A stretch of 64,000 bases of DNA from a virus: positions 8,062-72,061 of the IMG/VR virus record IMGVR_UViG_3300043425_000676; one strand, 5' to 3'. Within the stretch, counting starts at the first letter, position 1, and the number at the start of each line of letters is the position of its first letter. A model generated the notes under the pieces. That model was not told the origin of the DNA, made no database searches, and saw only the letters and a program-made list of their open reading frames with translations. The position numbers and the translations under genes are program-made. This document shows, piece after piece, positions 1 through 64,000 of the stretch.

Positions 1-75
1 TGATCACCACGCATCGCATTGAACGGCGAGGGGATCTGAAAACCTGGAGTTGGACGGCGCTTCTTACGAAACATC

Positions 76-2085
76 TTAGTTCGGCGTTAGCCAGCCTCCA
101 CCACTGTCGCCAAGACCGGCAATCATCTTCGCCATGTCGTTCCACTGAGGCCCGATATCTTCGCGTCGTTCGACAAACGCATAGACAGCCATAAGCAACT
201 TGTTTCGCTCGTCGAGTTGGTATGTCATAAGCCGCATGTTTTCGGCAGCCACCGACTTCCACCCTTCAAGACGCTGAACCTTGGTGTTGACCATCTCGGC
301 AATCGCTCTGTGCTTGTGCTCCGCAAGAGCGTTGGCGTTTTGCATGAGAAGGACAGCGTATCGCTCCTTGCCACTCATCAAGGCGGTCAATGCGTTCTGA
401 ATCTGCCCGAGTAGCGTGTGTTTCTCAGCCATTTCAGTCTTTGTGACATCCTGCGAAGCAACATACTGACGCTGGGTGCTTTCCAGGAATTGCGCTTCGA
501 TCTGCTGAATCCTTTCGTAACGCCTGTTGGCTTCCTCGGTGTCCCACTTGGCAAAAACGTCTCGAAGCTGATAAATGCGATCTATTGAGTCAATCGTTCT
601 TTGCCTGACATCCTGCAACTTACCGTAGAGATTGGAACTTACCTCGATCCCGTATTTGTTGTTTGCGTCTTTGGCGGCAAAAACACCCTGCCTTCCCGCC
701 AAGATCCTGTTGGTCGCATCGGTTCGAAGCGAGTAGATGTTGTTGACGAATGTTGCTTGGTAGCGTAGCACTTCCTGACGAACGGCGTGGAGCCTATCCA
801 CTCCGTCAAGTTTCCTTGCTCGCATGGAAGCCTGCTGTTCGTAAAGGCGATGCTGGTTGTCAAGCTTCTCGCGATTCAATCGGTCGTTGAGGATCTGAAT
901 CTGTTCATCTTTATCCCTCTGGTTCCTTGCTGTGACATCGATGGGCATTGTCGCCATGGACAAACCCCTGCTTACAAGCATCTGCAATTGCGACGAAAGG
1001 CTCGACGCAAACTGCTCGTTTATTCTTGCTAGGTCGGTCTGCCCAAGATTGGTCAAGAAGCCTCTTGCTAATTGAGCGTGAGTGGCGTAATCGGTTTCTA
1101 GTAGACTCAGGATTGCGTTGTAATCACCAGCATACTGAGACAGCGTGCTACCGAAACCGTCGTTTGCTTGCTCAAGATCCAGTGCAACTTTTTGGTAATC
1201 GTCCTCGAGCTGCACAAGTATCGCTTCAACCTGATCTACATAGACATCAACATCCGACGAAACCTTAGCCAACTGCGCATCGATGCTTGCTGCATGCGCC
1301 GTGTAATTGCCGGAAAGTATCGCAAACGCTTGATCGTATTCTGCTATGTGGTTATCCAGGGTGCTGTCGAGAGAAGAAATCTTCGAAAGCACATCACCCA
1401 GGTAAGCCGCGAAGTTTTGATCCAACTCAGCAAGCCTGCTGTTGTAGTTGTTGACATAAGTCGCAAGATTTGTGCTTTGCTCAGCGAAAAGAGCTTCGAT
1501 ATCCGCAGCGTTGTCGCTGGCATTAGTTTCCAGGTCGCCAAGCCGCGTAAGCATTTCGTCTAGGGCAATCTTGGCGTTGTTTGCATCAATGACAACCTGA
1601 GCCTGATTGTCGGTGATCATTGTCTCGATCGCTGTCATGTATTCGTCGAGATCTGTCAGAAACACTCCAGACTGTGCGTTCTGTTCATCAATCTGTGCAT
1701 CAAACTGCTGATGGGAACTATCAACCATCAACGTCATGTTCCTGAGGACTTCGTTGTATCTTTGCTGGTTGGCATCCCTCGCGTTGTTTGCTTCATACGT
1801 GAAGGAATTGCACAAACTCAACAAGACACCAGATGGAGTGAGCCCCTCTTTTTTTACAGAGAAATAGTTCGTCGGAGGCGTTGTAGTTCTATCCTGACGA
1901 ATGTTGGTAATCTCAAAACCTTGAGCAACAAGCCAACCCATGACATTCTCTGGAACGTCAGTGATTGTCTGAGTAGCGAACCACTGCGCAACCGAAATAA
2001 ACGGATTTATGACCCCTGGTACGTAAATCTCGTTTTGATTTGGGGTGATCTCTGGTACTTTACTAACGTCGTTTTCTGTCGACAC
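76..2085 (-). CDS. Long coiled-coil virion protein, possibly DNA ejection/internal virion protein
   Basis: 669-aa ORF, heptad-rich and Q/N/D/A-rich; lies at the end of the tail operon. Confidence 0.5.
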   Translation of the reverse strand: MSTENDVSKVPEITPNQNEIYVPGVINPFISVAQWFATQTITDVPENVMGWLVAQGFEITNIRQDRTTTPPTNYFSVKKEGLTPSGVLLSLCNSFTYEANNARDANQQRYNEVLRNMTLMVDSSHQQFDAQIDEQNAQSGVFLTDLDEYMTAIETMITDNQAQVVIDANNAKIALDEMLTRLGDLETNASDNAADIEALFAEQSTNLATYVNNYNSRLAELDQNFAAYLGDVLSKISSLDSTLDNHIAEYDQAFAILSGNYTAHAASIDAQLAKVSSDVDVYVDQVEAILVQLEDDYQKVALDLEQANDGFGSTLSQYAGDYNAILSLLETDYATHAQLARGFLTNLGQTDLARINEQFASSLSSQLQMLVSRGLSMATMPIDVTARNQRDKDEQIQILNDRLNREKLDNQHRLYEQQASMRARKLDGVDRLHAVRQEVLRYQATFVNNIYSLRTDATNRILAGRQGVFAAKDANNKYGIEVSSNLYGKLQDVRQRTIDSIDRIYQLRDVFAKWDTEEANRRYERIQQIEAQFLESTQRQYVASQDVTKTEMAEKHTLLGQIQNALTALMSGKERYAVLLMQNANALAEHKHRAIAEMVNTKVQRLEGWKSVAAENMRLMTYQLDERNKLLMAVYAFVERREDIGPQWNDMAKMIAGLGDSGGGWLTPN

Positions 2086-2100
2086 GATTAAACCCTTTCG

Positions 2101-4251
2101 TTAAGCAGTGGTTGCCCGAGCTGTCATGTCAAAGACCGTCCATGTGTCTGCCGCAGAACAAAAGCACCTCACGCCCTTGCTGGCTGGTATCACTACCGCT
2201 GCATTGGTCGCAAGTCCATTGATCGCACCACCCGTAGCAGGGTACAGTTTGGCAGCGATCGCACTGTTGTTGATCACCTCCATGATGTCGCCAGCCGAAC
2301 CCGTTGGGAGTTTGACACCTTTAGCTGCACTGTCCGAGGTGATGAACGTGGTGTTGGTAGCCGCTAATGCAGTAGCATCCAGATACGTGCTTCCTTCTGC
2401 TGCGGTAGAAACCTGCGTAACGCTTGCGTATGGAGCCCATGTACCGTCACCACGCATAAACTGCCTTGTGTTGTTGCTCAACTTCGGCATCAATCCGTGG
2501 TAGGTCGATGTTGCGTTCAAGTCGGTGTTGTCATCCGGTGTTGCAAAATCATCAAGCTTGATAGCCTTAGCGTCCAGCAGGTAGCGAGTAGTCCACAGAT
2601 CCCCAATTGTAAGTTTTAGCGGAGAACCTGAACTTACTAGATAAAGGAGGTTCGCGTTAGCCGCTGAAACCGCACCAGTGAGACCGCTGACATAAGTTGT
2701 AAACTCCGACCAAAAGTGCGATCGAAGATTCGCGAGCGTAACCTTTGTGTTTGTCGCACCTTCGTCCACCAAGAACAAGTCGCCATCCGAAAGTGTTGCA
2801 CTGCTCAAACTACCCACATCAATGCTGCTCGTAACAATGCCAGCCACATAGGTCGCCAATGCCCCGACATCCAGTTTGTAGCTTGTCGTCGATCTTCGCA
2901 TCCAAAGGTCGTCGCCAGCCTGAACCGCTGGACTTGCATCCAGTTTGTCCCACATCTCCGTTTCGACATAAGCGGCTATGTTTGCGCTGGTAATCTTTTT
3001 TGGCGTAGTACCTTCGATCACGTAGAACGTGTCCGCGTCCTCGAGCGTAGTGAGCGCGGTCAACCCGGAAACGTAAGCCTGATAATCCGTCCAAAGCTTC
3101 GTTTCTAGCTCTGACAACGTTGCTTTTTTGGGTGTTGTGCTATCCCCGACCAGGAAAAGCGATCCAGAGGCGAGAGAGGCAGAGGAAAGACCTGTGAGAT
3201 CCAAAACGTCAGCCTGAACGCCAGCACCGACAAACGTTTTGAGTTGATCCACGGTGACGCTGTAAGTGACCCCACCGCGACCAATGATCACCTTGTCGCC
3301 AGTAACGACTGGATTTCCGCTTGTAGCCGACCACCCAGAAGCCAGGATATAGGTTGAAAGTAGACCAACGTCCAATTTAAGCTGGGTTCCCGATCGGAAT
3401 ATCAAGAAACTGTCGCCAGCGACCGTCGCCACGGCACTGGACGCACTGTTTTGAGTCCCGACCACATACGAGGCGATATTCGCACCCGTAGCTGTCCTGC
3501 CAGTGCCGCTTCGCTCGAGCAAGAACACATCGGTAGCATTTGCCGGAGCACCCAAGGCTGAGTAGTTATCCCAAGCTGCCGACACAATGTCAGCACCAAC
3601 CTCAGCTTGCACATAGGCAGCGATCGTCGAGGCAGTGACCTTGCTCGCTACACCACTGTCGCTCGCATAGAAGGTGTCCCCGTCTGCGAGGGTGGTGATT
3701 GCTGGCAAACCATCCGTGTAAGCCAGGAATTGAGAGTGGACGCGAGCCGCGATCGCTGAAAACGTAGTCTTTTTGGCTGTTGTAGACTGAGCCACGACAT
3801 ACTGATCCGAATCAGCCAGCGTGGCCGTAGCAAGACCAGCGATCTCTGCACCAAGAGCTGTCACCGAGGAATCAAGAAACGCCTTGACGTTATCAATGTC
3901 GATTTGCTTGAGGATCCCGCCATCGTTGAACACCAGCTTGTCGCCCGAGACGATAGTGGTACTTGTGTCGATCGCTTCAAGTTTATCAACCACCCAATTG
4001 AAGAAGTTCTGCGCCGTAAGGATCTTTTCAACATCTGACTGGAAAGCGACTATCTCATCAGCGTCGGCTAGGGTTGTGATCACCGATGCTTGATGAAGCT
4101 GATCGACCGCAAAAGCAGCAAGCAAAGCCGCAGTGGCATGACGCGACGAGGTTCCGTCGAGCAACGGGATCTTTTCTGGGCCTGTGAGCGTATCGACCGC
4201 AAGACCAGCCACCCAATCTGCAAAACTTACATCAGGCATGTCTATCTCCAC
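2101..4251 (-). CDS. Tail fibre/spike-like protein with internal repeats
   Basis: 716 aa, A/T/S-rich, over a dozen copies of a motif like L-x2-(G/A)D-x-F-x-V-x3-(G/T)-x2-K-x-T-x3-(L/I). Confidence 0.6.
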   Translation of the reverse strand: MEIDMPDVSFADWVAGLAVDTLTGPEKIPLLDGTSSRHATAALLAAFAVDQLHQASVITTLADADEIVAFQSDVEKILTAQNFFNWVVDKLEAIDTSTTIVSGDKLVFNDGGILKQIDIDNVKAFLDSSVTALGAEIAGLATATLADSDQYVVAQSTTAKKTTFSAIAARVHSQFLAYTDGLPAITTLADGDTFYASDSGVASKVTASTIAAYVQAEVGADIVSAAWDNYSALGAPANATDVFLLERSGTGRTATGANIASYVVGTQNSASSAVATVAGDSFLIFRSGTQLKLDVGLLSTYILASGWSATSGNPVVTGDKVIIGRGGVTYSVTVDQLKTFVGAGVQADVLDLTGLSSASLASGSLFLVGDSTTPKKATLSELETKLWTDYQAYVSGLTALTTLEDADTFYVIEGTTPKKITSANIAAYVETEMWDKLDASPAVQAGDDLWMRRSTTSYKLDVGALATYVAGIVTSSIDVGSLSSATLSDGDLFLVDEGATNTKVTLANLRSHFWSEFTTYVSGLTGAVSAANANLLYLVSSGSPLKLTIGDLWTTRYLLDAKAIKLDDFATPDDNTDLNATSTYHGLMPKLSNNTRQFMRGDGTWAPYASVTQVSTAAEGSTYLDATALAATNTTFITSDSAAKGVKLPTGSAGDIMEVINNSAIAAKLYPATGGAINGLATNAAVVIPASKGVRCFCSAADTWTVFDMTARATTA

Positions 4252-5489
4252 GCCCCAGAGGGCTCAATTACTGCGTTTGCACCTTCCCATGCCCAATTCC
4301 CGCTAGGAGCAGACAAAAGAAGAATCATGTACTTTCCTCTAGCTCTTGGATAGCTACGGTGATTCACCCCTGCCGTCCAAGTTCCGCTACTGTGGACAGC
4401 CGCAGGCGTAGTCCCTGCAATCAAAGACTCGATAGCCGCCTTGGCGTTGATGCTGACCTGCTCAGCAGTGTCAGCCACCATAACTCTCCAGGTGACGTTC
4501 ACACTACCAGAGGCGGTGATCCCGTGTAACTGGATCAATCTTCCGTAGGTGCTTCCATTCCCCATCAACACCGGCCCGATCGCGACATAGGATCCTGAGT
4601 GCCCAACCTTGAACGGCCAGAACTCCTGCCTCTCAGTGTCAAACATCCAAGACACCGCTGCGGACGGTATGTGAACGTAAACGGCTCTCGATTCGTGGTC
4701 GTACTCAAGCACCGTATTGACGTTCGTAACGTTCGTCAGATGCTCAGGAATCGCGTCCTCAGACAACGCCTGCAAGCCGTCGCCAGAAGCCGACACCGTG
4801 TAAAGACCATGCGACGAAAGGAAGTAGTACCGATCGAGGTGATCGCGGCACCAAGCCTTTGCACCGACCATGCCGACTTCCCGCGAGATGTTTCGAAGTG
4901 TTCCGTCTGCAACCGGATCACCCTGAACCACCCAAAGCGAGCTACTTGTTGCCGCCAGCAAATAGGCATCTTTGTGAGGAATCAGCGAAACCACATCAGA
5001 CCCTAACTCACCAGCTTCGGACAACTGCATGACGAATGGACGCATCAAATCGCTGACATCAGCGCTGAGCGACCAATCGGAGTGGTTCGACTGCCTACTG
5101 GCAAAAATAGCTCGCCCGGAAGGACGGATGAAGCGATCTCGGTAGATGCACTGCGCAGGGTGACTATTTGGAGCGTTAGCACCTGGAGACACGTAAACCG
5201 TACCACCACTGTGAACCGCCGCAACACCTGTGCTCACGACAATCCTGTTGCCGCTCGAGTCGGTGATCTTATTACCAGCGCTATCGGTCAAGTACCGATC
5301 TTCGGTTGCAGGGACGGTCGAAGCACCAGCCTGAGCCCAGGAGCCACCGCGAAGGCGACCCTGAAAATCCTCGGTTCGACAATTTACAGCCCAAGGACAA
5401 AAATACCTCTCCCGCCTGCCTACGCTTTGGCGAAAAGACAGGCGACGATTAACGCCCGATGGGAAAAGTATTTCTTTGCTTGTAGCCAT
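4242..5489 (-). CDS. Tail tubular/nozzle-like (beta-propeller-type) structural protein
   Basis: 415 aa, beta-rich; segment 'NISREVGMVGAKAW...YYFLSSHGLY' resembles P22 gp10/T7 gp12-type nozzle proteins; position in tail cluster. Confidence 0.55.
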   Translation of the reverse strand: MATSKEILFPSGVNRRLSFRQSVGRRERYFCPWAVNCRTEDFQGRLRGGSWAQAGASTVPATEDRYLTDSAGNKITDSSGNRIVVSTGVAAVHSGGTVYVSPGANAPNSHPAQCIYRDRFIRPSGRAIFASRQSNHSDWSLSADVSDLMRPFVMQLSEAGELGSDVVSLIPHKDAYLLAATSSSLWVVQGDPVADGTLRNISREVGMVGAKAWCRDHLDRYYFLSSHGLYTVSASGDGLQALSEDAIPEHLTNVTNVNTVLEYDHESRAVYVHIPSAAVSWMFDTERQEFWPFKVGHSGSYVAIGPVLMGNGSTYGRLIQLHGITASGSVNVTWRVMVADTAEQVSINAKAAIESLIAGTTPAAVHSSGTWTAGVNHRSYPRARGKYMILLLSAPSGNWAWEGANAVIEPSGAWR

Positions 5490-5497
5490 GTCACCAA

Positions 5498-5911
5498 TTA
5501 CGCAGCAGCTTCAAGACCCGCTACGGTTCCATTGCTAGCGATCGTTAGCGCCTTCCACGAAGTAGCAGACTCGCAAAACAGAACGACCATCTGGTTTGCC
5601 GCGACTGCCGACTCAGCGTTAGCACCAGAACCGCCGTTGATCGCGATCGTTGCCGGATCCGTCGTTCGCAACTCACCGCCAGTGGCAGCGCCAGCGACCA
5701 TGACAATCCTACCGGGAACCGGAGCAGGCAAAATGAGGATGTTATTCGTGTTACCCCAAGTCGGGATAACCATCTGAATGAAAGCCTCATCCGACATCTT
5801 AGTTCCAGCGGCAGAAGCGACCAAAGGCACTCTACCTGGGCCTCCAGGCATAAACGCCATGAGCAATTCGTGTAATTCGTTATGAGCCGACATGATTTTC
5901 CCCTTGGGCAA
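5498..5911 (-). CDS. Small structural protein
   Basis: 137 aa; 'LPAPVPGRIVMV...AINGG' resembles the C-terminal module of ORF 2101-4251 ('LPTGSAGDIMEV...AING'). Confidence 0.55.
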   Translation of the reverse strand: MPKGKIMSAHNELHELLMAFMPGGPGRVPLVASAAGTKMSDEAFIQMVIPTWGNTNNILILPAPVPGRIVMVAGAATGGELRTTDPATIAINGGSGANAESAVAANQMVVLFCESATSWKALTIASNGTVAGLEAAA

Positions 5912-5914
5912 AAA

Positions 5915-6238
5915 CTAATCCTTCAACGTAACCCCAACAACGCCAGCGGCATTGCCTGTGATCTTTAAGAACCTTGCACCAGCCAACGCTTCTGGGATCG
6001 GATACGATCGACCAGCCGCAACCGTTGTGGTGATAGCAGAGTTAGACTCGGTGTAAGCCGCAAGGTAAACTCCGGCTTCGCTGATGCTGGAATACCAAGT
6101 AAGTGTCGTCAGCGAGGATCCAGAGGGTATGTGTACCATGCCTCTTTCAAAGTCGCCGTAAATGATCGCATCGCTTGCGGCAAGAGTGCTGCCAACGTCC
6201 AGATTTTCGATTGAATTGCTGTACCGTGCGGTTGTCAC
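5915..6238 (-). CDS. Small beta-sandwich structural protein
   Basis: 107 aa, coupled to neighbours (GTGA overlap at 6235-6238). Confidence 0.55.
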   Translation of the reverse strand: MTTARYSNSIENLDVGSTLAASDAIIYGDFERGMVHIPSGSSLTTLTWYSSISEAGVYLAAYTESNSAITTTVAAGRSYPIPEALAGARFLKITGNAAGVVGVTLKD

Positions 6239-7488
6239 TGCGGATCTCCTTCGATTGTCAGTCTGCCTATGCGTTGCTCGCGACTGCGGTAATTGTAATC
6301 GAAAACGCTGAATTTGCTATAAGTTCCACGAGGCATATCTTGCCCCAAGCTCGTCGGGCTCGACCTATCCTGGTCGTTTCTGATCGCCAGAGCAATCATT
6401 TCCAAGTATCTTTTCTCGTGGACATGCTCTCTTTCCTCGTAATTGTGCTCTGCGGCAGCCAGACAAGCCTCCAAAAACACTTGACTGAGCATTTCCCCCC
6501 CAATTGGGTACGGATTTGCATCGCTCAGGTCTACGGGACGCAAAATCATAGGGACCCGGAGCACGTAAGCCGCATCCGGAGCCGGATAAAACGCCAGTGA
6601 CTTGCGGCTCCCGACGCTTGGATCAAATCTGTCGGTTCTGACCGAGTAATAAGCCGGACGACCAAACTCAGGATTTGTTGTCTCAAGCTTCCTGATTGTT
6701 GCGTCGTGCCGATTGCAAACAGACGGAAACCACTGATCTGGCCCTGGATAGTACGTCAAATCGCTGTCATTGGCGACAGAATCAAATGCCACATCCATCT
6801 GGATATCGGTTCTGGCGATCTGGTATGCCGACGCACTCGAAACCGTGACAGTTGTGTCGTCCAGAGATATTTGAGAGTTGCTCAAGCGACTTGCTACCGA
6901 GTAATACTTGTTGTTTACCCTAAGAATGCTATTAGCCGCCCATGAAGGGAAAGTCCCGCCGACGAGCGTTACCACACCCGAAGCGATGGTTATCGTCCCA
7001 GTTGCATACGGTGCAGTGGTCGTGACATCGACCAGAGGTTTGAAAAACGACCAATCATGCGCTGCATAAACACGACGAAGACCGTCAGTGATGCAATAGC
7101 CAATCCTGGTAAGCTGATCCTGCGTGAAGGACGCATCTGCCTCTGCTCCAAAAAGATAATGCCCGACCCTATTTACCAAGATCGAATAGCTGATCGGGCC
7201 GCCACCTGTCGCACTCGTCCTGGCTGGGAAGTCCAACTCAAAGTGATAAGTTGCGCCGTCGTAAACAAACTCGACATACGCCGTGTAAGCGACATTCACA
7301 ACATCCGTAAACTCGTACTGGTAGGTTCCTGTAGAAACCAGTGTCATAGCCGTTCCATCGGCAACGACGACAGCATTGGTGTCGTTCCTCTTGACTCCAT
7401 ACGTTCCCGTTGGATCGGAAAGCAACGCTGAAGTTACGTTCGTCGGAACGCCATCAACCTTAAAAGTTTTTCTGATTACTCGCGACAT
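6235..7488 (-). CDS. Head-tail adaptor/tail tubular protein A-like
   Basis: 417 aa; 'HDWSFF', 'GRPAYYS', 'FYPAPDAAYVL' motifs typical of podovirus adaptor proteins. Confidence 0.6.
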   Translation of the reverse strand: MSRVIRKTFKVDGVPTNVTSALLSDPTGTYGVKRNDTNAVVVADGTAMTLVSTGTYQYEFTDVVNVAYTAYVEFVYDGATYHFELDFPARTSATGGGPISYSILVNRVGHYLFGAEADASFTQDQLTRIGYCITDGLRRVYAAHDWSFFKPLVDVTTTAPYATGTITIASGVVTLVGGTFPSWAANSILRVNNKYYSVASRLSNSQISLDDTTVTVSSASAYQIARTDIQMDVAFDSVANDSDLTYYPGPDQWFPSVCNRHDATIRKLETTNPEFGRPAYYSVRTDRFDPSVGSRKSLAFYPAPDAAYVLRVPMILRPVDLSDANPYPIGGEMLSQVFLEACLAAAEHNYEEREHVHEKRYLEMIALAIRNDQDRSSPTSLGQDMPRGTYSKFSVFDYNYRSREQRIGRLTIEGDPQ

Positions 7489-7490
7489 GG

Positions 7491-8858
7491 TTACTCCAGT
7501 GTTATGCTTCGGTCTTCAACCTGAATGTTGTATGTGCTTCCGGCACCTCCTCCGCCAGCCAAAGACACCGCAATAGTGTCGAACCTGAATTGACCAGATC
7601 CATTGTCCTCGATCATCGAGTTTAACCTCGACAACACCTGAAGAGCTGAAACTGCCGTGGCAATCTCCGTTGACGCATCTGGCGCTAAAACACGCGCCGA
7701 CAAAGCACCAGTATCAAAAGCGTCCTCGTGAATCGATCCTGGCTCTGAGTCATGCAATACCGCCGCGATATGATGCGATCCAGTAACAAGCACTTCCGTG
7801 TTATTGTCGGTAGACCTAAGCAGCCTTGCCGTGCCACTCGCGTCATTAGCAGTCAAAGCGTCTGTACCCAACTCATAAACAGTATTGACAAACAAGATTG
7901 ATCCGGCTGGGTCTATACCTAACGCACCGAAGTTGGCGGGGAAAGCGGTTATCAGGTCTGTCTTGGCCTTGATCGCCAGCAATGTAGTAATCGTGTCGTA
8001 ATCAACCACCGATCCAATCCACTCGACATATCGAGCCTCACCTGAAACTGTTCCAGATATAGTGATCCGAAGGTTTTCGGCTGGATGCGTGCTAGCCACC
8101 GAATAGGTAAACGTATACCGACCAGTCGACGGACTCGACACCGCTGACAGATTTGCAGAACGACTTGTGCCAGCAGCATTTGCAGCCGCAATCGCTGGCG
8201 ATCCGTCGAGTGCGACCAGCTTGTCCTCATCGTCACGAACAACCACCGTAAACGCATAGGTCGTTGTGCCCGAGTCTGGAATCTCCATCAGTGGAGTCCC
8301 ATAGACATTCATCTTTGCCGACAGGTTGTTTAGGTTCTGGATCGCGGTCAGGACGGTGTTGACGGTCGACTCCTTTGCTACAGTCGCGTCCTTAGCAACA
8401 GTTGTTTCATTTGCGACACTAGCAGGGAATGCCACTGGTGCTGATGCACTAGCTGCTTGCCCTGCAATTTGAGTCATGTTTGCAGACACAGCATCGATAA
8501 CTGATTTAATCGAAGTGTTGGTCAATGCCACGTTTGCAGTTGGATTGGCAATCTTCGACTGATCTGTTCCAGCATAACCAAATGAGCCAGAAGCCGTAAA
8601 CACAGCTTGCATTGATCGAGAATAGCATCCTGTCTTGTACAGCACAATTCTAAGAGAATTGCAGTCAGTCTCAGCTTGGCTTGGTGTATAGCTCCATTCA
8701 CCTTGTTCGACTGTTGGTGTGTTGGCTCCTGCAACAAAAGCACCACTGTCTTTTGACACCGACACCGAAACACCAGTCGTCTGAACAACACCGTCACTTA
8801 TTTGGGTGATGGTTCCAATTATGAGTGGTAGTGGTGTTGGATTGTTGCGTGGATACAT
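7491..8858 (-). CDS. Structural protein with Ig-like segments
   Basis: 455 aa, T/S/A-rich beta segments in the tail cluster. Confidence 0.5.
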   Translation of the reverse strand: MYPRNNPTPLPLIIGTITQISDGVVQTTGVSVSVSKDSGAFVAGANTPTVEQGEWSYTPSQAETDCNSLRIVLYKTGCYSRSMQAVFTASGSFGYAGTDQSKIANPTANVALTNTSIKSVIDAVSANMTQIAGQAASASAPVAFPASVANETTVAKDATVAKESTVNTVLTAIQNLNNLSAKMNVYGTPLMEIPDSGTTTYAFTVVVRDDEDKLVALDGSPAIAAANAAGTSRSANLSAVSSPSTGRYTFTYSVASTHPAENLRITISGTVSGEARYVEWIGSVVDYDTITTLLAIKAKTDLITAFPANFGALGIDPAGSILFVNTVYELGTDALTANDASGTARLLRSTDNNTEVLVTGSHHIAAVLHDSEPGSIHEDAFDTGALSARVLAPDASTEIATAVSALQVLSRLNSMIEDNGSGQFRFDTIAVSLAGGGGAGSTYNIQVEDRSITLE

Positions 8859-9728
8859 TTATCGGATTCCTCCACCGACCATTCGTTGTTGATTTCTAAA
8901 CCAGTAGTGCTTAAAGCTAGCTGCTGGCATCATCCATCTTCGATTAAAGGATTTAAGAAGGCCAAAACCTCGACCGCCAGCGTAAAGCTTTTGAACTTCG
9001 TTGGCTGTTAAAAATCGGTTATAAATGCGAATATCATCAAGTTGGCCCAGCAAAAAACCATTACCGCCGGAGTCTGCATTATACGCTCCGATTGACCAGG
9101 ATGCGTTCGTCGCAAAGGGAGTGGTAAATGTTCCAGTAAAATTAGCCGATATGTTTGTTTGCGGAGTGCCGTTCCGATAAAGCGAAATAACACCCAAATT
9201 AAAAACAACACCGACATGATACCAGTTTCCGTCTGATATCGTGGCGGTCGTAAAAGCACCCCTCACTTGATTACTCACCGCCGTTCCGTCACCGCTTGCG
9301 AAAAATGCTAGCTGTGTTCCGTTTGCCGAGCCGCCAAGAGAAGCAGACGAGGTTGCTAGCTGCCAAGACCTTTGATTAGTGGCCGCTTGGTATTGCCCAA
9401 CAATCTGTACCTGACTTTGTGTGGTCGTCTTTCGCACCCAACCAAACGCCGAAAATCTAGAACCTAGACTGGCTCGGTTTCCAGCGACTACGTAGTCATT
9501 AGCCCCATCGAAATCTAAAGCGTATTTGCCATCACGGATTACCCAGTCCGTTGGTGCATCCATGCCGGTGAGAGTGCCGGTGCTATTGAACCCGCTTATA
9601 TCTAGCAGTTGTAAACCTGTCGGAGAAGTCGCACTTGGACACCAGTGACCAACCAGACCATCATAAGACCATTTTTGAGCACGATCATAAACGACCGGCC
9701 CGATTCTTCGACCACGAGAAATTATCAT
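8859..9728 (-). CDS. LamG/concanavalin A-like lectin domain protein
   Basis: 'GLVGHW', 'ALDFDGANDYV', 'WYHVGVV', 'GQLDDIRIYNRFLTANEV' are Laminin_G_3-type motifs. Confidence 0.85.
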   Translation of the reverse strand: MIISRGRRIGPVVYDRAQKWSYDGLVGHWCPSATSPTGLQLLDISGFNSTGTLTGMDAPTDWVIRDGKYALDFDGANDYVVAGNRASLGSRFSAFGWVRKTTTQSQVQIVGQYQAATNQRSWQLATSSASLGGSANGTQLAFFASGDGTAVSNQVRGAFTTATISDGNWYHVGVVFNLGVISLYRNGTPQTNISANFTGTFTTPFATNASWSIGAYNADSGGNGFLLGQLDDIRIYNRFLTANEVQKLYAGGRGFGLLKSFNRRWMMPAASFKHYWFRNQQRMVGGGIR

Positions 9729-10156
9729 GATTGATATGTTTTCGGTCTGATGGTTAGTACGTTGCTTGTTCCCATTGCTTGACCCGTACCTTGGTTTCGA
9801 ACCAAAACCCGAATGTTTCCTGGGGGAATATCGAAAGCCGTTTGTACGATTCTTTGAGTTGTGTTGACGGCCCGAACTGTATAAATCAAATCGGGTAGTC
9901 TTGTTGGTGTCACAGATCCAGATCCATCTTCAAAGTTGGTTCCGTCAGTTTCTCTCAGTAACCATACCCAAAGTGCGGTGTTTGCTGTGGGTGCTGTTGG
10001 GAATGAAAACACGAACTCTACTTCGGCATCGATGTATCCAGCACTTGTAAGTGTTACACTTGTTGCATGTACTGCGTTGGCATTGTTGCCAAGGGAGTTC
10101 ATTTCGGTGCTTAGAAGTGTTTGTGCAGTACCACGAAGTTGTGTTAAGTTTGGCAT
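9725..10156 (-). CDS. Hypothetical structural protein
   Basis: 143 aa, overlaps both neighbours at start/stop. Confidence 0.6.
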   Translation of the reverse strand: MPNLTQLRGTAQTLLSTEMNSLGNNANAVHATSVTLTSAGYIDAEVEFVFSFPTAPTANTALWVWLLRETDGTNFEDGSGSVTPTRLPDLIYTVRAVNTTQRIVQTAFDIPPGNIRVLVRNQGTGQAMGTSNVLTIRPKTYQS

Positions 10157-10605
10157 TATTCAATCTTTCCGTTTGGACGGTATGTTGACCAAGCCTCTGA
10201 AACTTGCCCTGGGCCTATGACTTCATGCGAAAGAGACAAGTTGCTGATTGCATCAAACTCGGATTGCGTGATACTCGATCCTTCGTCCAAGAGCAACGAC
10301 AAGAATTGAATCATGGCGTGGTCGCCAAAGTCTGACCCACCTTCACTTGGTCGCAACCACTTCAAAACTCGACTAACGAGAGCTTTGTATGAGCCAGCAT
10401 ATTGCTCGAACTTTTGAAGTATTGTTTCTGCTGTCATTGGCCCAAGTTTATTGTACAGCCCACGTTCTGTAAGAATCAGACTTGACCGAATCAATGGGCT
10501 TATCTCGGAGCATCGAATCGCACACGCATAATCGTTTCCTGCTTCCGCAAGCGCTTTTGCTTGCGGGTCAGATTCGATCAAGGCTTTGAGTTCTTGTGGG
10601 GTCAT
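10156..10605 (-). CDS. Hypothetical protein
   Basis: 149 aa, coupled ORF. Confidence 0.6.
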   Translation of the reverse strand: MTPQELKALIESDPQAKALAEAGNDYACAIRCSEISPLIRSSLILTERGLYNKLGPMTAETILQKFEQYAGSYKALVSRVLKWLRPSEGGSDFGDHAMIQFLSLLLDEGSSITQSEFDAISNLSLSHEVIGPGQVSEAWSTYRPNGKIE

Positions 10606-10970
10606 GACATGCCTTTTTGGAACAAAACGGATTCAACTTTCTGTAGTTTGGTTCTCGCAACGTCATGATCACCATCAAGAGTCGCAATTCCAGCTTCAGC
10701 AACCAGACCGATCGCATGGTGCGTCACGTTATGAGATTGCTGATCCTTTGTGGCTGTTGTTTCCAGCTTTGCTAATGTTTCTGCATTCTTCTCTTGGGTT
10801 CTCGTTGCCGAGTTCATGAATGCGATGTGCGCCTCGGCTATTTTCGGGCCGTACTTTCTACCAAGAGTGAAGAATAGCCATAGAAACGGCCCAACAAATA
10901 GAATCAGGCAGGCGAACGGGATCCCTACTGCTTGAACAAATTGAGCAACACTTGTCCAGTCGATACTCAT
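10602..10970 (-). CDS. Holin-like membrane protein
   Basis: 122 aa, N-terminal TM helix (VGIPFACLILFVGPFLWLFF) followed by a coiled-coil tail; AGAAAGA upstream. Confidence 0.5.
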   Translation of the reverse strand: MSIDWTSVAQFVQAVGIPFACLILFVGPFLWLFFTLGRKYGPKIAEAHIAFMNSATRTQEKNAETLAKLETTATKDQQSHNVTHHAIGLVAEAGIATLDGDHDVARTKLQKVESVLFQKGMS

Positions 10971-10995
10971 GGCTAATCTTTCTGTAAAATGGCGA

Positions 10996-11700
10996 CTATG
11001 GGTTTGGGCAGTTTCCGTTGACGCAGAGTCCTCGAATGACGGCCTTCAAGCACTCTTTGTATTCTTCAGTTGTTTGAGGGTTGGATTTTGCAATCTCCTT
11101 ATCCACAGGGATCCTCCAGACGTTTAACCAGTCTTTGTTCCTGCTGGTTGGTTGCCGCATTCCAAAACAAGTTTCAATCGTGCTTGTTACCATGCCTTTT
11201 GCGTCAGGTAGGTATTGCGGCAGCTTAGGAAGTAAATTCGTAAGTGAACTCGCAAGAAGCGATGTCGTACCTGCGTCCTGAAGAGTGTCAACCGCCGCTT
11301 TTGAAGTAAGGCGTATCGACTCGTAATTCGGAGCAACTGGGTTGGGCTGCGGAGTTGGATTTGGTGATGGAGTTGGCGTAGGAGTTGGCTGGATCGCTGA
11401 AGCGGTGACGTTAATCGTGTGCCAACTGTAGGCAATGTTTGCTTGCTTGTCGGCAACAATCAGACCGAATTGGTACTTTCCAGCCGTTGGTATCGAGAAG
11501 AACACATTTGCGCCGCATGAGGCCGACTGCGACTTGAGTTCATCTGGGATAATCCAGACCTTGTTGTCTCCAACAGCATCCTCGTGCGAAAGGAACACTA
11601 GCGTTCCAGCGAGAGCCGTCGCTGGCCCTTTGATCGAAGCTTTGAGTTCTTGTCCGATCGCTGGCACTGCCAGCATTAAAAAAAGAAGCAGTGTTCTCAT
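10996..11700 (-). CDS. Secreted protein with Ig/PKD-like domain and Pro-Thr linker
   Basis: Signal peptide MRTLLLFLMLAVPAIG after ACAGGAAA; PTPTPTPSPNPTPQPNP linker; C-terminal CVNGNC. Confidence 0.65.
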   Translation of the reverse strand: MRTLLLFLMLAVPAIGQELKASIKGPATALAGTLVFLSHEDAVGDNKVWIIPDELKSQSASCGANVFFSIPTAGKYQFGLIVADKQANIAYSWHTINVTASAIQPTPTPTPSPNPTPQPNPVAPNYESIRLTSKAAVDTLQDAGTTSLLASSLTNLLPKLPQYLPDAKGMVTSTIETCFGMRQPTSRNKDWLNVWRIPVDKEIAKSNPQTTEEYKECLKAVIRGLCVNGNCPNP

Positions 11701-11779
11701 GGTTTCCTGTACTTGGCTTGCGGTGCTGCATGCAAAGCGATGCACATCGCATCGCTTTTTGAGTTTCAAAAAACAGAGA

Positions 11780-12166
11780 CTAGGGCTTAGGCTCTGGTGC
11801 TGGCTGTTGCTTCTTCTTTCGGTTTTCGATGATCATTTTGATAATCTCAAGAATAACTGGAATCAAAACCTCCCAACCCTGCGTACCGGCAGATGGAGGA
11901 ACTGAAGTTGCCGAAACATTTTGATCGAGCTCGTTGCACTTGCACTCAAGATCGTCCAGCAAGCTTTCGAGACTCGCGCAGGACATGGTTCCGGCTTCGG
12001 GTGTGCCGCCAGGCACGTAGGACGGGGCGAGTTTAGTCACCAAGCAACCAGCGACCCATAACGCTTGAGTGATGGTTTGCGTGGTCACCCCTTTGCGAAT
12101 GTCAGCTACCAAGCTGAGAACGCAAGAGAGGGAGACATCCGAAGTGAATTTGCTTTCGCACGGCAT
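11780..12166 (-). CDS. Hypothetical protein with C-terminal amphipathic/hydrophobic helix
   Basis: 128 aa, GAAAGG upstream; 'WEVLIPVILEIIKMII' followed by a basic tail. Confidence 0.6.
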   Translation of the reverse strand: MPCESKFTSDVSLSCVLSLVADIRKGVTTQTITQALWVAGCLVTKLAPSYVPGGTPEAGTMSCASLESLLDDLECKCNELDQNVSATSVPPSAGTQGWEVLIPVILEIIKMIIENRKKKQQPAPEPKP

Positions 12167-12199
12167 AGTAAAAACCTTTCCTAAGTTGATAAACCTAAA

Positions 12200-13144
12200 C
12201 TACAAAAAAGTGATCTGATCGTTTACAAGTGCGGCGATGATGTCTTGGGTCTTTGGTATCCCAAACCCCCAGTACGGGTCATGTCCAGGATTGCCTTTGT
12301 CTTGGGTGTATTGCGCAAGGAAAGCCCTGACAGCTTCCACGCCAGTGAATGCCGCCTGCCCCTCTCTGCGCATCAATTCAACTATGAGGCACAGCAAACC
12401 CGCCGCAAAGGGTGTCGCCATGCTTGTGCCTGACATGGCTCGGTATCCATTTGTGGTCGAGCAGGAAATGATGTCCTGACCTGGGCAGCACATATCGAGT
12501 TCGCGACCGCCAGACGAGAACGATGCTCGCTCTCCATCCTGGCGATACGCACCGATGCAGAGTGATTCTGGATATTTGGCGGGATATCCGATCGTATTTT
12601 GCCTGCCGGTGAAACCAGCATTGCCAGCAGCCGATACGACAATCGATCCTTTGCCCCATGCGTACTTCAATGCGTCTTGCATCGGAGCGTAAGGACTGTC
12701 CGATCCGAGTGACATCGAGATCACATCGGCACCATTATCCGCCGCCCATCGGATCCCCTGAGCGATCGCCTCCGACGAACCGCTACCGCGATTAGACAAA
12801 ACCTTGCCGACCATAAGTGATGCCGCAGGAGCCAACCCGATACCGTCCCTTCCAAGAACAGTTCCGGCGCAATGGGTTCCGTGTCCGTTTCCGTCCCTCC
12901 AGTTTTCACCCTGAATGAACGACTTTGCCTCCACTGGCTCTGGAAGCAAATCGTGAGAGTTCATTCCAGTGTCTAGGATAGCCGCACGGATGTTTGCACC
13001 TGTTCCTCGCTTCCAAATCGGCTCAAAGATCGCCTTTGGCAAGTGCCAGAGGTTTTCTGGAGCGGCGAAAAGCTGAACACCAGAGACCAAATCTGGCGGC
13101 AAATGAACAGGAGGACTCGTGTCTCGCATGTTGAATCTCGACAA
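12200..13144 (-). CDS. Subtilisin-like S8 serine peptidase
   Basis: Catalytic triad motifs AILDTG, NGHGTHCAG, SGTSMATP plus oxyanion AAGN. Confidence 0.95.
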   Translation of the reverse strand: MSRFNMRDTSPPVHLPPDLVSGVQLFAAPENLWHLPKAIFEPIWKRGTGANIRAAILDTGMNSHDLLPEPVEAKSFIQGENWRDGNGHGTHCAGTVLGRDGIGLAPAASLMVGKVLSNRGSGSSEAIAQGIRWAADNGADVISMSLGSDSPYAPMQDALKYAWGKGSIVVSAAGNAGFTGRQNTIGYPAKYPESLCIGAYRQDGERASFSSGGRELDMCCPGQDIISCSTTNGYRAMSGTSMATPFAAGLLCLIVELMRREGQAAFTGVEAVRAFLAQYTQDKGNPGHDPYWGFGIPKTQDIIAALVNDQITFL

Positions 13145-13158
13145 GGATGATTGCGAAG

Positions 13159-13191
13159 AAAAACAGGGGAGCAGGCACCTACCTGCCCCCC
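13159..13191 (-). terminator. Intrinsic terminator
   Basis: GGGGGCAGG...CCTGCTCCC hairpin followed by TGTTTTTCTT on the minus strand, just after the 13213 stop. Confidence 0.6.
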
Positions 13192-13212
13192 ATAGATCTC
13201 AAACAGAGACGC

Positions 13213-14064
13213 TTAGGTCAGCATTTGAGCGCAAGCGATCCAGTCGACCTTCATGTTCAACGCGGCGTTGCCAGCGATGTCCTTGATTCCGATGATCGGA
13301 GCAAGAAGCACATCGTCTGGGAAAGTTGCCGCATCGATCTCAGAAGCCGTTAGGCGAGCAGGAGCCGAAGCAGTTCCAGCCAGAGCACCATTGACGAAAT
13401 ACTCAACGGTCTTCGGGATAGCCTTGTAACGGAAGCCAAGCTTGACATAGGTATCAGCGACCATTGTGGCGATCGCGTTAAGCTTCGTCTTGGTGGCACC
13501 GTCTTGGTAGGTCTGACCGTCTGCCTTGTAAGCACCGTCAACAGCAGCCCCCTCGGCTTGAAGATGCACGAACCCGAGGAAGTTCTTGTCAGCCAGAGCA
13601 CCAGTCGTGTCGGCAAACAATCCGTCCGTCGCGCCCATACTGACTTCGCCAAGACCAACTGCCCACGACCACTTAGCCGCAGTGATTGCACTGACGCTAA
13701 GTCGAGTCTCAAACACCAAGTCGTTGTTGGCAAGCAAGAACGGAGCACCCAAACCGCGACCCCATTGCAGGACAGCTTCGTCGTTTGCGGCGTTTCCGTC
13801 GATCGCAAGTTGAATCAAGCCCTTTTCGGTGGCGGTGTCAGCGATCTGCTCGATCGAACAGCCGGTTCCCTCAAGGATTCGATACGGGCCTTCTGCCGTG
13901 GTAGCCTGGAACGAATGGAAGTTGTCAAAGAACCCAAAAAGAGGGTTCCCAGACTGACCATAGTCAGGGCCGCCGAGCGGATTAAGCCGGAATGGAGCAG
14001 GAAAATTCTTCCACAACCTCCCACTTGGAAGGTACCCGATGTCAAGTTCGTCAAAAGTAAGCAT
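13213..14064 (-). CDS. Capsid-associated/decoration protein (jelly-roll-like)
   Basis: 283 aa directly after the capsid gene; 'EYFVNG' and 'MKVDWIACAQ' ending typical of phage jelly-roll decoration proteins. Confidence 0.55.
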   Translation of the reverse strand: MLTFDELDIGYLPSGRLWKNFPAPFRLNPLGGPDYGQSGNPLFGFFDNFHSFQATTAEGPYRILEGTGCSIEQIADTATEKGLIQLAIDGNAANDEAVLQWGRGLGAPFLLANNDLVFETRLSVSAITAAKWSWAVGLGEVSMGATDGLFADTTGALADKNFLGFVHLQAEGAAVDGAYKADGQTYQDGATKTKLNAIATMVADTYVKLGFRYKAIPKTVEYFVNGALAGTASAPARLTASEIDAATFPDDVLLAPIIGIKDIAGNAALNMKVDWIACAQMLT

Positions 14065-14126
14065 GATTTTCCCTTTATGGAAAGTTGCGGGATTGTCCCA
14101 GCTTTGGGTGGGCGTTGTCCCAGTAC

Positions 14127-14163
14127 AAAAAACTGGCGGGCGAATTTACCGTCTGCCCGCCAG
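14127..14163 (-). terminator. Intrinsic terminator after major capsid gene
   Basis: CTGGCGGGC...GCCCGCCAG stem followed by TTTTTT. Confidence 0.8.
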
Positions 14164-14206
14164 AGACGCTTCTGTTCAATCCGCTGACTATGTGTCAGCA
14201 AACCTA

Positions 14207-15325
14207 CTAGGCGGTTTCGGTCACGGTTTGAGTGCAATAGCCACGGAAGTTACCGCGACGATTGAAGCAAACCATTTGAACCGAGTCGTCCATGCAGCGA
14301 ACGCGAACGTTACTCATCTCTGGGTGCTGGAACGCCTTTCGCTTACGCATTTGCCGACCAGCAGCGTAGTAAGCTTTGAAGGTCGCCCAGTTTACGCCGA
14401 GGATGACACCATCGGTGCGAGCATTGACGCTGTTCTGGTTCGTCCAGGCTGGAACCCAAGTCATCGGAACACCACGGACATACACGGTTCCGCTGTGAGC
14501 AGCCATGTCGTCCCCGATGTTATCGTTGCCGAGCTGGAGCAATCGACGACCCGATGCCAAAACGCTGTGAGTGGTCAGCAATTCCCAATCGCTTCGCTTT
14601 TGGCTAACGATGTCAGGACGCTGAACAGGAGGCGTAAATTGGCAAAGATCCATCGAGTTGATAACCTTCTCGACAAAATCACTGCGGCTCACCGAAGTGT
14701 AAGGGAACGTGCGGTTTCGCCATTGTGGATACTGGGTGCAGGAGATACCTCCAACACCGTTAGCACCCCAACCAACAGGCTCAAAGCCGTTGAACCCTTC
14801 CGGAGCGTTGTTCTCCGTCACGCTGTCATTCGTGGCAGTAATCCACCAGAGCAACGATGCGACCGAGAACGGGGTCTGGGTTGGTGCAGTCGGCCCAGGG
14901 CCAAACACCAAGTCTTCCATGCCCGTGTAGAACGAGGTCATGAGATCTCGCTCCATATCCTCGATGTAATCGTAAATCTGCCGACCGCCGGTGCGGAAGA
15001 TCTCTTCGTCGATGTCGTAGTGGTAGTTGTTCGTGGTCAACGCCCACTTCAACTCGCCCTCGTCCAGAGTGTTCACGCGAGTCGAGGAGTCTCGGTGATA
15101 CAGTCCGACCGTCTGGAAGTTGTCGTTGGTATTAACCTTGACCTTCCACTTGCACTGCGACGTACTCATCGTGTCTTTTTTCAGGTTGCCCGAGAAAAGA
15201 CGCGAAGCATACTTGTACTCCTGCAACGACAAGGACAAATCCTGTGCTGCAAGCATCTCCTCACCAGCGAACTTCTGGTGAATACTGTTGACGAAATCGT
15301 CAATTTGCTCAATCGATAGTGCCAT
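14207..15325 (-). CDS. Major capsid protein
   Basis: 372 aa after portal and scaffold, strong AAGGAG RBS, followed by terminator; 'VGGIS...YPQWRN' motif seen in many HK97-fold MCPs. Confidence 0.8.
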   Translation of the reverse strand: MALSIEQIDDFVNSIHQKFAGEEMLAAQDLSLSLQEYKYASRLFSGNLKKDTMSTSQCKWKVKVNTNDNFQTVGLYHRDSSTRVNTLDEGELKWALTTNNYHYDIDEEIFRTGGRQIYDYIEDMERDLMTSFYTGMEDLVFGPGPTAPTQTPFSVASLLWWITATNDSVTENNAPEGFNGFEPVGWGANGVGGISCTQYPQWRNRTFPYTSVSRSDFVEKVINSMDLCQFTPPVQRPDIVSQKRSDWELLTTHSVLASGRRLLQLGNDNIGDDMAAHSGTVYVRGVPMTWVPAWTNQNSVNARTDGVILGVNWATFKAYYAAGRQMRKRKAFQHPEMSNVRVRCMDDSVQMVCFNRRGNFRGYCTQTVTETA

Positions 15326-15344
15326 TTGGCAACTCCTTTACTGG

Positions 15345-16316
15345 TTACGACCTTTCGAGCTCTCGATAGAGCCGATCTGCTTCCTCGCGAGGATCTTCGC
15401 GTGGAGGCTGAGGTCTTGTCGGGCTTCCACCCTGACGAAGCTGGCTCTGCCTTGAGACTTTTTTGGTCTGCTGTTTCAAACGTTTCTTGGTGATTTCGTC
15501 CGCGAAAACCATGTTGGCTACACGACCAACTAGCTTATCGTTTAGTTCCGCAGGACGACCGAGGCGCTCAAGACCGATCAATTGCGCTTTGACAGCAACG
15601 TGAAGTTCTCTGCGCCGCTCGAGTTCTTCGTCGGATTCACTCCCGGTTTTCCCGAAAAGATCGGAAAACCCAAGTTGATCGACGTAGCTGTCGAACTGTT
15701 GCTCTTCGGCTTGAGCGTTCACATCAGCAAACCTCGCTTCGAGCACCGAAAGTCGTGATTCGTAATGATCACGCAATCGAGTAAACTCGTCGACGATCTC
15801 ATCGTCATAGAGATCCTTGCTAAGCGAAACCTCATACCGATTGCTATCCTTTCCGGCAGCATCTTCTTGCTTGGCTTCTTTCTTGCTGAATTGACCTTTC
15901 TCGTTTCGAGTCGAGCCTTCGTCGCTGTCAGCCAACGCCTTGCGTCCAGCCTCGAACGCCTTCTTGTCAAGCAATTTCAAAGCCTTATCCAACTCCTCGC
16001 GGCTGGCAAAATCCGACAAGTCAGACTCGTCAATGCCATACGCGGCAACCTCGGCTATCACCTTGTCGTTGACCCACTTGGGGGCACGCGACTCGTCGCC
16101 GGAAACCTCGCCTTGATCATCATCATCGGCGGAACTGCTGGAATTTTCCTCAGCAGGTGTTTTGTTGATCGATGCGGTGTCAGTGATGATTTCCGCATTC
16201 GACTTGCGATCACCCATACGCTCTCTTGCCACCTCTTCAGTGACAGTGTTCGCGTATTCCTTGATTTCATCGCTCGTCATGCCTTCGTTCAATTCGACAG
16301 TCTCACTCATCCCCAT
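15345..16316 (-). CDS. Capsid scaffolding protein
   Basis: Highly acidic/charged helical protein with 'RNEKGQF' motif, between portal and capsid. Confidence 0.7.
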   Translation of the reverse strand: MGMSETVELNEGMTSDEIKEYANTVTEEVARERMGDRKSNAEIITDTASINKTPAEENSSSSADDDDQGEVSGDESRAPKWVNDKVIAEVAAYGIDESDLSDFASREELDKALKLLDKKAFEAGRKALADSDEGSTRNEKGQFSKKEAKQEDAAGKDSNRYEVSLSKDLYDDEIVDEFTRLRDHYESRLSVLEARFADVNAQAEEQQFDSYVDQLGFSDLFGKTGSESDEELERRRELHVAVKAQLIGLERLGRPAELNDKLVGRVANMVFADEITKKRLKQQTKKVSRQSQLRQGGSPTRPQPPREDPREEADRLYRELERS

Positions 16317-16626
16317 AGCCTCCGTCTAAATCCCTGAAACCGCGCATTCGCAGAAATTCGTTGCGTGCGCGTCTACTTGTGAATCGCACCTGACCGCTAT
16401 CCATCACAGCGGCACCTTGAATCCTGTGCTTTTTGATCAGATCTCGAGTTTCGCCCACTTGGCTTTTCATGACACCGCACCCATCTGAAACAAGCGGGTT
16501 GTGCTCGGTGTAGGTGTTTGCCGCCATGGCTGGTCTCTCGAGCCAATCTGGCTTCCGAGGAACAAGCTTCTCAAGCTCTTGCTCGGTGACAAACTTGCCT
16601 TTGTACTTGTATTTGACAGTGCTCAT
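16303..16626 (-). CDS. Hypothetical head-associated protein
   Basis: 107 aa between portal and scaffold, TAATG coupling. Confidence 0.65.
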   Translation of the reverse strand: MSTVKYKYKGKFVTEQELEKLVPRKPDWLERPAMAANTYTEHNPLVSDGCGVMKSQVGETRDLIKKHRIQGAAVMDSGQVRFTSRRARNEFLRMRGFRDLDGGYGDE

Positions 16627-18416
16627 TACCCAGCCCCCTGCAACATCGAGTTTCTTTGTTGCGAATTGATTTGCGGGTTTCCGCCCATCAAGGTTTGTAT
16701 CAATGCGTTGTTCCTGGCGGCTTCTGTGCCACCACTACTGATGTTCCTTCGGATTGTCTCCCTGGTTGTCGTCGGAGACTGGCGAATCGTGTTTTCGTCG
16801 CCACCTAGCATGTCCGAAGGGTTCGCAAACGTGATGAATCGCTTGAACTCTGGTCGGTTCTTTAGTCTTGCGATCTCGTCAACAATTGCCTCTGCGTCAA
16901 TCGAGGCTCCCGATGCCTGGAACATCGGCCAAAGCGGTGCGATCTCACGCAACACCTGAAAGAGTTCTTGGAGTTTCTGCTCGGGAGTCTTGAAAACCAT
17001 GGAGTATGGTTCCACTCGGAACTCATAATCATCAAAGATTCCTTCCCTGTAACCTGGAGTCCAATCTGAATTAACTTCGATACCAGTGTTACCAACAGGC
17101 ATAGAGGTTTTGAGCTCAAGTGTCGAATCCTCCCACATAAGACGACCAAGATCCAAGATGCAATCCGAAGCGAACGAAACTACCGACATTCGCATGTCCG
17201 CTACGTTCTTCGATACGTTTCCGTGAATCAGTTCTTCCTGACCGAGTGTCGATGCCTGCTGCCCAAGCCCACCCATTGCCTGAAGGTTTCCAGCGAATCG
17301 ATCGTATTCCGACTGCAAGAAGGTCGCCAAAGCCATGTCTCTTTGGTCGATACCACCCACCTCAAACTGCTTGATCTGATCTGGACTTCGACCTCTGTAC
17401 CAACCATTGCGCTCTGATGTCCTGATTCGCTCCGCGTCGTCTTCCATCCCTGGTGGATAGATATTCACCTTGCGATGGGAGTCAGAATCATCCTCCATTC
17501 GCCTGTGTAAGCGGTTCTGTAGATCGTGCATCCCCTTTAAGTTGATCGCCGGAGACGTTGGTATCACATTGTCAGGAGTGTCCCCTAGAGACAGGAACTT
17601 GTACGGGCCAGCTTGCGATCCGATCCAATCGCGCTCGATTAGAGGCGGTAAATCCTGTTGATCGCAAACCATGGTCGCAATGGAGTTGTTCTCCGCGATC
17701 CAAACGTCCATCAACCAAACCATATCCTTCAGATCGTCATCCTCGGCGCTACCCCAGTCGGATCCAATGTCTCTGACCGCACCGACGGAATCCTGATGCT
17801 GCCTGGAGGTTGGTTTCAGCTTGTCTTTGACCTTCTTGTCGTACCCAGGCTCATCCATCACCTTTTCATAGTCAGCTCGGTAGCGATGACCGCAATACCG
17901 CATCTTGCTGAGCTCTCGAGCTGGCATGTCGAGTATCAAATCGTCGATCGACACTCGATTGAACCACGGCTCACCCGGATCGAGCCAAACATCTTCCTCG
18001 GCCTCAAGCAATCCATGGAAGCGAGTGTCAGTGTCTCGCATCATGACTACGCCACAGCCAAGGCAAAAGAACGCATCCATAACGATGGCTCGAAAAGTCT
18101 TGTCGAGAGCCATGTCGCTGATAAGCTTCTTGAGGTTTACCTCAAAACGCCTTGCGAACGGAAGCATTTCCATTCTTGATGTAGACACCAACACGCTTGG
18201 GTTGTTGGCGGCAAGGGCAACCGTATAGATACGTGCCGTTTGGTTCATCAAATTGACCAGAGTCTTGTTCTCTGCGCCTGATTCGGCGTACCAAGAACCG
18301 ACATAATCCCTGATCAACTCTTTGCGGACGCGACGGAATGGCTCCATCGCATCGCGAGACGAGCGAATCGCTTTTAGAAGTCTGCTTCGTTTTTCAGGGT
18401 TGGATAAATCGAACAT
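16626..18416 (-). CDS. Portal protein
   Basis: 596 aa after terminase; P22/T7-like portal size, 'STLGQEELI' in the usual TATE-motif position, Q-rich tail. Confidence 0.8.
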   Translation of the reverse strand: MFDLSNPEKRSRLLKAIRSSRDAMEPFRRVRKELIRDYVGSWYAESGAENKTLVNLMNQTARIYTVALAANNPSVLVSTSRMEMLPFARRFEVNLKKLISDMALDKTFRAIVMDAFFCLGCGVVMMRDTDTRFHGLLEAEEDVWLDPGEPWFNRVSIDDLILDMPARELSKMRYCGHRYRADYEKVMDEPGYDKKVKDKLKPTSRQHQDSVGAVRDIGSDWGSAEDDDLKDMVWLMDVWIAENNSIATMVCDQQDLPPLIERDWIGSQAGPYKFLSLGDTPDNVIPTSPAINLKGMHDLQNRLHRRMEDDSDSHRKVNIYPPGMEDDAERIRTSERNGWYRGRSPDQIKQFEVGGIDQRDMALATFLQSEYDRFAGNLQAMGGLGQQASTLGQEELIHGNVSKNVADMRMSVVSFASDCILDLGRLMWEDSTLELKTSMPVGNTGIEVNSDWTPGYREGIFDDYEFRVEPYSMVFKTPEQKLQELFQVLREIAPLWPMFQASGASIDAEAIVDEIARLKNRPEFKRFITFANPSDMLGGDENTIRQSPTTTRETIRRNISSGGTEAARNNALIQTLMGGNPQINSQQRNSMLQGAG

Positions 18417-18508
18417 TACCAGTCAAATCAACTTCGGAATTTTCCGGTCAATTTCGACTGGGTTTTATCTCCAGCCTATTGCACCATTTCGCCTACTTGG
18501 CGATGGAT

Positions 18509-18682
18509 CTATTTTTTAGTCGAAGATGCCGACTTGGCACCTTCAAGCACTGACTTTGTTTGTGCGAGGTTCAAAGCGGATTGAGAAAAATGCAGAGCCT
18601 TTTGAGCATCGGGCTGAGCCTTTGCTTGGTCTGCCATCTTTGCAATCGCCTGATCCAGTTTTTCGTTCAACTCGGCTTCCAT
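18509..18682 (-). CDS. Small helical protein not in the ORF track (57 aa)
   Basis: MEAELNEKLDQAIAKMADQAKAQPDAQKALHFSQSALNLAQTKSVLEGAKSASSTKK fills the terminase-portal gap. Confidence 0.55.
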   Translation of the reverse strand: MEAELNEKLDQAIAKMADQAKAQPDAQKALHFSQSALNLAQTKSVLEGAKSASSTKK

Positions 18683-18717
18683 CTTACGCCACTTCTTTCA
18701 GGTTTTATCCTTGAATC

Positions 18718-20634
18718 CTATCGCAATACATCACGTATTCCGAACTTTGGGCTGCCAGAACTGACTACTCGTCGCTCCTGGCGTTCTCTCCATAAAAAAC
18801 TACCATACTCTGGAATCTGTCCGTTTTCAATATCGCTGTCAACTTTAGAATCCAAATTCTCACCAGAAAATACCAACCAAGCACCGGCAGCAGCGATCGC
18901 TCGGTCTCCGTGGTTCTTCTCGGTCGCACCCTTGTTCTTCGTCGGCGAATGGATAATCCTTCCGTTTTCCCATTCGTACTCTCCGCACTCCTTGAGCATT
19001 TCTTCCGATCTGGGAGTGTAATCGCCCTTCTCCATCGCCAAGGCAAACTGCTCAAACATATCGGCTTTGTCGGCATCCCTGCAAGGAAAACCAGCCTTCC
19101 TGGACTTTTTCTGCGATCCGAGCTGCGTAACGTCTCGGTAGAAGATGTTTCCGTAGTTGCATACCTCGACGACCTCTTTGGCAAAACCTCCAGAGACACC
19201 TGAGTCTTCCCAACCAAGTAATGCTTTGCGCATCCAAAGACACAAGCCGACGACCATCCTAGCGAATGGCCGTGGCTCAAGCCCCTTGATGACATACTCG
19301 AGAATTTCTTCTCCTGTTCGATTGTCGATACCGGAGGCTACTGAGTTGGACGAGTATGCACCGACACCACCAGAGGCGATGTCGCAAGCGATCGTAAACG
19401 GCCCAAGCGGTGGACTGTTGTCTATCCCGGGCTTGAACCACAGCGACAGCGGCCCATCGTCCCTGGGGACTAAACCTTTGAGCTCGAGCGTTTCACTGTC
19501 AAATATCGGCGTTCCTCTCCAAACAGGCTTCTTGCCGTGGTTTTTCTTCATCCGATCGAGCAGGTCTGGCGAGAAAACCTTACCAGAGGATCCCTTGGCA
19601 TCCATGTCGAGCTCGCGTGCGATGTACCGAGGCGTAGCCCCGGGAAGCAGGCAGTGAGAGTCGTACCAAGGCGATCTAAACTTGCCTTCGATCTTGTGCC
19701 CCCTTCTTTCGATCGCTCGCAACTCCCTCTCATGCGAGGAAACATACTTTTCAACCTGCTCTTGCTCGTCTGGGTTGATTGCCGTCACAACACCGTCTTT
19801 TTTGATGTACGCCAGTTTTGCGTGCTCTGGGTTTTCCTTCCAGTCAAGTGCGTAGACTCTGGTGTTGTCCGGATCGGTCGCCGACTCGTAGAACACACCT
19901 GTATCGGCACCGAACGTCGAACAGAGGAATATGCAGTTGGTCACGTGAGCAACCGAGCTCATGATCCTGTAATCGATACCGTTGGCAATAAACTCCTCCG
20001 ATCCAACTTCGTCGAACGCAAAAAGAGTGGTTCTACCACCCCGGGCAACGTCTGCTGTAGCCGAGTACCCGATCCATATCGCATCGGTTTTCGGGATCCT
20101 GATCGTATGGTCGGTGATGTTTCTTTCGTATGGTTTGCCGTCCATCATCCACACTGGCAGCTTGTCGAGCATGTCCGAAAGCTTGTTCATCACCGCCGAC
20201 GGATCCTTAGAATCGACCGTCTTTTCGTTTCGAGTAACAAGACCTGATGAAAAGCCCTTCTCGGTGAGCGCCCTGCGGATCTGCACTCCGAGGTACGTGT
20301 AGGTTCCGCCCTGAGCTCGGCTCTTCTTGAGTGTCACCGACACCGGATGCTCGGTAGCCATCGCCTCGGTGATCGCTTCGTCCATAGCCAGGATCACCGC
20401 TTCTTGGTGCTTCCACGGGATGAAAGGCTTGGTTTTGACTTTTGCTCTAGGCTCGTGCACCCAAAGGGCGAACGCGAAGAAGAACAGAACATCGGTCTCG
20501 CAGGCTTGCAGTAAAGCACTTCGGAATCGCTCATCGACCAAGGCTCGCTCACGGCAACGGATACGCCACTCGAGGTTTTCTACAGGATCTTTTGGAACTA
20601 GGTCGTAATACAGCGATGACATTACCACGCTCAA
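18718..20634 (-). CDS. terL: Terminase large subunit
   Basis: Walker A-like KSRAQGGT, Walker B FAFDE, 'RELD', nuclease 'IACDIASG' and C-terminal 'HGDRAIA'. Confidence 0.9.
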   Translation of the reverse strand: MSVVMSSLYYDLVPKDPVENLEWRIRCRERALVDERFRSALLQACETDVLFFFAFALWVHEPRAKVKTKPFIPWKHQEAVILAMDEAITEAMATEHPVSVTLKKSRAQGGTYTYLGVQIRRALTEKGFSSGLVTRNEKTVDSKDPSAVMNKLSDMLDKLPVWMMDGKPYERNITDHTIRIPKTDAIWIGYSATADVARGGRTTLFAFDEVGSEEFIANGIDYRIMSSVAHVTNCIFLCSTFGADTGVFYESATDPDNTRVYALDWKENPEHAKLAYIKKDGVVTAINPDEQEQVEKYVSSHERELRAIERRGHKIEGKFRSPWYDSHCLLPGATPRYIARELDMDAKGSSGKVFSPDLLDRMKKNHGKKPVWRGTPIFDSETLELKGLVPRDDGPLSLWFKPGIDNSPPLGPFTIACDIASGGVGAYSSNSVASGIDNRTGEEILEYVIKGLEPRPFARMVVGLCLWMRKALLGWEDSGVSGGFAKEVVEVCNYGNIFYRDVTQLGSQKKSRKAGFPCRDADKADMFEQFALAMEKGDYTPRSEEMLKECGEYEWENGRIIHSPTKNKGATEKNHGDRAIAAAGAWLVFSGENLDSKVDSDIENGQIPEYGSFLWRERQERRVVSSGSPKFGIRDVLR

Positions 20635-20707
20635 CCTTGTTTTTGCCCCACCAACTCACCGAATCTAAGGGCTTCGGAAAAGTTCGGGTTGGTTAGGGCT
20701 TTGTGCA

Positions 20708-20744
20708 TAAAAAAAGGCTACGCAACTTTCGTCACGCAGCCTAC
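20708..20744 (-). terminator. Intrinsic terminator in the leader of the late operon
   Basis: AGGCTGCGTGAC-GAAA-GTTGCGTAGCCT followed by TTTTTT. Confidence 0.8.
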
Positions 20745-20778
20745 AGGAGACTTGCTCACAATGGAGTAAGGTGCAATT

Positions 20779-20806
20779 ACTATAACCGACGACTTTTTGA
20801 TGTCAA
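20779..20806 (-). promoter_or_regulatory. Sigma70-like promoter upstream of terL
   Basis: TTGACA-N16-TATAGT. Confidence 0.7.
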
Positions 20807-20812
20807 CAGCCA

Positions 20813-21109
20813 TCATCGCCTTTCAAGAGCCTCTTGCATGCTCATCGTCTTGAGTCTTGCCCTGAGCGTCGATTCCTTGATTCCGTAGGCGAAAGCCCAT
20901 TGCTTTAGGCTCATTTTCTTGCCAGCATGCTCGATTCCGCAACTTCCGCACGACGATGTGTGCCCGCTTTGCATATGATCGAGCCTAACTTCAACCTCGT
21001 TTCCACAGGCACACTTGCATAGGAATTTTCGCTTTCCTGTCGAGTAATGCTCTCGAATTACCGTCAAGTTTCCGTAAGTTGATCCAGTTTTTACTTCCGT
21101 CCGCTTCAA
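20813..21109 (-). CDS. HNH-homing-endonuclease-derived DNA-binding protein lacking the nuclease core
   Basis: 'YGNLTVI...CKCACG...SGHTSSCG' N-module joined directly to an 'SLKQWA..YGI..STLRARL' HTH; TTG start after AAGGGA. Confidence 0.6.
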   Translation of the reverse strand: MKRTEVKTGSTYGNLTVIREHYSTGKRKFLCKCACGNEVEVRLDHMQSGHTSSCGSCGIEHAGKKMSLKQWAFAYGIKESTLRARLKTMSMQEALERR

Positions 21110-21167
21110 TTCCAATTCCCTTGACTGACTGTGTTTTTTCAATGCGCAATGCAAGACGCTTGAGTCT

Positions 21168-21254
21168 GAACGCCTGGGATTTGAACCCAAGTGCCGATCG
21201 TCCAAGTCTCGCTTTCGGTGTACACCCTACTCGCGTAGTAGCTGGCCAGCATTC
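21168..21254 (-). ncRNA. tRNA-like RNA with non-canonical D/anticodon region
   Basis: Acceptor GAATGCT/GGCGTTC, T-arm TTGGG-TTCAAAT-CCCAG, internal hairpins CTACT/AGTAG and CCGA/TCGG; no canonical 7-nt anticodon loop. Confidence 0.55.
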
Positions 21255-21286
21255 TTAAGCGCCTTGCAGCATGCACTGACACGCTG

Positions 21287-21314
21287 AATATACCTCTTTG
21301 CCCCAATATTGCAA
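21287..21314 (-). promoter_or_regulatory. Sigma70-like promoter for the tRNA-like RNA
   Basis: TTGCAA-N16-TATATT about 30 nt upstream of the tRNA-like 5' end. Confidence 0.5.
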
Positions 21315-21417
21315 CTATCTTGACATTTTGGATACCACCCTACTTGACTGTACTGACAGAGCGCATATTCTTCTTTGCGCATGGTTCGATTGTTTCTTTC
21401 AATTCAGGAGGTTTGCT

Positions 21418-22005
21418 ATGTGTGTGGCGGTTTACGTTCGAGTTAGTACGGCTGAACAGAATCTTGCTGGTCAAAAGCGCGAGATTACCAAGTGGCTCAC
21501 TGGAAACGGTATCAATCCAGATACGGTGATTTGGTACATCGACAAGGAGAGCGGCGAAACGCTTGCGAGACCTCAACTTGAACAACTTCAGCGCGATATC
21601 TTCAATGGCGCAATCAAAACCGTGGTTGTCTACAAGCTCGATCGACTCTCGAGATCTCTACAGGATGGAGTAGACACCCTCTGTTCGTGGTGCAGGAAAG
21701 GTATTCGAGTGGTCTCAACTTCTCAACAGATCGATTTCACTGGTACGATCGGTCAGCTTATCGCTGCGGTGCTGTTTGCTGTTGCCGAGATGGAAACCAA
21801 CACACGAAGGGAGCGACAGGCAGCAGGTATCGCCGCAGCGAAGGAGAAAGGAATTTACCAAGGTAGGAAGAAGGGCGCTGTAAAAGCTGGCGTTGACATA
21901 TCGAAGGCGCCCAAGCTGATTGAGAAAGGCTTATCCATCGATGAAGTAGCGAAAATCCTTGGAGTCAGCGGTAGAACCGTCTACAGGTATCTTAAGACTG
22001 CTTAA
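21418..22005 (+). CDS. Small serine recombinase (resolvase/invertase) with C-terminal HTH
   Basis: YVRVST, DKESG, RPQL, VYKLDRLSRS, ERQAAGIAAAK..G...GR and 'VAKILGVSGRTVYRYL'; AGGAGG RBS. Confidence 0.95.
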   Translation: MCVAVYVRVSTAEQNLAGQKREITKWLTGNGINPDTVIWYIDKESGETLARPQLEQLQRDIFNGAIKTVVVYKLDRLSRSLQDGVDTLCSWCRKGIRVVSTSQQIDFTGTIGQLIAAVLFAVAEMETNTRRERQAAGIAAAKEKGIYQGRKKGAVKAGVDISKAPKLIEKGLSIDEVAKILGVSGRTVYRYLKTA

Positions 22006-22009
22006 CCAG

Positions 22010-22525
22010 ACGCAAGCAAAACTACAACCAGAAAGCGTTTTGCAGGCAACTGCGAAACGCGACAGGTACAAGCGCACCCCAGGTTCATAAATAGTATGCA
22101 ATCTCGCTACCTGCCGGAATCCAGGGGTTTTTTCCTGGAACTGACCAATGGGCTTATTCGGAAAGGGTAAGAGGCGGGAGACCTGCATCTCCTTATCGCC
22201 GTTTGCCTAACCAGCGTCCACCCATCGCCAGCCTGCTGCACCTGTTCGACCCTTGAGGTTAAGAGCATATCCACGCCGCAGGACGCTTCGCTTACTCAAT
22301 CCCATGCACTTTGGCGGTCTTCCACAGATCGGGCAACTAGCTCAAACGATTGCAGGCACAAGCGCCGGATCCCCGGCATTACACTCATGCCATTTACGTG
22401 CTCTCCCCCAGGATGTGGTTTTGGGGGAGAGCTGTGCGGTAGGATTACGCACGAAAAGACGCCTTGCGGCGAAAGTTGAAATCGAACTGAAATCCTACCT
22501 GTGCCGAAACCACTCAGCACTTCCA
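22010..22525 (-). ncRNA. Candidate large structured ncRNA
   Basis: No credible ORF; continuous series of hairpins plus loop-loop complementarity GTGGTTT/AAACCAC (see findings). Confidence 0.5.
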
Positions 22526-22528
22526 ATG

Positions 22529-23188
22529 TTACGCGCTCGGGTTGGTGTCGTCAACACCCTTTTCGGTTTCTTTGAACCCGTACCAATAGAGCTCGTCGTC
22601 GCTGTCAGCCACCCAGCGGCTCGCCGATGCTTCGCAACTGAACTCCTGGCTGAAAACCTTCCAGTCGGGGCGACCATTGAGCGTTTTGCTCGTAAACGCC
22701 CCTCCGTCGTTCCATCGCACGATACGGTTGTTGGGCTGGATAAACACTCTCCCATTGGCGTTGATCACATGACCCGTCTTGTGCCCAGCGGCGATCTCGC
22801 TGTACCCTCCGTTGCACCAATCAAGGGTGAACATATAGGTTCCGTCGATGATCGATCGATCTTTCAGTAGCACCTTGCAGCTTCGATTCTTGATGTAATC
22901 GATCGTAAGAGCCGAGCAGTGGTAGCTGAAACTGTCCCAAAGCTGTAGAAAGTCTAAAGGGTAGTCTACACCACCCGTGGGCTCTGTGTGGATGTAATGG
23001 ATCGGGATCCTGGCGTGTTGAGTCCCCCACTCGCTCATGCCGGTGAACAGTCCGCATCGATTCGGGATAGAGGTGTAGAGGAAAAACTCCATCGGGATCC
23101 GCTCATTTGCGGCACTCGGCTCCCTGTCGTAGAGGAATGCCGTGTCGAGGAACCCCCAAAAAAACGGAATGTTAGTGTTTAGATACAC
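22529..23188 (-). CDS. Conserved phage hypothetical protein
   Basis: 219 aa, 'YLNTNIP', 'LQLWDSFSY', 'GTYMFTLDW', 'QPNNRI' motifs; AAAGG RBS. Confidence 0.75.
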   Translation of the reverse strand: MYLNTNIPFFWGFLDTAFLYDREPSAANERIPMEFFLYTSIPNRCGLFTGMSEWGTQHARIPIHYIHTEPTGGVDYPLDFLQLWDSFSYHCSALTIDYIKNRSCKVLLKDRSIIDGTYMFTLDWCNGGYSEIAAGHKTGHVINANGRVFIQPNNRIVRWNDGGAFTSKTLNGRPDWKVFSQEFSCEASASRWVADSDDELYWYGFKETEKGVDDTNPSA

Positions 23189-23423
23189 CTTTTAAAGCCT
23201 CCCATTGCTCTTTTGTGATTTCTGTCAAGTTTGCGTAATCAGCCTCGCCGTGCTTCGTCCTGAAACCTGTCAAAGTCCAAGACTCTGGCGAGTCACTTTC
23301 TTTCTTGTGGATGATACCGACTACCGGAAACTCACCCCTAGCTACGGTGGTGAAGATCGTCACCGGGAAAATGCAGTCGCCAAAATGCCCCTTTGTCGCG
23401 TAATGCTTGTCAGGTGCGATCAT
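23172..23423 (-). CDS. Hypothetical protein
   Basis: 83 aa, ATGA coupling with the upstream gene. Confidence 0.6.
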   Translation of the reverse strand: MIAPDKHYATKGHFGDCIFPVTIFTTVARGEFPVVGIIHKKESDSPESWTLTGFRTKHGEADYANLTEITKEQWEALKGVSKH

Positions 23424-23935
23424 TTCGACCTGAAGATTGGTAGAGACATGGCGTATCTGTCAGCACTTTGCAATTTGTGATGCTGAAGGTGGTTGATCCG
23501 CACAGACCATCCCCACCAAGTCTTTGGCGTGTAGTTGCAGTGGCACGAGAAGTGGATGAACTCGTATGCAGACAGAAGCACAAGCACCGTGCAATGCGCT
23601 GTGTAAAGCCCTGGAGTGGTAAACGCAAACAACATCGAGTTTACGAAGTACATGCAGATGATCCACCAGTCTGGCAGTCCTGTGTCAGTGGTCGGGTGGT
23701 CGTGGTGCCTATCGTGCGTTTTGCGGAACGGAGTCCAAGACCATTCGTGGAAAAACCACCTGTGCGCGATGTACTCGAGTGTCGGCCACGCCAAGACAAT
23801 CGAGCCAGCAATCGCCAAGTCCCTCAGGCTAAGCGACCACAAGGCGATCCTTAGCACAACAGCAAGCAAAGCAGAGAGTACGATTACTCCTCCCTTGCCG
23901 CTAATAAACGCAAAAACCAAACTTCGAAACGTCAT
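23420..23935 (-). CDS. Fatty acid hydroxylase/sterol desaturase family membrane protein
   Basis: Di-metal His boxes EYIAHRWFFH, HDRHH, YEFIHFSCH, NHLQHH plus TM helices; ACAGGAG RBS places the start at MTFRS. Confidence 0.85.
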   Translation of the reverse strand: MTFRSLVFAFISGKGGVIVLSALLAVVLRIALWSLSLRDLAIAGSIVLAWPTLEYIAHRWFFHEWSWTPFRKTHDRHHDHPTTDTGLPDWWIICMYFVNSMLFAFTTPGLYTAHCTVLVLLSAYEFIHFSCHCNYTPKTWWGWSVRINHLQHHKLQSADRYAMSLPIFRSK

Positions 23936-23957
23936 TGCAAACACTCCTGTTTTGAAT

Positions 23958-24073
23958 GGATCGGGCAGGATTTGAACCTGCTTGGGGGTGGTAATCCCGC
24001 TACCTCCGCGTTTTAACCGAAGGCCCACTGAATACTCGATAACCCTGCTGCGTTTCCCACACGCCGCCGACCC
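23958..24073 (-). ncRNA. tRNA-like element (GGATCGG family, copy 1) with long insert
   Basis: Acceptor GGGTCGG/CCGATCC, D-arm GCGT-GTGGGAA-ACGC, T-arm GCAGG-TTCAAAT-CCTGC; ~68-nt insert replaces the anticodon arm. Confidence 0.65.
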
Positions 24074-24221
24074 GATTGCCGTCTCTCCGGCTGTCACGTT
24101 GTTTATGCTTCGCAGTTTTCTGTTAACTTGCCTCTAGCACTTAAGCCGTTGCAAGAACGATCCGAACTCCTCGGCCACCTGCTGGTAGTCACAACGTTTT
24201 CACCCGCTGTACAAATCAAAA

Positions 24222-24333
24222 GGATCGGGCAGGGTTTTCACCTGCCTTGAGGACTGATATAGGGCTTTATCGCTTAGCAGCAGTCACTCTAACACGCCTC
24301 TTGTGTTTCGCGGTTGAGCCGCGCCGCCGATCC
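24222..24333 (-). ncRNA. tRNA-like element (GGATCGG family, copy 2)
   Basis: Acceptor GGATCGG/CCGATCC, T-arm GCAGG-TGAAAAC-CCTGC, hairpins CGCGG/CCGCG and AACAC/GTGTT, trailer TTTTGATTTGT. Confidence 0.6.
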
Positions 24334-24335
24334 AG

Positions 24336-24404
24336 TTGCGGGTCTAGGAATCGAACCTAGCACTCAGAGCTTATGGGGCTCTAATGGGCACCAGCCCACC
24401 CGCA
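24336..24404 (-). tRNA. Atypical tRNA with CAT anticodon (Met/fMet-like), truncated D-arm
   Basis: Acceptor TGCGGGT/ACCCGCA, mini D hairpin GGGC-TGGT-GCCC, anticodon arm AGAGC-CCCATAA-GCTCT, T-arm CTAGG-TTCGATT-CCTAG; no encoded CCA. Confidence 0.65.
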
Positions 24405-24412
24405 ATACCAAT

Positions 24413-24490
24413 TGCCTCTGGCGGGATTCCAACCCGCAATACTGCGAATACACCAAACGCAGCGTGTTGGCTTGATTACACCACAGAGGC
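24413..24490 (-). tRNA. Atypical tRNA with 11-nt anticodon loop
   Basis: Acceptor GCCTCTG/CAGAGGC, D-arm GTGT/ACAC, CTGCG-TTTGGTGTATT-CGCAG, T-arm GCGGG-TTGGAAT-CCCGC. Confidence 0.6.
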
Positions 24491-24497
24491 TTGCTTG

Positions 24498-25004
24498 CTA
24501 ACGGTAAATAACCGTCGCGTACCATCCGTTGCTTCCTCGAGCAACACCAATGTCCAACGCTTGGCGTTTACCCCAGAAGCAACATTTACTAATCGCATGA
24601 TCTGCCGACACGGTTGAAAAGCCGACTCCCTCAGCGTTACCGCCTCCGAATCCGCCGCCAACGTGACAACATCTGTTCATTGCTGCTTGCCGCTGTGCTT
24701 TAGACTGAGCCAGACCAGCCGAAACTACTCGCACCGGGGTTGTGGCGACACGAGCTACCGCGTAGACAACGTTGCCGGTCGTATCGACTGTTGCAGTAAG
24801 AATTTGTCCCGTTGCGTCGACGACACGTTCAACGACGGCTCCAGTCGTGCGTACCGCACTTTGAACAGTATTTCCGACCACTTGTCGAGCGACACCGCCT
24901 TGCCTGTGGCATTGTCCGTTTGCGCATTCTTGTCCATAACTCGACCCCGACAGCAAAAAAACCACAAGCACCAACGCCACAGCTTTCAACTTAGAAAACT
25001 TCAT
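24498..25004 (-). CDS. Secreted Cys-containing protein with CAP/SCP-like C-terminus
   Basis: GGAGG RBS, signal peptide MKFSKLKAVALVLVVFLL, CANGQC motif, C-terminal 'EGVG...CC...DIGVARGSNGWYA'. Confidence 0.65.
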   Translation of the reverse strand: MKFSKLKAVALVLVVFLLSGSSYGQECANGQCHRQGGVARQVVGNTVQSAVRTTGAVVERVVDATGQILTATVDTTGNVVYAVARVATTPVRVVSAGLAQSKAQRQAAMNRCCHVGGGFGGGNAEGVGFSTVSADHAISKCCFWGKRQALDIGVARGSNGWYATVIYR

Positions 25005-25097
25005 TTGACCATCCTCCATAAACTGGAAACTGAAACCAACCTGAACTCTGACCATCGCATTGTACCGCATTGACCCTGCAACGCAATACGCTGGTGG

Positions 25098-25367
25098 CTA
25101 CAGCGACTTTTCTTCGCTTGCGACATCTTCTATCCACCAGCGAAGATCACCAGGACTGAATGTCTCCCAATCCATCTCGTCCCATCCTTTTGTTTGTGCC
25201 TCGCACTCAGGGTGCATAGCTTCCGACACAATACCGGCATCTTCGTCAACGCCGGTTCTTCGCAAGTAGGATGTTCCTTTAGGGATCTGTTTGCCGCATA
25301 AGTAGCAACTATGCGATCTTCGAGCCTTTTTGACGATCGTATCATCCAAATGCGTCCATGACATCAA
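25098..25367 (-). CDS. Zinc-finger protein
   Basis: KARRSHSCYLCGKQIPKGTSY...HPEC motif; GAGG RBS. Confidence 0.7.
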   Translation of the reverse strand: MMSWTHLDDTIVKKARRSHSCYLCGKQIPKGTSYLRRTGVDEDAGIVSEAMHPECEAQTKGWDEMDWETFSPGDLRWWIEDVASEEKSL

Positions 25368-25996
25368 AGCACCTCGAAGCCCGTCTGAGTAACCTTTAGC
25401 ATCTTTCCACTTGGCAATCCAACAACATCGCCAACGTTACAGATGCGGAGTTTTTCCGACTCGCAACCAGCATTTTTTTCCGCCGTGTTGGGCTCGATGC
25501 GTCGGCGATACCAAGTGAAAGCCTGCTGTTGTTTTTCATACTCAGCAACCACGGAATGCGACCAGATATTTTTCACTGGATTAAAGTATTCATCCTCGCT
25601 TTTCAAATCTTCCGGTGGAAACTTCTCCAGCAGCCTGTACCCTTCGCCTGGATCGGGCCTGTTGAGGAACCATTGTGGCGGATCGTAGACTTGGCAGAAT
25701 TTCCATTGATTCGCGTTGTTGGATATCCAATGCAAACTGTTTTGGCATGTTGCATCATATCCACCTAAAAATCTACTGACGCTCCAAATCGACGTATCAA
25801 CATCCCTAAACCTAGCCTCAACCTTCTCGCCCTCCATTACTCGGGCAACATCCTCGGCGGTTGCATCCCGCCAAAACGCTTCGACCTTCACTTTGCCGAC
25901 TTTCGAGCTGGGTGATCCTTGTTCGTTAATTTGACTATCCATTTCCTGAGCTCCTTGTTTCTCTCCTGTAAAAGTTTGATCTTGGTTTTGAGCCAA
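25364..25996 (-). CDS. Modular hypothetical protein sharing domains with ORF 41737-42969
   Basis: 'WRDAT.EDVA..MEG.KVEARFRD...W..CQVYDP' domain; true start may be internal (MDSQ). Confidence 0.65.
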   Translation of the reverse strand: MAQNQDQTFTGEKQGAQEMDSQINEQGSPSSKVGKVKVEAFWRDATAEDVARVMEGEKVEARFRDVDTSIWSVSRFLGGYDATCQNSLHWISNNANQWKFCQVYDPPQWFLNRPDPGEGYRLLEKFPPEDLKSEDEYFNPVKNIWSHSVVAEYEKQQQAFTWYRRRIEPNTAEKNAGCESEKLRICNVGDVVGLPSGKMLKVTQTGFEVL

Positions 25997-26224
25997 AATA
26001 TTTCATCTTCAAGTTTGCGTATTGTGTCTTTGTCGCTCATGATAAAACAATGCTTAAAGACAGTTTATTTTTTTCTTGTATATCGCTTTACGGCTTTTCC
26101 GATAATATCCATAGTTGATTGAAATGCAACTATGAAAACCAAAAGCAACATAATTGCCAACGCTATGATTGTTGGCAGAAAAAACACAACAAGCGACATC
26201 CACGCGCCTGATGTTGTGTCTGGC

Positions 26225-26482
26225 TTATTCATCGTAAATCTCCAGTTCGAGTCCTTGACGACCGTTTGGAACGTAATCCATTGCAAGACATCCGTTGGGC
26301 AGTCGCACAACAACACCGTTCTCCTCTCGCACAACATACAACTGTTCTTGCTGAAACGCTCTAAACCCTCCATCAAGCGCCATCCACGTTGTTGCGGCGT
26401 AATGAATACCACTTGGGAAATGCTCCATTGCTCCGTCGAGCGGTCCACCAAAAAACTCGAACGTTGCTAGGCTACCCATCAA
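26225..26482 (-). CDS. Hypothetical protein
   Basis: 85 aa with the common phage motif 'FFGGPLDG'. Confidence 0.6.
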   Translation of the reverse strand: MMGSLATFEFFGGPLDGAMEHFPSGIHYAATTWMALDGGFRAFQQEQLYVVREENGVVVRLPNGCLAMDYVPNGRQGLELEIYDE

Positions 26483-26882
26483 GTTTTACGCCAAACGTGG
26501 TGCCATCGTCGAAAACCTTACGATCAAACGAATCCTCCCAGGATTGGATATGGTGGCCAAGCCTGCCATACGCTGCCGGTGGAAAGGTATTAGACCGATC
26601 ATCTTTCCATGTCCACCACCTATCCCGATGAGGCGTGAATTCCTCCGCATCAGCAAACGGTCGATACTTCGCCGGTTGCTCGATCTTGCGGATGATAGGC
26701 CACACAGCATACAAATCAGTATTCGCCTGAACCGCACGACCATCACCGTCAATGTAATGCTCACCTTTTTTAGCACGCCAAAACCCCACCAACTCCCACC
26801 CATCGGGCACTCCTGGCACGCCGCGAAAACCTTGTTCACTCACTTGCAAGTCTCCTATTGCAAAACACAAAACAATCAACAC
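26472..26882 (-). CDS. Hypothetical protein
   Basis: ORF with 'YRPFADAEEF...FDDGTTFG' motif; GGAGA RBS suggests a start near VSEQ. Confidence 0.6.
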   Translation of the reverse strand: MLIVLCFAIGDLQVSEQGFRGVPGVPDGWELVGFWRAKKGEHYIDGDGRAVQANTDLYAVWPIIRKIEQPAKYRPFADAEEFTPHRDRWWTWKDDRSNTFPPAAYGRLGHHIQSWEDSFDRKVFDDGTTFGVKLDG

Positions 26883-26918
26883 GTTACTACTGTATCTCCA
26901 TTGCCCCGTAAACGCAAG

Positions 26919-27461
26919 TTACAAATCAGGGGGTTTCCATCCTTCTGCAAAAATTGGGTAGTCAACTTCCTTGACATTCCAGTTGCTCTGTTCGCACCAG
27001 TTTAAGAGCGAGGTGAACTTGTAGAGGTGCTGTCGAGCGTAGGCTGGTGTCGGCAAACTTGTGTCCCAATGCTTCGGATCCCAGACTTCAAAACCGAACG
27101 CCCATCCCATGAATGTGACTTCCGAGCCGTTTACCAGTAATCGGACATGCGGAGATTCCATCAGTGGCGTTGAATACAAGATCAGCTTGTGGTGAGCCTT
27201 GGATATCGACTTCACCTCGATTGGGCCGACATCTGGAACTTGGCAAACCTTCCTGCCCTTGTGCTCCGATGCTGGCTTGTGAGCTCGCCACGGGAACCCT
27301 GTGTACAAAGCCATTGCGCATTCAGCGATCGCTGCTTGAACGTGCGAATGACCCGATGGAGACCGATCGCACGACAAGTAGTCGCCACGACCAGCACCAC
27401 TGTCTGCTCGCATCTTGCCGATTTTAATCGCCAGTTGCATTTGTTTGTCGGTGAGGATCAT
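26919..27461 (-). CDS. Putative PD-(D/E)xK nuclease-fold protein
   Basis: 'IAECAMALY...PDVG.IEVKS' pattern. Confidence 0.5.
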   Translation of the reverse strand: MILTDKQMQLAIKIGKMRADSGAGRGDYLSCDRSPSGHSHVQAAIAECAMALYTGFPWRAHKPASEHKGRKVCQVPDVGPIEVKSISKAHHKLILYSTPLMESPHVRLLVNGSEVTFMGWAFGFEVWDPKHWDTSLPTPAYARQHLYKFTSLLNWCEQSNWNVKEVDYPIFAEGWKPPDL

Positions 27462-27462
27462 T

Positions 27463-28149
27463 TCAGTCGACCTTTACCAGTCTGCAAGTGCCGTATTCTT
27501 CGCTTTCCCAAGTCTCCGCCTTCCAGCCGCTTATGCTTTTGTGTCTTGGATCCAAAGCCTCAAACCAGAACAGATCGCCGTCTGCGTGACGCTGCGTGAT
27601 CAAACCTTTTGCGCCGTCGAAGAGGTTGTTGCATTTGAGCTCGACCTTATCGCCGACATTCAGTGTTACGCGAACGCCTCGCAGCTCTGGAGCTGTGTGC
27701 TCGATGTCTTTTTCACCGAACCAACCAAACTGACTTCCGCTATCGGAAGAAAAGTAGTATGGCACTTCCGGGTTTCGAAAATCAATTCGCGTTATCGTCC
27801 CTCTGTGCGAATACAGAAGCGAGTCGGCTTTGACAATTATTACGCGGTCTTTAACCTTGTACAAACTTGCAGTTGTCAAGGATTGCTTGATAACTGGATT
27901 GCGAACGCCAGTCTCGATGTCGCAAGAGTCATGTGGGCAAGTTACACTTGTCGATTGCGCCAAATTGCAAACAAACCCTTGGCATTGGTTCGATACAGAC
28001 TCATTGGCATCGAGCACTTCCGATTCGAGCCGAAACTCCTTGTTTGCAGCCCAAAACCTCTGCCCGTACACTTCGGTTATCAGTCTTGCCACTTCGTTGT
28101 CTAAAGCCGAAATAATTGCTTTTACCCAAACCTTATCGCCGACTTTCAT
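27463..28149 (-). CDS. Protein with three KOW/SH3-like repeats
   Basis: MKVGDKVWV, YKVKDRVII, LNVGDKVEL repeats. Confidence 0.6.
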   Translation of the reverse strand: MKVGDKVWVKAIISALDNEVARLITEVYGQRFWAANKEFRLESEVLDANESVSNQCQGFVCNLAQSTSVTCPHDSCDIETGVRNPVIKQSLTTASLYKVKDRVIIVKADSLLYSHRGTITRIDFRNPEVPYYFSSDSGSQFGWFGEKDIEHTAPELRGVRVTLNVGDKVELKCNNLFDGAKGLITQRHADGDLFWFEALDPRHKSISGWKAETWESEEYGTCRLVKVD

Positions 28150-28151
28150 TT

Positions 28152-28499
28152 CTACTTTTCCTTAACAAACACACCGTCTACCATCTTACCCTTGCGATCC
28201 TTGATCTGCTCCCACGCCACTTCGCGGCATTCGTCGATGTCTTGTCCAAGCTGAGCACACATCACAGCCAGTACCACCTGAATATCGCCAATCGCATCGC
28301 AGATCTCTGTGGTGTCGTTACGCAGCAAGCCATCGGACAACTCCTGGACTTCCTCCAGAAGCTTCGACATTTGCAAGGTGGGGCTAGAACCAACCACCAA
28401 GTTCCGATCTTCCGCCCATTTCGTAACACGTTCTTTCCAACTCAACATTGAAAACCTCCAATCTGTTTCCGTCCACTTTCTAACACGCTCCCTAAACAT
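28152..28499 (-). CDS. MazG-like nucleotide pyrophosphohydrolase
   Basis: 'KLLEEVQEL...DAIGDIQVVL...AWEQIKDRKGKMVDGVFVKE'; probable start MLSW after GGAGG. Confidence 0.85.
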   Translation of the reverse strand: MFRERVRKWTETDWRFSMLSWKERVTKWAEDRNLVVGSSPTLQMSKLLEEVQELSDGLLRNDTTEICDAIGDIQVVLAVMCAQLGQDIDECREVAWEQIKDRKGKMVDGVFVKEK

Positions 28500-28528
28500 G
28501 GCAGATCCCCTTGCGATGAATAACAGCC

Positions 28529-28729
28529 TTACGGAGTCTTTAGAATGCGATCTTGAAAATCAAAAGCCATCTTCAACAACTCTCGATTGCCGTTTTTTGC
28601 AGCGACAGCGATGACGCTTTGAGCGAAATCTAGTGCATCGGAAAACGCAATACGCTTCATGTCCGACTTCATTTTGCTGGCAAGACGATCAACTAGACCG
28701 CTGTCTATTTCCGACTCGTCAACAAACAA
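28529..28729 (-). CDS. Hypothetical protein
   Basis: 66 aa, GAGG upstream. Confidence 0.45.
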   Translation of the reverse strand: MFVDESEIDSGLVDRLASKMKSDMKRIAFSDALDFAQSVIAVAAKNGNRELLKMAFDFQDRILKTP

Positions 28730-28912
28730 CCTACCTCAGAAACGAACGGCAATTTCCAGTTCGCGAGCGCAACTCAACCGTTCTGGAGCGGTCAAATTTG
28801 ATTCGCACTCAATGGTTAAGCACATGGGAAGAGTAGTCTTTGAAGCCATCTTTCCAGTCGTCGAAAAACTCAAATTGTCAATCGCATCAATAAAACTTTG
28901 ACTGCTCATAGC

Positions 28913-29197
28913 TTAGCAGTCCTCGTAAAATGGGTTTGCGTTAATGTAGGCAAGCACTTTAGCAGCGTGCTCATCGCCTTCGTTGTCCGAAATCGTTTCG
29001 TCCTCGTAGACGTAGCTGCTTCGGTCGCCAAAGCATGACTGAACAATAGTTGCCTTGCTGTGAGTGTCCTCTTGTCCATTCTTGCGAGTTTCTTCAATGT
29101 CGATCGACTCCTTGCCGAGAGTCCAATCCGTGATTGCGTATTGAATTTCATCTACCTCGAACAAATAGACAGTGTGCGCTTGATATGCTTTACTCAT
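28913..29197 (-). CDS. Acidic hypothetical protein
   Basis: 94 aa, ATGA coupled, GGAGAGG RBS. Confidence 0.6.
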   Translation of the reverse strand: MSKAYQAHTVYLFEVDEIQYAITDWTLGKESIDIEETRKNGQEDTHSKATIVQSCFGDRSSYVYEDETISDNEGDEHAAKVLAYINANPFYEDC

Positions 29198-29556
29198 AGT
29201 CCCTCTCCTTCCTCGACTTCTCGATCAATTTGAATCAACGCAAAACGAGCCTCTTGATTGCAACCGTCAGCATCTTCCTTGGTAGGCCAAGCAACCATTC
29301 CACCGTCTTCAAAGACGTTTACCCATCGTTCCACCTTGATCTTCTTTTTTGGTGGAGGTGCTAGGTTTAGAGGACATCCAGTTGCCGAATACATTCGACG
29401 CCCGGTATCGTCCCAACCTGCGCACTCCCATTGCCCCAAAAATTTCATCCTCCCTGTATATCGGAACGCCTCCTGCCCCTCGTTGATCGCGTCGATAAAC
29501 GCATCGTCGCCATTGGCCAGCTTTACCGGCCCTATCTGCCATTTGTGATTGCTCAT
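29194..29556 (-). CDS. Hypothetical protein
   Basis: ACAGGAGA RBS before MSNHKW; 'ERWVNVF' motif. Confidence 0.65.
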   Translation of the reverse strand: MSNHKWQIGPVKLANGDDAFIDAINEGQEAFRYTGRMKFLGQWECAGWDDTGRRMYSATGCPLNLAPPPKKKIKVERWVNVFEDGGMVAWPTKEDADGCNQEARFALIQIDREVEEGEGL

Positions 29557-29814
29557 CGCAACTCTCCTGTGAAAAACCCGCAACGGTGCAAGGTTGGTAG
29601 CCGTTTGCCACAAGTGGCGAAAGATGCACCGCGCGGGATTGTTCGTTTGCGTCAGGCTACCAACCAGACAACAGCATCATAGCAGCATTGCCCCGTGAAG
29701 GCAATGGCTAAGCTAAGCCAAAAAGTGGTTTTGCAAAACCATTGTAAGACCACGAGGGTGGTAACGTTTCCACCGACCGGCAGTACACAAGCATTTATGA
29801 TGCCCAGGAATCGC

Positions 29815-30099
29815 CTACCAAGCCATCGCCTCAAGGATAATCTGACGAATCTTCTTTAGAGTGATCCGAAACATTGCAGACCGAAGCTCTTCCAAATTTG
29901 CGCATTGCCAAGTGCTTAGTGAATACAAAGCCTTGACCGCCCGATTTGCATCCTCGGCACGACCAAACGTCATCTCTGACCAAACACTCTCAACGCCATC
30001 GCACAACCATGCAACACGCCATCCAGGAGAGTCAACTGGCGGAGTTCGCCTGGATTCCGCCAGATCCCAAGTAGCTACCCATCGACCAACTTCCGACAT
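29815..30099 (-). CDS. Hypothetical protein
   Basis: 94 aa, GGAGG RBS. Confidence 0.6.
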   Translation of the reverse strand: MSEVGRWVATWDLAESRRTPPVDSPGWRVAWLCDGVESVWSEMTFGRAEDANRAVKALYSLSTWQCANLEELRSAMFRITLKKIRQIILEAMAW

Positions 30100-30145
30100 A
30101 ATGCAAACCTCCGCTTAGCAACCTACCACTATTGCCCATCAATAG

Positions 30146-31516
30146 CTATTCAAACTGAAGCATATCGCTGCTTTTGCCGACTGCCGCATCGATTCGCGCA
30201 CGAGCAAGCTCGATGTATTCGGCTTCGCGTTCAATTCCGACGAACCGAAAACCTTCAAGAATAGCTGCCTTGCCTGTGGATCCTGAGCCGGTGAACGGAT
30301 CGAGAACAAGTCCGTTTGGCGGCGTGACAAGTCGGCAAAGGTAACGCATCAGGTCGGTCGGCTTGACCGTGGGGTGGACGTTCTTGCGATTCGTGACAAA
30401 TCTGCTAGTTACGTCATTTCCTGTATCCCACTCTGCGTTTTCGGGATTGCGCCTGCCGGACATAGACGACGATGCTTTCGAGTTAAAAGCATCCAAGCCT
30501 TCATCTCGGTCTTTCTTGCTTGCCTTCGCGCAATAGAAGAATCTGGCTGCGCTGCCGGAATCGCCTTCATGGAATCTTGGTGTGCCAAGCGTATTTGCCG
30601 CGCTGCCATAGATTTTGTTTTCCGTTCTTGGTTGGCCCGTAAGGCTTCCGCTTGTCGTCTCAGGAAACAACGCCAGCACCTCATCACTTCCATCGTGGAT
30701 GAAGTTTGCAGGGAAACGGCCCAATTGCTCAGCCTTAGCAACCGCTTCATTGCCGCGAGCCTTGCAAGCCTCGATCGCTTCGCTGTCGTGTTTCCAAGGC
30801 CTGTCCCACCCCTCTGTGGTTGTGCTGATCCTGCCGCCGCCTAGCTTGTCCCCGTTCGCCTCCACCCTACACCCATCGATATTCAACCCGCCCGTTCCGT
30901 GGGCTAGCACATTCGCGGCGACTGTTGTGGGAAAAGGCTTACGAGCCAATATGATTGGCTCGTAAGCTGGTTTGAGTGCAGTTCCCCAACCTTGCCATTG
31001 TGTAGCTGCTTCGGTTGTCGGGATTGTTGTGTAAGCGTTCCTGCCGGATTCATCACCCCAAGTGCCACCACCGTCTCGTTTACCATCTTCAAGGCGTAGT
31101 AGGCGATCACCCCCTCGTTTGAGTGGGCCGACCTGCCGTTCCGCCCCAGCGGCCTTGTCAATCGCCTTGCTCACATCCAGCGATTTCGGAAAACCCGAGC
31201 CATATACCCACATGAGGCAGTCTCTAATCTCCCAACCAGCATCCTCAATGGCGCAGGCGAGTCGGTGGTACGTCCTCGTACCACCGAACGCCAGAAGATG
31301 CGCGCCCGGCTTTGCGACCCGCAAAGCCGCTTCCCAAAACGGCATCCCAGGTACGCCGTGATCCCACTGTTTGCCCATAAAGGCCAACCCATAGGGCGGG
31401 TCGGTCACGATTGCGTCAACCGAACAGTCCGCAAAAGTTTTGAGTACGTCTAGGCAATCGCCATGGTGCAATGTGTAGCAATTCATCAAAATGTCCCGTG
31501 TAATTGCGCTACTCAA
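30146..31516 (-). CDS. Beta-class DNA methyltransferase (probably N6-adenine)
   Basis: VTDPPY catalytic motif, HPTVKP, LDPFTGSGSTG SAM motif. Confidence 0.95.
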   Translation of the reverse strand: MSSAITRDILMNCYTLHHGDCLDVLKTFADCSVDAIVTDPPYGLAFMGKQWDHGVPGMPFWEAALRVAKPGAHLLAFGGTRTYHRLACAIEDAGWEIRDCLMWVYGSGFPKSLDVSKAIDKAAGAERQVGPLKRGGDRLLRLEDGKRDGGGTWGDESGRNAYTTIPTTEAATQWQGWGTALKPAYEPIILARKPFPTTVAANVLAHGTGGLNIDGCRVEANGDKLGGGRISTTTEGWDRPWKHDSEAIEACKARGNEAVAKAEQLGRFPANFIHDGSDEVLALFPETTSGSLTGQPRTENKIYGSAANTLGTPRFHEGDSGSAARFFYCAKASKKDRDEGLDAFNSKASSSMSGRRNPENAEWDTGNDVTSRFVTNRKNVHPTVKPTDLMRYLCRLVTPPNGLVLDPFTGSGSTGKAAILEGFRFVGIEREAEYIELARARIDAAVGKSSDMLQFE

Positions 31517-32681
31517 AAAGAACGTTTTGTTTCAATTTATCAGCTTTTTGTACCGCCGAATCAATTCGATCGACAGCCAGCTTGATGTACTCTGGATTCA
31601 ACTCAATGCCGACGTATTTTCTGCCATTCAAGATTGAAACCTCGCCCGTGGTTCCGCTTCCGTTAAACGGATCGAGAATAACACCACCTTTGCGGGAGCC
31701 AGCAAGGACGCAAGGCTCAATTAGCGCAGGAGGAAATGTGGCAAAGTGAGCGCCTTTGTACGGTTTTGTGGTGACAGTCCAAACGGAGCGTTTGTTTCTG
31801 CCTTTTTCTAGGTCTACCGTCATGTCCCCAAAGTCGTTGTCGTAATTATGACCCTGCATACTTTCTTTGCTTCCTCCGCCGTTTTGAGCTCTTTTCCATC
31901 GGTATTTAGCTCGCTCGTGCGTTGCTTTGCTGCATGGCTCTTTGATCGCCTCATTGTCGAAGTAGTACCTTGCCGACTTGCTCAGCAAAAAAACGTACTC
32001 GTGAGATTTGGTACAGCGATCGGTGACGCTTTCAGGCATTGGGTTGGGTTTGTGCCAGATGATGTCTTGGCGTAGATACCAACCATCGGCTTGCAAGGCA
32101 AAAGCAACGCGCCAAGGGATGCCAATGAGGTCTTTGGTTTTTAGCCCAACAGGAGTGCCGATCCGAGGAACGCTATTCTGAGCCTCGGGGTTGTTTGCGC
32201 CAACACCAGGGTTTGTGGATTGCTGGCGATCCGCTTTTGTGCCAGTGGCATAACTATCCCCAAGATTCAGCCACAGCGTCCCGTCGTCTCTAAGCACCCT
32301 CCGGACTTCACGAAACACCGAAACCAATTTAGCTACATAGGCATCCGGTGTCGGCTCTAAACCAATTTGACTATCAACCCTGATAGCACCGCACTTGCCG
32401 CACTTATCCTTGTACGGAATCCACAAAGCGTCTTTGTCCAGTCTGCCCTCAGAAGTTCGACTCCCACCATCGCAAGCGTTTGCAGCCTCAGCAAGATTGC
32501 GCCGTTGACGAATCTCTTTTTCTCGATGATCGCAACCAGGGTCGCCACCCTCCCACTTTGCCGTCCCGTAATCGCGCAAGCCGAAATACGGAGGCGACGT
32601 TACGCAACAATCAACCGCCCCTTGCTCCATCGATCGAAGCACAGACAAACAATCACCGCAATGCAATGTGTAAGGTTTCAT
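31509..32681 (-). CDS. Beta-class DNA methyltransferase (probably N4-cytosine)
   Basis: VTSPPY, IIWHKPNPMPESV.DR, HFATFP, LDPFNGSGTTG. Confidence 0.95.
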   Translation of the reverse strand: MKPYTLHCGDCLSVLRSMEQGAVDCCVTSPPYFGLRDYGTAKWEGGDPGCDHREKEIRQRRNLAEAANACDGGSRTSEGRLDKDALWIPYKDKCGKCGAIRVDSQIGLEPTPDAYVAKLVSVFREVRRVLRDDGTLWLNLGDSYATGTKADRQQSTNPGVGANNPEAQNSVPRIGTPVGLKTKDLIGIPWRVAFALQADGWYLRQDIIWHKPNPMPESVTDRCTKSHEYVFLLSKSARYYFDNEAIKEPCSKATHERAKYRWKRAQNGGGSKESMQGHNYDNDFGDMTVDLEKGRNKRSVWTVTTKPYKGAHFATFPPALIEPCVLAGSRKGGVILDPFNGSGTTGEVSILNGRKYVGIELNPEYIKLAVDRIDSAVQKADKLKQNVLFE

Positions 32682-32997
32682 GCCAACAACCTACCATCAT
32701 TGCCCCGATAACGCAAGTCAAAAATTGGAAGGGAAGCGAGGGGGTATACCGTGCCACGGCCCCGCGACGGGGCGGGGTCTGGATCGTTTTCCGGTGCGGT
32801 GCGGGTGTTCGTCGTCCGCGTCGGTTCCTTCGTCCGTCTCGCGTCGTCGTCCATCGCGCCACGTTTCAAGCTCGCGAAGCGTGACAAATAGGCTCATAGA
32901 CTCGCGAAGCTCAGAAACATTAAGAAAACACCACAAAAAACACCGCGTCAGACCATGCCACGTGGTCTATACCCGTGGCGACCTGCCGAATTGGCAC

Positions 32998-33693
32998 TTA
33001 CCGCATCTCGGCAAGCAATCCGCGGATCTCATCGATTGCCATCCGTTCGCGGCGGATCGTCTCTCGCTCGTCTTCCACCGAGGCGGAAGCCTTCGCAGCC
33101 ACATCAACGAATTTGCTGTATGCGCGGATCGAGGTTTCCAGCCAGCCAAGCGCTGACCAACTCGGTGCCGGCTGAAGCGCTCTGGACAGGTCTACGATTG
33201 TGAGCCCATCGACCGTCCTCGTGACGCTGAGTCTATTTGCTTGCACCCATTGGATTTCATGCGCAAGGCTGCTATTCGCGGGCAGTGTGGGCCAGTCCGC
33301 CGGGATCGCGTCGAGACCGACCACTCCGGCGTCCTGATTGCGCGCCCGCGCCTGCGACTCGTCAACCGATTGGACAGGCTCGGCGTGGTGCTCGCCGCTA
33401 ACGGCTTCGCCCCCCACCTGACTTTCCCGTTGTTCTTCCATCGGCGGTTGTGCCGCTGCGATTGCTCGCTTTGCTTCGTCAATCTCCGCTTGCGTCAATG
33501 GTGGGTAGAGCGTTTCCAGTTGGCGGTACGTCGTCTCTTGCGCCTCGTGCTTACTCAGCCCGATGCTTCGAGCCTCCTTCATCAGCCTATCGCGGTCGGT
33601 CATGGCTTGCAGCCATCGCCCTTCCGCTCGCAGTCGCGTCACCACTCGTGACTTCATCGCATCGAGGTCGCTTCCGCTGTCGTTTTCCGCCAT
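32998..33693 (-). CDS. Hypothetical helical protein (candidate terminase small subunit)
   Basis: 231 aa, first gene of the leftward unit; function inferred from context only. Confidence 0.5.
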   Translation of the reverse strand: MAENDSGSDLDAMKSRVVTRLRAEGRWLQAMTDRDRLMKEARSIGLSKHEAQETTYRQLETLYPPLTQAEIDEAKRAIAAAQPPMEEQRESQVGGEAVSGEHHAEPVQSVDESQARARNQDAGVVGLDAIPADWPTLPANSSLAHEIQWVQANRLSVTRTVDGLTIVDLSRALQPAPSWSALGWLETSIRAYSKFVDVAAKASASVEDERETIRRERMAIDEIRGLLAEMR

Positions 33694-33950
33694 CGTTCGC
33701 TCGTTTCTGTGTCTGGTCAGCGCACAAGGATCCCGGGGTAACCGCTGGTTATTTATCGACGCCGCAACCGAGTCTCCCGACTCCCGAACAACACCATCCA
33801 GTGTAGCCCCTCGCGTCTAGCCAGCAGTGTAGGCGTCAGCCTGCTCACTGGCGGATTGGTCTAGCTCCGGCTAGTCCACTCGGCAACGTCTCGGCCTGTG
33901 CTTCCGCCTTGGGCGCTCGGTGACGCTGCATACCGATCAATCTGCCCACC

Positions 33951-33979
33951 ACCTTACCGACCGATCTGGCCACCGTCAA
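33951..33979 (-). promoter_or_regulatory. Leftward sigma70-like promoter
   Basis: TTGACG-N17-TAAGGT at the strand-switch point. Confidence 0.55.
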
Positions 33980-34018
33980 GAAATTCCAAAATATTTTGCT
34001 ATTTGGGGTTGATTCTAC

Positions 34019-34047
34019 TTGTCGATATGCTCTCCATGGAGTAGAGT
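34019..34047 (+). promoter_or_regulatory. Rightward early sigma70-like promoter
   Basis: TTGTCG-N17-TAGAGT with AT-rich upstream tract, ahead of the first plus-strand gene. Confidence 0.5.
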
Positions 34048-34109
34048 ACCCATGGGGGCATCGTGCCCCGCAGTAGTGAGACACTGTTTTTTCTAGGAGA
34101 TTTCTGATT

Positions 34110-34541
34110 ATGGCGAATTTTGATTCCGATCCGCGTGATTTTGCTCTGGAAATGGTCGAAAACGAGGTAGTTTCGGCAGACCATTTATTGCTTTGCTGCC
34201 TCAAGTACATGAGCGCCGACGAACTTTCACCGCGTTTTGCTTGCGACGAGCCAGACCTTTGCATTGATTGCGGCGGTTCTCACATTGAGGAGGGCACCTG
34301 CCTGGGTTGCCAGCTCGCCGAGTGGCTAGACACCTTCGATGATTCAGAATACGACGTTTCCGCCATGCGTGACGATGTTTCTACCAACAATCTCGAAGTG
34401 GGAGACGATGACGCGGCGGAAAAATACCGCCATGAAAACATCGTTCGCGAGTCGATTGTCAATGGCAACTACACCCAAGCCAAAGAGCAGTGCCAACGCT
34501 TCGGGCTCGACTACGAGGCGATCCTAAGCGAATGCAACTAG
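34110..34541 (+). CDS. Acidic early protein
   Basis: TAGGAGA RBS; D/E-rich with CxxC...CxxC. Confidence 0.75.
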   Translation: MANFDSDPRDFALEMVENEVVSADHLLLCCLKYMSADELSPRFACDEPDLCIDCGGSHIEEGTCLGCQLAEWLDTFDDSEYDVSAMRDDVSTNNLEVGDDDAAEKYRHENIVRESIVNGNYTQAKEQCQRFGLDYEAILSECN

Positions 34542-34588
34542 ACTCGGGGGGGTTAGGCCGAGTGCGGAGGGGTTCGCCCCTCGTCCCC
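34542..34588 (+). ncRNA. Pistol-like ribozyme lacking P1, copy 1
   Basis: ACTCGG-GGGGG-TTAGG-CCGAGT-GCG-[GAGGGG TTCG CCCCTC]-GT-CCCC. Confidence 0.65.
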
Positions 34589-34632
34589 GCTGTCGCGTGA
34601 CAGCAAGCAACAACGAAACAGGAGAAACGACG

Positions 34633-34851
34633 ATGCCAAAGACCATCGACCAAACCAATCCAATCGAGCGCAATATCCGCGAAGCAATCGCCAGGATGAA
34701 GCGATCTAAGACTACTGGCGCCTCCATGGATTGCCTTTTCTTGAACACTCGTACTGCTGGCGTGACCGTGCCGGTCGGCATGTACCGTGCCGAGTTTGAG
34801 AAGCTCGCCCATCGCGTGGCAAGGGATCTGGCGTTCGATCTTTACTGCTAG
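34633..34851 (+). CDS. Small early protein
   Basis: ACAGGAGA RBS, start MPKTID. Confidence 0.7.
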   Translation: MPKTIDQTNPIERNIREAIARMKRSKTTGASMDCLFLNTRTAGVTVPVGMYRAEFEKLAHRVARDLAFDLYC

Positions 34852-34892
34852 CAGGGGTTAGGGCTAGTGCGGCGCCTTCGGGCGCGTCCCCT
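34847..34892 (+). ncRNA. Pistol-like ribozyme lacking P1, copy 2
   Basis: GCTAGC-AGGGG-TTAGG-GCTAGT-GCG-[GCGCC TTCG GGCGC]-GT-CCCCT. Confidence 0.65.
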
Positions 34893-34958
34893 CGTCGACA
34901 CTGTGTCGGCGGATCACCGCAGGCGTGAGACCCTGCCAAGCTTTCAGGAGAATTGACC

Positions 34959-35417
34959 GTGAAGACTGTATTTGAGACAAGATTTGCCAAAGTCGGCGAG
35001 ACAGAGGAACACTACGGCGGAGTACGTTCAGCCCGAGTCGGCGGAGTCGATGACGCGAAGGAATTTGCGAGAAAGCACCTCGTACCGTATTTTGCCGACA
35101 AATGCGATGCAGAGGAATTTTTGATTGTCACCCTAGATACCCAACACCGCCCAATTCGGATTGTCCGCGTTACTCGCGGGACGGTGAACGCAAGCCTAGT
35201 CCACCCCCGAGAAGTGTTCCGTCCAGCTATTGCCGACTGTGCGGCTGCGATGTTTCTGGTTCACAATCACCCATCTGGCGATCCGACCCCTAGTCAAGAA
35301 GATCGAGCGGTTACACGGCGTCTCAAGGACGCTGCCGCGATCATTGGTATATCGATCCTAGATCACCTGATCGTCGGAGACACCATCGTCTCACTGGCTG
35401 AATACGGCTGGTTTTAG
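34959..35417 (+). CDS. radC: RadC-like JAB/MPN domain protein
   Basis: GTVNASLVHPREVF, HNHPSGDPTPSQED, LDHLIVG; CAGGAGA RBS. Confidence 0.92.
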   Translation: MKTVFETRFAKVGETEEHYGGVRSARVGGVDDAKEFARKHLVPYFADKCDAEEFLIVTLDTQHRPIRIVRVTRGTVNASLVHPREVFRPAIADCAAAMFLVHNHPSGDPTPSQEDRAVTRRLKDAAAIIGISILDHLIVGDTIVSLAEYGWF

Positions 35418-35419
35418 TC

Positions 35420-35525
35420 CCTGTTCTCCCGCAAGTCTCGGCACACTTGCGGCAAAGTCTCACGAGTGCCGACGCGGTTGGCCGATGCGATATTCGGCTG
35501 TTTTTTCCACCAACACGAGAACAGG
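35420..35525 (+). promoter_or_regulatory. Structured intergenic RNA with pseudoknot and RBS-sequestering stem
   Basis: CCGCAAGT/ACTTGCGG stem whose loop TCGGCAC pairs with GTGCCGA; CCTGTTCTC pairs with GAGAACAGG over the SD. Confidence 0.55.
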
Positions 35526-35536
35526 AGACTCGAAAA

Positions 35537-36160
35537 ATGCTCAAAGTTACACCAGCAGGCGATAACGCCAAGCTAGGCTCAGGAGTCGGAACAACCTACC
35601 GCCCAGTGGGAATTACATGCCCAAACACCTGCCCGCTATTGGGTAACGGTTGCTACGCCCAACGCGGAAACGTCGCAATCCACGCGGCTAGATCGAAGAA
35701 CGATAATCACGATTTGATGAAGCTCGCGGCAAACACGCTGGTTCGCCACCTAGTCTCGGGCGATTGGCTCAAGGCTACCAAGAACGGGCGCAAGATCCTT
35801 GACCGCGTATTTGTTCGCGCTGTTATCGCCCTACACCAAAAGTGCCCCTGGCTCACGGGATGGGGATACACTCACGCGGCGACCGCATGGCAGGCAGCAG
35901 GCATCACGCCGGCAGACCTGCCCAGTAATTTACACATCCTCGCATCATGCGACACGGCAGAGCAGAAAGCCACCCACAACGCCAACGGATGGAGGACAGC
36001 CCGAGTTATCGACGAACTGGCAGATAGGCAACCCGACGAGTTTGTGTGCCCAGTGGATGCAGCCAAGCGGAAGGGCATTCCAGCGGATCGCAGAACCAAT
36101 TGCGCAAGATGCAAGGCTTGTTTTGCCACCGATCGTAACATTGCTTTTTTGAAGTTTTAA
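35537..36160 (+). CDS. Gp88-like Cys-rich phage protein
   Basis: 'NAKLG', 'TCP..C......CYA..G', 'RHLVSGD', 'WGYTH', 'CP...C.RC..C' pattern. Confidence 0.7.
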   Translation: MLKVTPAGDNAKLGSGVGTTYRPVGITCPNTCPLLGNGCYAQRGNVAIHAARSKNDNHDLMKLAANTLVRHLVSGDWLKATKNGRKILDRVFVRAVIALHQKCPWLTGWGYTHAATAWQAAGITPADLPSNLHILASCDTAEQKATHNANGWRTARVIDELADRQPDEFVCPVDAAKRKGIPADRRTNCARCKACFATDRNIAFLKF

Positions 36161-36177
36161 CCAAGGAGATTCTGACA

Positions 36178-36597
36178 ATGGAAATTAACCTAGAACAAAG
36201 ACTGTACGTCATTCCATCCGGCAAGGGCTACTCGTGCTTGGGGTTTGACGTATGCGAACAGCGCAGAGTGTCTTATATGCAATGGCTTGGACTGCCCGTA
36301 CAACCCGTAGAAATTGGCACGCATCACGCTTATGCGGAATACCAACGCGCCTTGGAACTGGTGCGAATACGGTGTAACTCTCCCGGTGTTAGATGCACAG
36401 TCGAATTGGTACCTGAGTTAGTGCGGTACGAACGTCGTCGAGTCGAGGTTACTTACCCCGATGGCACGAAGACCCGCTTTATTGTTGGGGTGTCGACTGG
36501 ATTTATTCCAGTTCATCTTGAAATCAAGACGCGACGATCTACCGGCGGAAGTCAAGCGTACTTCCCGCCTGGATCAACAGTACGGCTGGTGGGTTAA
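36178..36597 (+). CDS. Early hypothetical protein
   Basis: AAGGAGA RBS; 'RRVEV...RFIVGVSTGFIPVHLEI..RRSTGG'. Confidence 0.8.
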   Translation: MEINLEQRLYVIPSGKGYSCLGFDVCEQRRVSYMQWLGLPVQPVEIGTHHAYAEYQRALELVRIRCNSPGVRCTVELVPELVRYERRRVEVTYPDGTKTRFIVGVSTGFIPVHLEIKTRRSTGGSQAYFPPGSTVRLVG

Positions 36598-36602
36598 AGC
36601 AA

Positions 36603-36661
36603 GACGTTTCGCGCACGAGACCACTGGCTTGCTAGTGGTCGACTGCCTGCAGCGTCGCAGG
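36603..36661 (+). ncRNA. Unassigned pseudoknot RNA motif, copy 1
   Basis: GACGTT pairs with loop AGCGTC of hairpin CTGC/GCAG; GCA-CGAG-[stem]-CGAC-TGC. Confidence 0.6.
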
Positions 36662-36692
36662 GTATTCAAGGCTTTTAATGGAGATTTGTGTT

Positions 36693-36872
36693 ATGAAGGT
36701 GACAATCGAAAACAATGAGTTGGTTATTTGCATACCCGTTGAGAACCCTCCACGACCAAGTGCAAGCGGTAAGACCCTCATCGTAGCCACGAGCAGCGGA
36801 AATCAAACCACGGACGCAATTGTCAATGGTCAATCTGTGGTGGTCGGACTGAACGCATACATTAAGAGGTAA
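36693..36872 (+). CDS. 59-aa early protein, paralog A
   Basis: MKVTIENNELVI.IPVENPPRPSASGKTLIVATSSGN...VGLNAYI; GGAGA RBS. Confidence 0.8.
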   Translation: MKVTIENNELVICIPVENPPRPSASGKTLIVATSSGNQTTDAIVNGQSVVVGLNAYIKR

Positions 36873-36874
36873 GC

Positions 36875-37156
36875 ATGAAATACTTCATTGAGCGAACTAT
36901 TGGTGCTCATTCCGACACACTCGAAAAGCTCTGGGAAGGTAATGATTTACCTTTGTTCAGCCGCAATGGACATCCGTATTGCTTCAGTTGCTACAGAGAA
37001 GCTCAAAGAGTGCTCTGGAGACTTCAAGCACGATACCCCGTAACGATCGATACTCCTAGATCACCATCTGTGCCAATTGATTATTCCTTGGAAAGCATAG
37101 ACACATCGGCAGCTCAAGAGTACAGACCGCAACAACACTTAGGCATGTTTGTTTAA
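36875..37156 (+). CDS. Early hypothetical protein
   Basis: 93 aa, GAGG RBS. Confidence 0.6.
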   Translation: MKYFIERTIGAHSDTLEKLWEGNDLPLFSRNGHPYCFSCYREAQRVLWRLQARYPVTIDTPRSPSVPIDYSLESIDTSAAQEYRPQQHLGMFV

Positions 37157-37213
37157 GACGTTTTGCGCCTGAGGGGGCTCGCCCGAACCCCTAACGGCCT
37201 GCAACGTCGCAGG
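37157..37213 (+). ncRNA. Unassigned pseudoknot RNA motif, copy 2
   Basis: GACGTT pairs with loop AACGTC of hairpin CTGC/GCAG; GCC-TGAG-[stem]-TAAC-GGC. Confidence 0.6.
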
Positions 37214-37240
37214 AACACAACACAACAGGAGAACAGAACG

Positions 37241-37645
37241 ATGGCAGATCGATTTTACGGCACAGTTTATTTGGGTGGGAAGCTAACTCAAGAGCAGTTC
37301 AAGAAGTGCGAGGAATTGCTAGAGGATTGCTTGGAACACGGCGACGAGCTAAACGAGGATGGTTCAGCGTCATTTTCCGAATGCACTAGCAGCGACTTCC
37401 AAGGCATCGTCGAGTATTGCACATCCAACGGTATCGCCTTGTCCTTGCATTGGGACGCCAAGTGGGAACAAGAAGCAAACGTGGAATACTGGATGGACGG
37501 CGAATACAAGCAGTTTTTCGCGGCTGGTGATGGAGACATCGCCATTAGGCTGGCGGAGCTGCAAGAGCACCCCGATATGACCATTGCCGAGTTTATCGCC
37601 AAGATGCAGATTCCCGAGTTCCCAACCTTCGAAATTGCTGACTGA
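37241..37645 (+). CDS. Highly acidic early protein
   Basis: ACAGGAGA RBS, start MADRFY; E/D-rich. Confidence 0.8.
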   Translation: MADRFYGTVYLGGKLTQEQFKKCEELLEDCLEHGDELNEDGSASFSECTSSDFQGIVEYCTSNGIALSLHWDAKWEQEANVEYWMDGEYKQFFAAGDGDIAIRLAELQEHPDMTIAEFIAKMQIPEFPTFEIAD

Positions 37646-37718
37646 TGCGCGTCGGCGACTCGAACGCGAGGGGATTGCCCGATCCCTAAGCGCCCGAGCC
37701 CCTGGCAGTCAGGATCGG
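37640..37718 (+). ncRNA. Unassigned pseudoknot RNA motif, divergent copy 3
   Basis: GACTG complementary to CAGTC in the CCTG/CAGG hairpin; CGC-GAG-[GGGAT/ATCCC]-TAA-GCG. Confidence 0.4.
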
Positions 37719-37745
37719 TAGCATCAAACACAGGAGACATAAGCT

Positions 37746-37964
37746 ATGTATAAGCCTGGAACGTTTGTTCTTGACGGCGTTTCGTATGACCTAGCCTTTA
37801 CGCGCCGACGCTACAGCAACACGACATTCACATGGGTAGCTGTCAAACTCAACGGAGAGTGGGTTGATCTAGGCGATCCATGGCAATGTATTACGCCAAA
37901 AAAGGCTGAGATTGAGGCAGGGTTGAGAATTGTTCTGGCTGCTAATTCAGTAGCCTTGGTTTAG
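37746..37964 (+). CDS. Small early protein
   Basis: ACAGGAGA RBS. Confidence 0.75.
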   Translation: MYKPGTFVLDGVSYDLAFTRRRYSNTTFTWVAVKLNGEWVDLGDPWQCITPKKAEIEAGLRIVLAANSVALV

Positions 37965-37997
37965 TTTTTTTACACTTGCAAACAGGAGATTTGCGCA

Positions 37998-38426
37998 ATG
38001 TCTGAACAGTCCATCACACTGAAAACCGTCACGGCAACGCCGTTTAAGGATTGCAACTCGATGCTTACGCCTCGTCTGCAATTGGTTGTGCGGTACACGA
38101 AAGGCGGAACCAGCATTATGACGGGAGCCGAGTTTGTCCGAGGGTACGAGATCAGTATCCAGTACGACCGTCTTAGCGACGACGGATTTAGGCAGTTCTT
38201 GATTGATGGCAGAGGTAATCCGACCGAAACACTGGAGCAAGCCTCAAGATTCTCCGCCAAAGCGCTCGATAGGCTGGCAGGCGAGATCCGCAGCGGGAAG
38301 CATAACGCAACCATTGCGCACCTTTACGCACTGGCAAGAGCACGAAGACCAGAACACAACTGGCCGGAAGCAATCTTGCCGCTTGAACCCGAGAAGAAGC
38401 CCTGCACGGCTCTGATCGTCGTTTAA
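37998..38426 (+). CDS. Early hypothetical protein
   Basis: ACAGGAGA RBS. Confidence 0.75.
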   Translation: MSEQSITLKTVTATPFKDCNSMLTPRLQLVVRYTKGGTSIMTGAEFVRGYEISIQYDRLSDDGFRQFLIDGRGNPTETLEQASRFSAKALDRLAGEIRSGKHNATIAHLYALARARRPEHNWPEAILPLEPEKKPCTALIVV

Positions 38427-38452
38427 CACGGTAACAACAGGAGACTTTGACG

Positions 38453-38692
38453 ATGAAAATTGCAATTTATTGGAGTCACGTGAGAAATCGCTGGTACGAA
38501 CGCATTGACGGCGTTTCGACACCTTTGCGGCACTCAATCTACTTGCCAACCAATCCAACCTACAAGCAGGTTGAAGACGCTCTGATCGAGCTGGCAAGCT
38601 ACTACGGGGAGGATTTGCAACCGGGAGATGTCGATATCGACTTGTCCGACGATGCGTCGGCAACTTGGGAAAGGACGGTGGTTTGTGCTTAG
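38453..38692 (+). CDS. Early protein with acidic C-terminus
   Basis: ACAGGAGA RBS. Confidence 0.7.
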   Translation: MKIAIYWSHVRNRWYERIDGVSTPLRHSIYLPTNPTYKQVEDALIELASYYGEDLQPGDVDIDLSDDASATWERTVVCA

Positions 38693-38885
38693 TTCGAGCG
38701 ATCTTGAAGGATGGAGAGCAGAAGTAACCAGCACACTCAAAGCGGCTGAGCATTACGCTGAAAAAGCGATGGACGCCAAAGAGTGGGATAACGTTGTCTT
38801 TATGCTTCGCCGAGCGCATGACAAAGCGCTAAGAATCCAAGACAGGTTGGAAATGTCGGCAAAAACTGCCAATGACACCAAATAG
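38685..38885 (+). CDS. Small helical protein
   Basis: GTG start overlapping the upstream stop region, AAGGA upstream. Confidence 0.55.
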   Translation: MLSSSDLEGWRAEVTSTLKAAEHYAEKAMDAKEWDNVVFMLRRAHDKALRIQDRLEMSAKTANDTK

Positions 38886-38912
38886 TTTTTTTATTACAAG
38901 GAGGGAAAGACC

Positions 38913-39059
38913 ATGGCAAAATGGATGCTGCTGATTATCGTTGGCTTGTGCGGTTGTGCAGGTCAACGAACCAGGGTTACATTGACGCGGGTTCACGGTG
39001 AGCCTGCAATTAGTATTGAATTTGAAGACGCAAAGGAGATTTGCAATGCGAATAGGTAG
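38913..39059 (+). CDS. Small lipoprotein (48 aa), not in the ORF track
   Basis: AAGGAGG RBS; MAKWMLLIIVGLCG-C lipobox-like signal. Confidence 0.65.
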   Translation: MAKWMLLIIVGLCGCAGQRTRVTLTRVHGEPAISIEFEDAKEICNANR

Positions 39060-39582
39060 CAGAGTCGCTATTACGCGAATGCGAGAAGATGGCACATGGG
39101 AGAGGTATACGGGTTGCAAGAAAAGACCCGAGGGAACCGTAATCGGTTTGGATATCGACGATTGCGACGGGCACATACGATATGATTTCGCCACAATCCG
39201 CTGGGACGACGGCAGGGTGGAAAGGATTAGGACAGAAGGCGAAGACGAGATCGGAACGTGGGAACTTGAAGATGTCACGCCGGAACTGTACGCCAACTTG
39301 TATCTTTGGGATAAAGCCTACGGAGGATCAGAGGAGGGTGGCTGGTGGTACGACGTTTACACGCCTGCTGATGGTGATTGGAACGATGAACCGCCAAAAC
39401 ACGGCTTGTTCGCTAATTCGACCGAAGCAGAAAACGCCGCCAAGGCATTGCGAGAATGGTGCGACAGCGAAAACCGCTCGCGTCGATCACCGAACTCCAT
39501 GGCATCCGAAGGGCACTTCATTGTTAGGGTGGAAGCTTGGCCAGCAGAGCCTCACCCAACCCACAAGCCCCACTACTGCTAA
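39046..39582 (+). CDS. Acidic early protein
   Basis: AAGGAGA RBS; SH3-like N-terminus and 'YGGSEEGGWWYD' motif. Confidence 0.75.
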   Translation: MRIGSRVAITRMREDGTWERYTGCKKRPEGTVIGLDIDDCDGHIRYDFATIRWDDGRVERIRTEGEDEIGTWELEDVTPELYANLYLWDKAYGGSEEGGWWYDVYTPADGDWNDEPPKHGLFANSTEAENAAKALREWCDSENRSRRSPNSMASEGHFIVRVEAWPAEPHPTHKPHYC

Positions 39583-39639
39583 TTCACGCTGACACGGTGT
39601 CGGCAATGTTTGTTGTTTGTTTTTACAGGAGATTTGATT

Positions 39640-39819
39640 GTGAAAGTTACGATTGAAAACGGCGAATTGGTTATCCGCATTCCCGTGGAAAACCCACCAC
39701 GACTAAGCAGCAGCGGTAAAACGCTAATTGTGGCTACCAGCAGTGGCAATAAAGCAACGGCGGCGACGGTCGACGGCAAGCCCGTTATTGTCGGACTCAA
39801 TGCCTACATCGCAAAGTAG
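39640..39819 (+). CDS. 59-aa early protein, paralog B
   Basis: VKVTIENGELVIRIPVENPPRLSSSGKTLIVATSSGN...VGLNAYI; ACAGGAGA RBS. Confidence 0.8.
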   Translation: MKVTIENGELVIRIPVENPPRLSSSGKTLIVATSSGNKATAATVDGKPVIVGLNAYIAK

Positions 39820-39837
39820 GCACGGTAAAATGATCTC

Positions 39838-39871
39838 AAGCCGTGTGTCAATTGTGGCACGCGGCTTTTTT
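39838..39871 (+). terminator. Intrinsic terminator closing the early small-gene cluster
   Basis: AAGCCGTGTGTCA-ATTG-TGGCACGCGGCTT followed by TTTT. Confidence 0.8.
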
Positions 39872-39894
39872 GGCATCAACACATTAGGGCGACC

Positions 39895-40350
39895 ATGGGA
39901 ACCAAAACGAAAAACGTAATCTATGTCCGCTGGCTCATTCGCAAGGACATGCCCGCAATCAACGAGATAAACATTGAAGCGAGCTACCAACTGCTTGAAG
40001 AAGACATAACGAAGATGCTTCGCACGCGAAACGTAGCTGGCATGGTTGTCGAGCTGGACGGGGTTGTGGCTGGCTACATGATCTACGCACTGGAGAAGGG
40101 CTCGATTGACCTTTACCATCTTGTGGTTGATCCAGTGTTCCACGGGCAAGGCTTGGGCACTGCGCTCATTGAGAAGCTGAAAACCAAGCTAGGTACGCAT
40201 CAAGGCAGAACAGCTATCTACACGACTGTCAGCGAATACGACGTACAATCTCAGGTGTTCTTTCGTTCCGTCAAGTTCTTTTGCGTCGACACTATTCGCG
40301 GCTGGGACGAGAACGGGGACGGATACCTATTTGAGTTTTTGGACATTTAA
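39895..40350 (+). CDS. GNAT acetyltransferase (RimI-like)
   Basis: 'LVVDPVFHGQGLGTALI' acetyl-CoA motif A. Confidence 0.85.
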   Translation: MGTKTKNVIYVRWLIRKDMPAINEINIEASYQLLEEDITKMLRTRNVAGMVVELDGVVAGYMIYALEKGSIDLYHLVVDPVFHGQGLGTALIEKLKTKLGTHQGRTAIYTTVSEYDVQSQVFFRSVKFFCVDTIRGWDENGDGYLFEFLDI

Positions 40351-40395
40351 CAGAGTTTCATTGGTGTTTTTCAATAATTACAGGAGAATCGCATT

Positions 40396-41001
40396 ATGGG
40401 TTGGGTAGTGGATTTTGGCTCTGGCGAACAGGAGATCGGCGGATACGATTTGAAGATACTTGCTGAGAAGGGAAAGATAAATCGCAAGACGAAAGTGTAC
40501 TCAACGACGAAACAAAAGTGGTGCGAAGCTGGCGAGATCGCTGGCTTGGTATTCCATTCGGATAATGAATTTGATTTTGGCGTTCAGCCTGAATTTGAGG
40601 CTCCTCCGGTGATTGAGCCTCCGGTACGGTCATTGGATTGGATGAATACGCAAAAAACCGTCGTAACTAACAAGCCCCCAAAGCGACACAAACCTAGTCG
40701 CAATGTCGGCCTGTTCGACTTCGGTTTCCATCGCATGTTGACACCTGTTTTGTGCGGTTGGGCTTGGGGCGGGTGCTTAGTGTTTTTCACATTTGGTTCA
40801 ATCGCTTTCGTCTTTAGCCGTTGGCGATCGATCGGCGGTGACGCTAGCTCGATTGAAAGGCAAACCGAGCAAATCAACATTGCGATCTTGGCGTTTTCTG
40901 GATGGGTAGTTAGTCTGGTTGCCGCTCGAATCACACTGGAGTGTATTGCAGTGCTTTTCAAGTGCGCTGCGTACCTGAGAGAGTTGTCTGAAAGAGACTA
41001 G
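40396..41001 (+). CDS. Membrane protein with GYF_2-like N-terminus and DUF4282-like C-terminus
   Basis: 'GGYDLKILAEKGKI...TKV....KW..AGEI.GL'; 'LFDFGF.RMLTP' and two TM helices; ACAGGAGA RBS. Confidence 0.65.
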   Translation: MGWVVDFGSGEQEIGGYDLKILAEKGKINRKTKVYSTTKQKWCEAGEIAGLVFHSDNEFDFGVQPEFEAPPVIEPPVRSLDWMNTQKTVVTNKPPKRHKPSRNVGLFDFGFHRMLTPVLCGWAWGGCLVFFTFGSIAFVFSRWRSIGGDASSIERQTEQINIAILAFSGWVVSLVAARITLECIAVLFKCAAYLRELSERD

Positions 41002-41012
41002 GGGACTTAGTA

Positions 41013-41468
41013 ATGTCTAAGGATAAAATTGGCTGGTTCGATTGCATCGAGATAGCTGCGGCGATGACTCCGTTCATTGCGGTGGGTTGTGCGATCTATA
41101 CGATGGCATCCCTGGATCCGATACCCGAACCACCACCGAGGGAACTTCGCGAGTCAATTGACGAGGTTGAGCCACTCGGCGAGAGGTCGTCGGCATGGTC
41201 GAGAGTAAGAGCTGAGTTCGTCGCTGAGCACCCCGACTGCGAAGCCTGCGGGAGTCGCGAGAAGCTAAACGTGCATCATATTCAACCGTTCCATATCCAT
41301 CCCGAACTGGAGTTGGAGCCAAGCAATCTGATCACGCTATGCTTTGAGCACCACTTTAAGATCGGGCATGATCCTGACGGGCCTTGGCGACCTAAGAAGC
41401 CCAAGTGGACTGCTTGGAACCCTGCGGTGAGGCAGCACGCACAGCAGATGCGAGCAAAGGTGCGATAG
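41013..41468 (+). CDS. HNH endonuclease with N-terminal TM helix
   Basis: CEACG...VHHI...NLITLC..HH; hydrophobic N-terminus. Confidence 0.8.
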   Translation: MSKDKIGWFDCIEIAAAMTPFIAVGCAIYTMASLDPIPEPPPRELRESIDEVEPLGERSSAWSRVRAEFVAEHPDCEACGSREKLNVHHIQPFHIHPELELEPSNLITLCFEHHFKIGHDPDGPWRPKKPKWTAWNPAVRQHAQQMRAKVR

Positions 41469-41666
41469 ATGAAACGGTTGATTTGTGGTATGGTGTCCCG
41501 CGCTTTGTTCCTTGTTGGATTTGTCGGCATCGGGTCGGGTTTGTTCCTGATCCTGCATGACCAACGCCTAATTAGGAACCAACCGAGACAAGTGTACTCG
41601 TGGCTACTGATAGTCGGCATTGCTTGCTTTGTCGCTGGTTCGGAAACCAAGGGTATGCAGGAGTAG
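41469..41666 (+). CDS. Small two-TM membrane protein
   Basis: 65 aa with two hydrophobic segments; AAAGG upstream. Confidence 0.55.
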   Translation: MKRLICGMVSRALFLVGFVGIGSGLFLILHDQRLIRNQPRQVYSWLLIVGIACFVAGSETKGMQE

Positions 41667-41736
41667 TTATTGGCAATGGAAGATCGCCAGCAGGTCTGCC
41701 GTTGCTTGTTTCAAGTTGCTGGAGGAGATTTGGACG

Positions 41737-42969
41737 ATGAGTGTGGAAGAACGATTTGAAAGGCTGATGGAAGTTGAGCACCTCGTAAACGCCTTGAGCG
41801 TTTGTGTGGCTAGGCTCAGGAGTGAAGCGCAAAAGCAAGTAGCGGCTATCCGAGAGTCGATTGCTGACGGAGAGCGACGAAAGGCGGCATCTACCTGGGA
41901 CGGCAAGCAGCCCGACTTGTGGCTCAAGAACGGAAGGCTGTGGCGTAAGCCCACCGACGCAGATATCGGAAAGGCGGTGAGGGTTGGGCATTTTGGTGCC
42001 GATCCTGCCGACATGGACGCGGTAAAGCTTGTTGGCTTCCACCAGGAGGCTGGACAGCACGAAGGTTTTATTTGCGAGGGATCCAAAGGTCAGCGGGTGC
42101 TCTGGCCGCTCGCTTGGATCGAGTTTGAGCCTGATGAAGATCCTGGTGAAAGCGGGAAAACGCACATCAGCGTACAGGTTGAAAGAAGCATTCAGGTCGA
42201 CGAGGCTGGCTGGCTGGCTACTGTCTCTGATGATGTCTTCCAAGGGATCGCAAGTGCTTGGTTCGGCACTCAGGAAAAACCATTCGACCCGATCAATGAT
42301 CCAGCCCCGATCTACCGCAAAGGTCAATGTAGGCTGATGTCAGAGGATGAGACCATCGAAGTTGGAGATTTCTTTTGGAGGAGCGTCGACCAATTGCAGA
42401 ATCTTGCCAATTTCACCATCGGAATGAAGGTCAAGGATGCGGTGGCAAGAGGCAGAGGCTACAACGAATTGTGGGTATTCTATCGACCGATCGAAGCGAC
42501 TAAAAGCGATAACTCCAAAGAAACTCCCAGAATTGTTGATGCGTACAAGAAGCTTGTTCAGTCTGACAGCGACTTCGCTTGGACGGTGTTTTGCAATCTT
42601 GCAGTAATGGCTCAGGACGCTGGTGCTCGGCACAAGGAGTCTAACGAACGAGCTGCCGATCTTATGCGCAATTGGTTCGGTGTTGATGTTCGAAAGCTTT
42701 GGCAGTGGAGATTTTTTGAAACTCATGCCACGGACGAACCAAAGCGTTTCGATTCATATTATCGCGAGGCAACATCTTTTGATATCGCCAAAGCGATGGA
42801 TGGAAAAGAAGTCAAGGCTAGGTTTCGCGATTTCGATACTCAGAATTGGATCGAAGGTCGCTGCCTCTACGGATGGAAGCGCAGGAATGATACCGGAAAA
42901 TTCAAGTGGACAGACAGTGAGGGTGTAGCTTGGATGCAATGCCAAGTGTATGATCCGCAAAAAGATTGA
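41737..42969 (+). CDS. Multi-module hypothetical protein
   Basis: GGAGGAG RBS; C-terminal domain paralogous to ORF 25364-25996. Confidence 0.7.
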   Translation: MSVEERFERLMEVEHLVNALSVCVARLRSEAQKQVAAIRESIADGERRKAASTWDGKQPDLWLKNGRLWRKPTDADIGKAVRVGHFGADPADMDAVKLVGFHQEAGQHEGFICEGSKGQRVLWPLAWIEFEPDEDPGESGKTHISVQVERSIQVDEAGWLATVSDDVFQGIASAWFGTQEKPFDPINDPAPIYRKGQCRLMSEDETIEVGDFFWRSVDQLQNLANFTIGMKVKDAVARGRGYNELWVFYRPIEATKSDNSKETPRIVDAYKKLVQSDSDFAWTVFCNLAVMAQDAGARHKESNERAADLMRNWFGVDVRKLWQWRFFETHATDEPKRFDSYYREATSFDIAKAMDGKEVKARFRDFDTQNWIEGRCLYGWKRRNDTGKFKWTDSEGVAWMQCQVYDPQKD

Positions 42970-42996
42970 CTGCTGAGGTAAACTCCCGACCGCCGC

Positions 42997-43032
42997 AACC
43001 GCTGACACTTGTCCTGGTGCCAGCGGTTTTTT
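42997..43032 (+). terminator. Intrinsic terminator at the convergence point
   Basis: AACCGCTGACAC/GTGCCAGCGGTT stem followed by TTTT. Confidence 0.75.
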
Positions 43033-43035
43033 CGT

Positions 43036-43602
43036 TTACTGAGCCCCAGCCTTTCGCTCGGCTGACTTCCGCATTTGCGCGAATCGAAGTAGATCAGCAG
43101 GCTGAACCCTCCACATTGATCGCTGGGCACCATCGGGTCGCACATCAATCGCCTCAAGCTCCCCGCTATCAATCCACGTTTGCACCGTCCTGCGGTTTAC
43201 CCGCATCCTGGACGCAACCTCGTCAACCTTGAGCAATTCTTTACCCATATACTCTACAACCTCCTCTAGTTCGATCCTGCGTGGTGCTCTCGGGCTCGTA
43301 AGATCCAAGTATGCCTCCATGTCCCAGTCGGGCAACCGCTTTTCGGCGAGCAACGCCAATTGCCTTGCTTCTGGCCACACGGCAGCAGATCCAAGATGCT
43401 CGTGACAATTGCGGCAAACGACAAGCAGGCAGAACAGTTTATCGAGGCTTTTCTGTCGATGAACACCCCGAGATATTTCATGGACATCGAGGATGTAATC
43501 AGACCCGCAAACCTCGCACTTACCCACCGACTGGCGCAGGCTATCCCGAAGCGGCTTGCACTCAAGATAGCGTTTGCGCGTCTTATCGCTCATTCGTCTC
43601 AT
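43036..43602 (-). CDS. HNH-like zinc domain fused to excisionase/MerR-like HTH
   Basis: CEVCG...VHEI...VCRNCH; 'LLKVDEVASRMRVNRRTVQTWIDSGELEA'. Confidence 0.75.
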   Translation of the reverse strand: MRRMSDKTRKRYLECKPLRDSLRQSVGKCEVCGSDYILDVHEISRGVHRQKSLDKLFCLLVVCRNCHEHLGSAAVWPEARQLALLAEKRLPDWDMEAYLDLTSPRAPRRIELEEVVEYMGKELLKVDEVASRMRVNRRTVQTWIDSGELEAIDVRPDGAQRSMWRVQPADLLRFAQMRKSAERKAGAQ

Positions 43603-43610
43603 GGCTTGCC

Positions 43611-43874
43611 TTAGAATGGAGCGTCGTCGTCAACCGACTTTTGGGAGTGGCTGGACGATTGATTCGAAGGCTTTCCGCCTCCACCCTGCTGCTTAGGGGT
43701 AAATGACATGCTCATGAACTTTCCTCGCTTGCCATCTTTGACCCAAGCCGAGATCCACATCGGCTTGCCATTGATCATGGCATCGCCCTTGTAGTCAGGA
43801 TGCTTGTCGCTCTCCTTGCGATCGTTCTTGAACAACGTTCCATTGTTGTCTTTTTGTTGATAATCGTTCGACAC
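43611..43874 (-). CDS. Putative phage ssDNA-binding protein
   Basis: 'NNGTLFKNDRKESDKHPDYKG...WISAW' plus acidic C-terminal DDDAPF tail. Confidence 0.75.
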   Translation of the reverse strand: MSNDYQQKDNNGTLFKNDRKESDKHPDYKGDAMINGKPMWISAWVKDGKRGKFMSMSFTPKQQGGGGKPSNQSSSHSQKSVDDDAPF

Positions 43875-43876
43875 GC

Positions 43877-44458
43877 TTACTTCTCCATCGAGCTATTAGT
43901 CTTTACTTGGTGGCACTGCTCGCATAGCACTACCAAGCCGTCTGCTTCACAAAACAAACGCTGTACGAATCCTGGAATATCCTCGAATGATCTCAGCGAA
44001 CCCGCAGGTACGATGTGATCGACTTCCACTTGCTTTCGCGGGAACCATCCCGAGCAAGCAGAGCACTGGTGTTCAAACTTGAGTCGCTTGTTATCGCTCT
44101 GGCTGGCTCTCTTGCAGGCGTTCAGAGCATGCCTACTGATTGGAGCCCATTTGCGACTCGCCAGCCGCAGGTTCGACCGCAGGAACCCCCAGAACTGGGC
44201 TTCCGTCATTTCCCCGCCTGCTCTGGTTCGCGGCACTTTCGGGCTCTTTGGTTTTTTCTTCATCGTTTTTAGTATCCTTTCATTCCAGTCCATTATTGCC
44301 AGCTTCTTGTCGTATCGCATTCCCTCTGGGCACGATACGGCACCGCAACCCTGACACTCTACCTTCCAATCTCCAAGGTCGTCTCTTTGGAAGCACAGTT
44401 CAGCCTGTCCTCCGCAAAACGGACAGGGGAGTAAGGATGCTTCTTTTTCTGAATCCAT
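43877..44458 (-). CDS. Lar-like zinc finger fused to HNH endonuclease
   Basis: LLPCPFCGG...VECQGCGA...AI..WN; then CSAC...VEVDHIVPAG...LFCE..GL.VLC..CH. Confidence 0.75.
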   Translation of the reverse strand: MDSEKEASLLPCPFCGGQAELCFQRDDLGDWKVECQGCGAVSCPEGMRYDKKLAIMDWNERILKTMKKKPKSPKVPRTRAGGEMTEAQFWGFLRSNLRLASRKWAPISRHALNACKRASQSDNKRLKFEHQCSACSGWFPRKQVEVDHIVPAGSLRSFEDIPGFVQRLFCEADGLVVLCEQCHQVKTNSSMEK

Positions 44459-44461
44459 ATT

Positions 44462-45331
44462 TTACAACAACTCCACCAAATCCAGCCATAGACCACCTGC
44501 GGCTAGCAACTCTCGCATATCCTTGTAAGGCTTTGGAATGAGCACCCAAGAGACACCCAGTTCCGCAGCGACCTTCTTTGCGCCAAACAACCCAGGCCAG
44601 CAGTACGAGCAACCGCGACAGTTGGATGTGCAGCTTGCTACTCGCCCTCGCCTCTCTGGCACTTCGTCTCGCTCGCCGACTACAATCACCTTCTTGTCGG
44701 GACAGCACGCCTTTATCATTCGTTTGATGTGCTCCCCGCCATGTGTGTTTGTTCCTCTCCCGATAGCCGCCAAGCCTGCCGATTCGCACGCGGCAACGTC
44801 AGAGCCTCCCTCGACTATCCAAAGCGGCCCGCGACGGCTAAACCACTCTGGCGAGTAAAACAAGCCGACAGATCCCCCCTCGTTGGTTCTTTTGGATTTG
44901 TCAGCGTATCTCCTAACGTACCCAATGCACCTCCCGTTGTGATCGCGACTAGGCCAACTCGAAAACTCGGCACCGTTCCATTCGTCCTTGCCGACTCCGA
45001 CGCGAAGCGATTCAAGCGACTCGACACTGACCGACAACAGTTCGGCAACTTCGCAACGCTTGTCGTGCGCTTTGTCGTCCTCAAACATTGCTCGGCACTC
45101 CTTTGTCCAGTCGGGCTTTTTCTCGACTGCCTTGATCAATGTCACTGGTGGAAGCGGGTTGGACAGTACGTGGAGCCATCCCATAATGCCGTCTTTGCTA
45201 GAGCTGGTCTTTTCTGACTCTACCCTCATGCACCTGACAGCCTTTCCGTCAATTGTCCTGGTGCAGTAATCGGGCTTGCCACAGACTGGGCAAGGCTCTC
45301 GCTTTGACACTCGCTTCCATTCGCTAGCCAT
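44462..45331 (-). CDS. Primase-like protein (Zn-binding plus TOPRIM)
   Basis: PCPVCGKPDYC, 'WIVEGGSDVAA', 'VGERD', 'KDMRE'. Confidence 0.75.
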   Translation of the reverse strand: MASEWKRVSKREPCPVCGKPDYCTRTIDGKAVRCMRVESEKTSSSKDGIMGWLHVLSNPLPPVTLIKAVEKKPDWTKECRAMFEDDKAHDKRCEVAELLSVSVESLESLRVGVGKDEWNGAEFSSWPSRDHNGRCIGYVRRYADKSKRTNEGGSVGLFYSPEWFSRRGPLWIVEGGSDVAACESAGLAAIGRGTNTHGGEHIKRMIKACCPDKKVIVVGERDEVPERRGRVASCTSNCRGCSYCWPGLFGAKKVAAELGVSWVLIPKPYKDMRELLAAGGLWLDLVELL

Positions 45332-45333
45332 GG

Positions 45334-45546
45334 CTATCGCTTTCTTTTCTGCCTTCGAGTTTCCGCTGCGTCCATTGCTTGGTTGCGGAAATGCTCCCGC
45401 TTTCGCTCGCAGTTGTCGATGTGTACGGTTTCCCCGCCAACATCGTAATAACGCCCCTCGATCTTATGTAGCCAAACGTCGGCATGGCAGAACTTGCATG
45501 TTCTGGTTTCTCCGTTGGCTTTCAATGCGCTGAAATGGGGATCCAT
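45334..45546 (-). CDS. Small zinc-finger protein
   Basis: CKFC...H...C pattern. Confidence 0.6.
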   Translation of the reverse strand: MDPHFSALKANGETRTCKFCHADVWLHKIEGRYYDVGGETVHIDNCERKREHFRNQAMDAAETRRQKRKR

Positions 45547-45549
45547 AGT

Positions 45550-47121
45550 TTAGCTCGTTCTGTAAGGGTTTCTGCTTGTGGAATTGTCACCAACTGTAAA
45601 ACCGTAGGTCGCTCGAACCTTTACTTTTTGGTCTGGGTGCTCTCTGGGTATCGGCTTAAAAACCCAATCGCCCACTTCAAATGTAGCAGGGACTCTAAAC
45701 GTTAGCCCGTGCTTTCCAGCTTCGATGTACGCAAGCCTTAATGCTTGCCTGAAGTTTTGGTTGCTACTTCCAGCCATGCGAAGGGCTTGGATCATAATCT
45801 CCTTGCATGTCGGCTTTTTCGTTTTGGGTTGAGCACTTCGACTCACCTCCCGCATCTCTCCGTCAACAAATTCCAATCCCTGAGCCTTGATCTCCCTTGG
45901 AGTCGGCTCATACCCGCAATGCTTGCACTTGCCCCCACGGTAGATCGCTCCGCAGCTTGGGCACTCGACGGTAGCCCTGGCTTCGTGTGTCTTGGCTGGA
46001 CGGTCGCCCCATTCCAACGTCCAGTCGATGTCATCCTCGAAGAATCCGTGCTTGCGAATGTTGTCGGCATGATCGAGCACAATGCAGTCGGACACTTCGG
46101 GGTGAACTCGGGATCCTCTACCGACCATTTGCCTGTACCTGACGACGCTGCCGATCGCGGTGCAGAGCTGAACGCACCCAACCCTCGGGATATCCGTCCC
46201 TCGCTCGATCACACCTACATTGCAGATATACTGGATGTAACCCTTGTTTAAGTGCGAAAATAGCCGTTGTCGTTCTTCGTCCTCGGTTTCCCCGTCCACG
46301 TAGTAAGCATCAACGCCGTTTTGCCGCAGCAACTCCATTGCCTCTTGTGCCTGCGATCGCCTTGGGAAGAACCCGACCGTAGATCTGCCCTCAGCTAGCC
46401 TCTTCCAATCCCGCACCAAATCTCCTGCGAGCCCCTCCATAGCCTTCGCAACGCTGTCCTCGGTATACTCGTCGCCTTTCTTTACGAGTACGTCTAGCTT
46501 GCCTTTGGTGGCTTGGAAGTACCGAAAGGAGGACAGAAACCCGTTGTCGATGAGCCAGGACGGGGAAGGCCCATTGACGATCTTTGAGAATATCTTGTTC
46601 AGCTCTTTGTGTTGCGGTGTAGCAGACAGACCTAGCACGAACGGCTCAGCCAGCCCTAGTTCTTGCCGCTTCGCGTTGTGCGCCAATAGGAACGACCTAA
46701 ACTTCTGCACTTGCGCATGAATCTCATCGAACACCAGGAAGTCGTAGGTGTGATCGGTGGCGTACTTTTCCTTGTCAACGTACCAACTTAGCTTCGTGTC
46801 GATTGAGGCGACTTGCAATTGCCTACCAGGGGAGGTATCGCACCCCGACATGATCACTCCATGCTGCAATACAGGATGCTCATTGAATGAATCGCTGGCG
46901 TTTTGCACAAGCCCACGGCGGTGAACCATGAATGCGGCTCGACCAGACTCGTTCTCTCGCTTCGGTCGATTTAGATATGCGCCAAGGATGTGCTTGGCAG
47001 TGATCGTCTTCCCCGCACCAGGGGGCATGCAAGCGATTACGCTCTTGTGCGTTGCAAGTTCTTTTCGCAGCTCGGCAACGAGCGTTTCTTGGTATGGTCG
47101 CAATGTTGGGATCTCGATCAT
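45550..47121 (-). CDS. Superfamily 2 DNA helicase with C-terminal zinc finger
   Basis: LRPYQ, PGAGKT, DEIH, LSATP, GTDIP, QMVGRGSR, CPSC..CKHCG. Confidence 0.92.
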   Translation of the reverse strand: MIEIPTLRPYQETLVAELRKELATHKSVIACMPPGAGKTITAKHILGAYLNRPKRENESGRAAFMVHRRGLVQNASDSFNEHPVLQHGVIMSGCDTSPGRQLQVASIDTKLSWYVDKEKYATDHTYDFLVFDEIHAQVQKFRSFLLAHNAKRQELGLAEPFVLGLSATPQHKELNKIFSKIVNGPSPSWLIDNGFLSSFRYFQATKGKLDVLVKKGDEYTEDSVAKAMEGLAGDLVRDWKRLAEGRSTVGFFPRRSQAQEAMELLRQNGVDAYYVDGETEDEERQRLFSHLNKGYIQYICNVGVIERGTDIPRVGCVQLCTAIGSVVRYRQMVGRGSRVHPEVSDCIVLDHADNIRKHGFFEDDIDWTLEWGDRPAKTHEARATVECPSCGAIYRGGKCKHCGYEPTPREIKAQGLEFVDGEMREVSRSAQPKTKKPTCKEIMIQALRMAGSSNQNFRQALRLAYIEAGKHGLTFRVPATFEVGDWVFKPIPREHPDQKVKVRATYGFTVGDNSTSRNPYRTS

Positions 47122-47138
47122 TGTTTAACCTTCACTTG

Positions 47139-47342
47139 TCAATCATTAGCTTTCATGGCGTTGATCTTTTTTCCAAGCACAACCGTCCAATACCAGTTGT
47201 ATAGATCGGTTGATAAGTAGGATGGATTGGTAATGACGACCTTTACGTTACAGGAAGGACACCTGAAAGCAGGGTCTTTTCCGTCTGGAGACGCTACATT
47301 TAATTTTGCACTGCAAAAAGAACATTTTATCTCCATCACCAA
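47139..47342 (-). CDS. Zinc-ribbon protein
   Basis: CSFC...CPSC; GGAGG RBS. Confidence 0.6.
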   Translation of the reverse strand: MVMEIKCSFCSAKLNVASPDGKDPAFRCPSCNVKVVITNPSYLSTDLYNWYWTVVLGKKINAMKAND

Positions 47343-47379
47343 ACCTCCATAACCGCCGCCCCGAAGTGGTTTGGCAAAA

Positions 47380-47459
47380 GGATCGGGCAGGATTCGAACC
47401 TGCTTGGCAACCCGTTAGAGGGCATAGTGCCTATGCATGTCCCACCACGCCGCCGATCC
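47380..47459 (-). ncRNA. tRNA-like element (GGATCGG family, copy 3)
   Basis: Acceptor GGATCGG/CCGATCC, D-arm GCGT-GGTGGGAC-ATGC, T-arm GCAGG-TTCGAAT-CCTGC, bulged arm GGCA..CCC-TCTAAC-GGG..TGCC. Confidence 0.7.
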
Positions 47460-47466
47460 TGTTTCG

Positions 47467-48141
47467 CTAGTCAATCGATCCGTTAAGCACCGCAATCGGT
47501 GCAATCTTTTGGATGTTAACGGGTTGAGCCGAGTTAAGCACCGCGACGTTAACCAAGTCGATTCCGGTCGAGTCGGTAGCCGTTGCTGATTGCCCGACGT
47601 TTAGGCCGTAGCCAGTCTTGGAAACAAGATCAAGAACAGAATCCTGCACCGTTCCGAAGGTGGTTTGGCTTGCACGAATGACCGCTTTGGTCGCGGATGT
47701 TGAGGTGTTGATGAAGTTGCAATTTGCAATCTGAAAATCAGTTCGCTGGCAAAACACCAAGTTGTTTGCGTTACTCGAAAAATTGGTGTAAGCCATCGAA
47801 AGTCTCGGCCTAACAGTCGATCCGGTTGACGGAACCATGCCGATCATACCAGGGCTCGTAAGCCCTGCCTGAGTCGTGATCGTAACAGGCTGCGATGCAG
47901 TTCCGTTGAGTTGAGCTTCGCCACTACACATGAGCCAGTATGTCGTCGTTCTGACCTCGATGTTTACGCCTGGCTCAAAAACAATCTTGCCGCCTGGACT
48001 GACTGTTAGCCTAAAATCGACGAAGTAGTTCCCGGCAGGAATAACTCTCGTTTGACCCCCAAGAACCGTAGCCGACAACCTCGTTTGAGCCTGCGAAACG
48101 CTCGCAAGCATTGAAATCAAAAGCAAAGCAAATAGACGCAT
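47467..48141 (-). CDS. Secreted right-handed beta-helix-like protein
   Basis: Signal peptide MRLFALLLISMLASVSQA; 'LTVSPG..I.FEPG', 'GTASQPVTIT', 'IANCNFIN'. Confidence 0.65.
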   Translation of the reverse strand: MRLFALLLISMLASVSQAQTRLSATVLGGQTRVIPAGNYFVDFRLTVSPGGKIVFEPGVNIEVRTTTYWLMCSGEAQLNGTASQPVTITTQAGLTSPGMIGMVPSTGSTVRPRLSMAYTNFSSNANNLVFCQRTDFQIANCNFINTSTSATKAVIRASQTTFGTVQDSVLDLVSKTGYGLNVGQSATATDSTGIDLVNVAVLNSAQPVNIQKIAPIAVLNGSID

Positions 48142-48180
48142 GATAAAACCTTTCTGTGTGTGAAATGAAACAAATCAAAA

Positions 48181-48236
48181 AGATCGGGCAGGACTTGAAC
48201 CTGCCAAAGCTTATCAGGCTCGCTCAATGCCGACCC
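48181..48236 (-). ncRNA. tRNA-like element (GGATCGG family, copy 4), D-armless, GAT loop
   Basis: Acceptor GGGTCGG/CCGATCT, GAGC-CTGATAA-GCTT arm, T-arm GCAGG-TTCAAGT-CCTGC, trailer TTTTGATTTGT. Confidence 0.65.
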
Positions 48237-48243
48237 TCGCAAC

Positions 48244-48534
48244 TTAGGCAGTTGCCGCCTGTTCAACTTCGCTTTGCATCGGAGGGTGATCAAACGCGGC
48301 CTCAAGCAACTCAGTGTAACGCTCGTCGCGTTCCTTCTTGGTTAGTTTGCTCATCGGCCACACGCGATCTACCATCGCCAGTTTGGCTTGATGCTCGCTA
48401 GCCGCAACCACCCACAAGCTAGGGATTTCCCGCATTGCAAACACCGGCATGTCGCGTTTCCGACTGTCCTTCATTGCCGCTAGTTCATTGTTGTGAACAA
48501 CCGCATCTCGATTTTCCTTACTCATATTCCTCAA
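48244..48534 (-). CDS. Hypothetical protein
   Basis: ~93 aa, GAGGA RBS before MSKE. Confidence 0.65.
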   Translation of the reverse strand: MRNMSKENRDAVVHNNELAAMKDSRKRDMPVFAMREIPSLWVVAASEHQAKLAMVDRVWPMSKLTKKERDERYTELLEAAFDHPPMQSEVEQAATA

Positions 48535-48573
48535 TAAACCTTTCCAATGAAAACTTTTAACCGTAACTGAAAA

Positions 48574-49428
48574 TTACTTCTTTTTGTTAAGTTGGTCTCG
48601 ACGACTGTTGTAGGTGCCGCGTACAGCCGTTTTGACTTCCTCCGACTCGTTGCTTAGCAATGGATCGCTAGCCACAACGTTTAGCTTCTCCATTGAGTCA
48701 GCAGCCAGCATTTGCCTACCCCAAAGATCAATGCGGTGGTTGAAGTGGAACGATCGCACTTGGCTTTGGGTCGCCTTTGGCATCTTGCTCATGTAGTCGT
48801 TGAGCATCCCAACTTCATCGCATTGGCGCAATCCATCGATCCAGGTTTGCGTATCCTTTGGCAAGCTGTCGTAATCTGGCTCAGCCAACCTTACAGGCGT
48901 TGTGTTCTTACTGCTAGATGATTTTGGTGGCGGTGGCTTGGGTTGCTCTTCAGGCGGTGCTGACTCTCCACCCATTGGGATATTGTCGGCTTCGTTGTCT
49001 GGCTGACCTCGTAGGTGGAACGCCGATAGATACGCAGCTTTGGCAGCATAGCTGATAGCCTTGCCAGTAGCCTTGTCGCTATTGTCCAGACCTTGCCCCC
49101 ATCCGACGATATCTAGCGTCTCAACAGGGTTGTCGGCATTCACAAGCGATATGACGATCAGGCACTCGGCATACCAAGTGGTCTTTGGCTTGCCCCATTT
49201 GTCAACCTCTTGCGTGCCCTCCAGTTTGCGATCGCGGATCTCTTTGATAAACGCAATCACGCCATGCTCAACCAGAGCCATGCGAAGCTTATCGTCGATA
49301 TCGTCGATCTTGTGATAGGCATAATGATCTCCGTATGATGCCATTCCACTCTTGCCAATCGCACCCATGGTCTTCATCACTTGAACAATGCGCTGATGCA
49401 AATTCAAATTACTCATCGTTACCTCCAA
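48574..49428 (-). CDS. ERF-family ssDNA-annealing protein
   Basis: 'GWGQGLDNSDKATGKAISYAAKAAY..AF.L....DNEAD'; GGAGG RBS before MSNL. Confidence 0.85.
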   Translation of the reverse strand: MEVTMSNLNLHQRIVQVMKTMGAIGKSGMASYGDHYAYHKIDDIDDKLRMALVEHGVIAFIKEIRDRKLEGTQEVDKWGKPKTTWYAECLIVISLVNADNPVETLDIVGWGQGLDNSDKATGKAISYAAKAAYLSAFHLRGQPDNEADNIPMGGESAPPEEQPKPPPPKSSSSKNTTPVRLAEPDYDSLPKDTQTWIDGLRQCDEVGMLNDYMSKMPKATQSQVRSFHFNHRIDLWGRQMLAADSMEKLNVVASDPLLSNESEEVKTAVRGTYNSRRDQLNKKK

Positions 49429-50239
49429 TCAGTGTTAGCGTGGCGTAAATCTTGCGAGCGATCTCCACTCGCGACCGGAGCGTATCGATGAAGTCATCGT
49501 TTCGCTGGAATGTGAAACACTTGATGCGTTGATACTCTGGCACAAGCGTGCTAGCGGCGTGCATCCTTTCGACCTGAGCGATAGCCTTCTTGTAGTGCGG
49601 GTTTTCCTCGTCGCAGTTGAAGCGAAAGTAAAACCGCTTCTTTTCCTCCTCAACGATCTCAAGCGGAGTGTCAACAAGGATGTGCGCGACTCGAAACATC
49701 GATCTGCCAGTCAGAGCCATATACACCTGACCTTGCGCATAATACAAAGGATCGGGCTTCTCGGTCTCAAAGAATGTGCGAAGCGACCAAGAGCACTTGA
49801 TGTCCTCAACCCACTCGTCATCGAGGATGATGTCCGGAGTTCCGGTGAAGTGATCGTCCTCGAAGGAATCCTCGTTCTTCACGCGAAACTTACCTATCAC
49901 CTGCCGCGACAAAACGTCAATGGCGGCTTCCTCGCATAAAAGACCCTTGAGAATCTCGTTGGTGACTACAGGCTCGTCGTACCCGTAGGTGTTCCTGAGC
50001 CAGCAATCTCGGATGTAGTTCTTGGCGGTGGATCCAAACTTGAACTCACCGTCTCGCTTCTCAACAAGCTCGTCAAGCTCTGCCTGCATAGTAGCAGTCA
50101 AAGGCTTGGCACTCGCATCGTTCTTGCGGGCTTCTAGTTCCTTGAGCCTAGCAAGCTGCTTTTCTGTAATTGCGTTTCCGCCGACCATCAACTGACCGAC
50201 AGACGACGCACGAAACTTTACTGACGCTGTGTCAGCCAT
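49409..50239 (-). CDS. YqaJ/lambda-exonuclease-like nuclease
   Basis: 'RASS', 'KG...EE.AI', 'TGTPDI...DIKCSW', 'YYAQGQVYM'. Confidence 0.85.
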   Translation of the reverse strand: MADTASVKFRASSVGQLMVGGNAITEKQLARLKELEARKNDASAKPLTATMQAELDELVEKRDGEFKFGSTAKNYIRDCWLRNTYGYDEPVVTNEILKGLLCEEAAIDVLSRQVIGKFRVKNEDSFEDDHFTGTPDIILDDEWVEDIKCSWSLRTFFETEKPDPLYYAQGQVYMALTGRSMFRVAHILVDTPLEIVEEEKKRFYFRFNCDEENPHYKKAIAQVERMHAASTLVPEYQRIKCFTFQRNDDFIDTLRSRVEIARKIYATLTLIGGNDE

Positions 50240-50302
50240 AGTAGCAAGTCTCCCAAAATGCTATTGAAATTGTCGCCAGACAACAACGTCCAGCACGACA
50301 GT

Positions 50303-50330
50303 ATCCTAGCACGCAGACCCCACCATGCAA
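50303..50330 (-). promoter_or_regulatory. Sigma70-like promoter of the recombination/replication operon
   Basis: TTGCAT-N16-TAGGAT with extended -10 TG. Confidence 0.5.
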
Positions 50331-50353
50331 TAGCACCCTGGGAATTTTTGACG

Positions 50354-53300
50354 TTATTTTTGATTCAATTTTTGCGTAATTTGACGCAATCTTTCGACCA
50401 AAGCGTCCTTCATCACAAGTGCCTGACCCTTGCGCTCGTACAGGGTTTTGTTGTTCCTGCGCCAATATGCCAGCAGTAGCAGCCTTGCCTCTTCTGGCCC
50501 GATCTTGCCGTCGATCATGGTCTTAAGTGCCTTGTCTCTCTCGGCAACAGCTTTGGCGTAGGTCGTATCGTCCTGGAAGTCCTTGCGTTTTGGATTGGCT
50601 GAAGCAGAGTAGACCAGCGATTGTTTGCGTTGCTCTCGGCGTTGCTTGAATCGCTCAAGTTCATCCTTGGTCAAGAAGTCCTTGTAGCCTGGATCCTTCG
50701 AGTCCCATTCCATCGCTTCGAGATCCTTCTCGATCAGCTTTTTGCGTTCCTCTGCGTTGGCGTTCTTGTACTTGGTCTTAGGCCCATAGGTTCCACCACT
50801 CATCCCGAGAATGTTTAGCATGGCGATCGCTGGGCCTTCTGGCACACCACGAGCCATCAGCGTTTCAACGACTTCCCGTCCAGCCAGAGGGATGAACAGT
50901 CCCGTGGTAGCCGTGGCTACCGTTGCTTTGTTGCCAACAACATCTTCTCCAGCAATGATGTTGATGCCAGCGGCGGGGATCGGTGCGAGTTTCTTGCGGA
51001 TAAAGTTGGCTGTCAGATCGAACGTACTATCCTGACCGTACTTCTTCTTCTCTCCCCGAATGTCAATAATTTCGCCTTCCATCGTCTTTTTCTGCCCAAG
51101 TCCAACTTGAGAAAGGAATGTGACGATTTGACCAAAGCCGGACAGTGGATCGATTCGCGTCTCTCCAATCTTGAGTTTCATGAAGTCCGTCGATCGCGGA
51201 TCCAGTTCGACGGTTGGCGATTCCTCATCATCGTCGTCGTACAGCAATCCTCCGAGTGCCACGGCGGTTGCTAAGAATCCGGCAACACCAAGGGCGTGTC
51301 GAGCGTATTCCATGGCGATGAGCCGCTTAACCCTGCCGGAAACCTTGGCATCCTGAAGCATGTAGAACGGCAACCCTAGATATGCGAAGCGAGACGCGAG
51401 GTATCTAGGTGCGAACAAGACGGTGCTGAGGTTTGCCGCGACCTTGTTATAACTCCCGAAGTCCCCTCTACCTGTCGATACGTTGATAAAATTGGCAATC
51501 GCCTTGGCTTCGTCCAGCGTCACCTGACCGTTTGCCCCGAGGGTATCGACGAAATAGGTAAACAGCCGGAACCGCAAGCCGTTGAGGTAGGTCGTGTAAG
51601 CCCTGGCGGACATTGCCACGGGTGTCAAAACCGCCTTGCTGAACTTGTTGATCTTTGTGCCCTTCTTGCCGATGCCGTCCCTTGCCCATCGACCCATGTA
51701 GGCTTCTTCTTGGTTCTGGATCCTGCCAGCACTAGCCGTAACCTCAAGTTTGGCTTGTACCGCAAACGAATAGAGCCGGTGCTTGCTCATCTGTTCGGCG
51801 ATATTAAACTCTTCCTCTTGGCTGAAGATAGCCCGTCGCATTTCCTTTGCAGCCTCTCTGGCAAGCATTGGGTGAGCGAACGTCCCTGGGCCGCCCTGGC
51901 GGAACACCGCCGACAAGTCCATGGATGTCATAATCGCTCTTGCCAGGAATGAAGTCTCCCGAGCCCAGTCGAAGACCCTCTCTTTGGGGCTCAACTGCGA
52001 CAATCGCCATTCTGCCGCCAGGCGGAAGAACTCCTCTTTTATTTCCTCAAGTCGCCTCTTGTGCTTGGTTATCTCGTCGCTTTCGAGTGGGGCTTTCTTG
52101 GGTTTTGCTCCAAAGTAGCCGTGCGCCATGCGATCTTCGTAATCCGCAATCCTGTTTTTCAGGTTGGCGATATAAGCTACCTCTGCTCGCTCTTGAGGGC
52201 TCATCTTGGGGTTCTGTTGTGCCTTAATCGCGTCTCTCTGAGCACGCAACGATTCGAGCTCTGCTTGCTTGGCTTTGAGTTCTGCGCTCGTTACGGGCTC
52301 AGCACGACCTCTAGGGGAGAAATCTCCGGTGCGGAGTTGTTCCGTAACCCTTTCGATCTCCCGATCGGTAGCCCTGAGAGCTGCTGCAAGCCGTTGCTCC
52401 TTGGTCGCTCCCTGCCGAGGAAACATCTCGCGGTAGTCTTTGGTGACTTCCGCTAGGATTCGCTTTTGCTCAGCCAAATCCTTGTCTTTGCTTGCCAAAT
52501 CGACCTGCGTCTTGGTGATCGGCTTGCCTTCAGCCATAGCCTTCCGCAAATCCCTGATGCGGTTTGCCGTTGCCCGCATTGCGGCACCAATTGATGTCTT
52601 CAGGAGTCCCTGTTCATCCTCGGTGTAAAGGTTACTATTGCGCTTCATCTCGTTGACTTGTCGCACTAACGCTCGCTCATCGTCGGACATTTCGCGACGC
52701 TCGACACCCGTTGCCTTGGGTCGAATACCGGCTTCCAAATCCTTGATCTTCGCCATTTGGAGCAACTGACCGTTGATGTCGCGTTGCAATCGCTTGTTTG
52801 CGTCTGGAGAAAGCGGGGTAAATTGCCCATATCCGGTCAGCGCGTCCATTGTCTGCCGCTCGGTGATCTCCGGGTCGATCTCCTGGAGCGATCTCCAGAC
52901 GGCATCTAGGACGACTTCAACGCGATCTTCTTGATCCGCCGTGACGATTCCGCTTTCAATAATCGCCATCTCGATCTCACGGGCGATACGGGTAAGCCCC
53001 TCAACATCCCCAGGGCTGACCATCGGAATCGGGATTTCACCTTGCGCCTTGATCTTCTCCCATGCCGTCGCAAACGCAGCCTGAGCCTGAACAGGCAGTT
53101 CGCCACCTATCTCTTTGCGCAAATTGGCTAGCAGTTCACCGTAGGAGAATACGCCAGCTTCGACGTATGCCATGACGACACTCTCGGCTTCCTCAGCCAT
53201 TCGTTCGTCTTCGGTCTGCATCAGCGTGTCAGAGCCACCCTTGGGCTTGAAGATGCTTGAGAACTTCTTGACGAAGCTCTGTACCGCCGTGGCGGCTTTT

Positions 53301-56300
53301 TGCCGTGGCTCGCTCTTGGTCTTGGTCTTGGGTGCTTTCTTCAAGTCATCGTCGACCACTTGTCGCACACCGTCTTGCCGTTGAAGGTCGGCAATCACCT
53401 GCTCGGCTTTCGCCAAGTCGCCCTGAACCTTCGCCAGTTCCGCAGCCAACTCAGCGATTTGCCTTGTCTGCTCTGCGCTAAGTCTCTCACCGCCGTTGGC
53501 AGCCCTGCCCCGACGCAACAACGCAGCACGAGAGAAATCCGATCGCAAGGTGATTTTCCTGGCTCCAAATGCCCTTGCTTGCAGGGTTCCGATCTTTTTG
53601 TCGACCTTCTCCATTTCCTCCATGGCATCCACTATCAGGTCAACTTCCCTGAGTGCCTTGGCTGCGGCAACGCTGTCTTTTCGGTCTTTGGCTGCAAACA
53701 ATCGATCTTCAGCGGCTTCGCGAGCGTTTTCCAGCCCCCGGTAGTGCATTTGCAAAACAGCTACTTCAATCTGGTCTGGGGATCTCAGTTTGTCGTCCAG
53801 TTCTTTAACGAGTCGATCGCCGAGGGTAGGATCCTGTCTGAGCCTGTGCCCAGCTTCCTCCAGCCACTCATCCATTGTCTCGGATTCTGCATCCACCAGC
53901 CCTGGCGACCCTCGAAGCAGAGCCATGTAGTTCGCCACTTCGTTTTGGATGCTCGTCACTGGATTTGCAGGACGCAAGACGGGCTCGCCCCTGGAAACAG
54001 GCTCGCCGCCCTTGCCGCCACGCTGGTCGGCTGGCAACCCTCGCTGAACCAACTTGTCGAACAGATCGCGGATTTCCTTGGGGAGAGGCGTTCCGGTGAT
54101 CTCTTGCACACCGCTGTAGATTTCTCGCATCCAACGGGAGATCTTTTGGAACAGCGAATCCAGGACGCTATTCGGGGAGTCACCCTCGTACCAATACTGC
54201 TCCCACATCTTGGCGGCTTTTTCTTCCGCCTTCACATCCCACTTCGTTACCCATTTGCCATTCACAAAGCTTCCAGCACCGCTCGCCTTCTCTAACGCTT
54301 CGATTTCCTCATCGGTGATGTCGGCACGCTTTTCGGCTGGCACGCTCTTGTCGAGCAGGAACAGTCGCATCGGATGGAAGAACTCGTGGATGAACGTCGA
54401 GAAGTCAGCCTTGTTTGTGGCTCCGATCAGTGCTCGATGTGCGCTGATGAACTTCGTCCAGCCCTTGACGCTGCCGCCTTGCTGTTGGTTCTGCATCAAG
54501 ATGTTCGGGTTGTTCGGGTCGAACATGCCGCGATTGCCGGTGGCGGACTTGATTTGGGTTGGGCGTAACGCCACCCACACATCCTTCCCTACGCCTCCAA
54601 CACCTTTGAATCGCTCGTCTTGAACTCCGTCAAAGCCAGCCTCTTCAAGCTTCTCAATGACAGCATTATTAAATTCCACCCTGTCTTCAATGCCTAAACT
54701 TACTACTTCTCTTCGGGCAGCAGCCAGATCCTTCAAGCTAGCTGGGTTTTTGACACTCAAGTAGAACGGTCTTGTTTTACCAAGAGCTAGTGCGCCAGAT
54801 TCTTCAGAAGTAAACCAAAAACCCGGAGATACACTGTAATTTGCGTCGAATACATCAAACTCTTTATCTGTTCCGTGGTAAACAACCAGAGGTTTTCCGT
54901 CCTTGTCCACCACCTTGCTATCGCCAAACCATCGCACAAAATTCTGCCATGTCGGCTTGCCGTTTGGAGCGATCTTTTCGCCCCACTTGTCTCGAGCGTA
55001 TGACACGACTGCAGGGCGATAGTCGCTCTCGTTGAACTTGTATCCTGACGGTTGATCGAAATCTTCTTGTGCCATCGCCTGCCCAGGCACCGGCGTACCA
55101 TACGGAGCAAACCCGATCTCATTGCGACCGAATGCCGTGATGTCTTCGAGCGTAATTCCAGCCTCGATCTGATCATCGGACAGCACCCTACCGAACGCCC
55201 TCTTTGCCATCGTGACAACTTGGTCGCGTGTGATGCCCGAGACTGCTGCCGCCTGCTGCACACCATCCATGCCTGCGACTTCTGCCGCTAAGCGAAGGAA
55301 ACGGCTCACCTGCAACGTGCGCTCGCGTCCAATGGTCTTGACCGAGTAGGCAACGAAGTCACGTAGATTGGTGATTCCAGCGTCCTGAGCGGCGATGGAG
55401 AGGTTCAACGCCTCCGACCACATATTCTCGTTTACGTCTGGTGCGGTCTGGTAAAGCGGGGGCGGTAGATTGCGCAGGTTGTCTGAAAGCTCGGCTTGAT
55501 TCTTTTCGTCATTAGCAGCTTTAGCTTCAACGTATATAGGTTCTCCTTCCTCGTTCAGAACCTTGCTAGCCTCAATCGCTACAGATTCGCCGTTTTCTTC
55601 GTACAAAACGTGCGTGTCAGATCTATAGCCAGTAACAGCATGTTCCTCGATGTCATAAGAAACATTTTCTTGCGCAGGCTCACCTGTCATTTGCTCCTTA
55701 AACATCTCTGCTTGCATGTCATCAACAGCCTGCCTACCTGAAGCACGCTTGCGCTTTCGAATATAAATTGAAGTACCGACTGGGGCTATATTCCTAAACC
55801 AAGACGGAGAGCCCTCTGGGTTTGCCTCGATCTCTGCGACAAGCGACTTGAGTTTCTTCTGCTTTATATCAAGCTGCTCCTGTCGCACAAACGGAAGCTT
55901 TGCAGACTCATTAGCCGACTTAACAAACGCCTGCTTTTTCTCAATCTCTGCGTTTTTGTTTTCTATTCGCTTCCCGAGGTTACGCAATAGCCCGTCCATG
56001 CTAGAAAACGAAGGCTTTATCTCGTAATATTGCTTCTCGGCAAACATCTGCTTGCCCAGTATGAATATGCCGATACCTCTGTACTCTGCGACCTTCTTCT
56101 TTTTTGCGTCTCCGGTCGCGAAGCTGGACACTGAGTACCTTTCGAAAAGATCTTGGAGTGCTTCCCCTATAGATTCAGCACCTCTGATCTCTTTATTGGG
56201 AAACCCAGCGACATCACCAAGAGTCATAACTGGCTCTGGAACCTTGCCGTCCTTGTCGGCCTGCGGCTTTGAATCGCGGTAGGTTTTTTGCATCTTGGAA

Positions 56301-59300
56301 AGTTCATCGATGTCTTTTTGCAATCTTGGTATGTCTTGCGTCGACTGATTACGAGCCTCCCATAGCGTGTCCTGGATAGTCCTATAGTGCCTATCTCTTG
56401 CTTGCTCGAGTTTTTGAATTTCTCTTTCTAGCTTGAAACGCTGCTGAATACGAGGGTCGCCAACCGCCGCTGCAAACGTAGATTCAAAACCCCCTTCACC
56501 TTCTTCGTCCATGTCGACATCGCTCATGTCGATGATTCTTTCGTCTCCAACATCGTGCATGAATCTATAGATAAACCTGTCTTTTGTTAGCAAAACTTGC
56601 CAGCGTCGACCATCCTGCGGGCCTTCTGTCAAATATCTGTGCTCATGGACAGTGTTCCATCGATTCCCTTGCCTGTGACCTCGACCATTCCTTTGCTCAA
56701 GCGAACCAGGCATCCAAGGAGCGTCAAGATGGTGCATAGCGACAAGATTTTCTTGAGCGTTGACTCCAGTTCCAAGAGTCTCTGTGCCTCCAATCGCAAA
56801 ACGTATTTCGCCTCGATTCATGGCTTTCGCTGCTTCAGATCGCTGCTCCTTAGACATGGCGGAGAATATGGCTATCTCCTTTTCTGCCACTCCCTCTTCT
56901 ATCAGCCTGCGCTTGATTTCCTTCGCTAAGTTGTAAACCCTAACTCTTTCTTTGATAGGCTTTCCGTCGTTGTCCCTACCAACAACCCTTTCAGACCAAT
57001 CGGAGTGCCCTATCTCCATGAATATCATCTGTGTTGCTTTTGGGTGCTGATTGTAATAGTCCATGGCATTTACAATCATCTTGTTGATTTTTAGTCTTGG
57101 ATCGCGAGGGTCTACGCTTCTTGGATCAACTCCATCCATAAGCCTTGGATCCAGAGCCATCTTAACCCCTTCGTTGTTTATGGTTAGGGGGTTGTACTCC
57201 CTGGTCTTCATCATCTCATATTTCGTTTTCCCCTTTGCAGCCATAAGCTGAGAGTATCGTCGCTTCAAATCGTCGCTCATTCTTTTTTGAATGGGCATCA
57301 TGTCTAGCGTTTCATTGTGAACCTGCTTGTACGGTCTGCCGATAATAGGGTCGCCTTCTTCGACCCTTCCGTCTCTTGTTGGGCGAGGAACAAACTCCGG
57401 CATTTCATTTGCAAACACAGTGTCCATGTATTGCCCGATCGAAGCTCGCAACTCTGGAAGATTGACAAAGCTTGTCAGTCTTTCGAACTCTTCGTATGTC
57501 CCTCCGGCAGAAAGCTCGTCACTCGTTTCAGATGTAGCGAACGTGCTGAACCACCCATCCCACTCTTTTACACCAACAGCCTGCATTTCTTCTGGCATAA
57601 TAAAACGCTGCATGTTGTAAACTTCGTTTAGCGTGTTGGTTATAGGGGTGCCAGTGAATAGATAGACACCTCTTCCATTTTGCGTTCCCCGAATATAGTC
57701 AGAAAGCAGCATCAAGGAATTTCCGATATTGCTAGCTTGCTTGTTTAGTCCCTTGACCTGCTGTCTTGTTGCCAATGGGATCTTTTTGAAGATATGCGCT
57801 TCGTCAACCATAAGCATGTCAATCCCCATGTCTTCAATGAATATGGTTGATTCGTTTGCTGCATCTTTTTGCGCTTCAACTATCCTCTCCCTCAACCGCA
57901 TGCGTTCTTTTACAAGTTCCTTCGCCGTTCTTTGCTTGAGTTTCGCCAGTTCTTCTTTTCCTACATCGTCTAGGTTTGTTGGCATTCGACCCTTGAATGG
58001 ACTGTCATCTTCTTCAAATGCTTCTAATGCAGCCGCCTCCAGTTGATCCATTTGCTCCCGGAGCAATTTCTCTAGTGTCTCTGGTCGCATCTTCAAATTT
58101 TTAACAAGCGAATGCGGGATCACTATCAAATCCCAATCCTCCGTTGCGATCGAAGCCATAGCCTGACCCTTGTTATCAGAGTCGAGATTATCAACGTACA
58201 GTATCTTCGCACCAGGATACGCCTCTTGCGCTTCTCTATACACAGCCTGCGAGTTTGCGTTATGGGCGAAAAGTACGGGTTTGTTCGCCAACCTTAGCCG
58301 CCTAGATTCAATCGCAATAGATGCCATTGTAAGCGTCTTTCCGGTTCCGACTTCATGCGCAAAAAGCCCCTTGCCGGAAACGATAGCCCTGTAAACTGCC
58401 GCCTCTTGGTGCTTCCTCAGGGAAAACGGATCACTCCCTCGCTGAAGAGCAAGACCTTCAAACAGCAATGGGACTTTGATGTTCCTCCAGTCTGGAGTGA
58501 CAACTGATCTGTAGTCTTCATTGTAAGCATGGGAAAGCCTAGCGATTCTGTCCGGAGTTTGCCATATCCAGTCTTTGAACTTGTCTTTCAGTTCATCGAT
58601 CTTGGCGTTCGCCTCTAATGTTGCCGTCTCGTCTTTGTGCGAATTACCTTCAGAATCTTTGTAGAAAACGGAAACCCTTCCGTTATTCATTGCTGCTGCT
58701 ACCATCCTGGAAAACACTACTTCGCTGTGTCCGTGTGTAACAACCCCAGGAGACCTGTTGGCTGAGGTTGAAAAATTAACCTTCCATCCACGGGCCGCCT
58801 TCATCACCTGCGTGTTTTTTACATCTTCACCAAGCAGATCTGCGAAAAACTGCGAGTAATCTTCCGCTGTAACCCATGGAGCCCCGAGACCAACCTGAAT
58901 CTGGTTGTAGACAAGCGGTTCCGGCAGAACAGCCTTAGCAGCATCTATGGATTTCTCTAGTCCATCAACACCCTCGTTTTTCGCAGCTTCCAAACTCCTG
59001 ATCTTTCTTGCTATGTTACCAGACAAGAAAACATCTGCTGCATCGTAGGTGTCTTCGCCTGTTTTGTATATCAAATCAGCCTTTTGAAGTTCTTCAACAA
59101 CATCGCTTTTTGGTTTTCTTGCAAGCCTTGCAACCTCGTCAAAGTCGACATCGATTGAATCGTTTCTGGCTAACGCGAAAGCGTCAACTATATCCAGCTT
59201 TTCTCCGGCGCGTGGAGCTTGCCGAACGGTTGTGCGAGTAAAAACAGGTCGCTTTTCGTATTCTCCACTTGGTGTTAGGCTCTCAAGTGATGCTACTGCA

Positions 59301-62300
59301 TTCCCTATGGCATCCCCAGAATCTTTCAAGTACCCAATCGACTTGCTAGTTGAGATTGGGCCGTACTTCTGCCTAAATGAATCGTAAGCCTTGTTTAAGG
59401 CTTCTCGCTGCTTAGATGCGTCATCACCTCTCCCTTGCACCTCAAGCACTTGCTCTAGCGAATCCCTGACGTTTAACAATGCAACCATCTCATCGCGAAT
59501 CTTCTTTATGGTTGCTTGAGTGCTGTTTGCGCGATACCAACTCACGTAAGACTTGAGAGGCATCAATTGCTCTCCCTTGGCAATGTACAATTCATTATTT
59601 TGATGAACGACCGTGTTTTGCCGCAGCTTCTTCTCGTTCGGTCTCTCCTTGCCCTCGTTTTTAGCGCGATCCGTATTGATAATACCGGAAGGAACCGACT
59701 CGACTGCTTCTCTCCACAGTTCCTCAAGGTCTGATGGTTTGTTGACTATCATCCCTGGTCGACCGCTAGTAGTTCCACTGCCATAGTCCAAGGTGCCTAA
59801 GATGTTACCTGGGTTCTTAGTCCAGTATGCGTTTACAGAAACCTTAACCCCAGATGGAGTGTCTACTTCTACGACATCAATCCAATCGTCGTTGTTTGGC
59901 GATGGTTGCTCTCCTGGCTTCCTTTTTCTGATAATGATCAAGTCGGCTACAACCTTTGTTTTCGCATAGCGTTCGAAAGCTCCAGTTGGAAACCGAAAAG
60001 CAGCAACCAGATCACCCCTGTCGGACAATTGCTTTCTAAGAAGCTTAGCTTCTTCTTTCCCGTCCATTGTCATGTTGGATGTAACGAAAACCATCAACCC
60101 GCCTGGTTTTGTTTGGTCAATCGCCTTCCTAAAGAAATAGTTGTGTATCGAATACGGCATTCGATACATACGGTCTGAAATCTTGTAGTTTCCAAATGGA
60201 ACGTTTGTTGCAACAACATCATAAAAATCGTTCGGTGTCTTACTGTCCTGATATCCTTTTTGCTGTACGTTTATCTGCGGATACAAGATTTTTGCTATTC
60301 TAGCGGTAGCCTTATCTAGCTCTATTGCCGTAAAGCTGGTTTTCGACATCATGTCGCGAGGCATAAGGGCTGCGAAGTTGCCAATTCCAAACGAAGGCTC
60401 AAGAAACCTGCCACCCTTGAACCCCATCTTTTCAATCATTGACCAGATGCCAGAAACAACTTCTGGATCTGTGTAGTGAGCATTAGGAATGGATTCTTGT
60501 GCAGATCTCCATTCTTCCTCACCTAAATGCTCTCGCAGCCATTCGTTTTCAGACTCCCAGCCCTTTTTTACTCTTGGGTTGTTCCAGTTTCCTTGGAATA
60601 ACTCCTGCCCAAAAGCACCCCATCCAATGTATGAGGCTAGAACTTCCAGGTCTTCTTGCGTTGGAGGTCTGCCTGATTCTTCGAGCTCTTGAGACAACTC
60701 CAAAGCTTTTATGTTGCGATCGAACTTGTCCTTTAATCCACGACCTACAATGATTTCAGGGTTTGTAAGATGAAAATTGGGTCTTGTTGACTCAGGAGCC
60801 AAATCTAATCCTGCTCCATCTCCAGGTTTTGTGAATCCTCCTCCGGTTCCATCAGCAGCGACCCCTGGCAATGCAGTTGCGCCTCCGACATCGACATCTT
60901 GGATGTTGCCATCAGGTCTGCCACTTCCTTGCTGAATCGAGTCAGCACCACTATCGCGTACCCCTCCAGTATCCCCTGTCGCTTCAGTCGCTTGACCATC
61001 CTCGGGCTGTACTCCATCCAATTCCTCAGAAGCGATTGCACCAGCGGGCTCTTTTCCGTCAATGTCGCTTCGCTCAACTCCTTCTTGATTTGCTCCGTCT
61101 GCTCCTGCGTAAAACTGTTTTTCATCTACCGCACCCTTTAAGAAATCCTCCACGTTTCCAGCGGGATCCTGCACGAAACCACGGATGTTTAATGCTTCCC
61201 AACCGTCTTGCATGTACTGCGAAAACTCCCTGGCGAACGCATCGCCAAAATTCTCCACGATTGCTTCGACATAACCCTTGAAAGTCTTGACACCTGCCTT
61301 GGTGTACAAGTAAGCCACGCGAACTACCTCCGCAGAAATCTCTGGATCGACTCCAGACATCAGCTTGTTTCTAATCTTCTCCATTAGCGCCGCAGCAGCA
61401 TCATGCGCTATCTGCATGTCAGACTTTGCCTCTTTGAGAGTCTGCTCACTCTTGCGTGTCGGTTTTTTAACTGGTTTTTTAGGAAAGTTGGCGATAGCAG
61501 CAGTTATTTGCTCCATCAGCGTATCGAGTATAAGGTTTTGCCCTACTGGAAGCGTGTCGCTTATACCCTCTATTTTTTGATATGCTTCGTAATCCAGGGC
61601 GATATCGACAGTTTCGTACTCTCCTGCGTAAATCCTGTTGAAAAGATCACCGTACATTGGGGCCAGCGTATCGATAGTTTCTTGAATCCCCTCTGCGTCC
61701 TCGGGATCCCTTGACCAACCCAACAGTCCGTTAAGCGCTCGATCTCGATAACGGCGAACAAAATCCTGGCGGTCGATCTCCGCCGCCATTCCAGGCATGA
61801 TCGGAAGCACATACTGGCCTAGCTTTGTCTTCTCTGGCTCCTTGCGCCCCTTCTTAGGCGATGGCTCAGCCTTCGGCTTCTCCGTAGCCGTAATCGCATC
61901 AAGAGCCTTCAAAGCAGCCTCCACCCCCTCTGATCGCTTTGGTTGTTCTGCGACTGGCCCAACTGCCGCTGGCTTCGCCTCTCCAGCGAGTTTGCGTCCT
62001 TCGCTATCCCACTTCGCTACCGCCTCATTCGTGCCCTTGACGGTCTTTGGTAGCTTAACGCCTGTCCTAGCCTCAAACTCGCCTCGGTACGCCTTGTTGT
62101 TAATGCCCAACGCCTGAGCGATCACTGTTCCGCCAGCGTTCCACAACTCCTCGAACTTCGCTTGCGACTTTGCTGGCAACGCACGAAAATCCTTTGTCTT
62201 GCCTTCTGCGGACGGCTGCTCGGCTGGCTTGCTAGCCTCCGCTTCCGCCTTGCGACCCGCCTCGATCTTCATCTCCTCCATAACGGCGCGGATCTCTGTG

Positions 62301-64000
62301 CCTGTCGGCGTGTCAGCACCGTTGTAAAGCTTTCTCCTGATCGCATCCACATCATTAGCACTGTTAGCCTCAAAGCCACCCTGCTCCTCGATCGCCTTGC
62401 GGATCGCTGCATTCCTGTCGGGTTTTTCCGATGGTTGCTCGGCTGGCTTGGCACTTGGGTTTTTGTCTATCACCGCATCGAGGTTGCCACCCAAGCCATA
62501 TTCCTTGTGCCACTTCGCTGCTCTGCGCCGAACGGGCTCGCTCAGCTTTCGATTGCTGCCAATATCCCAAGCTACTTGCGATCGGTCAGCCAGTCCGTCT
62601 GGAAGTCGATCAAGGATCTCCTGAGCCACCGCATCGTCACTGGTGCGCTGAGCGACCCTTCGCATGATGCTTGACGCACGCATCGGGTCGGATTCGATCG
62701 ACTCGTCCACGGCTTTTCGCCAATCGGAAATCTTTTCTATTCCAGTAGGCACTGGCAGATCCGAAGGCTTTTCTTCTTCCCTCTCTCTGCGAGCAATAAC
62801 GTGCTCTGCATAGCGAATACCAGTGCTTCCAAGGTCACTTACTCCGTAGTTGCCTCGACCGTCTGGTCTTTCAAGGTACTTCTCCCCTTTTTCCTCAACG
62901 ACTCTCCAGCCTTCACCGACAAGTCTTTCAATCGCCGCCTTGCGAGACATGATACCCATGCCAGTGAAGTTGAGCTGTTTCTCAAGAAATTTTCGAGACT
63001 TGCCAAATTGCATAGGCTTGTCTGCATCGAAACCCTGATAGCTTGCGATCGCTGCTTGCTCTGCCTTGGCTTCTTGCTCTTGCGCACGCCTAAAGGCTTC
63101 GTCTCGCTTCTGCTTATCCTCTGCATTACGTCGATCTAGTTCGACTTGCCTTTGAGCATCCTCCAAAGTGTCATGCAGCGTGTCCCCGCCACCTCTCGCG
63201 CCATTGCCTCGAACGGCTATGTACTTTTTGCCTTTTGCAGTTCTACGGTAAAGCGAGAACTTTGGAAGCGATTCGACTTCTTCTGCCGACTTTGGTTCTG
63301 GAAGATCGCCTACTTGTACTTCCGCTTGTGCTGGAGGCTCTTGGCTCTCTGGCTGCGTTCGTACTTGCTCTTGCCCAGACCCACGTAGATCTGCGCCGCC
63401 TTCTTCTTGTCGTACTTCCTCTTGAGGGCTTCGTATTGCGCTGGCATCGGGGATTTCTCCTTGTGGTGGTGGTGTGACAGGCGGTTGTTGTTGTGCCGCC
63501 ATTTGTTGTGCGTATTCGCGATCGAGCCTTGCGGCTTCTTCTAGATCGATTACGGGGGTTTGCGCAGATTGCGCCTGCGACTCAAGGACAGCTTTTTGCT
63601 CAGACAGAAAATGCACGTTGTAGACTTTACCGTACTTTGCCTCTACGGCAGCCTTCAGCTCCTTCATTGCATCGTTAATAAACACATTGACAATGCCTCC
63701 GTCTTTTATCGAAAGACCATACCCTCCAGTCACAACTGCCACGCCGTTTTTCCGCGCAGTGCCGCCTGCAGTCCCAAGTCCTGCTGCTAACGCTGCCTTT
63801 TTATCCTTATCTACTTCAAAAGGCGCAGTAAAAAAATCCCTGCTTGAGTCAACCCCATTACTCAGCAAACTGTCTAGCTGTCTAGCTTGTGAATCTGGTG
63901 TCCCCTTCGATAAACCATGAGCATCAAATCTAACGCCTACGCTTGGATCTACTGTTTCGTATGGATCTTCTGAACCATCGGCTTTTATTCCCAGATCGGA
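50354..64000 (-). CDS. Giant DarB-like polyvalent protein (N6-MTase, SNF2 helicase, ART-like, HExxH); 5' end outside the window
   Basis: Frame open to the window edge; FLEPSFGIGNF/TNVPFG (MTase), HEVGTGKT/VDEAH/TGTPITN/LEQRNGRGHRQGN (SNF2), VVYHGT...FWFT...QIKSATGNRG (ART-like), FIHEFFH. Confidence 0.9.
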   Translation of the reverse strand, partial: SDLGIKADGSEDPYETVDPSVGVRFDAHGLSKGTPDSQARQLDSLLSNGVDSSRDFFTAPFEVDKDKKAALAAGLGTAGGTARKNGVAVVTGGYGLSIKDGGIVNVFINDAMKELKAAVEAKYGKVYNVHFLSEQKAVLESQAQSAQTPVIDLEEAARLDREYAQQMAAQQQPPVTPPPQGEIPDASAIRSPQEEVRQEEGGADLRGSGQEQVRTQPESQEPPAQAEVQVGDLPEPKSAEEVESLPKFSLYRRTAKGKKYIAVRGNGARGGGDTLHDTLEDAQRQVELDRRNAEDKQKRDEAFRRAQEQEAKAEQAAIASYQGFDADKPMQFGKSRKFLEKQLNFTGMGIMSRKAAIERLVGEGWRVVEEKGEKYLERPDGRGNYGVSDLGSTGIRYAEHVIARREREEEKPSDLPVPTGIEKISDWRKAVDESIESDPMRASSIMRRVAQRTSDDAVAQEILDRLPDGLADRSQVAWDIGSNRKLSEPVRRRAAKWHKEYGLGGNLDAVIDKNPSAKPAEQPSEKPDRNAAIRKAIEEQGGFEANSANDVDAIRRKLYNGADTPTGTEIRAVMEEMKIEAGRKAEAEASKPAEQPSAEGKTKDFRALPAKSQAKFEELWNAGGTVIAQALGINNKAYRGEFEARTGVKLPKTVKGTNEAVAKWDSEGRKLAGEAKPAAVGPVAEQPKRSEGVEAALKALDAITATEKPKAEPSPKKGRKEPEKTKLGQYVLPIMPGMAAEIDRQDFVRRYRDRALNGLLGWSRDPEDAEGIQETIDTLAPMYGDLFNRIYAGEYETVDIALDYEAYQKIEGISDTLPVGQNLILDTLMEQITAAIANFPKKPVKKPTRKSEQTLKEAKSDMQIAHDAAAALMEKIRNKLMSGVDPEISAEVVRVAYLYTKAGVKTFKGYVEAIVENFGDAFAREFSQYMQDGWEALNIRGFVQDPAGNVEDFLKGAVDEKQFYAGADGANQEGVERSDIDGKEPAGAIASEELDGVQPEDGQATEATGDTGGVRDSGADSIQQGSGRPDGNIQDVDVGGATALPGVAADGTGGGFTKPGDGAGLDLAPESTRPNFHLTNPEIIVGRGLKDKFDRNIKALELSQELEESGRPPTQEDLEVLASYIGWGAFGQELFQGNWNNPRVKKGWESENEWLREHLGEEEWRSAQESIPNAHYTDPEVVSGIWSMIEKMGFKGGRFLEPSFGIGNFAALMPRDMMSKTSFTAIELDKATARIAKILYPQINVQQKGYQDSKTPNDFYDVVATNVPFGNYKISDRMYRMPYSIHNYFFRKAIDQTKPGGLMVFVTSNMTMDGKEEAKLLRKQLSDRGDLVAAFRFPTGAFERYAKTKVVADLIIIRKRKPGEQPSPNNDDWIDVVEVDTPSGVKVSVNAYWTKNPGNILGTLDYGSGTTSGRPGMIVNKPSDLEELWREAVESVPSGIINTDRAKNEGKERPNEKKLRQNTVVHQNNELYIAKGEQLMPLKSYVSWYRANSTQATIKKIRDEMVALLNVRDSLEQVLEVQGRGDDASKQREALNKAYDSFRQKYGPISTSKSIGYLKDSGDAIGNAVASLESLTPSGEYEKRPVFTRTTVRQAPRAGEKLDIVDAFALARNDSIDVDFDEVARLARKPKSDVVEELQKADLIYKTGEDTYDAADVFLSGNIARKIRSLEAAKNEGVDGLEKSIDAAKAVLPEPLVYNQIQVGLGAPWVTAEDYSQFFADLLGEDVKNTQVMKAARGWKVNFSTSANRSPGVVTHGHSEVVFSRMVAAAMNNGRVSVFYKDSEGNSHKDETATLEANAKIDELKDKFKDWIWQTPDRIARLSHAYNEDYRSVVTPDWRNIKVPLLFEGLALQRGSDPFSLRKHQEAAVYRAIVSGKGLFAHEVGTGKTLTMASIAIESRRLRLANKPVLFAHNANSQAVYREAQEAYPGAKILYVDNLDSDNKGQAMASIATEDWDLIVIPHSLVKNLKMRPETLEKLLREQMDQLEAAALEAFEEDDSPFKGRMPTNLDDVGKEELAKLKQRTAKELVKERMRLRERIVEAQKDAANESTIFIEDMGIDMLMVDEAHIFKKIPLATRQQVKGLNKQASNIGNSLMLLSDYIRGTQNGRGVYLFTGTPITNTLNEVYNMQRFIMPEEMQAVGVKEWDGWFSTFATSETSDELSAGGTYEEFERLTSFVNLPELRASIGQYMDTVFANEMPEFVPRPTRDGRVEEGDPIIGRPYKQVHNETLDMMPIQKRMSDDLKRRYSQLMAAKGKTKYEMMKTREYNPLTINNEGVKMALDPRLMDGVDPRSVDPRDPRLKINKMIVNAMDYYNQHPKATQMIFMEIGHSDWSERVVGRDNDGKPIKERVRVYNLAKEIKRRLIEEGVAEKEIAIFSAMSKEQRSEAAKAMNRGEIRFAIGGTETLGTGVNAQENLVAMHHLDAPWMPGSLEQRNGRGHRQGNRWNTVHEHRYLTEGPQDGRRWQVLLTKDRFIYRFMHDVGDERIIDMSDVDMDEEGEGGFESTFAAAVGDPRIQQRFKLEREIQKLEQARDRHYRTIQDTLWEARNQSTQDIPRLQKDIDELSKMQKTYRDSKPQADKDGKVPEPVMTLGDVAGFPNKEIRGAESIGEALQDLFERYSVSSFATGDAKKKKVAEYRGIGIFILGKQMFAEKQYYEIKPSFSSMDGLLRNLGKRIENKNAEIEKKQAFVKSANESAKLPFVRQEQLDIKQKKLKSLVAEIEANPEGSPSWFRNIAPVGTSIYIRKRKRASGRQAVDDMQAEMFKEQMTGEPAQENVSYDIEEHAVTGYRSDTHVLYEENGESVAIEASKVLNEEGEPIYVEAKAANDEKNQAELSDNLRNLPPPLYQTAPDVNENMWSEALNLSIAAQDAGITNLRDFVAYSVKTIGRERTLQVSRFLRLAAEVAGMDGVQQAAAVSGITRDQVVTMAKRAFGRVLSDDQIEAGITLEDITAFGRNEIGFAPYGTPVPGQAMAQEDFDQPSGYKFNESDYRPAVVSYARDKWGEKIAPNGKPTWQNFVRWFGDSKVVDKDGKPLVVYHGTDKEFDVFDANYSVSPGFWFTSEESGALALGKTRPFYLSVKNPASLKDLAAARREVVSLGIEDRVEFNNAVIEKLEEAGFDGVQDERFKGVGGVGKDVWVALRPTQIKSATGNRGMFDPNNPNILMQNQQQGGSVKGWTKFISAHRALIGATNKADFSTFIHEFFHPMRLFLLDKSVPAEKRADITDEEIEALEKASGAGSFVNGKWVTKWDVKAEEKAAKMWEQYWYEGDSPNSVLDSLFQKISRWMREIYSGVQEITGTPLPKEIRDLFDKLVQRGLPADQRGGKGGEPVSRGEPVLRPANPVTSIQNEVANYMALLRGSPGLVDAESETMDEWLEEAGHRLRQDPTLGDRLVKELDDKLRSPDQIEVAVLQMHYRGLENAREAAEDRLFAAKDRKDSVAAAKALREVDLIVDAMEEMEKVDKKIGTLQARAFGARKITLRSDFSRAALLRRGRAANGGERLSAEQTRQIAELAAELAKVQGDLAKAEQVIADLQRQDGVRQVVDDDLKKAPKTKTKSEPRQKAATAVQSFVKKFSSIFKPKGGSDTLMQTEDERMAEEAESVVMAYVEAGVFSYGELLANLRKEIGGELPVQAQAAFATAWEKIKAQGEIPIPMVSPGDVEGLTRIAREIEMAIIESGIVTADQEDRVEVVLDAVWRSLQEIDPEITERQTMDALTGYGQFTPLSPDANKRLQRDINGQLLQMAKIKDLEAGIRPKATGVERREMSDDERALVRQVNEMKRNSNLYTEDEQGLLKTSIGAAMRATANRIRDLRKAMAEGKPITKTQVDLASKDKDLAEQKRILAEVTKDYREMFPRQGATKEQRLAAALRATDREIERVTEQLRTGDFSPRGRAEPVTSAELKAKQAELESLRAQRDAIKAQQNPKMSPQERAEVAYIANLKNRIADYEDRMAHGYFGAKPKKAPLESDEITKHKRRLEEIKEEFFRLAAEWRLSQLSPKERVFDWARETSFLARAIMTSMDLSAVFRQGGPGTFAHPMLAREAAKEMRRAIFSQEEEFNIAEQMSKHRLYSFAVQAKLEVTASAGRIQNQEEAYMGRWARDGIGKKGTKINKFSKAVLTPVAMSARAYTTYLNGLRFRLFTYFVDTLGANGQVTLDEAKAIANFINVSTGRGDFGSYNKVAANLSTVLFAPRYLASRFAYLGLPFYMLQDAKVSGRVKRLIAMEYARHALGVAGFLATAVALGGLLYDDDDEESPTVELDPRSTDFMKLKIGETRIDPLSGFGQIVTFLSQVGLGQKKTMEGEIIDIRGEKKKYGQDSTFDLTANFIRKKLAPIPAAGINIIAGEDVVGNKATVATATTGLFIPLAGREVVETLMARGVPEGPAIAMLNILGMSGGTYGPKTKYKNANAEERKKLIEKDLEAMEWDSKDPGYKDFLTKDELERFKQRREQRKQSLVYSASANPKRKDFQDDTTYAKAVAERDKALKTMIDGKIGPEEARLLLLAYWRRNNKTLYERKGQALVMKDALVERLRQITQKLNQK
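60805..61125 (-). CDS. Overprinted ORF nested in the giant gene (alternate frame)
   Basis: 106-aa protein-like helical sequence, AAGGG upstream of ATG; host frame becomes low-complexity D/G/A over this interval. Confidence 0.55.
   Translation of the reverse strand: MKNSFTQEQTEQIKKELSEATLTEKSPLVQSLLRNWMEYSPRMVKRLKRQGILEGYAIVVLTRFSKEVADLMATSKMSMSEAQLHCQGSLLMEPEEDSQNLEMEQD

What the first reader, a model, noticed from the sequence alone, without database searches (positions are those of the whole stretch)
34542..34892. Two minimal pistol-type ribozymes lacking stem P1
Seen: both copies read [6 nt]-P2-TTAGG-[6-nt complement]-GCG-P3(TTCG)-GT-P2'. The 6-bp helix (ACTCGG/CCGAGT vs GCTAGC/GCTAGT) and P3 (GAGGGG/CCCCTC vs GCGCC/GGCGC) differ in sequence yet stay paired, while TTAGG, GCG and GT are invariant. 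Established: pistol (env25) has P2-UUAAG(33)-6-nt pseudoknot-G40C41G42-P3-G|U-P2', the same spacing and catalytic residues. Difference: the pseudoknot partner joins P2 directly, with no P1 and no AAA linker, giving a ~46-nt RNA; a separate hairpin follows each copy. Inference: a P1-less pistol variant that I do not know to be described, cleaving at 34583|34584 and 34886|34887 just after stop codons.
Basis: partly seen in the sequence, partly recalled or inferred. Interest (0 to 1): 0.92.

Follow-up and report, generated by a model that had tools for sequence, protein, structure and literature searches.

The report
Pistol ribozymes lacking stem P1
Two 45-47-base RNAs between the first genes of a phage keep the catalytic core and three of the four helices of the self-cutting "pistol" ribozyme but lack its first hairpin; they belong to a conserved phage family that probably cuts a multi-gene transcript into single messages, though cutting is untested.

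Summary
Window 34542-34588 and 34847-34891 both read PK5'(6 nt)-1 nt-P2a(4)-TTAGG-PK3'(6)-GCG-P3 hairpin-GT-P2b(4). They are the only two such sites in the 72-kb phage contig.

The design recurs. A sequence pattern that says nothing about the pseudoknot gave 34 matches in viral contigs, and 31 have a perfect 6-nt pseudoknot partner exactly 1 nt upstream. The same pattern gave 60 matches in prokaryote genomes, and only 2 have it.

On 36 distinct members all 539 pair cells are standard pairs, and 11 of 15 pairs show changes on both sides. This count has a selection caveat.

Rfam's Pistol model aligns only its positions 23/24-68 (P2 to the 3' end) at 20-27.5 bits, below the 34.5-bit cut-off.

P1 cannot exist, because only 1 nt separates the pseudoknot strand from P2. 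The A-rich linker is also absent.

The elements start at the upstream stop codon and precede the next ribosome-binding site.

Best reading: a natural P1-less pistol variant cleaving at 34583|34584 and 34886|34887. I found no publication describing it. This scan has noted the same class before on other DNA. Cleavage itself is untested.

The parts
34539..34541 (+). TAG stop codon of upstream ORF 34110-34541, immediately 5' of copy 1
   Evidence: open frame of 153 codons ends at -3 relative to PK5'
34542..34547 (+). Copy 1, pseudoknot 5' strand ACTCGG
   Evidence: perfect complement of 34558-34563; covaries in family
34548..34548 (+). Copy 1, single spacer nucleotide (takes the place of P1 3' strand plus A-rich linker of canonical pistol)
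   Evidence: spacer length 1 nt in 36 of 36 aligned members
34549..34552 (+). Copy 1, P2 5' strand GGGG
   Evidence: pairs with 34585-34588
34553..34557 (+). Copy 1, loop TTAGG (aligned to UUAgG of the Pistol consensus; holds the purine-32 and G33 equivalents at 34556 and 34557)
   Evidence: Rfam alignment; purine at 32 per PMC6154101 section 2.3
34558..34563 (+). Copy 1, pseudoknot 3' strand CCGAGT
34564..34566 (+). Copy 1, invariant GCG (aligned to the GCG of the Pistol consensus; first G = equivalent of general base G40)
   Evidence: role of G40 from PMC6154101
34567..34582 (+). Copy 1, P3 hairpin GAGGGG-TTCG-CCCCTC
34583..34584 (+). Copy 1, G|T junction; predicted cleavage between 34583 and 34584
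   Evidence: aligned to the GU of the Pistol consensus; cleavage at GU junction per PMC4604425; inferred here
34585..34588 (+). Copy 1, P2 3' strand CCCC
34589..34604 (+). Facultative downstream hairpin GCTGTC-GCGT-GACAGC; no T run follows it
   Evidence: a clear hairpin follows 14 of 30 members, absent after all 5 copies in record G001
34620..34635 (+). AGGAG ribosome-binding site and ATG (34633) of the next gene 34633-34851
34847..34852 (+). Copy 2, pseudoknot 5' strand GCTAGC; contains the TAG stop codon 34849-34851 of ORF 34633-34851
34853..34853 (+). Copy 2, spacer A (could pair with T34892)
34854..34857 (+). Copy 2, P2 5' strand GGGG
34858..34862 (+). Copy 2, loop TTAGG
34863..34868 (+). 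Copy 2, pseudoknot 3' strand GCTAGT (G-U at the outer pair)
34869..34871 (+). Copy 2, invariant GCG
34872..34885 (+). Copy 2, P3 hairpin GCGCC-TTCG-GGCGC
34886..34887 (+). Copy 2, G|T junction; predicted cleavage between 34886 and 34887
   Evidence: by alignment with copy 1 and the family; inferred
34888..34891 (+). Copy 2, P2 3' strand CCCC
34892..34912 (+). Facultative downstream hairpin (stem around GACA-CTG-TGTC)
34944..34961 (+). CAGGAG ribosome-binding site and GTG start (34959) of the RadC/JAB-like gene 34959-35417
   Evidence: (phrog_10276, E 4.8e-34)
35479..35508 (+). Terminator-like hairpin plus T run that would close the three-gene unit holding both ribozymes

Best explanation
Both elements are natural variants of the pistol self-cleaving ribozyme in which the P1 hairpin and the A-rich linker are replaced by a single nucleotide. 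The 5' pseudoknot strand therefore runs straight into P2. The RNA folds as a compact double pseudoknot of 45-47 nt, with a 6-bp pseudoknot, a 4-bp P2 and a 5-6-bp P3.

Inferred mechanism:
- As in canonical pistols, the first G of GCG acts as general base, and a Mg2+-bound water near the purine of UUAGG acts as general acid.
- Cleavage falls between G and U of the P3-P2 junction (34583|34584 and 34886|34887).
- It leaves a 2',3'-cyclic phosphate on the upstream gene's mRNA and a 5'-OH on the downstream one.

Inferred role: each element starts at or across the stop codon of one gene and ends 17-60 nt before the ribosome-binding site of the next. The likely job is therefore to cut a polycistronic early phage transcript (genes 34110-34541, 34633-34851 and 34959-35417) into separate messages.

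Shown: the conserved structure, its homology to the pistol core, the absence of P1, and the genomic position.

Inferred: catalysis, the chemistry, and the role in mRNA processing.
For: (1) Architecture and recurrence.
- A primary-sequence pattern that leaves the upstream region free gave 34 matches in 19 viral loci. In 31 of the 34, a perfect 6-nt complement of PK3' lies exactly 1 nt upstream of P2a, with 12 different pseudoknot sequences.
- The same pattern in 596 Gb of prokaryote genomes gave 60 matches. 58 have at most 5 of 6 pseudoknot pairs and at most 4 P3 pairs. The 2 true members sit in one 9-kb contig.

(2) A purely structural descriptor, with loop, GNG and junction letters left free, found 37 sites in the loci plus the contig. 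34 of them read TTAGG/GCG/GT.

(3) Covariation.
- A1, 30 distinct members: 450 of 450 cells paired; 9 of 15 pairs changed on both sides; score 0.561 against 0.144 shuffled; 0 of 500 shuffles reach it.
- A2, 36 members: 539 of 539 cells paired; 11 of 15 pairs; score 0.641 against 0.155; 0 of 500.
- Sliding the 3' partners by 1-3 columns drops pairing to 40-61%.

(4) P2 covaries in scans that left P2b free.
- P2a GGGG goes with CCCC or CCCT.
- GGGA goes with TCCC.
- GGTG goes with CACC in 4 of 4 distinct P1-less members.

(5) Homology to pistol.
- RF02679 is the only ribozyme family matched. It aligns at model positions 23/24-68 without indels through the core, at 20.3-27.5 bits.
- Canonical pistols with P1 and an A-rich linker share the same pseudoknot sequences and the same GGTG-TTAGG core (L301 and the L299 group).

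(6) Specificity of model R1.
- 0 hits in 78 unrelated phage loci; hits only in the 2 closest relatives.
- No family hit in 748 kb around canonical pistols.

(7) Position.
- An ORF of at least 60 codons ends within -5..+3 of PK5' in 20 of 30 members.
- An SD-plus-start follows within 60 nt in 26 of 30.
- Canonical pistols in viral contigs sit likewise: 38 of 67 have such an ORF end, against 2 of 65 control positions.

(8) Copies cluster, 3-5 per genome within a few kb on one strand, in 5 of 5 other records searched.

(9) Published geometry. P1, the pseudoknot and P3 stack coaxially, and P2 lies beside and parallel to the pseudoknot (PMC11300833, passages; PMC6154101 section 2.3). P1 therefore caps one end of the stack, and removing it need not disturb the active site. 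This last step is my inference.
Against:
- In a canonical pistol, a mutation disrupting P1 caused a substantial loss of activity, and the authors call P1 very important (PMC4604425).
- The A-minor contact made with P1 in crystal structures (PMC11300833) has no counterpart here.
- No member reaches Rfam's gathering score.
- Nested-fold energies are no better than shuffles: z -0.38 and -0.34.
- P2 is nearly invariant (GGGG/CCCC) within the GC-rich clade, so its covariation rests on few events. For the GGTG clade the first scan specified both strands.
- Sequences entered A1 and A2 only if the pseudoknot paired 6 of 6 (filter), which inflates the 100% figure for that helix.
Confidence: 0.7

Rival explanations
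1. The RNA descends from pistol ribozymes but no longer cleaves. The conserved pseudoknot would serve another purpose after the stop codon, such as a protein-binding site, an mRNA-stabilising 3' structure, or a signal acting on the terminating ribosome.
For: - Disrupting P1 strongly reduced activity of a canonical pistol (PMC4604425).
- The PK5' strand overlaps or abuts the stop codon in 28 of 30 members.
- A sequence-conserved hairpin often follows.
- Cleavage is untested.
Against: - The nucleotides that stay invariant in 36 of 36 members (UUA-G, GCG, GU) are the ones aligned to conserved core positions of the Pistol model. A non-catalytic scaffold would have no reason to keep the GU junction and the G40 equivalent.
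- Canonical pistols in phages occupy the same post-stop position.
Confidence: 0.15
2. It is an active pistol, but not a self-sufficient 45-47-nt one. The hairpin 3' of P2b, or a trans factor, would take over the stacking role of P1, making this a rearranged rather than a minimal ribozyme.
For: - Both window copies and 12 further members (14 of 30 in all) are followed within 5 nt by a stable hairpin.
- The 3' end of P2b lies next to the 5' end of P2a, which is 1 nt from the pseudoknot end where P1 would stack. This is inference from the geometry described in PMC11300833.
Against: - The hairpin is missing after all 5 copies of record G001 and after several others. There the ribosome-binding site follows within 17-19 nt.
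- The distance from P2b to the hairpin varies from 0 to 5 nt.
- The AT-rich clade (L281, L282, L288) shows no such hairpin in the 25 nt printed.
Confidence: 0.1
3. It is a chance or convergent pseudoknot unrelated to pistol ribozymes.
For: - The best Rfam E-value for the window copy is only 0.24 in a 601-nt search and 2.5 in a 6.3-kb search.
- Copy 2 is not reported at all.
Against: - Same helix order, the same spacing without indels, and the same conserved letters as the Pistol model.
- An invariant C-G at the second pseudoknot pair in both forms.
- Canonical relatives with identical pseudoknot sequences.
- 58 of 60 chance matches to the primary pattern lack the structure.
Confidence: 0.03

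Closest known systems
Canonical pistol self-cleaving ribozyme (Rfam RF02679; Harris et al. 2015, PMC4604425)
   Same: - 6-bp pseudoknot to the P2/P3 junction.
- 4-bp P2.
- UUARG loop.
- GCG.
- P3 hairpin.
- 2-nt GU junction.
- Invariant C-G at the second pseudoknot pair.
- Phage location directly after stop codons, often in several copies.
   Different: - No P1 hairpin. In canonical forms the 6-nt pseudoknot strand is the loop of a 5-bp P1.
- No AUAAA-type linker; a single nucleotide stands in its place.
- 45-47 nt here, against 68 model positions.
- Scores below the family's gathering cut-off.
Pseudoknot-containing hammerhead ribozyme (Zhan et al. 2024, PMC11300833; abstract and passages read)
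   Same: The same connectivity of helices as pistol, and a 6-bp pseudoknot stacked between two helices.
   Different: - The hammerhead core loop (C-U-G-A-N-G-A type, 7 nt) and its GAA-type junction are absent here.
- The loop here is UUAGG (5 nt) and the junction is GCG.
- That ribozyme also keeps the extra stem-loop equivalent to P1.
Theta ribozymes, a minimal HDV-like subfamily in gut phages (Kienbeck et al. 2024, PMC10879173; search listing and start of abstract only)
   Same: A pared-down natural subfamily of a known self-cleaving class, found in phage genomes.
   Different: A different fold and a different context (next to tRNAs); no sequence relation.

Membership tests
Pistol ribozyme (RF02679) | P1 hairpin whose loop supplies the 5' strand of the pseudoknot | tested here: not met
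   Only 1 nt lies between PK5' and P2a in 36 of 36 members. The sequence 5' of PK5' is the end of a coding region. Rfam model positions 1-22 are unmatched. The one full-length alignment (32.9 bits, L023) uses a chance upstream hairpin whose loop is not the pseudoknot strand.
Pistol ribozyme (RF02679) | A-rich linker between P1 and P2 (AUAAA-type in the consensus; A-minor triple with P1 in crystal structures) | tested here: not met
   A single variable nucleotide (T, A or G) stands in its place. The linker is seen in canonical viral examples and described in PMC11300833.
Pistol ribozyme (RF02679) | 6-bp pseudoknot with the junction linking the 5' strands of P2 and P3 | tested here: met
   216 of 216 cells paired; 4 of 6 pairs changed on both sides. 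31 of 34 unfiltered pattern matches have it, against 2 of 60 in the prokaryote control.
Pistol ribozyme (RF02679) | P2 helix enclosing the core, with the cleavage site at its 3' strand | tested here: met
   4 bp in all members. GGGG/CCCC, GGGA/TCCC, GGTG/CACC and GGGG/CCCT were found in scans with P2b free. The number of events is small.
Pistol ribozyme (RF02679) | P3 hairpin | tested here: met
   5 of 5 counted pairs changed on both sides, with no unpaired cell. P3 was not constrained in the scan.
Pistol ribozyme (RF02679) | Highly conserved core nucleotides (UUA-purine-G loop, GCG) at fixed spacing | tested here: met
   Invariant T12, T13, A14, G16, G23, C24 and G25; position 15 is G or A. 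They align without indels to UUAgG...GCG of the Pistol consensus. A purine at position 32 is per PMC6154101.
Pistol ribozyme (RF02679) | Two-nucleotide GU junction between P3 and P2, with strictly conserved length | tested here: met
   GT in 36 of 36 members. The rule on junction length is from PMC4604425.
Pistol ribozyme (RF02679) | Score at or above Rfam's gathering cut-off (34.5 bits) | tested here: not met
   0 matches in the window at gathering. 20.3 bits for copy 1; copy 2 is not listed. Relatives score 21.6-32.9 bits.
Pistol ribozyme (RF02679) | Mg2+-dependent self-cleavage at G|U giving a 2',3'-cyclic phosphate and a 5'-OH | not testable with these tools
A bench assay is needed.
Pseudoknot-containing hammerhead | Hammerhead catalytic core (7-nt CUGANGA-type loop and GAA-type junction) | tested here: not met
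   The loop is UUAGG and the junction is GCG by direct reading. There is no hammerhead match in Rfam scans at E up to 10.

The most novel reading that the evidence does not exclude
A self-sufficient 45-47-nt pistol ribozyme exists in nature without P1 or the A-minor linker. This would make it one of the smallest natural self-cleaving ribozymes and would show that P1 is an accessory of the fold, not part of the catalytic requirement. Its 5' pseudoknot strand covers the upstream stop codon. A ribosome terminating there would therefore unfold it, so cutting of the phage's early transcript could be gated by translation of the upstream gene.
Probability: 0.15. Interest if true: 0.85.

Novelty: new variant of a known kind. 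Interest (0 to 1): 0.62.

Why it matters
P1 is written into the definition of the pistol class and was reported to be very important for activity (PMC4604425).

- If these RNAs cleave, the minimal pistol fold becomes a roughly 45-nt double pseudoknot. That bears on structure-function models of the class and offers a shorter module for RNA engineering.
- Homology searches miss them: every member is below Rfam's cut-off. Pistol ribozymes in phage genomes are therefore under-counted.
- The fixed position, from stop codon to ribosome-binding site with several copies per operon, gives a clean system for asking what self-cleaving ribozymes do in phages. That question is still open.

Tried and rejected
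- N4-like idea. I asked whether the 3-nt-loop hairpins after the ribozymes are hairpin promoters of a virion RNA polymerase. I dropped this because the 4504-aa ORF (50354-63868, minus strand) is a polyvalent protein (ART-PolyVal, SNF2, Helicase_C), not such a polymerase.
- Third copy. I see no TTAGG/GCG core there, and model R1 finds only two sites in the contig.
- Thermodynamic support. Nested MFE folds are no more stable than shuffles, so this gives no evidence either way for a pseudoknot.
- Bare motif. TTAGGN6GCG alone is not enriched in the window.
- RadC-like neighbour as a route to more members. 78 of 80 loci are unrelated phages without the RNA. They served as a specificity control.
- Reciprocal search. 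R1 does not recognise canonical pistols. This is expected, because R1 models the adjacent pseudoknot strand and a GGGG P2.
- Host. The only prokaryote-collection members lie on a 9-kb contig binned with a Crocinitomicaceae MAG. I do not treat this as a host assignment.
- RNA evidence for cleavage.
- Literature. Searches returned no paper describing a pistol without P1. One search was noisy, and none of its 20 listed papers holds 'pistol'. The 2015 discovery paper and the 2019 pistol/hammerhead structure paper are not held.
Full report
**What is there.** The window is bases 8062-72061 of a 72,061-bp virus record. PHROG matches confirm a phage: two DNA methyltransferases, a RadC-like 'DNA repair protein' and several phage families of unknown function.

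At 34542-34588 and 34847-34891 the plus strand reads, in both copies:
- a 6-nt strand
- one nucleotide
- GGGG
- TTAGG
- the 6-nt complement of the first strand
- GCG
- a 5-6-bp hairpin closed by TTCG
- GT
- CCCC

. The 6-bp helix and the hairpin differ in sequence between the copies but both stay paired. A descriptor for this arrangement finds only these two sites on both strands of the contig. A covariance model built later does the same (65.1 and 64.3 bits).

**Is it more than chance?** The bare motif TTAGGN6GCG is not enriched (3 found, 1.31 expected). Nested folds are no more stable than shuffles (z -0.38 and -0.34). The case rests on comparison with other sequences.

- I scanned viral contigs with GGGGTTAGG-N6-GCG-N12-26-GTCCCC, which leaves the upstream sequence and the P3 interior free. 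This gave 34 matches in 19 loci.
- In 31 of the 34, a perfect 6-nt complement of the N6 lies exactly 1 nt upstream of GGGG, using 12 different sequences. Two identical matches have it at 0 nt with a poor P3, and one has none.
- The same pattern scanned over the prokaryote genome collection gave 60 matches. 58 have at most 5 of 6 pseudoknot pairs at that position and at most 4 terminal P3 pairs. The two that have everything lie on one 9-kb contig. This is a natural null for the pattern.
- A purely structural descriptor, with the loop, GNG and junction letters left free, returned 37 sites. 34 of them read TTAGG, GCG and GT.

**Covariation.**

| Alignment | Members | Cells paired | Pairs changed on both sides | Covariation score | Shuffled score | Shuffles reaching it |
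|---|---|---|---|---|---|---|
| A1 | 30 distinct | 450 of 450 | 9 of 15 | 0.561 | 0.144 | 0 of 500 |
| A2 | 36 | 539 of 539 | 11 of 15 | 0.641 | 0.155 | 0 of 500 |

A2 adds L184, two members from L129 and three from an AT-rich clade. Sliding the 3' partners by 1-3 columns lowers pairing to 40-61%.

Two caveats apply. Sequences were admitted only if the pseudoknot paired 6 of 6, so the unbiased figure for that helix is the 31 of 34 above. P2 was fixed on both sides in the scans. I therefore ran scans with the 3' strand of P2 left free:
- With GGGG, the family members carry CCCC or once CCCT. 14 new loci were returned and 1 was a member.
- With GGGA, the only member carries TCCC.
- With GGTG, all 4 distinct P1-less members carry CACC.

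P2 is thus supported by compensatory change at two positions, but by few events.

**Relation to pistol.**
- Rfam finds nothing in the window at gathering thresholds.
- With E-value thresholds, the only ribozyme family matched is Pistol RF02679. Copy 1 scores 20.3 bits over model positions 24-68 of 68. Relatives score 21.6-27.5 bits over positions 23/24-68.
- The alignments run without indels from P2 through UUAGG, the pseudoknot strand, GCG, P3 and GU to the end of P2. The P1 and linker part of the model is left out.
- One relative reaches 32.9 bits full-length only because an unrelated hairpin at the end of the upstream gene is taken for P1. Its loop is not the pseudoknot strand.
- Canonical pistols fetched from viral contigs show what is missing: a 5-bp P1 whose 6-nt loop is the pseudoknot strand, then an ATAAA-type linker, then P2.
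- Both forms keep an invariant C-G as the second pseudoknot pair.
- The P2b-free scan also brought in canonical pistols with P1 and an A-rich linker. These have the same pseudoknot sequences and the same GGTG-TTAGG core as P1-less members (L301 and the L299 group). This is what descent of one form from the other predicts.
- The hammerhead alternative fails by direct reading: the loop is UUAGG and the junction is GCG.

**Why P1 is truly absent.** The spacer between the pseudoknot strand and P2 is 1 nt in all 36 aligned members, so no 3' strand of a hairpin can fit there. Upstream lies the end of a gene. A stop codon falls within -12..+8 of the element's first base in 28 of 30 members, and an open frame of at least 60 codons ends there in 20 of 30.

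**Would it fold?**
- Published descriptions say that P1, the pseudoknot and part of P3 stack on each other, and that P2 lies opposite and parallel to the pseudoknot. The linker makes an A-minor triple with P1 (PMC6154101 section 2.3; PMC11300833 passages).
- From this I infer that P1 caps the end of the stack far from the active site.
- I also infer that the 3' end of the pseudoknot's 5' strand and the 5' end of P2 lie at about the same level, so a one-nucleotide bridge is plausible.
- The strict 1-nt spacer fits a tight geometric constraint.
- I could not check distances in a structure.
- Against activity: a P1-disrupting mutation caused a substantial loss of activity in a canonical pistol (PMC4604425).

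**Context and likely role.**
- In the window, the two copies separate three small genes: 34110-34541, 34633-34851 and the RadC-like 34959-35417.
- No sigma-70-like site was found between these genes, and a terminator-like hairpin with a T run lies at 35479-35508.
- An SD-like site plus a start codon follows within 60 nt in 26 of 30 members.
- The closest relatives keep a copy just upstream of the RadC-like gene, although the protein is only 64-82% identical.
- Five other virus records (50-73 kb) each hold 3-5 copies within a few kb on one strand.
- Canonical pistols in viral contigs sit in the same place. 38 of 67 have an ORF of at least 60 codons ending within -12..+8 of P1, against 2 of 65 control positions. 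Some occur two or three times within 2 kb.
- The simplest reading is self-cleavage at the G|U junction. This would leave each upstream gene with its stop codon and a structured 3' end, and each downstream gene with a 5'-OH leader. That is mRNA punctuation of an early operon, and it is inferred, not shown.

**The downstream hairpin.** Both window copies are followed by a hairpin. A clear one (at most -5.5 kcal/mol, starting within 5 nt) follows 14 of 30 members, often with a GACA-NNN-TGTC-like core. None follows the 5 copies of record G001, where the ribosome-binding site comes 17-23 nt after the element. No T run follows the hairpin. It is therefore not part of the catalytic unit. Its role is open; it could shield the new 5' end, insulate folding, or bind a protein.

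**Specificity and breadth.**
- Model R1 gave no hit in 78 unrelated phage loci (1.06 Mb searched in all, with hits only in the 2 relatives).
- It gave none beyond a 12.6-bit chance match in 748 kb around canonical pistols.
- The GC-rich GGGG clade comprises about 30 distinct copies in 16 viral contigs in this collection.
- A separate AT-rich clade (P2 GGTG/CACC, loop TTAAG or TTAGG, U-G at the base of P3) has the same P1-less design. One of its members has a P3 extended by a long insert.

**Prior knowledge.**
- Eight full-text searches and the papers read gave no description of a pistol without P1.
- A 2026 preprint lists RF02679 as the only Rfam pistol family (10.64898/2026.03.07.710320, passages).
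- Subscription papers and all supplements were out of reach.
- This scan's own earlier notes report the same class on other DNA (e1-5973984, e1-5319485, e1-5952281, e1-6157333). These are not independent evidence. One of them gave me the lead to the GGTG clade, which I then tested myself.

**Verdict.**
- A real, conserved structured RNA: about 0.97.
- Homologous to the pistol core: about 0.9.
- An active, self-sufficient ribozyme acting in mRNA processing: about 0.7.
- Classification: a new variant of a known kind, because two defining features of the family (P1 and the linker) were tested and not met while the catalytic core is intact.

Noticed in passing
window 36598-36665 and 37153-37222: A second repeated intergenic motif starts at or just after stop codons. 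Both copies share AAGACGTTT-GCGC-GAG, a variable hairpin, then CTGCCTGCA(G/A)CGTCGCAGG. No Rfam family matches at E up to 10. I read it only; it is already noted by the scan as e1-6211757.
   Followed up: partly
window 35479-35508: A terminator-like hairpin plus T run lies after the RadC-like gene. It would end the three-gene unit that holds both ribozymes.
   Followed up: no
window 50354-63868 (minus strand): A 4504-aa ORF has ART-PolyVal, SNF2-related, Helicase_C and ResIII domains. This is a giant 'polyvalent' phage protein.
   Followed up: partly
window 30146-31516 and 31509-32681 (minus strand): Two adjacent DNA methyltransferase genes (phrog_67, E 6e-75 and 2.7e-83) are transcribed away from the small-gene operon.
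   Followed up: no
window 33990-34100: An AT-rich stretch with TTG-type hexamers and a GC hairpin lies just before the first gene of the operon. The simple sigma-70 scan did not call a plus-strand promoter there.
   Followed up: partly
L296 (minus strand, about 640-760) = L305: A P1-less pistol-like member whose P3 is a 12-bp stem carrying an insert of about 45 nt, followed by GT and CACC. P3 evidently tolerates large insertions.
   Followed up: partly
L301 (minus strand, near 10469) and L299/L300/L302/L303/L306: Canonical pistols with P1 and an A-rich linker whose pseudoknot sequences (GCTTGG/CCAAGC and ACTAGG/CCTAGT) are identical to those of P1-less members. They are possible evolutionary neighbours of the variant.
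   Followed up: partly
L259 4620-6634; L239; L266: Canonical pistols also occur two or three times within about 2 kb of one phage contig.
   Followed up: no
L129 2551-2597 and 3496-3542: The only members found in the prokaryote genome collection lie on a 9-kb contig binned with a Crocinitomicaceae MAG. This is probably a phage contig caught in the bin. The window phage's genes carry strong AGGAG sites.
   Followed up: no
hairpins 3' of many members (e.g. window 34892-34912; L008 2598-2614): The downstream hairpins share a GACA-NNN-TGTC-like core with covarying outer pairs. One further copy, without a ribozyme, lies at window 39588-39604. Their function is unexplained.
   Followed up: partly

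What the first reader, a model, noticed from the sequence alone, without database searches (positions are those of the whole stretch)
36603..37718. Second repeated pseudoknot motif: candidate new self-cleaving ribozyme or cis-regulator
Seen: copies at 36603 and 37157 share AAGACGTTTYGCGC-M-YGAG-[variable hairpin]-YRAC-KGC-CTGC-ARCGTC-GCAGG, with a compensatory GCA/TGC vs GCC/GGC change, a tandem GA-type internal loop and a 6-bp pseudoknot GACGTT/ARCGTC. A third divergent copy at 37640 keeps GAG/TAA and GACTG/CAGTC. All start at or just after a stop codon, the same position as the pistol-like RNAs. Established: new ribozyme classes were found in the gene contexts of known ones. By eye it does not fit hammerhead, twister, twister-sister, hatchet, HDV or hairpin consensus.
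Basis: partly seen in the sequence, partly recalled or inferred. Interest (0 to 1): 0.85.

Follow-up and report, generated by a model that had tools for sequence, protein, structure and literature searches.

The report
Repeated RNA pseudoknot between phage genes
A folded RNA element of about 60 bases, in which the bases just after a gene's stop codon pair with the loop of a small downstream hairpin, is repeated between the small early genes of this uncultured phage and its relatives; it is in no RNA catalogue searched and its function is untested.

Summary
Copies at 36603-36661 and 37157-37213 share the stated consensus. A divergent third copy lies at 37640-37713.

With covariance models I found 56 hits (46 distinct sequences) in 25 loci from related uncultured viral and metagenome contigs. 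There are 1-5 copies per record, clustered in one operon and always on the gene strand.

Covariation supports four helices:
- a/a' (post-stop strand with the hairpin loop): 4 of 4 core pairs show double changes.
- P2: 3 of 3 pairs.
- P3: 7 of 7 pairs.
- c/c' (the 3' hairpin): U-A 31, C-G 8, U-G 1 at one pair, plus single swaps at two others.

Because a' is the 6-nt loop of c/c', the fold is a hairpin-loop pseudoknot.

Rfam 15 gives no match. The upstream stop codon lies -2 to +7 nt from a in 38 of 42 cases. A G-poor leader and an AGGAG ribosome-binding site follow.

Sub-threshold, P1-less pistol-like RNAs occupy the same post-stop position in 4 of the records examined.

My best reading is a cis-acting mRNA punctuation and insulation element. 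Self-cleavage remains open (about 0.2). Nothing about function was tested.

The scan has noted the same architecture in other phages (e1-5958296, e1-5939520, e1-3410594).

The parts
36595..36597 (+). TAA stop of the upstream gene (36178-36597, phrog_10759), 5 nt before copy 1
36603..36608 (+). copy 1, strand a (GACGTT); pairs with a' at 36651-36656
36609..36612 (+). copy 1, linker TCGC; C13 is kept in 38 of 41 and G14 in 37 of 41 type A copies
36613..36646 (+). copy 1, P2 (GCA/TGC), a 3x3 loop CGA/GAC, and the variable hairpin P3 (36619-36640)
36646..36661 (+). copy 1, 3' hairpin c/c' (CCTGC/GCAGG); its 6-nt loop AGCGTC is a'
36680..36695 (+). GGAG ribosome-binding site and the ATG (36693) of the 59-aa gene that follows copy 1
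   Evidence: the L004 homologue has the same start
37154..37156 (+). TAA stop of the 93-aa gene; it abuts copy 2
37157..37162 (+). copy 2, strand a (GACGTT)
37163..37198 (+). copy 2, linker TTGC, P2 (GCC/GGC), loop TGA/AAC, and hairpin P3 (37173-37192)
37198..37213 (+). copy 2, hairpin c/c' with loop a' (AACGTC)
37227..37243 (+). AGGAG and the ATG (37241) of the 134-aa gene; the leader is CA-rich
37640..37713 (+). copy 3 (divergent). Outer a is GACTG 37640-37644 and overlaps the TGA stop. The inner rod is 37657-37700 (GACTCG/CGAGC, P2 CGC/GCG, GA/AA loop, P3 37670-37687). The hairpin is CCTG-GCAGT-CAGG 37701-37713, and its loop holds CAGTC.
   Evidence: The models matched the inner part, 37652-37708. 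The outer pairing was read by eye only.

Best explanation
This is a real, previously uncatalogued cis-acting RNA element of a lineage of uncultured tailed phages. It is transcribed as part of a polycistronic early mRNA.

The fold: the 6 nt at or just after the upstream stop codon (a) pair with the whole 6-nt loop (a') of a 4-5 bp hairpin (c/c') at the 3' end. A variable hairpin (P2, an internal loop that is usually tandem G.A, and P3) is inserted between them. The helices can stack into one rod of about two helical turns.

Shown here: the helices, the strand, the position and the recurrence.

Inferred: it works as punctuation between gene cassettes. The terminating ribosome must melt a/a'. Once the ribosome leaves, the knot re-forms. 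It then acts as a compact barrier and insulator that fixes or protects the RNA ends of the neighbouring cistrons, and it keeps the G-poor leader and strong ribosome-binding site of the next gene free of upstream context. Each small gene thereby becomes an independently stable and translatable unit.

Whether an RNA cut occurs at the element, by itself or by an enzyme, is open.
For: - Recurrence. There are 26 matches at E<1e-3 in 10 of 10 related virus records scanned whole, 1-5 per record. They cluster within 1-4 kb on one strand. Metagenome contigs add more. The final set is 56 hits, 46 distinct.
- Covariation. 93.8% of cells are paired against 72.0% in shuffles. The covariation score is 0.578 against 0.176 (0 of 500 shuffles reach it). 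Slid controls give 0.04-0.10.
- Variety of helices. There are 20 a/a' combinations, 16 P2 combinations and 11 c/c' combinations. The c/c' hairpin was not part of the search model, yet it shows U-A 31, C-G 8, U-G 1 at one pair.
- Strand. G.U pairs outnumber A.C pairs 32 to 12 on the gene strand in type A copies. Every copy is co-oriented with its flanking ORFs.
- Position. The stop-to-a gap is -2 to +7 in 38 of 42 cases. The distance from c' to the ribosome-binding site is looser, 3-62 nt, and the leader is 17% G.
- Nothing else fits locally. No promoter-like or terminator-like site lies at the motif.
- Not gene-specific. In L189 the 134-aa gene has no motif directly upstream. An extra gene, flanked by repeats of the leader, sits between the motif and that gene.
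Against: - No functional data exist. RNA reads were not available.
- A plain hairpin would suffice as an exonuclease barrier, so the conserved knot, the linker C-G and the loop G-U suggest something more specific.
- Closeness to the stop codon could reflect genome economy alone.
- Nested-only folding gives no consistent picture of ribosome-binding-site exposure: mean unpaired probability is 0.60, and 28 of 45 copies exceed 0.5.
- Five variants lack the internal c/c' hairpin.
- Many copies are close relatives, so cell counts overstate the number of independent events.
- The alignment was fitted to a/a', P2 and P3.
Confidence: 0.4

Rival explanations
1. [quoted passage not shown]
For: - The fold is small and complex, with a pseudoknot, and recurs several times per operon.
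- Some nucleotides are conserved without an obvious pairing reason. Linker C13 is kept in 38 of 41 and G14 in 37 of 41. Loop G75 is kept in 37 of 41 and U81 in 40 of 41, and U81 persists in the 7 copies where its partner is C. Loop G21 is kept in 36 of 41 and A62 in 36 of 41.
- Pistol-like RNAs (20-24 bits, model positions 22-68) sit right after stop codons on the same strand in G000, G001, G006 and G009. Their pseudoknot and P3 covary across the 5 instances that I read by eye.
- The hairpin has a 5-bp stem and a fully paired 6-nt loop. From recall, this is the same size as pistol P1 with its pseudoknot.
Against: - No known ribozyme reaches its Rfam cut-off in the window or in 115 kb of related loci, so the association rests on sub-threshold hits.
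- The internal loop is not universal: 14 variants occur and some copies have none.
- Five type B copies lack the linker and the internal hairpin.
- No cleavage site can be named.
- No cleavage data exist.
Confidence: 0.22
2. It is the recognition site of a protein. One option is a double-strand-specific endoribonuclease of the RNase III type, as at the intercistronic sites of T7 early mRNA. Other options are a phage-encoded endoribonuclease or a translational repressor.
For: - The stacked helices (P3 7-9 bp, P2 3 bp, c/c' 4-5 bp, a/a' 4-6 bp) add up to about two helical turns interrupted by an internal loop.
- Passages read in PMC1540722 say that RNase III needs about two turns. They say coaxially stacked short helices can supply this. 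They also say that internal loops limit cutting to one strand and leave a protective 3' hairpin.
- The position between early cistrons and the 3-5 copies per operon resemble T7 (recalled, not from a call).
- The c/c' stem is conserved in sequence: two pairs are invariant in 41 of 41 copies.
Against: - A simple long hairpin would serve RNase III. The loop sequence a' varies and covaries with a, so it is read by RNA and not by protein.
- No candidate partner protein was identified.
- The host is unknown.
Confidence: 0.2
3. It is a translation-coupled switch. The ribosome terminating on the upstream gene opens a/a', and this changes initiation on the next gene (coupling or uncoupling).
For: - Strand a lies -2 to +7 nt from the stop in 38 of 42 cases. 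By established knowledge of ribosome dimensions, this is inside the footprint of a terminating ribosome.
- CCUG of strand c is complementary to CAGG of the CAGGAG ribosome-binding sites. In some copies the nested fold pairs the ribosome-binding site, for example unpaired probability 0.31 for copy 2.
Against: - Sequestration of the ribosome-binding site is not consistent: 28 of 45 copies have unpaired probability above 0.5.
- The distance to the ribosome-binding site varies from 3 to 62 nt.
- Recoding is unlikely. In 10 of 42 copies an in-frame stop lies inside the motif, and by eye I saw no shared slippery site in the few upstream sequences I read; this was not scanned systematically.
Confidence: 0.1
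4. It is a DNA-level element: a recombination linker, a miniature mobile element, or a hairpin promoter.
For: - Motif plus leader modules flank genes that differ between relatives. In L189 a gene sits between two copies of a 21-nt leader repeat.
- Three homologous type B copies are flanked by the direct repeat TAGCACC.
Against: - Orientation is locked to the genes.
- G.U exceeds A.C by 32 to 12 on the sense strand.
- Covariation between a distant strand and a hairpin loop is not expected for a duplex DNA site.
- Type A copies have no flanking repeats above shuffled expectation.
- No promoter-like site is present.
- The giant ORF is DarB-like and not a virion RNA polymerase, so an N4-type hairpin promoter has no polymerase to use it.
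Confidence: 0.05

Closest known systems
Pistol self-cleaving ribozyme (Rfam RF02679)
   Same: Both are small. Both have a hairpin with a roughly 5-bp stem whose 6-nt loop is fully used in a pseudoknot (the pistol dimensions are recalled). Both have a second P2-loop-P3 rod. Both occur in phages, and pistol-like RNAs share the operon and the post-stop position.
   Different: The motif gives no hit to the model. The loop's partner strand lies 5' of P2 and outside it, not in the P2-P3 junction. There is no UUAGG junction and no G-U step 3' of P3. The knot-forming hairpin is at the 3' end, not the 5' end.
Intercistronic RNase III processing sites of T7 early mRNA (such as R1.1)
   Same: Both are about 60-nt irregular helices with an internal loop. 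Both lie between early cistrons, after the stop and before the next ribosome-binding site, with several copies per operon. The T7 layout is recalled. The substrate rules come from passages of PMC1540722.
   Different: Here a pseudoknot, not a single hairpin, supplies the lower helix. The linker and loop nucleotides are conserved. No cleavage is known.
Recoding pseudoknots (-1 frameshift and stop read-through stimulators) and exonuclease-resistant viral pseudoknots (xrRNA, coremin)
   Same: All are compact pseudoknots placed next to a stop codon or at the edge of a 3' region, where they can act as mechanical roadblocks. For the xrRNA and coremin literature I saw only the listing and abstracts.
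   Different: There is no conserved in-frame extension, and I noticed no shared slippery site in the few copies read by eye. The polarity and topology differ from xrRNAs. The setting is a bacterial host.
Candidate structured RNAs from IMG/VR intergenic regions (PMC10690425)
   Same: The source collection and the kind of evidence are the same. That study reports 8495 candidate RNAs of median length 65 nt, found by covariation (passages read).
   Different: I could not check whether this motif is among them, because the supplements are closed. The main text passages I read name no such element and assign no function.

Membership tests
Pistol ribozyme (RF02679) | Score at or above the Rfam gathering cut-off (34.5 bits) | tested here: not met
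   No Pistol hit overlaps any motif copy at E<=10 or at E<=5 in 8 loci. The hits that do occur are separate elements scoring 20-24 bits.
Pistol ribozyme (RF02679) | The loop of the P1 hairpin pairs with the junction between P2 and P3 | tested here: not met
   The loop of c/c' pairs with strand a, which lies 5' of the linker and of P2. The topology is different.
Pistol ribozyme (RF02679) | Site-specific self-cleavage at a G-U step | not testable with these tools
Hammerhead, twister, twister-sister, hatchet, HDV-like and hairpin ribozymes (Rfam models) | Match to the family covariance model | tested here: not met
   Searches give no hit at the motif. The 5' flank of P3 does not read CUGANGA (the core sequence is recalled).
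Hairpin-type (H-type) RNA pseudoknot | Hairpin loop bases pair with a strand outside the hairpin, and both helices are supported | tested here: met
   For a/a', 4 of 4 core pairs show double changes. For c/c', the counts are U-A 31, C-G 8, U-G 1, plus single swaps at two more pairs. Whether both helices form at the same time was not tested.
Recoding signal (-1 frameshift or read-through) | A slippery site or a conserved open frame beyond the stop | tested here: not met
   The frame after the stop closes inside the motif in 10 of 42 copies, and extension lengths range from 0 to 182 codons. Slippery sites were only looked for by eye in a few copies, not scanned.
Intrinsic terminator | A G+C-rich hairpin followed by a U run | tested here: not met
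   No terminator-like site lies at 36600-37720. CA-rich sequence follows c'.
RNase III processing site | About two turns of helix, possibly stacked, with an internal loop, and cleavage by RNase III | tested here: inconclusive
   The helix lengths are compatible (rules). Cleavage is not testable here.
N4-type DNA hairpin promoter | A phage virion RNA polymerase and a hairpin with a 3-nt loop (recalled) | tested here: not met
   The giant ORF is DarB-like, phrog_10089. The loop here is 6 nt.
Miniature mobile element or integron-like cassette site | Target-site duplications, and either orientation possible | tested here: not met
   Type A copies have no flanking repeats beyond shuffled expectation. 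All copies are on the gene strand.

The most novel reading that the evidence does not exclude
The motif is a new class of self-cleaving ribozyme. Together with P1-less pistol variants in the same operons, it cuts phage early polycistronic mRNAs at stop codons. More broadly, it may be one family of a widespread, unrecognised class of stop-codon-anchored pseudoknots that punctuate phage messages.
Probability: 0.2. Interest if true: 0.85.

Novelty: new variant of a known kind. Interest (0 to 1): 0.6.

Why it matters
Structured RNAs between phage genes control how long each message lasts and how much protein it yields. The few understood examples (RNase III sites, small ribozymes) became tools for insulating genes in synthetic operons.

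This element has unusually clear covariation for a pseudoknot. It is tied to the stop codon and shares its operons with pistol-like RNAs. It is therefore a well-defined, cheap-to-test candidate for either a new ribozyme class or a new kind of mRNA boundary element.

It also marks the seams at which these phages exchange small, probably anti-defence, gene cassettes.

Tried and rejected
- Rfam. Gathering on the window and on 20 related loci gave 0 hits. The E-value mode gave only a Rubella_3 hit at E 7 on the minus strand and unrelated weak hits.
- First model. R1, built from 5 close copies, could not place copy 3 (E 0.39). The broader model R2 did.
- Pattern scans. Most loci fetched by pattern were chance matches. 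In the 120 viral loci L004-L123 (the 15-mer scan gave 119 stretches) the model hit only 8 loci from 7 contigs. Of 75 new loci from the second pattern, 3 held copies plus 2 borderline. Of 110 metagenome and genome loci, 13 held copies. The hits at 20-27 bits in L229, L232, L236, L241, L262, L279, L283, L310, L331, L335 and L336 lack P2 and P3. I dropped them as artefacts of the pattern.
- Upstream protein. The search for related loci with it found no relative.
- Alternative pairing. Linker G14-C15 with G-C of strand c (the plain-rod reading) is rejected. Column 15 varies (C 28, G 6, A 4, U 3) while its partner never does.
- Read-through or frameshift. Rejected.
- Consistent hiding of the ribosome-binding site. 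Not seen; that folding ignores the knot.
- Target-site duplications. Not seen for type A copies.
- N4-type hairpin promoter. Dropped.
- Cultured relatives. None in GenBank phages, by portal protein or by DNA. The host is unknown. One 9-kb contig that carries 2 copies is binned in a Crocinitomicaceae MAG; I take that as no evidence of host.
- Literature. Searches found no description of this motif. For PMC10690425 and PMC1540722 I read passages. For all other papers I saw only listings and abstracts. The supplements of PMC10690425, which may list the motif, are closed.

Full report
**What is there**

The window is bases 8062-72061 of a 72,061-base IMG/VR virus record rated complete. The finding lies in a plus-strand operon of small genes (about 34110-43000). 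That operon includes a RadC-like JAB protein, a DUF7227 protein and a phrog_10759 protein.

Elsewhere the window has an SU10-type portal, a terminase-like ORF, two DNA methylases and a 4504-aa DarB-like antirestriction ORF. GenBank phages hold no relative.

They are the only exact occurrences of its two conserved blocks. Copy 3 (37640-37713) is divergent.

**Is it more than two similar spacers?**

Two pattern scans of viral contigs and one each of metagenome and genome contigs fetched several hundred loci. Most were chance matches. I filtered them with covariance models.

- Model R1 was built from 5 close copies. It found untrained copies at 25-75 bits in 9 further viral contigs.
- Model R2 was built from 23 sequences. 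Run over 10 related virus records in full, it hit all 10. It gave 26 matches at E<1e-3, 1-5 per record, always within 1-4 kb and on one strand.
- R2 also placed copy 3 in the family (22.5 bits, E 8e-4).
- With metagenome contigs, the final clean set is 56 hits, of which 46 are distinct. Of these, 41 have the full layout ('type A'). Five lack the linker and the internal 3' hairpin ('type B', which includes the inner part of copy 3).

**The fold**

Counted on the 46 distinct sequences, 93.8% of cells form standard pairs, against 72.0% after shuffling. The covariation score is 0.578 against 0.176 (0 of 500 shuffles reach it). Versions with the partner slid by 1-3 columns score 0.04-0.10.

| Helix | Pairs with changes on both sides |
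|---|---|
| a/a' core | 4 of 4 |
| P2 | 3 of 3 |
| P3 | 7 of 7 |

There are 20 different a/a' combinations. Examples are GACGUU/AACGUC, AACGUC/GACGUU, AACGUU/AACGUU, GACAGA/ACUGUC and GACGGC/GCCUUU.

The c/c' hairpin was not in the search model, so its signal is independent of the alignment procedure. One pair reads U-A 31, C-G 8, U-G 1, other 1. One copy swaps C-G to A-U at the next pair. The outermost pair shows G-C once and U-A once. Two pairs never vary.

Because a' is the entire loop of c/c', the supported structure is a hairpin-loop pseudoknot. An alternative would turn the whole element into a plain rod by pairing linker G-C with G-C of strand c. It is not supported, because the linker position varies while its partner does not.

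Three caveats apply. Many copies are close relatives. The alignment was fitted to a/a', P2 and P3. Co-existence of the two helices is inferred, not shown.

**RNA or DNA?**

- All copies are co-oriented with the flanking ORFs.
- In type A copies, G.U pairs outnumber A.C pairs 32 to 12 on the gene strand.
- No promoter-like or terminator-like site coincides with the motif.

I conclude that the structure is selected in the transcript.

**Position**

An ORF of at least 40 codons ends within 30 nt upstream in 42 of 46 copies. The gap from stop to a is -2 to +7 nt in 38 of these 42. The type B copies account for the gaps of 11-13 nt.

Downstream, a G-poor leader (17% G) leads to an AGGAG-type ribosome-binding site 3-62 nt after c', most often 11-20 nt.

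The element is therefore anchored more tightly to the upstream stop than to the next start. A ribosome sitting on that stop would cover strand a and so melt the knot. This follows from established ribosome dimensions and is an inference.

**What it is not**

- Any Rfam family.
- A recoding signal: the frame after the stop closes inside the motif in 10 of 42 copies.
- A terminator.
- An N4-type promoter: the giant ORF is DarB-like, not a virion RNA polymerase.
- A transposon-like insert: type A copies have no flanking duplications.

**Context that bears on function**

The only Rfam family that recurs near the motif is Pistol, and always below its cut-off. Hits score 20-24 bits against 34.5 and cover model positions 22-68 only. 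They occur in G000, G001, G006 (two) and G009, on the same strand and again right after stop codons.

I read five instances by eye. They keep GGGG-UUAGG...UGCG...GU-CCCC. Their pseudoknot varies in step (CUCGG/CCGAG, CUAGC/GCUAG, CUCGA/UCGAG, CUAGG/CCUAG), and so does their P3. They look like pistol RNAs without the P1 stem.

This makes a processing role for the neighbouring pseudoknot motif more plausible. The link remains guilt by association with unproven ribozymes.

Comparison with the closest relative, L189, shows that the 134-aa gene can do without a motif directly upstream. There, an extra gene flanked by two copies of the 21-nt leader lies between the motif and that gene. So the element is a generic cassette-boundary module and not a gene-specific regulator. 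The conserved leaders serve as seams for cassette gain and loss.

**Verdict**

The structure is real, and it is new to Rfam and to the literature I could search. It may be one of the 8495 unnamed candidates of PMC10690425, whose supplements I could not open.

| Reading | Confidence |
|---|---|
| mRNA punctuation and insulation element whose knot re-forms behind the terminating ribosome | 0.4 |
| New self-cleaving ribozyme | 0.22 |
| Protein or RNase III-type recognition site | 0.2 |
| Termination-coupled translational switch | 0.1 |
| DNA-level element | 0.05 |

Earlier notes of this scan describe the same architecture in unrelated phages. I did not test those. They suggest the kind is widespread.

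Noticed in passing
window 34544-34592 and 34849-34900; also L209 1819-1858, L218 472-513, L224 339-381: This is a family of pistol-like RNAs without a P1 stem. It keeps GGGG-UUAGG...UGCG...GU-CCCC. It has a covarying 5-bp pseudoknot whose 5' strand often includes the stop codon. Rfam Pistol scores are 20-24 bits against a cut-off of 34.5.
   Followed up: partly
window 36693-36872 and 39642-39819: Two paralogous 59-aa genes (MKVTIEN... and VKVTIEN...). The first follows the pseudoknot motif and the second follows a terminator-like hairpin. Homologues follow the motif in L004 and L222.
   Followed up: no
window 50354-63868 (-): A 4504-aa ORF that matches DarB-like antirestriction proteins (phrog_10089, 1312 bits), with methyltransferase and helicase parts.
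   Followed up: partly
window 30146-32681 (-): Two adjacent N6/N4 DNA methylase genes (PF01555).
   Followed up: no
window 37157-37240: The 93-aa gene and the 134-aa gene are in the same frame, with no stop between the TAA and the ATG. Read-through would fuse them. This is not conserved in other copies.
   Followed up: yes
L189 4520-5531 (-) against window 37090-37770: The closest relative carries an extra gene of about 105 codons, flanked by two copies of the 21-nt leader ACAGGAGAACAGAACGATGGC. This shows cassette gain or loss by recombination between leaders.
   Followed up: partly
L215 1501-1558, L240 3904-3961, L333 7285-7342: Type B copies are flanked by the 7-nt direct repeat TAGCACC. 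In 10-14 of 200 shuffles a repeat this long arises by chance. The three copies are homologous, so this is a single event.
   Followed up: partly
L333 (genome contigs): A 9-kb contig with two motif copies is binned in a Crocinitomicaceae MAG. It is probably a phage contig in the bin, so it gives no host evidence.
   Followed up: no
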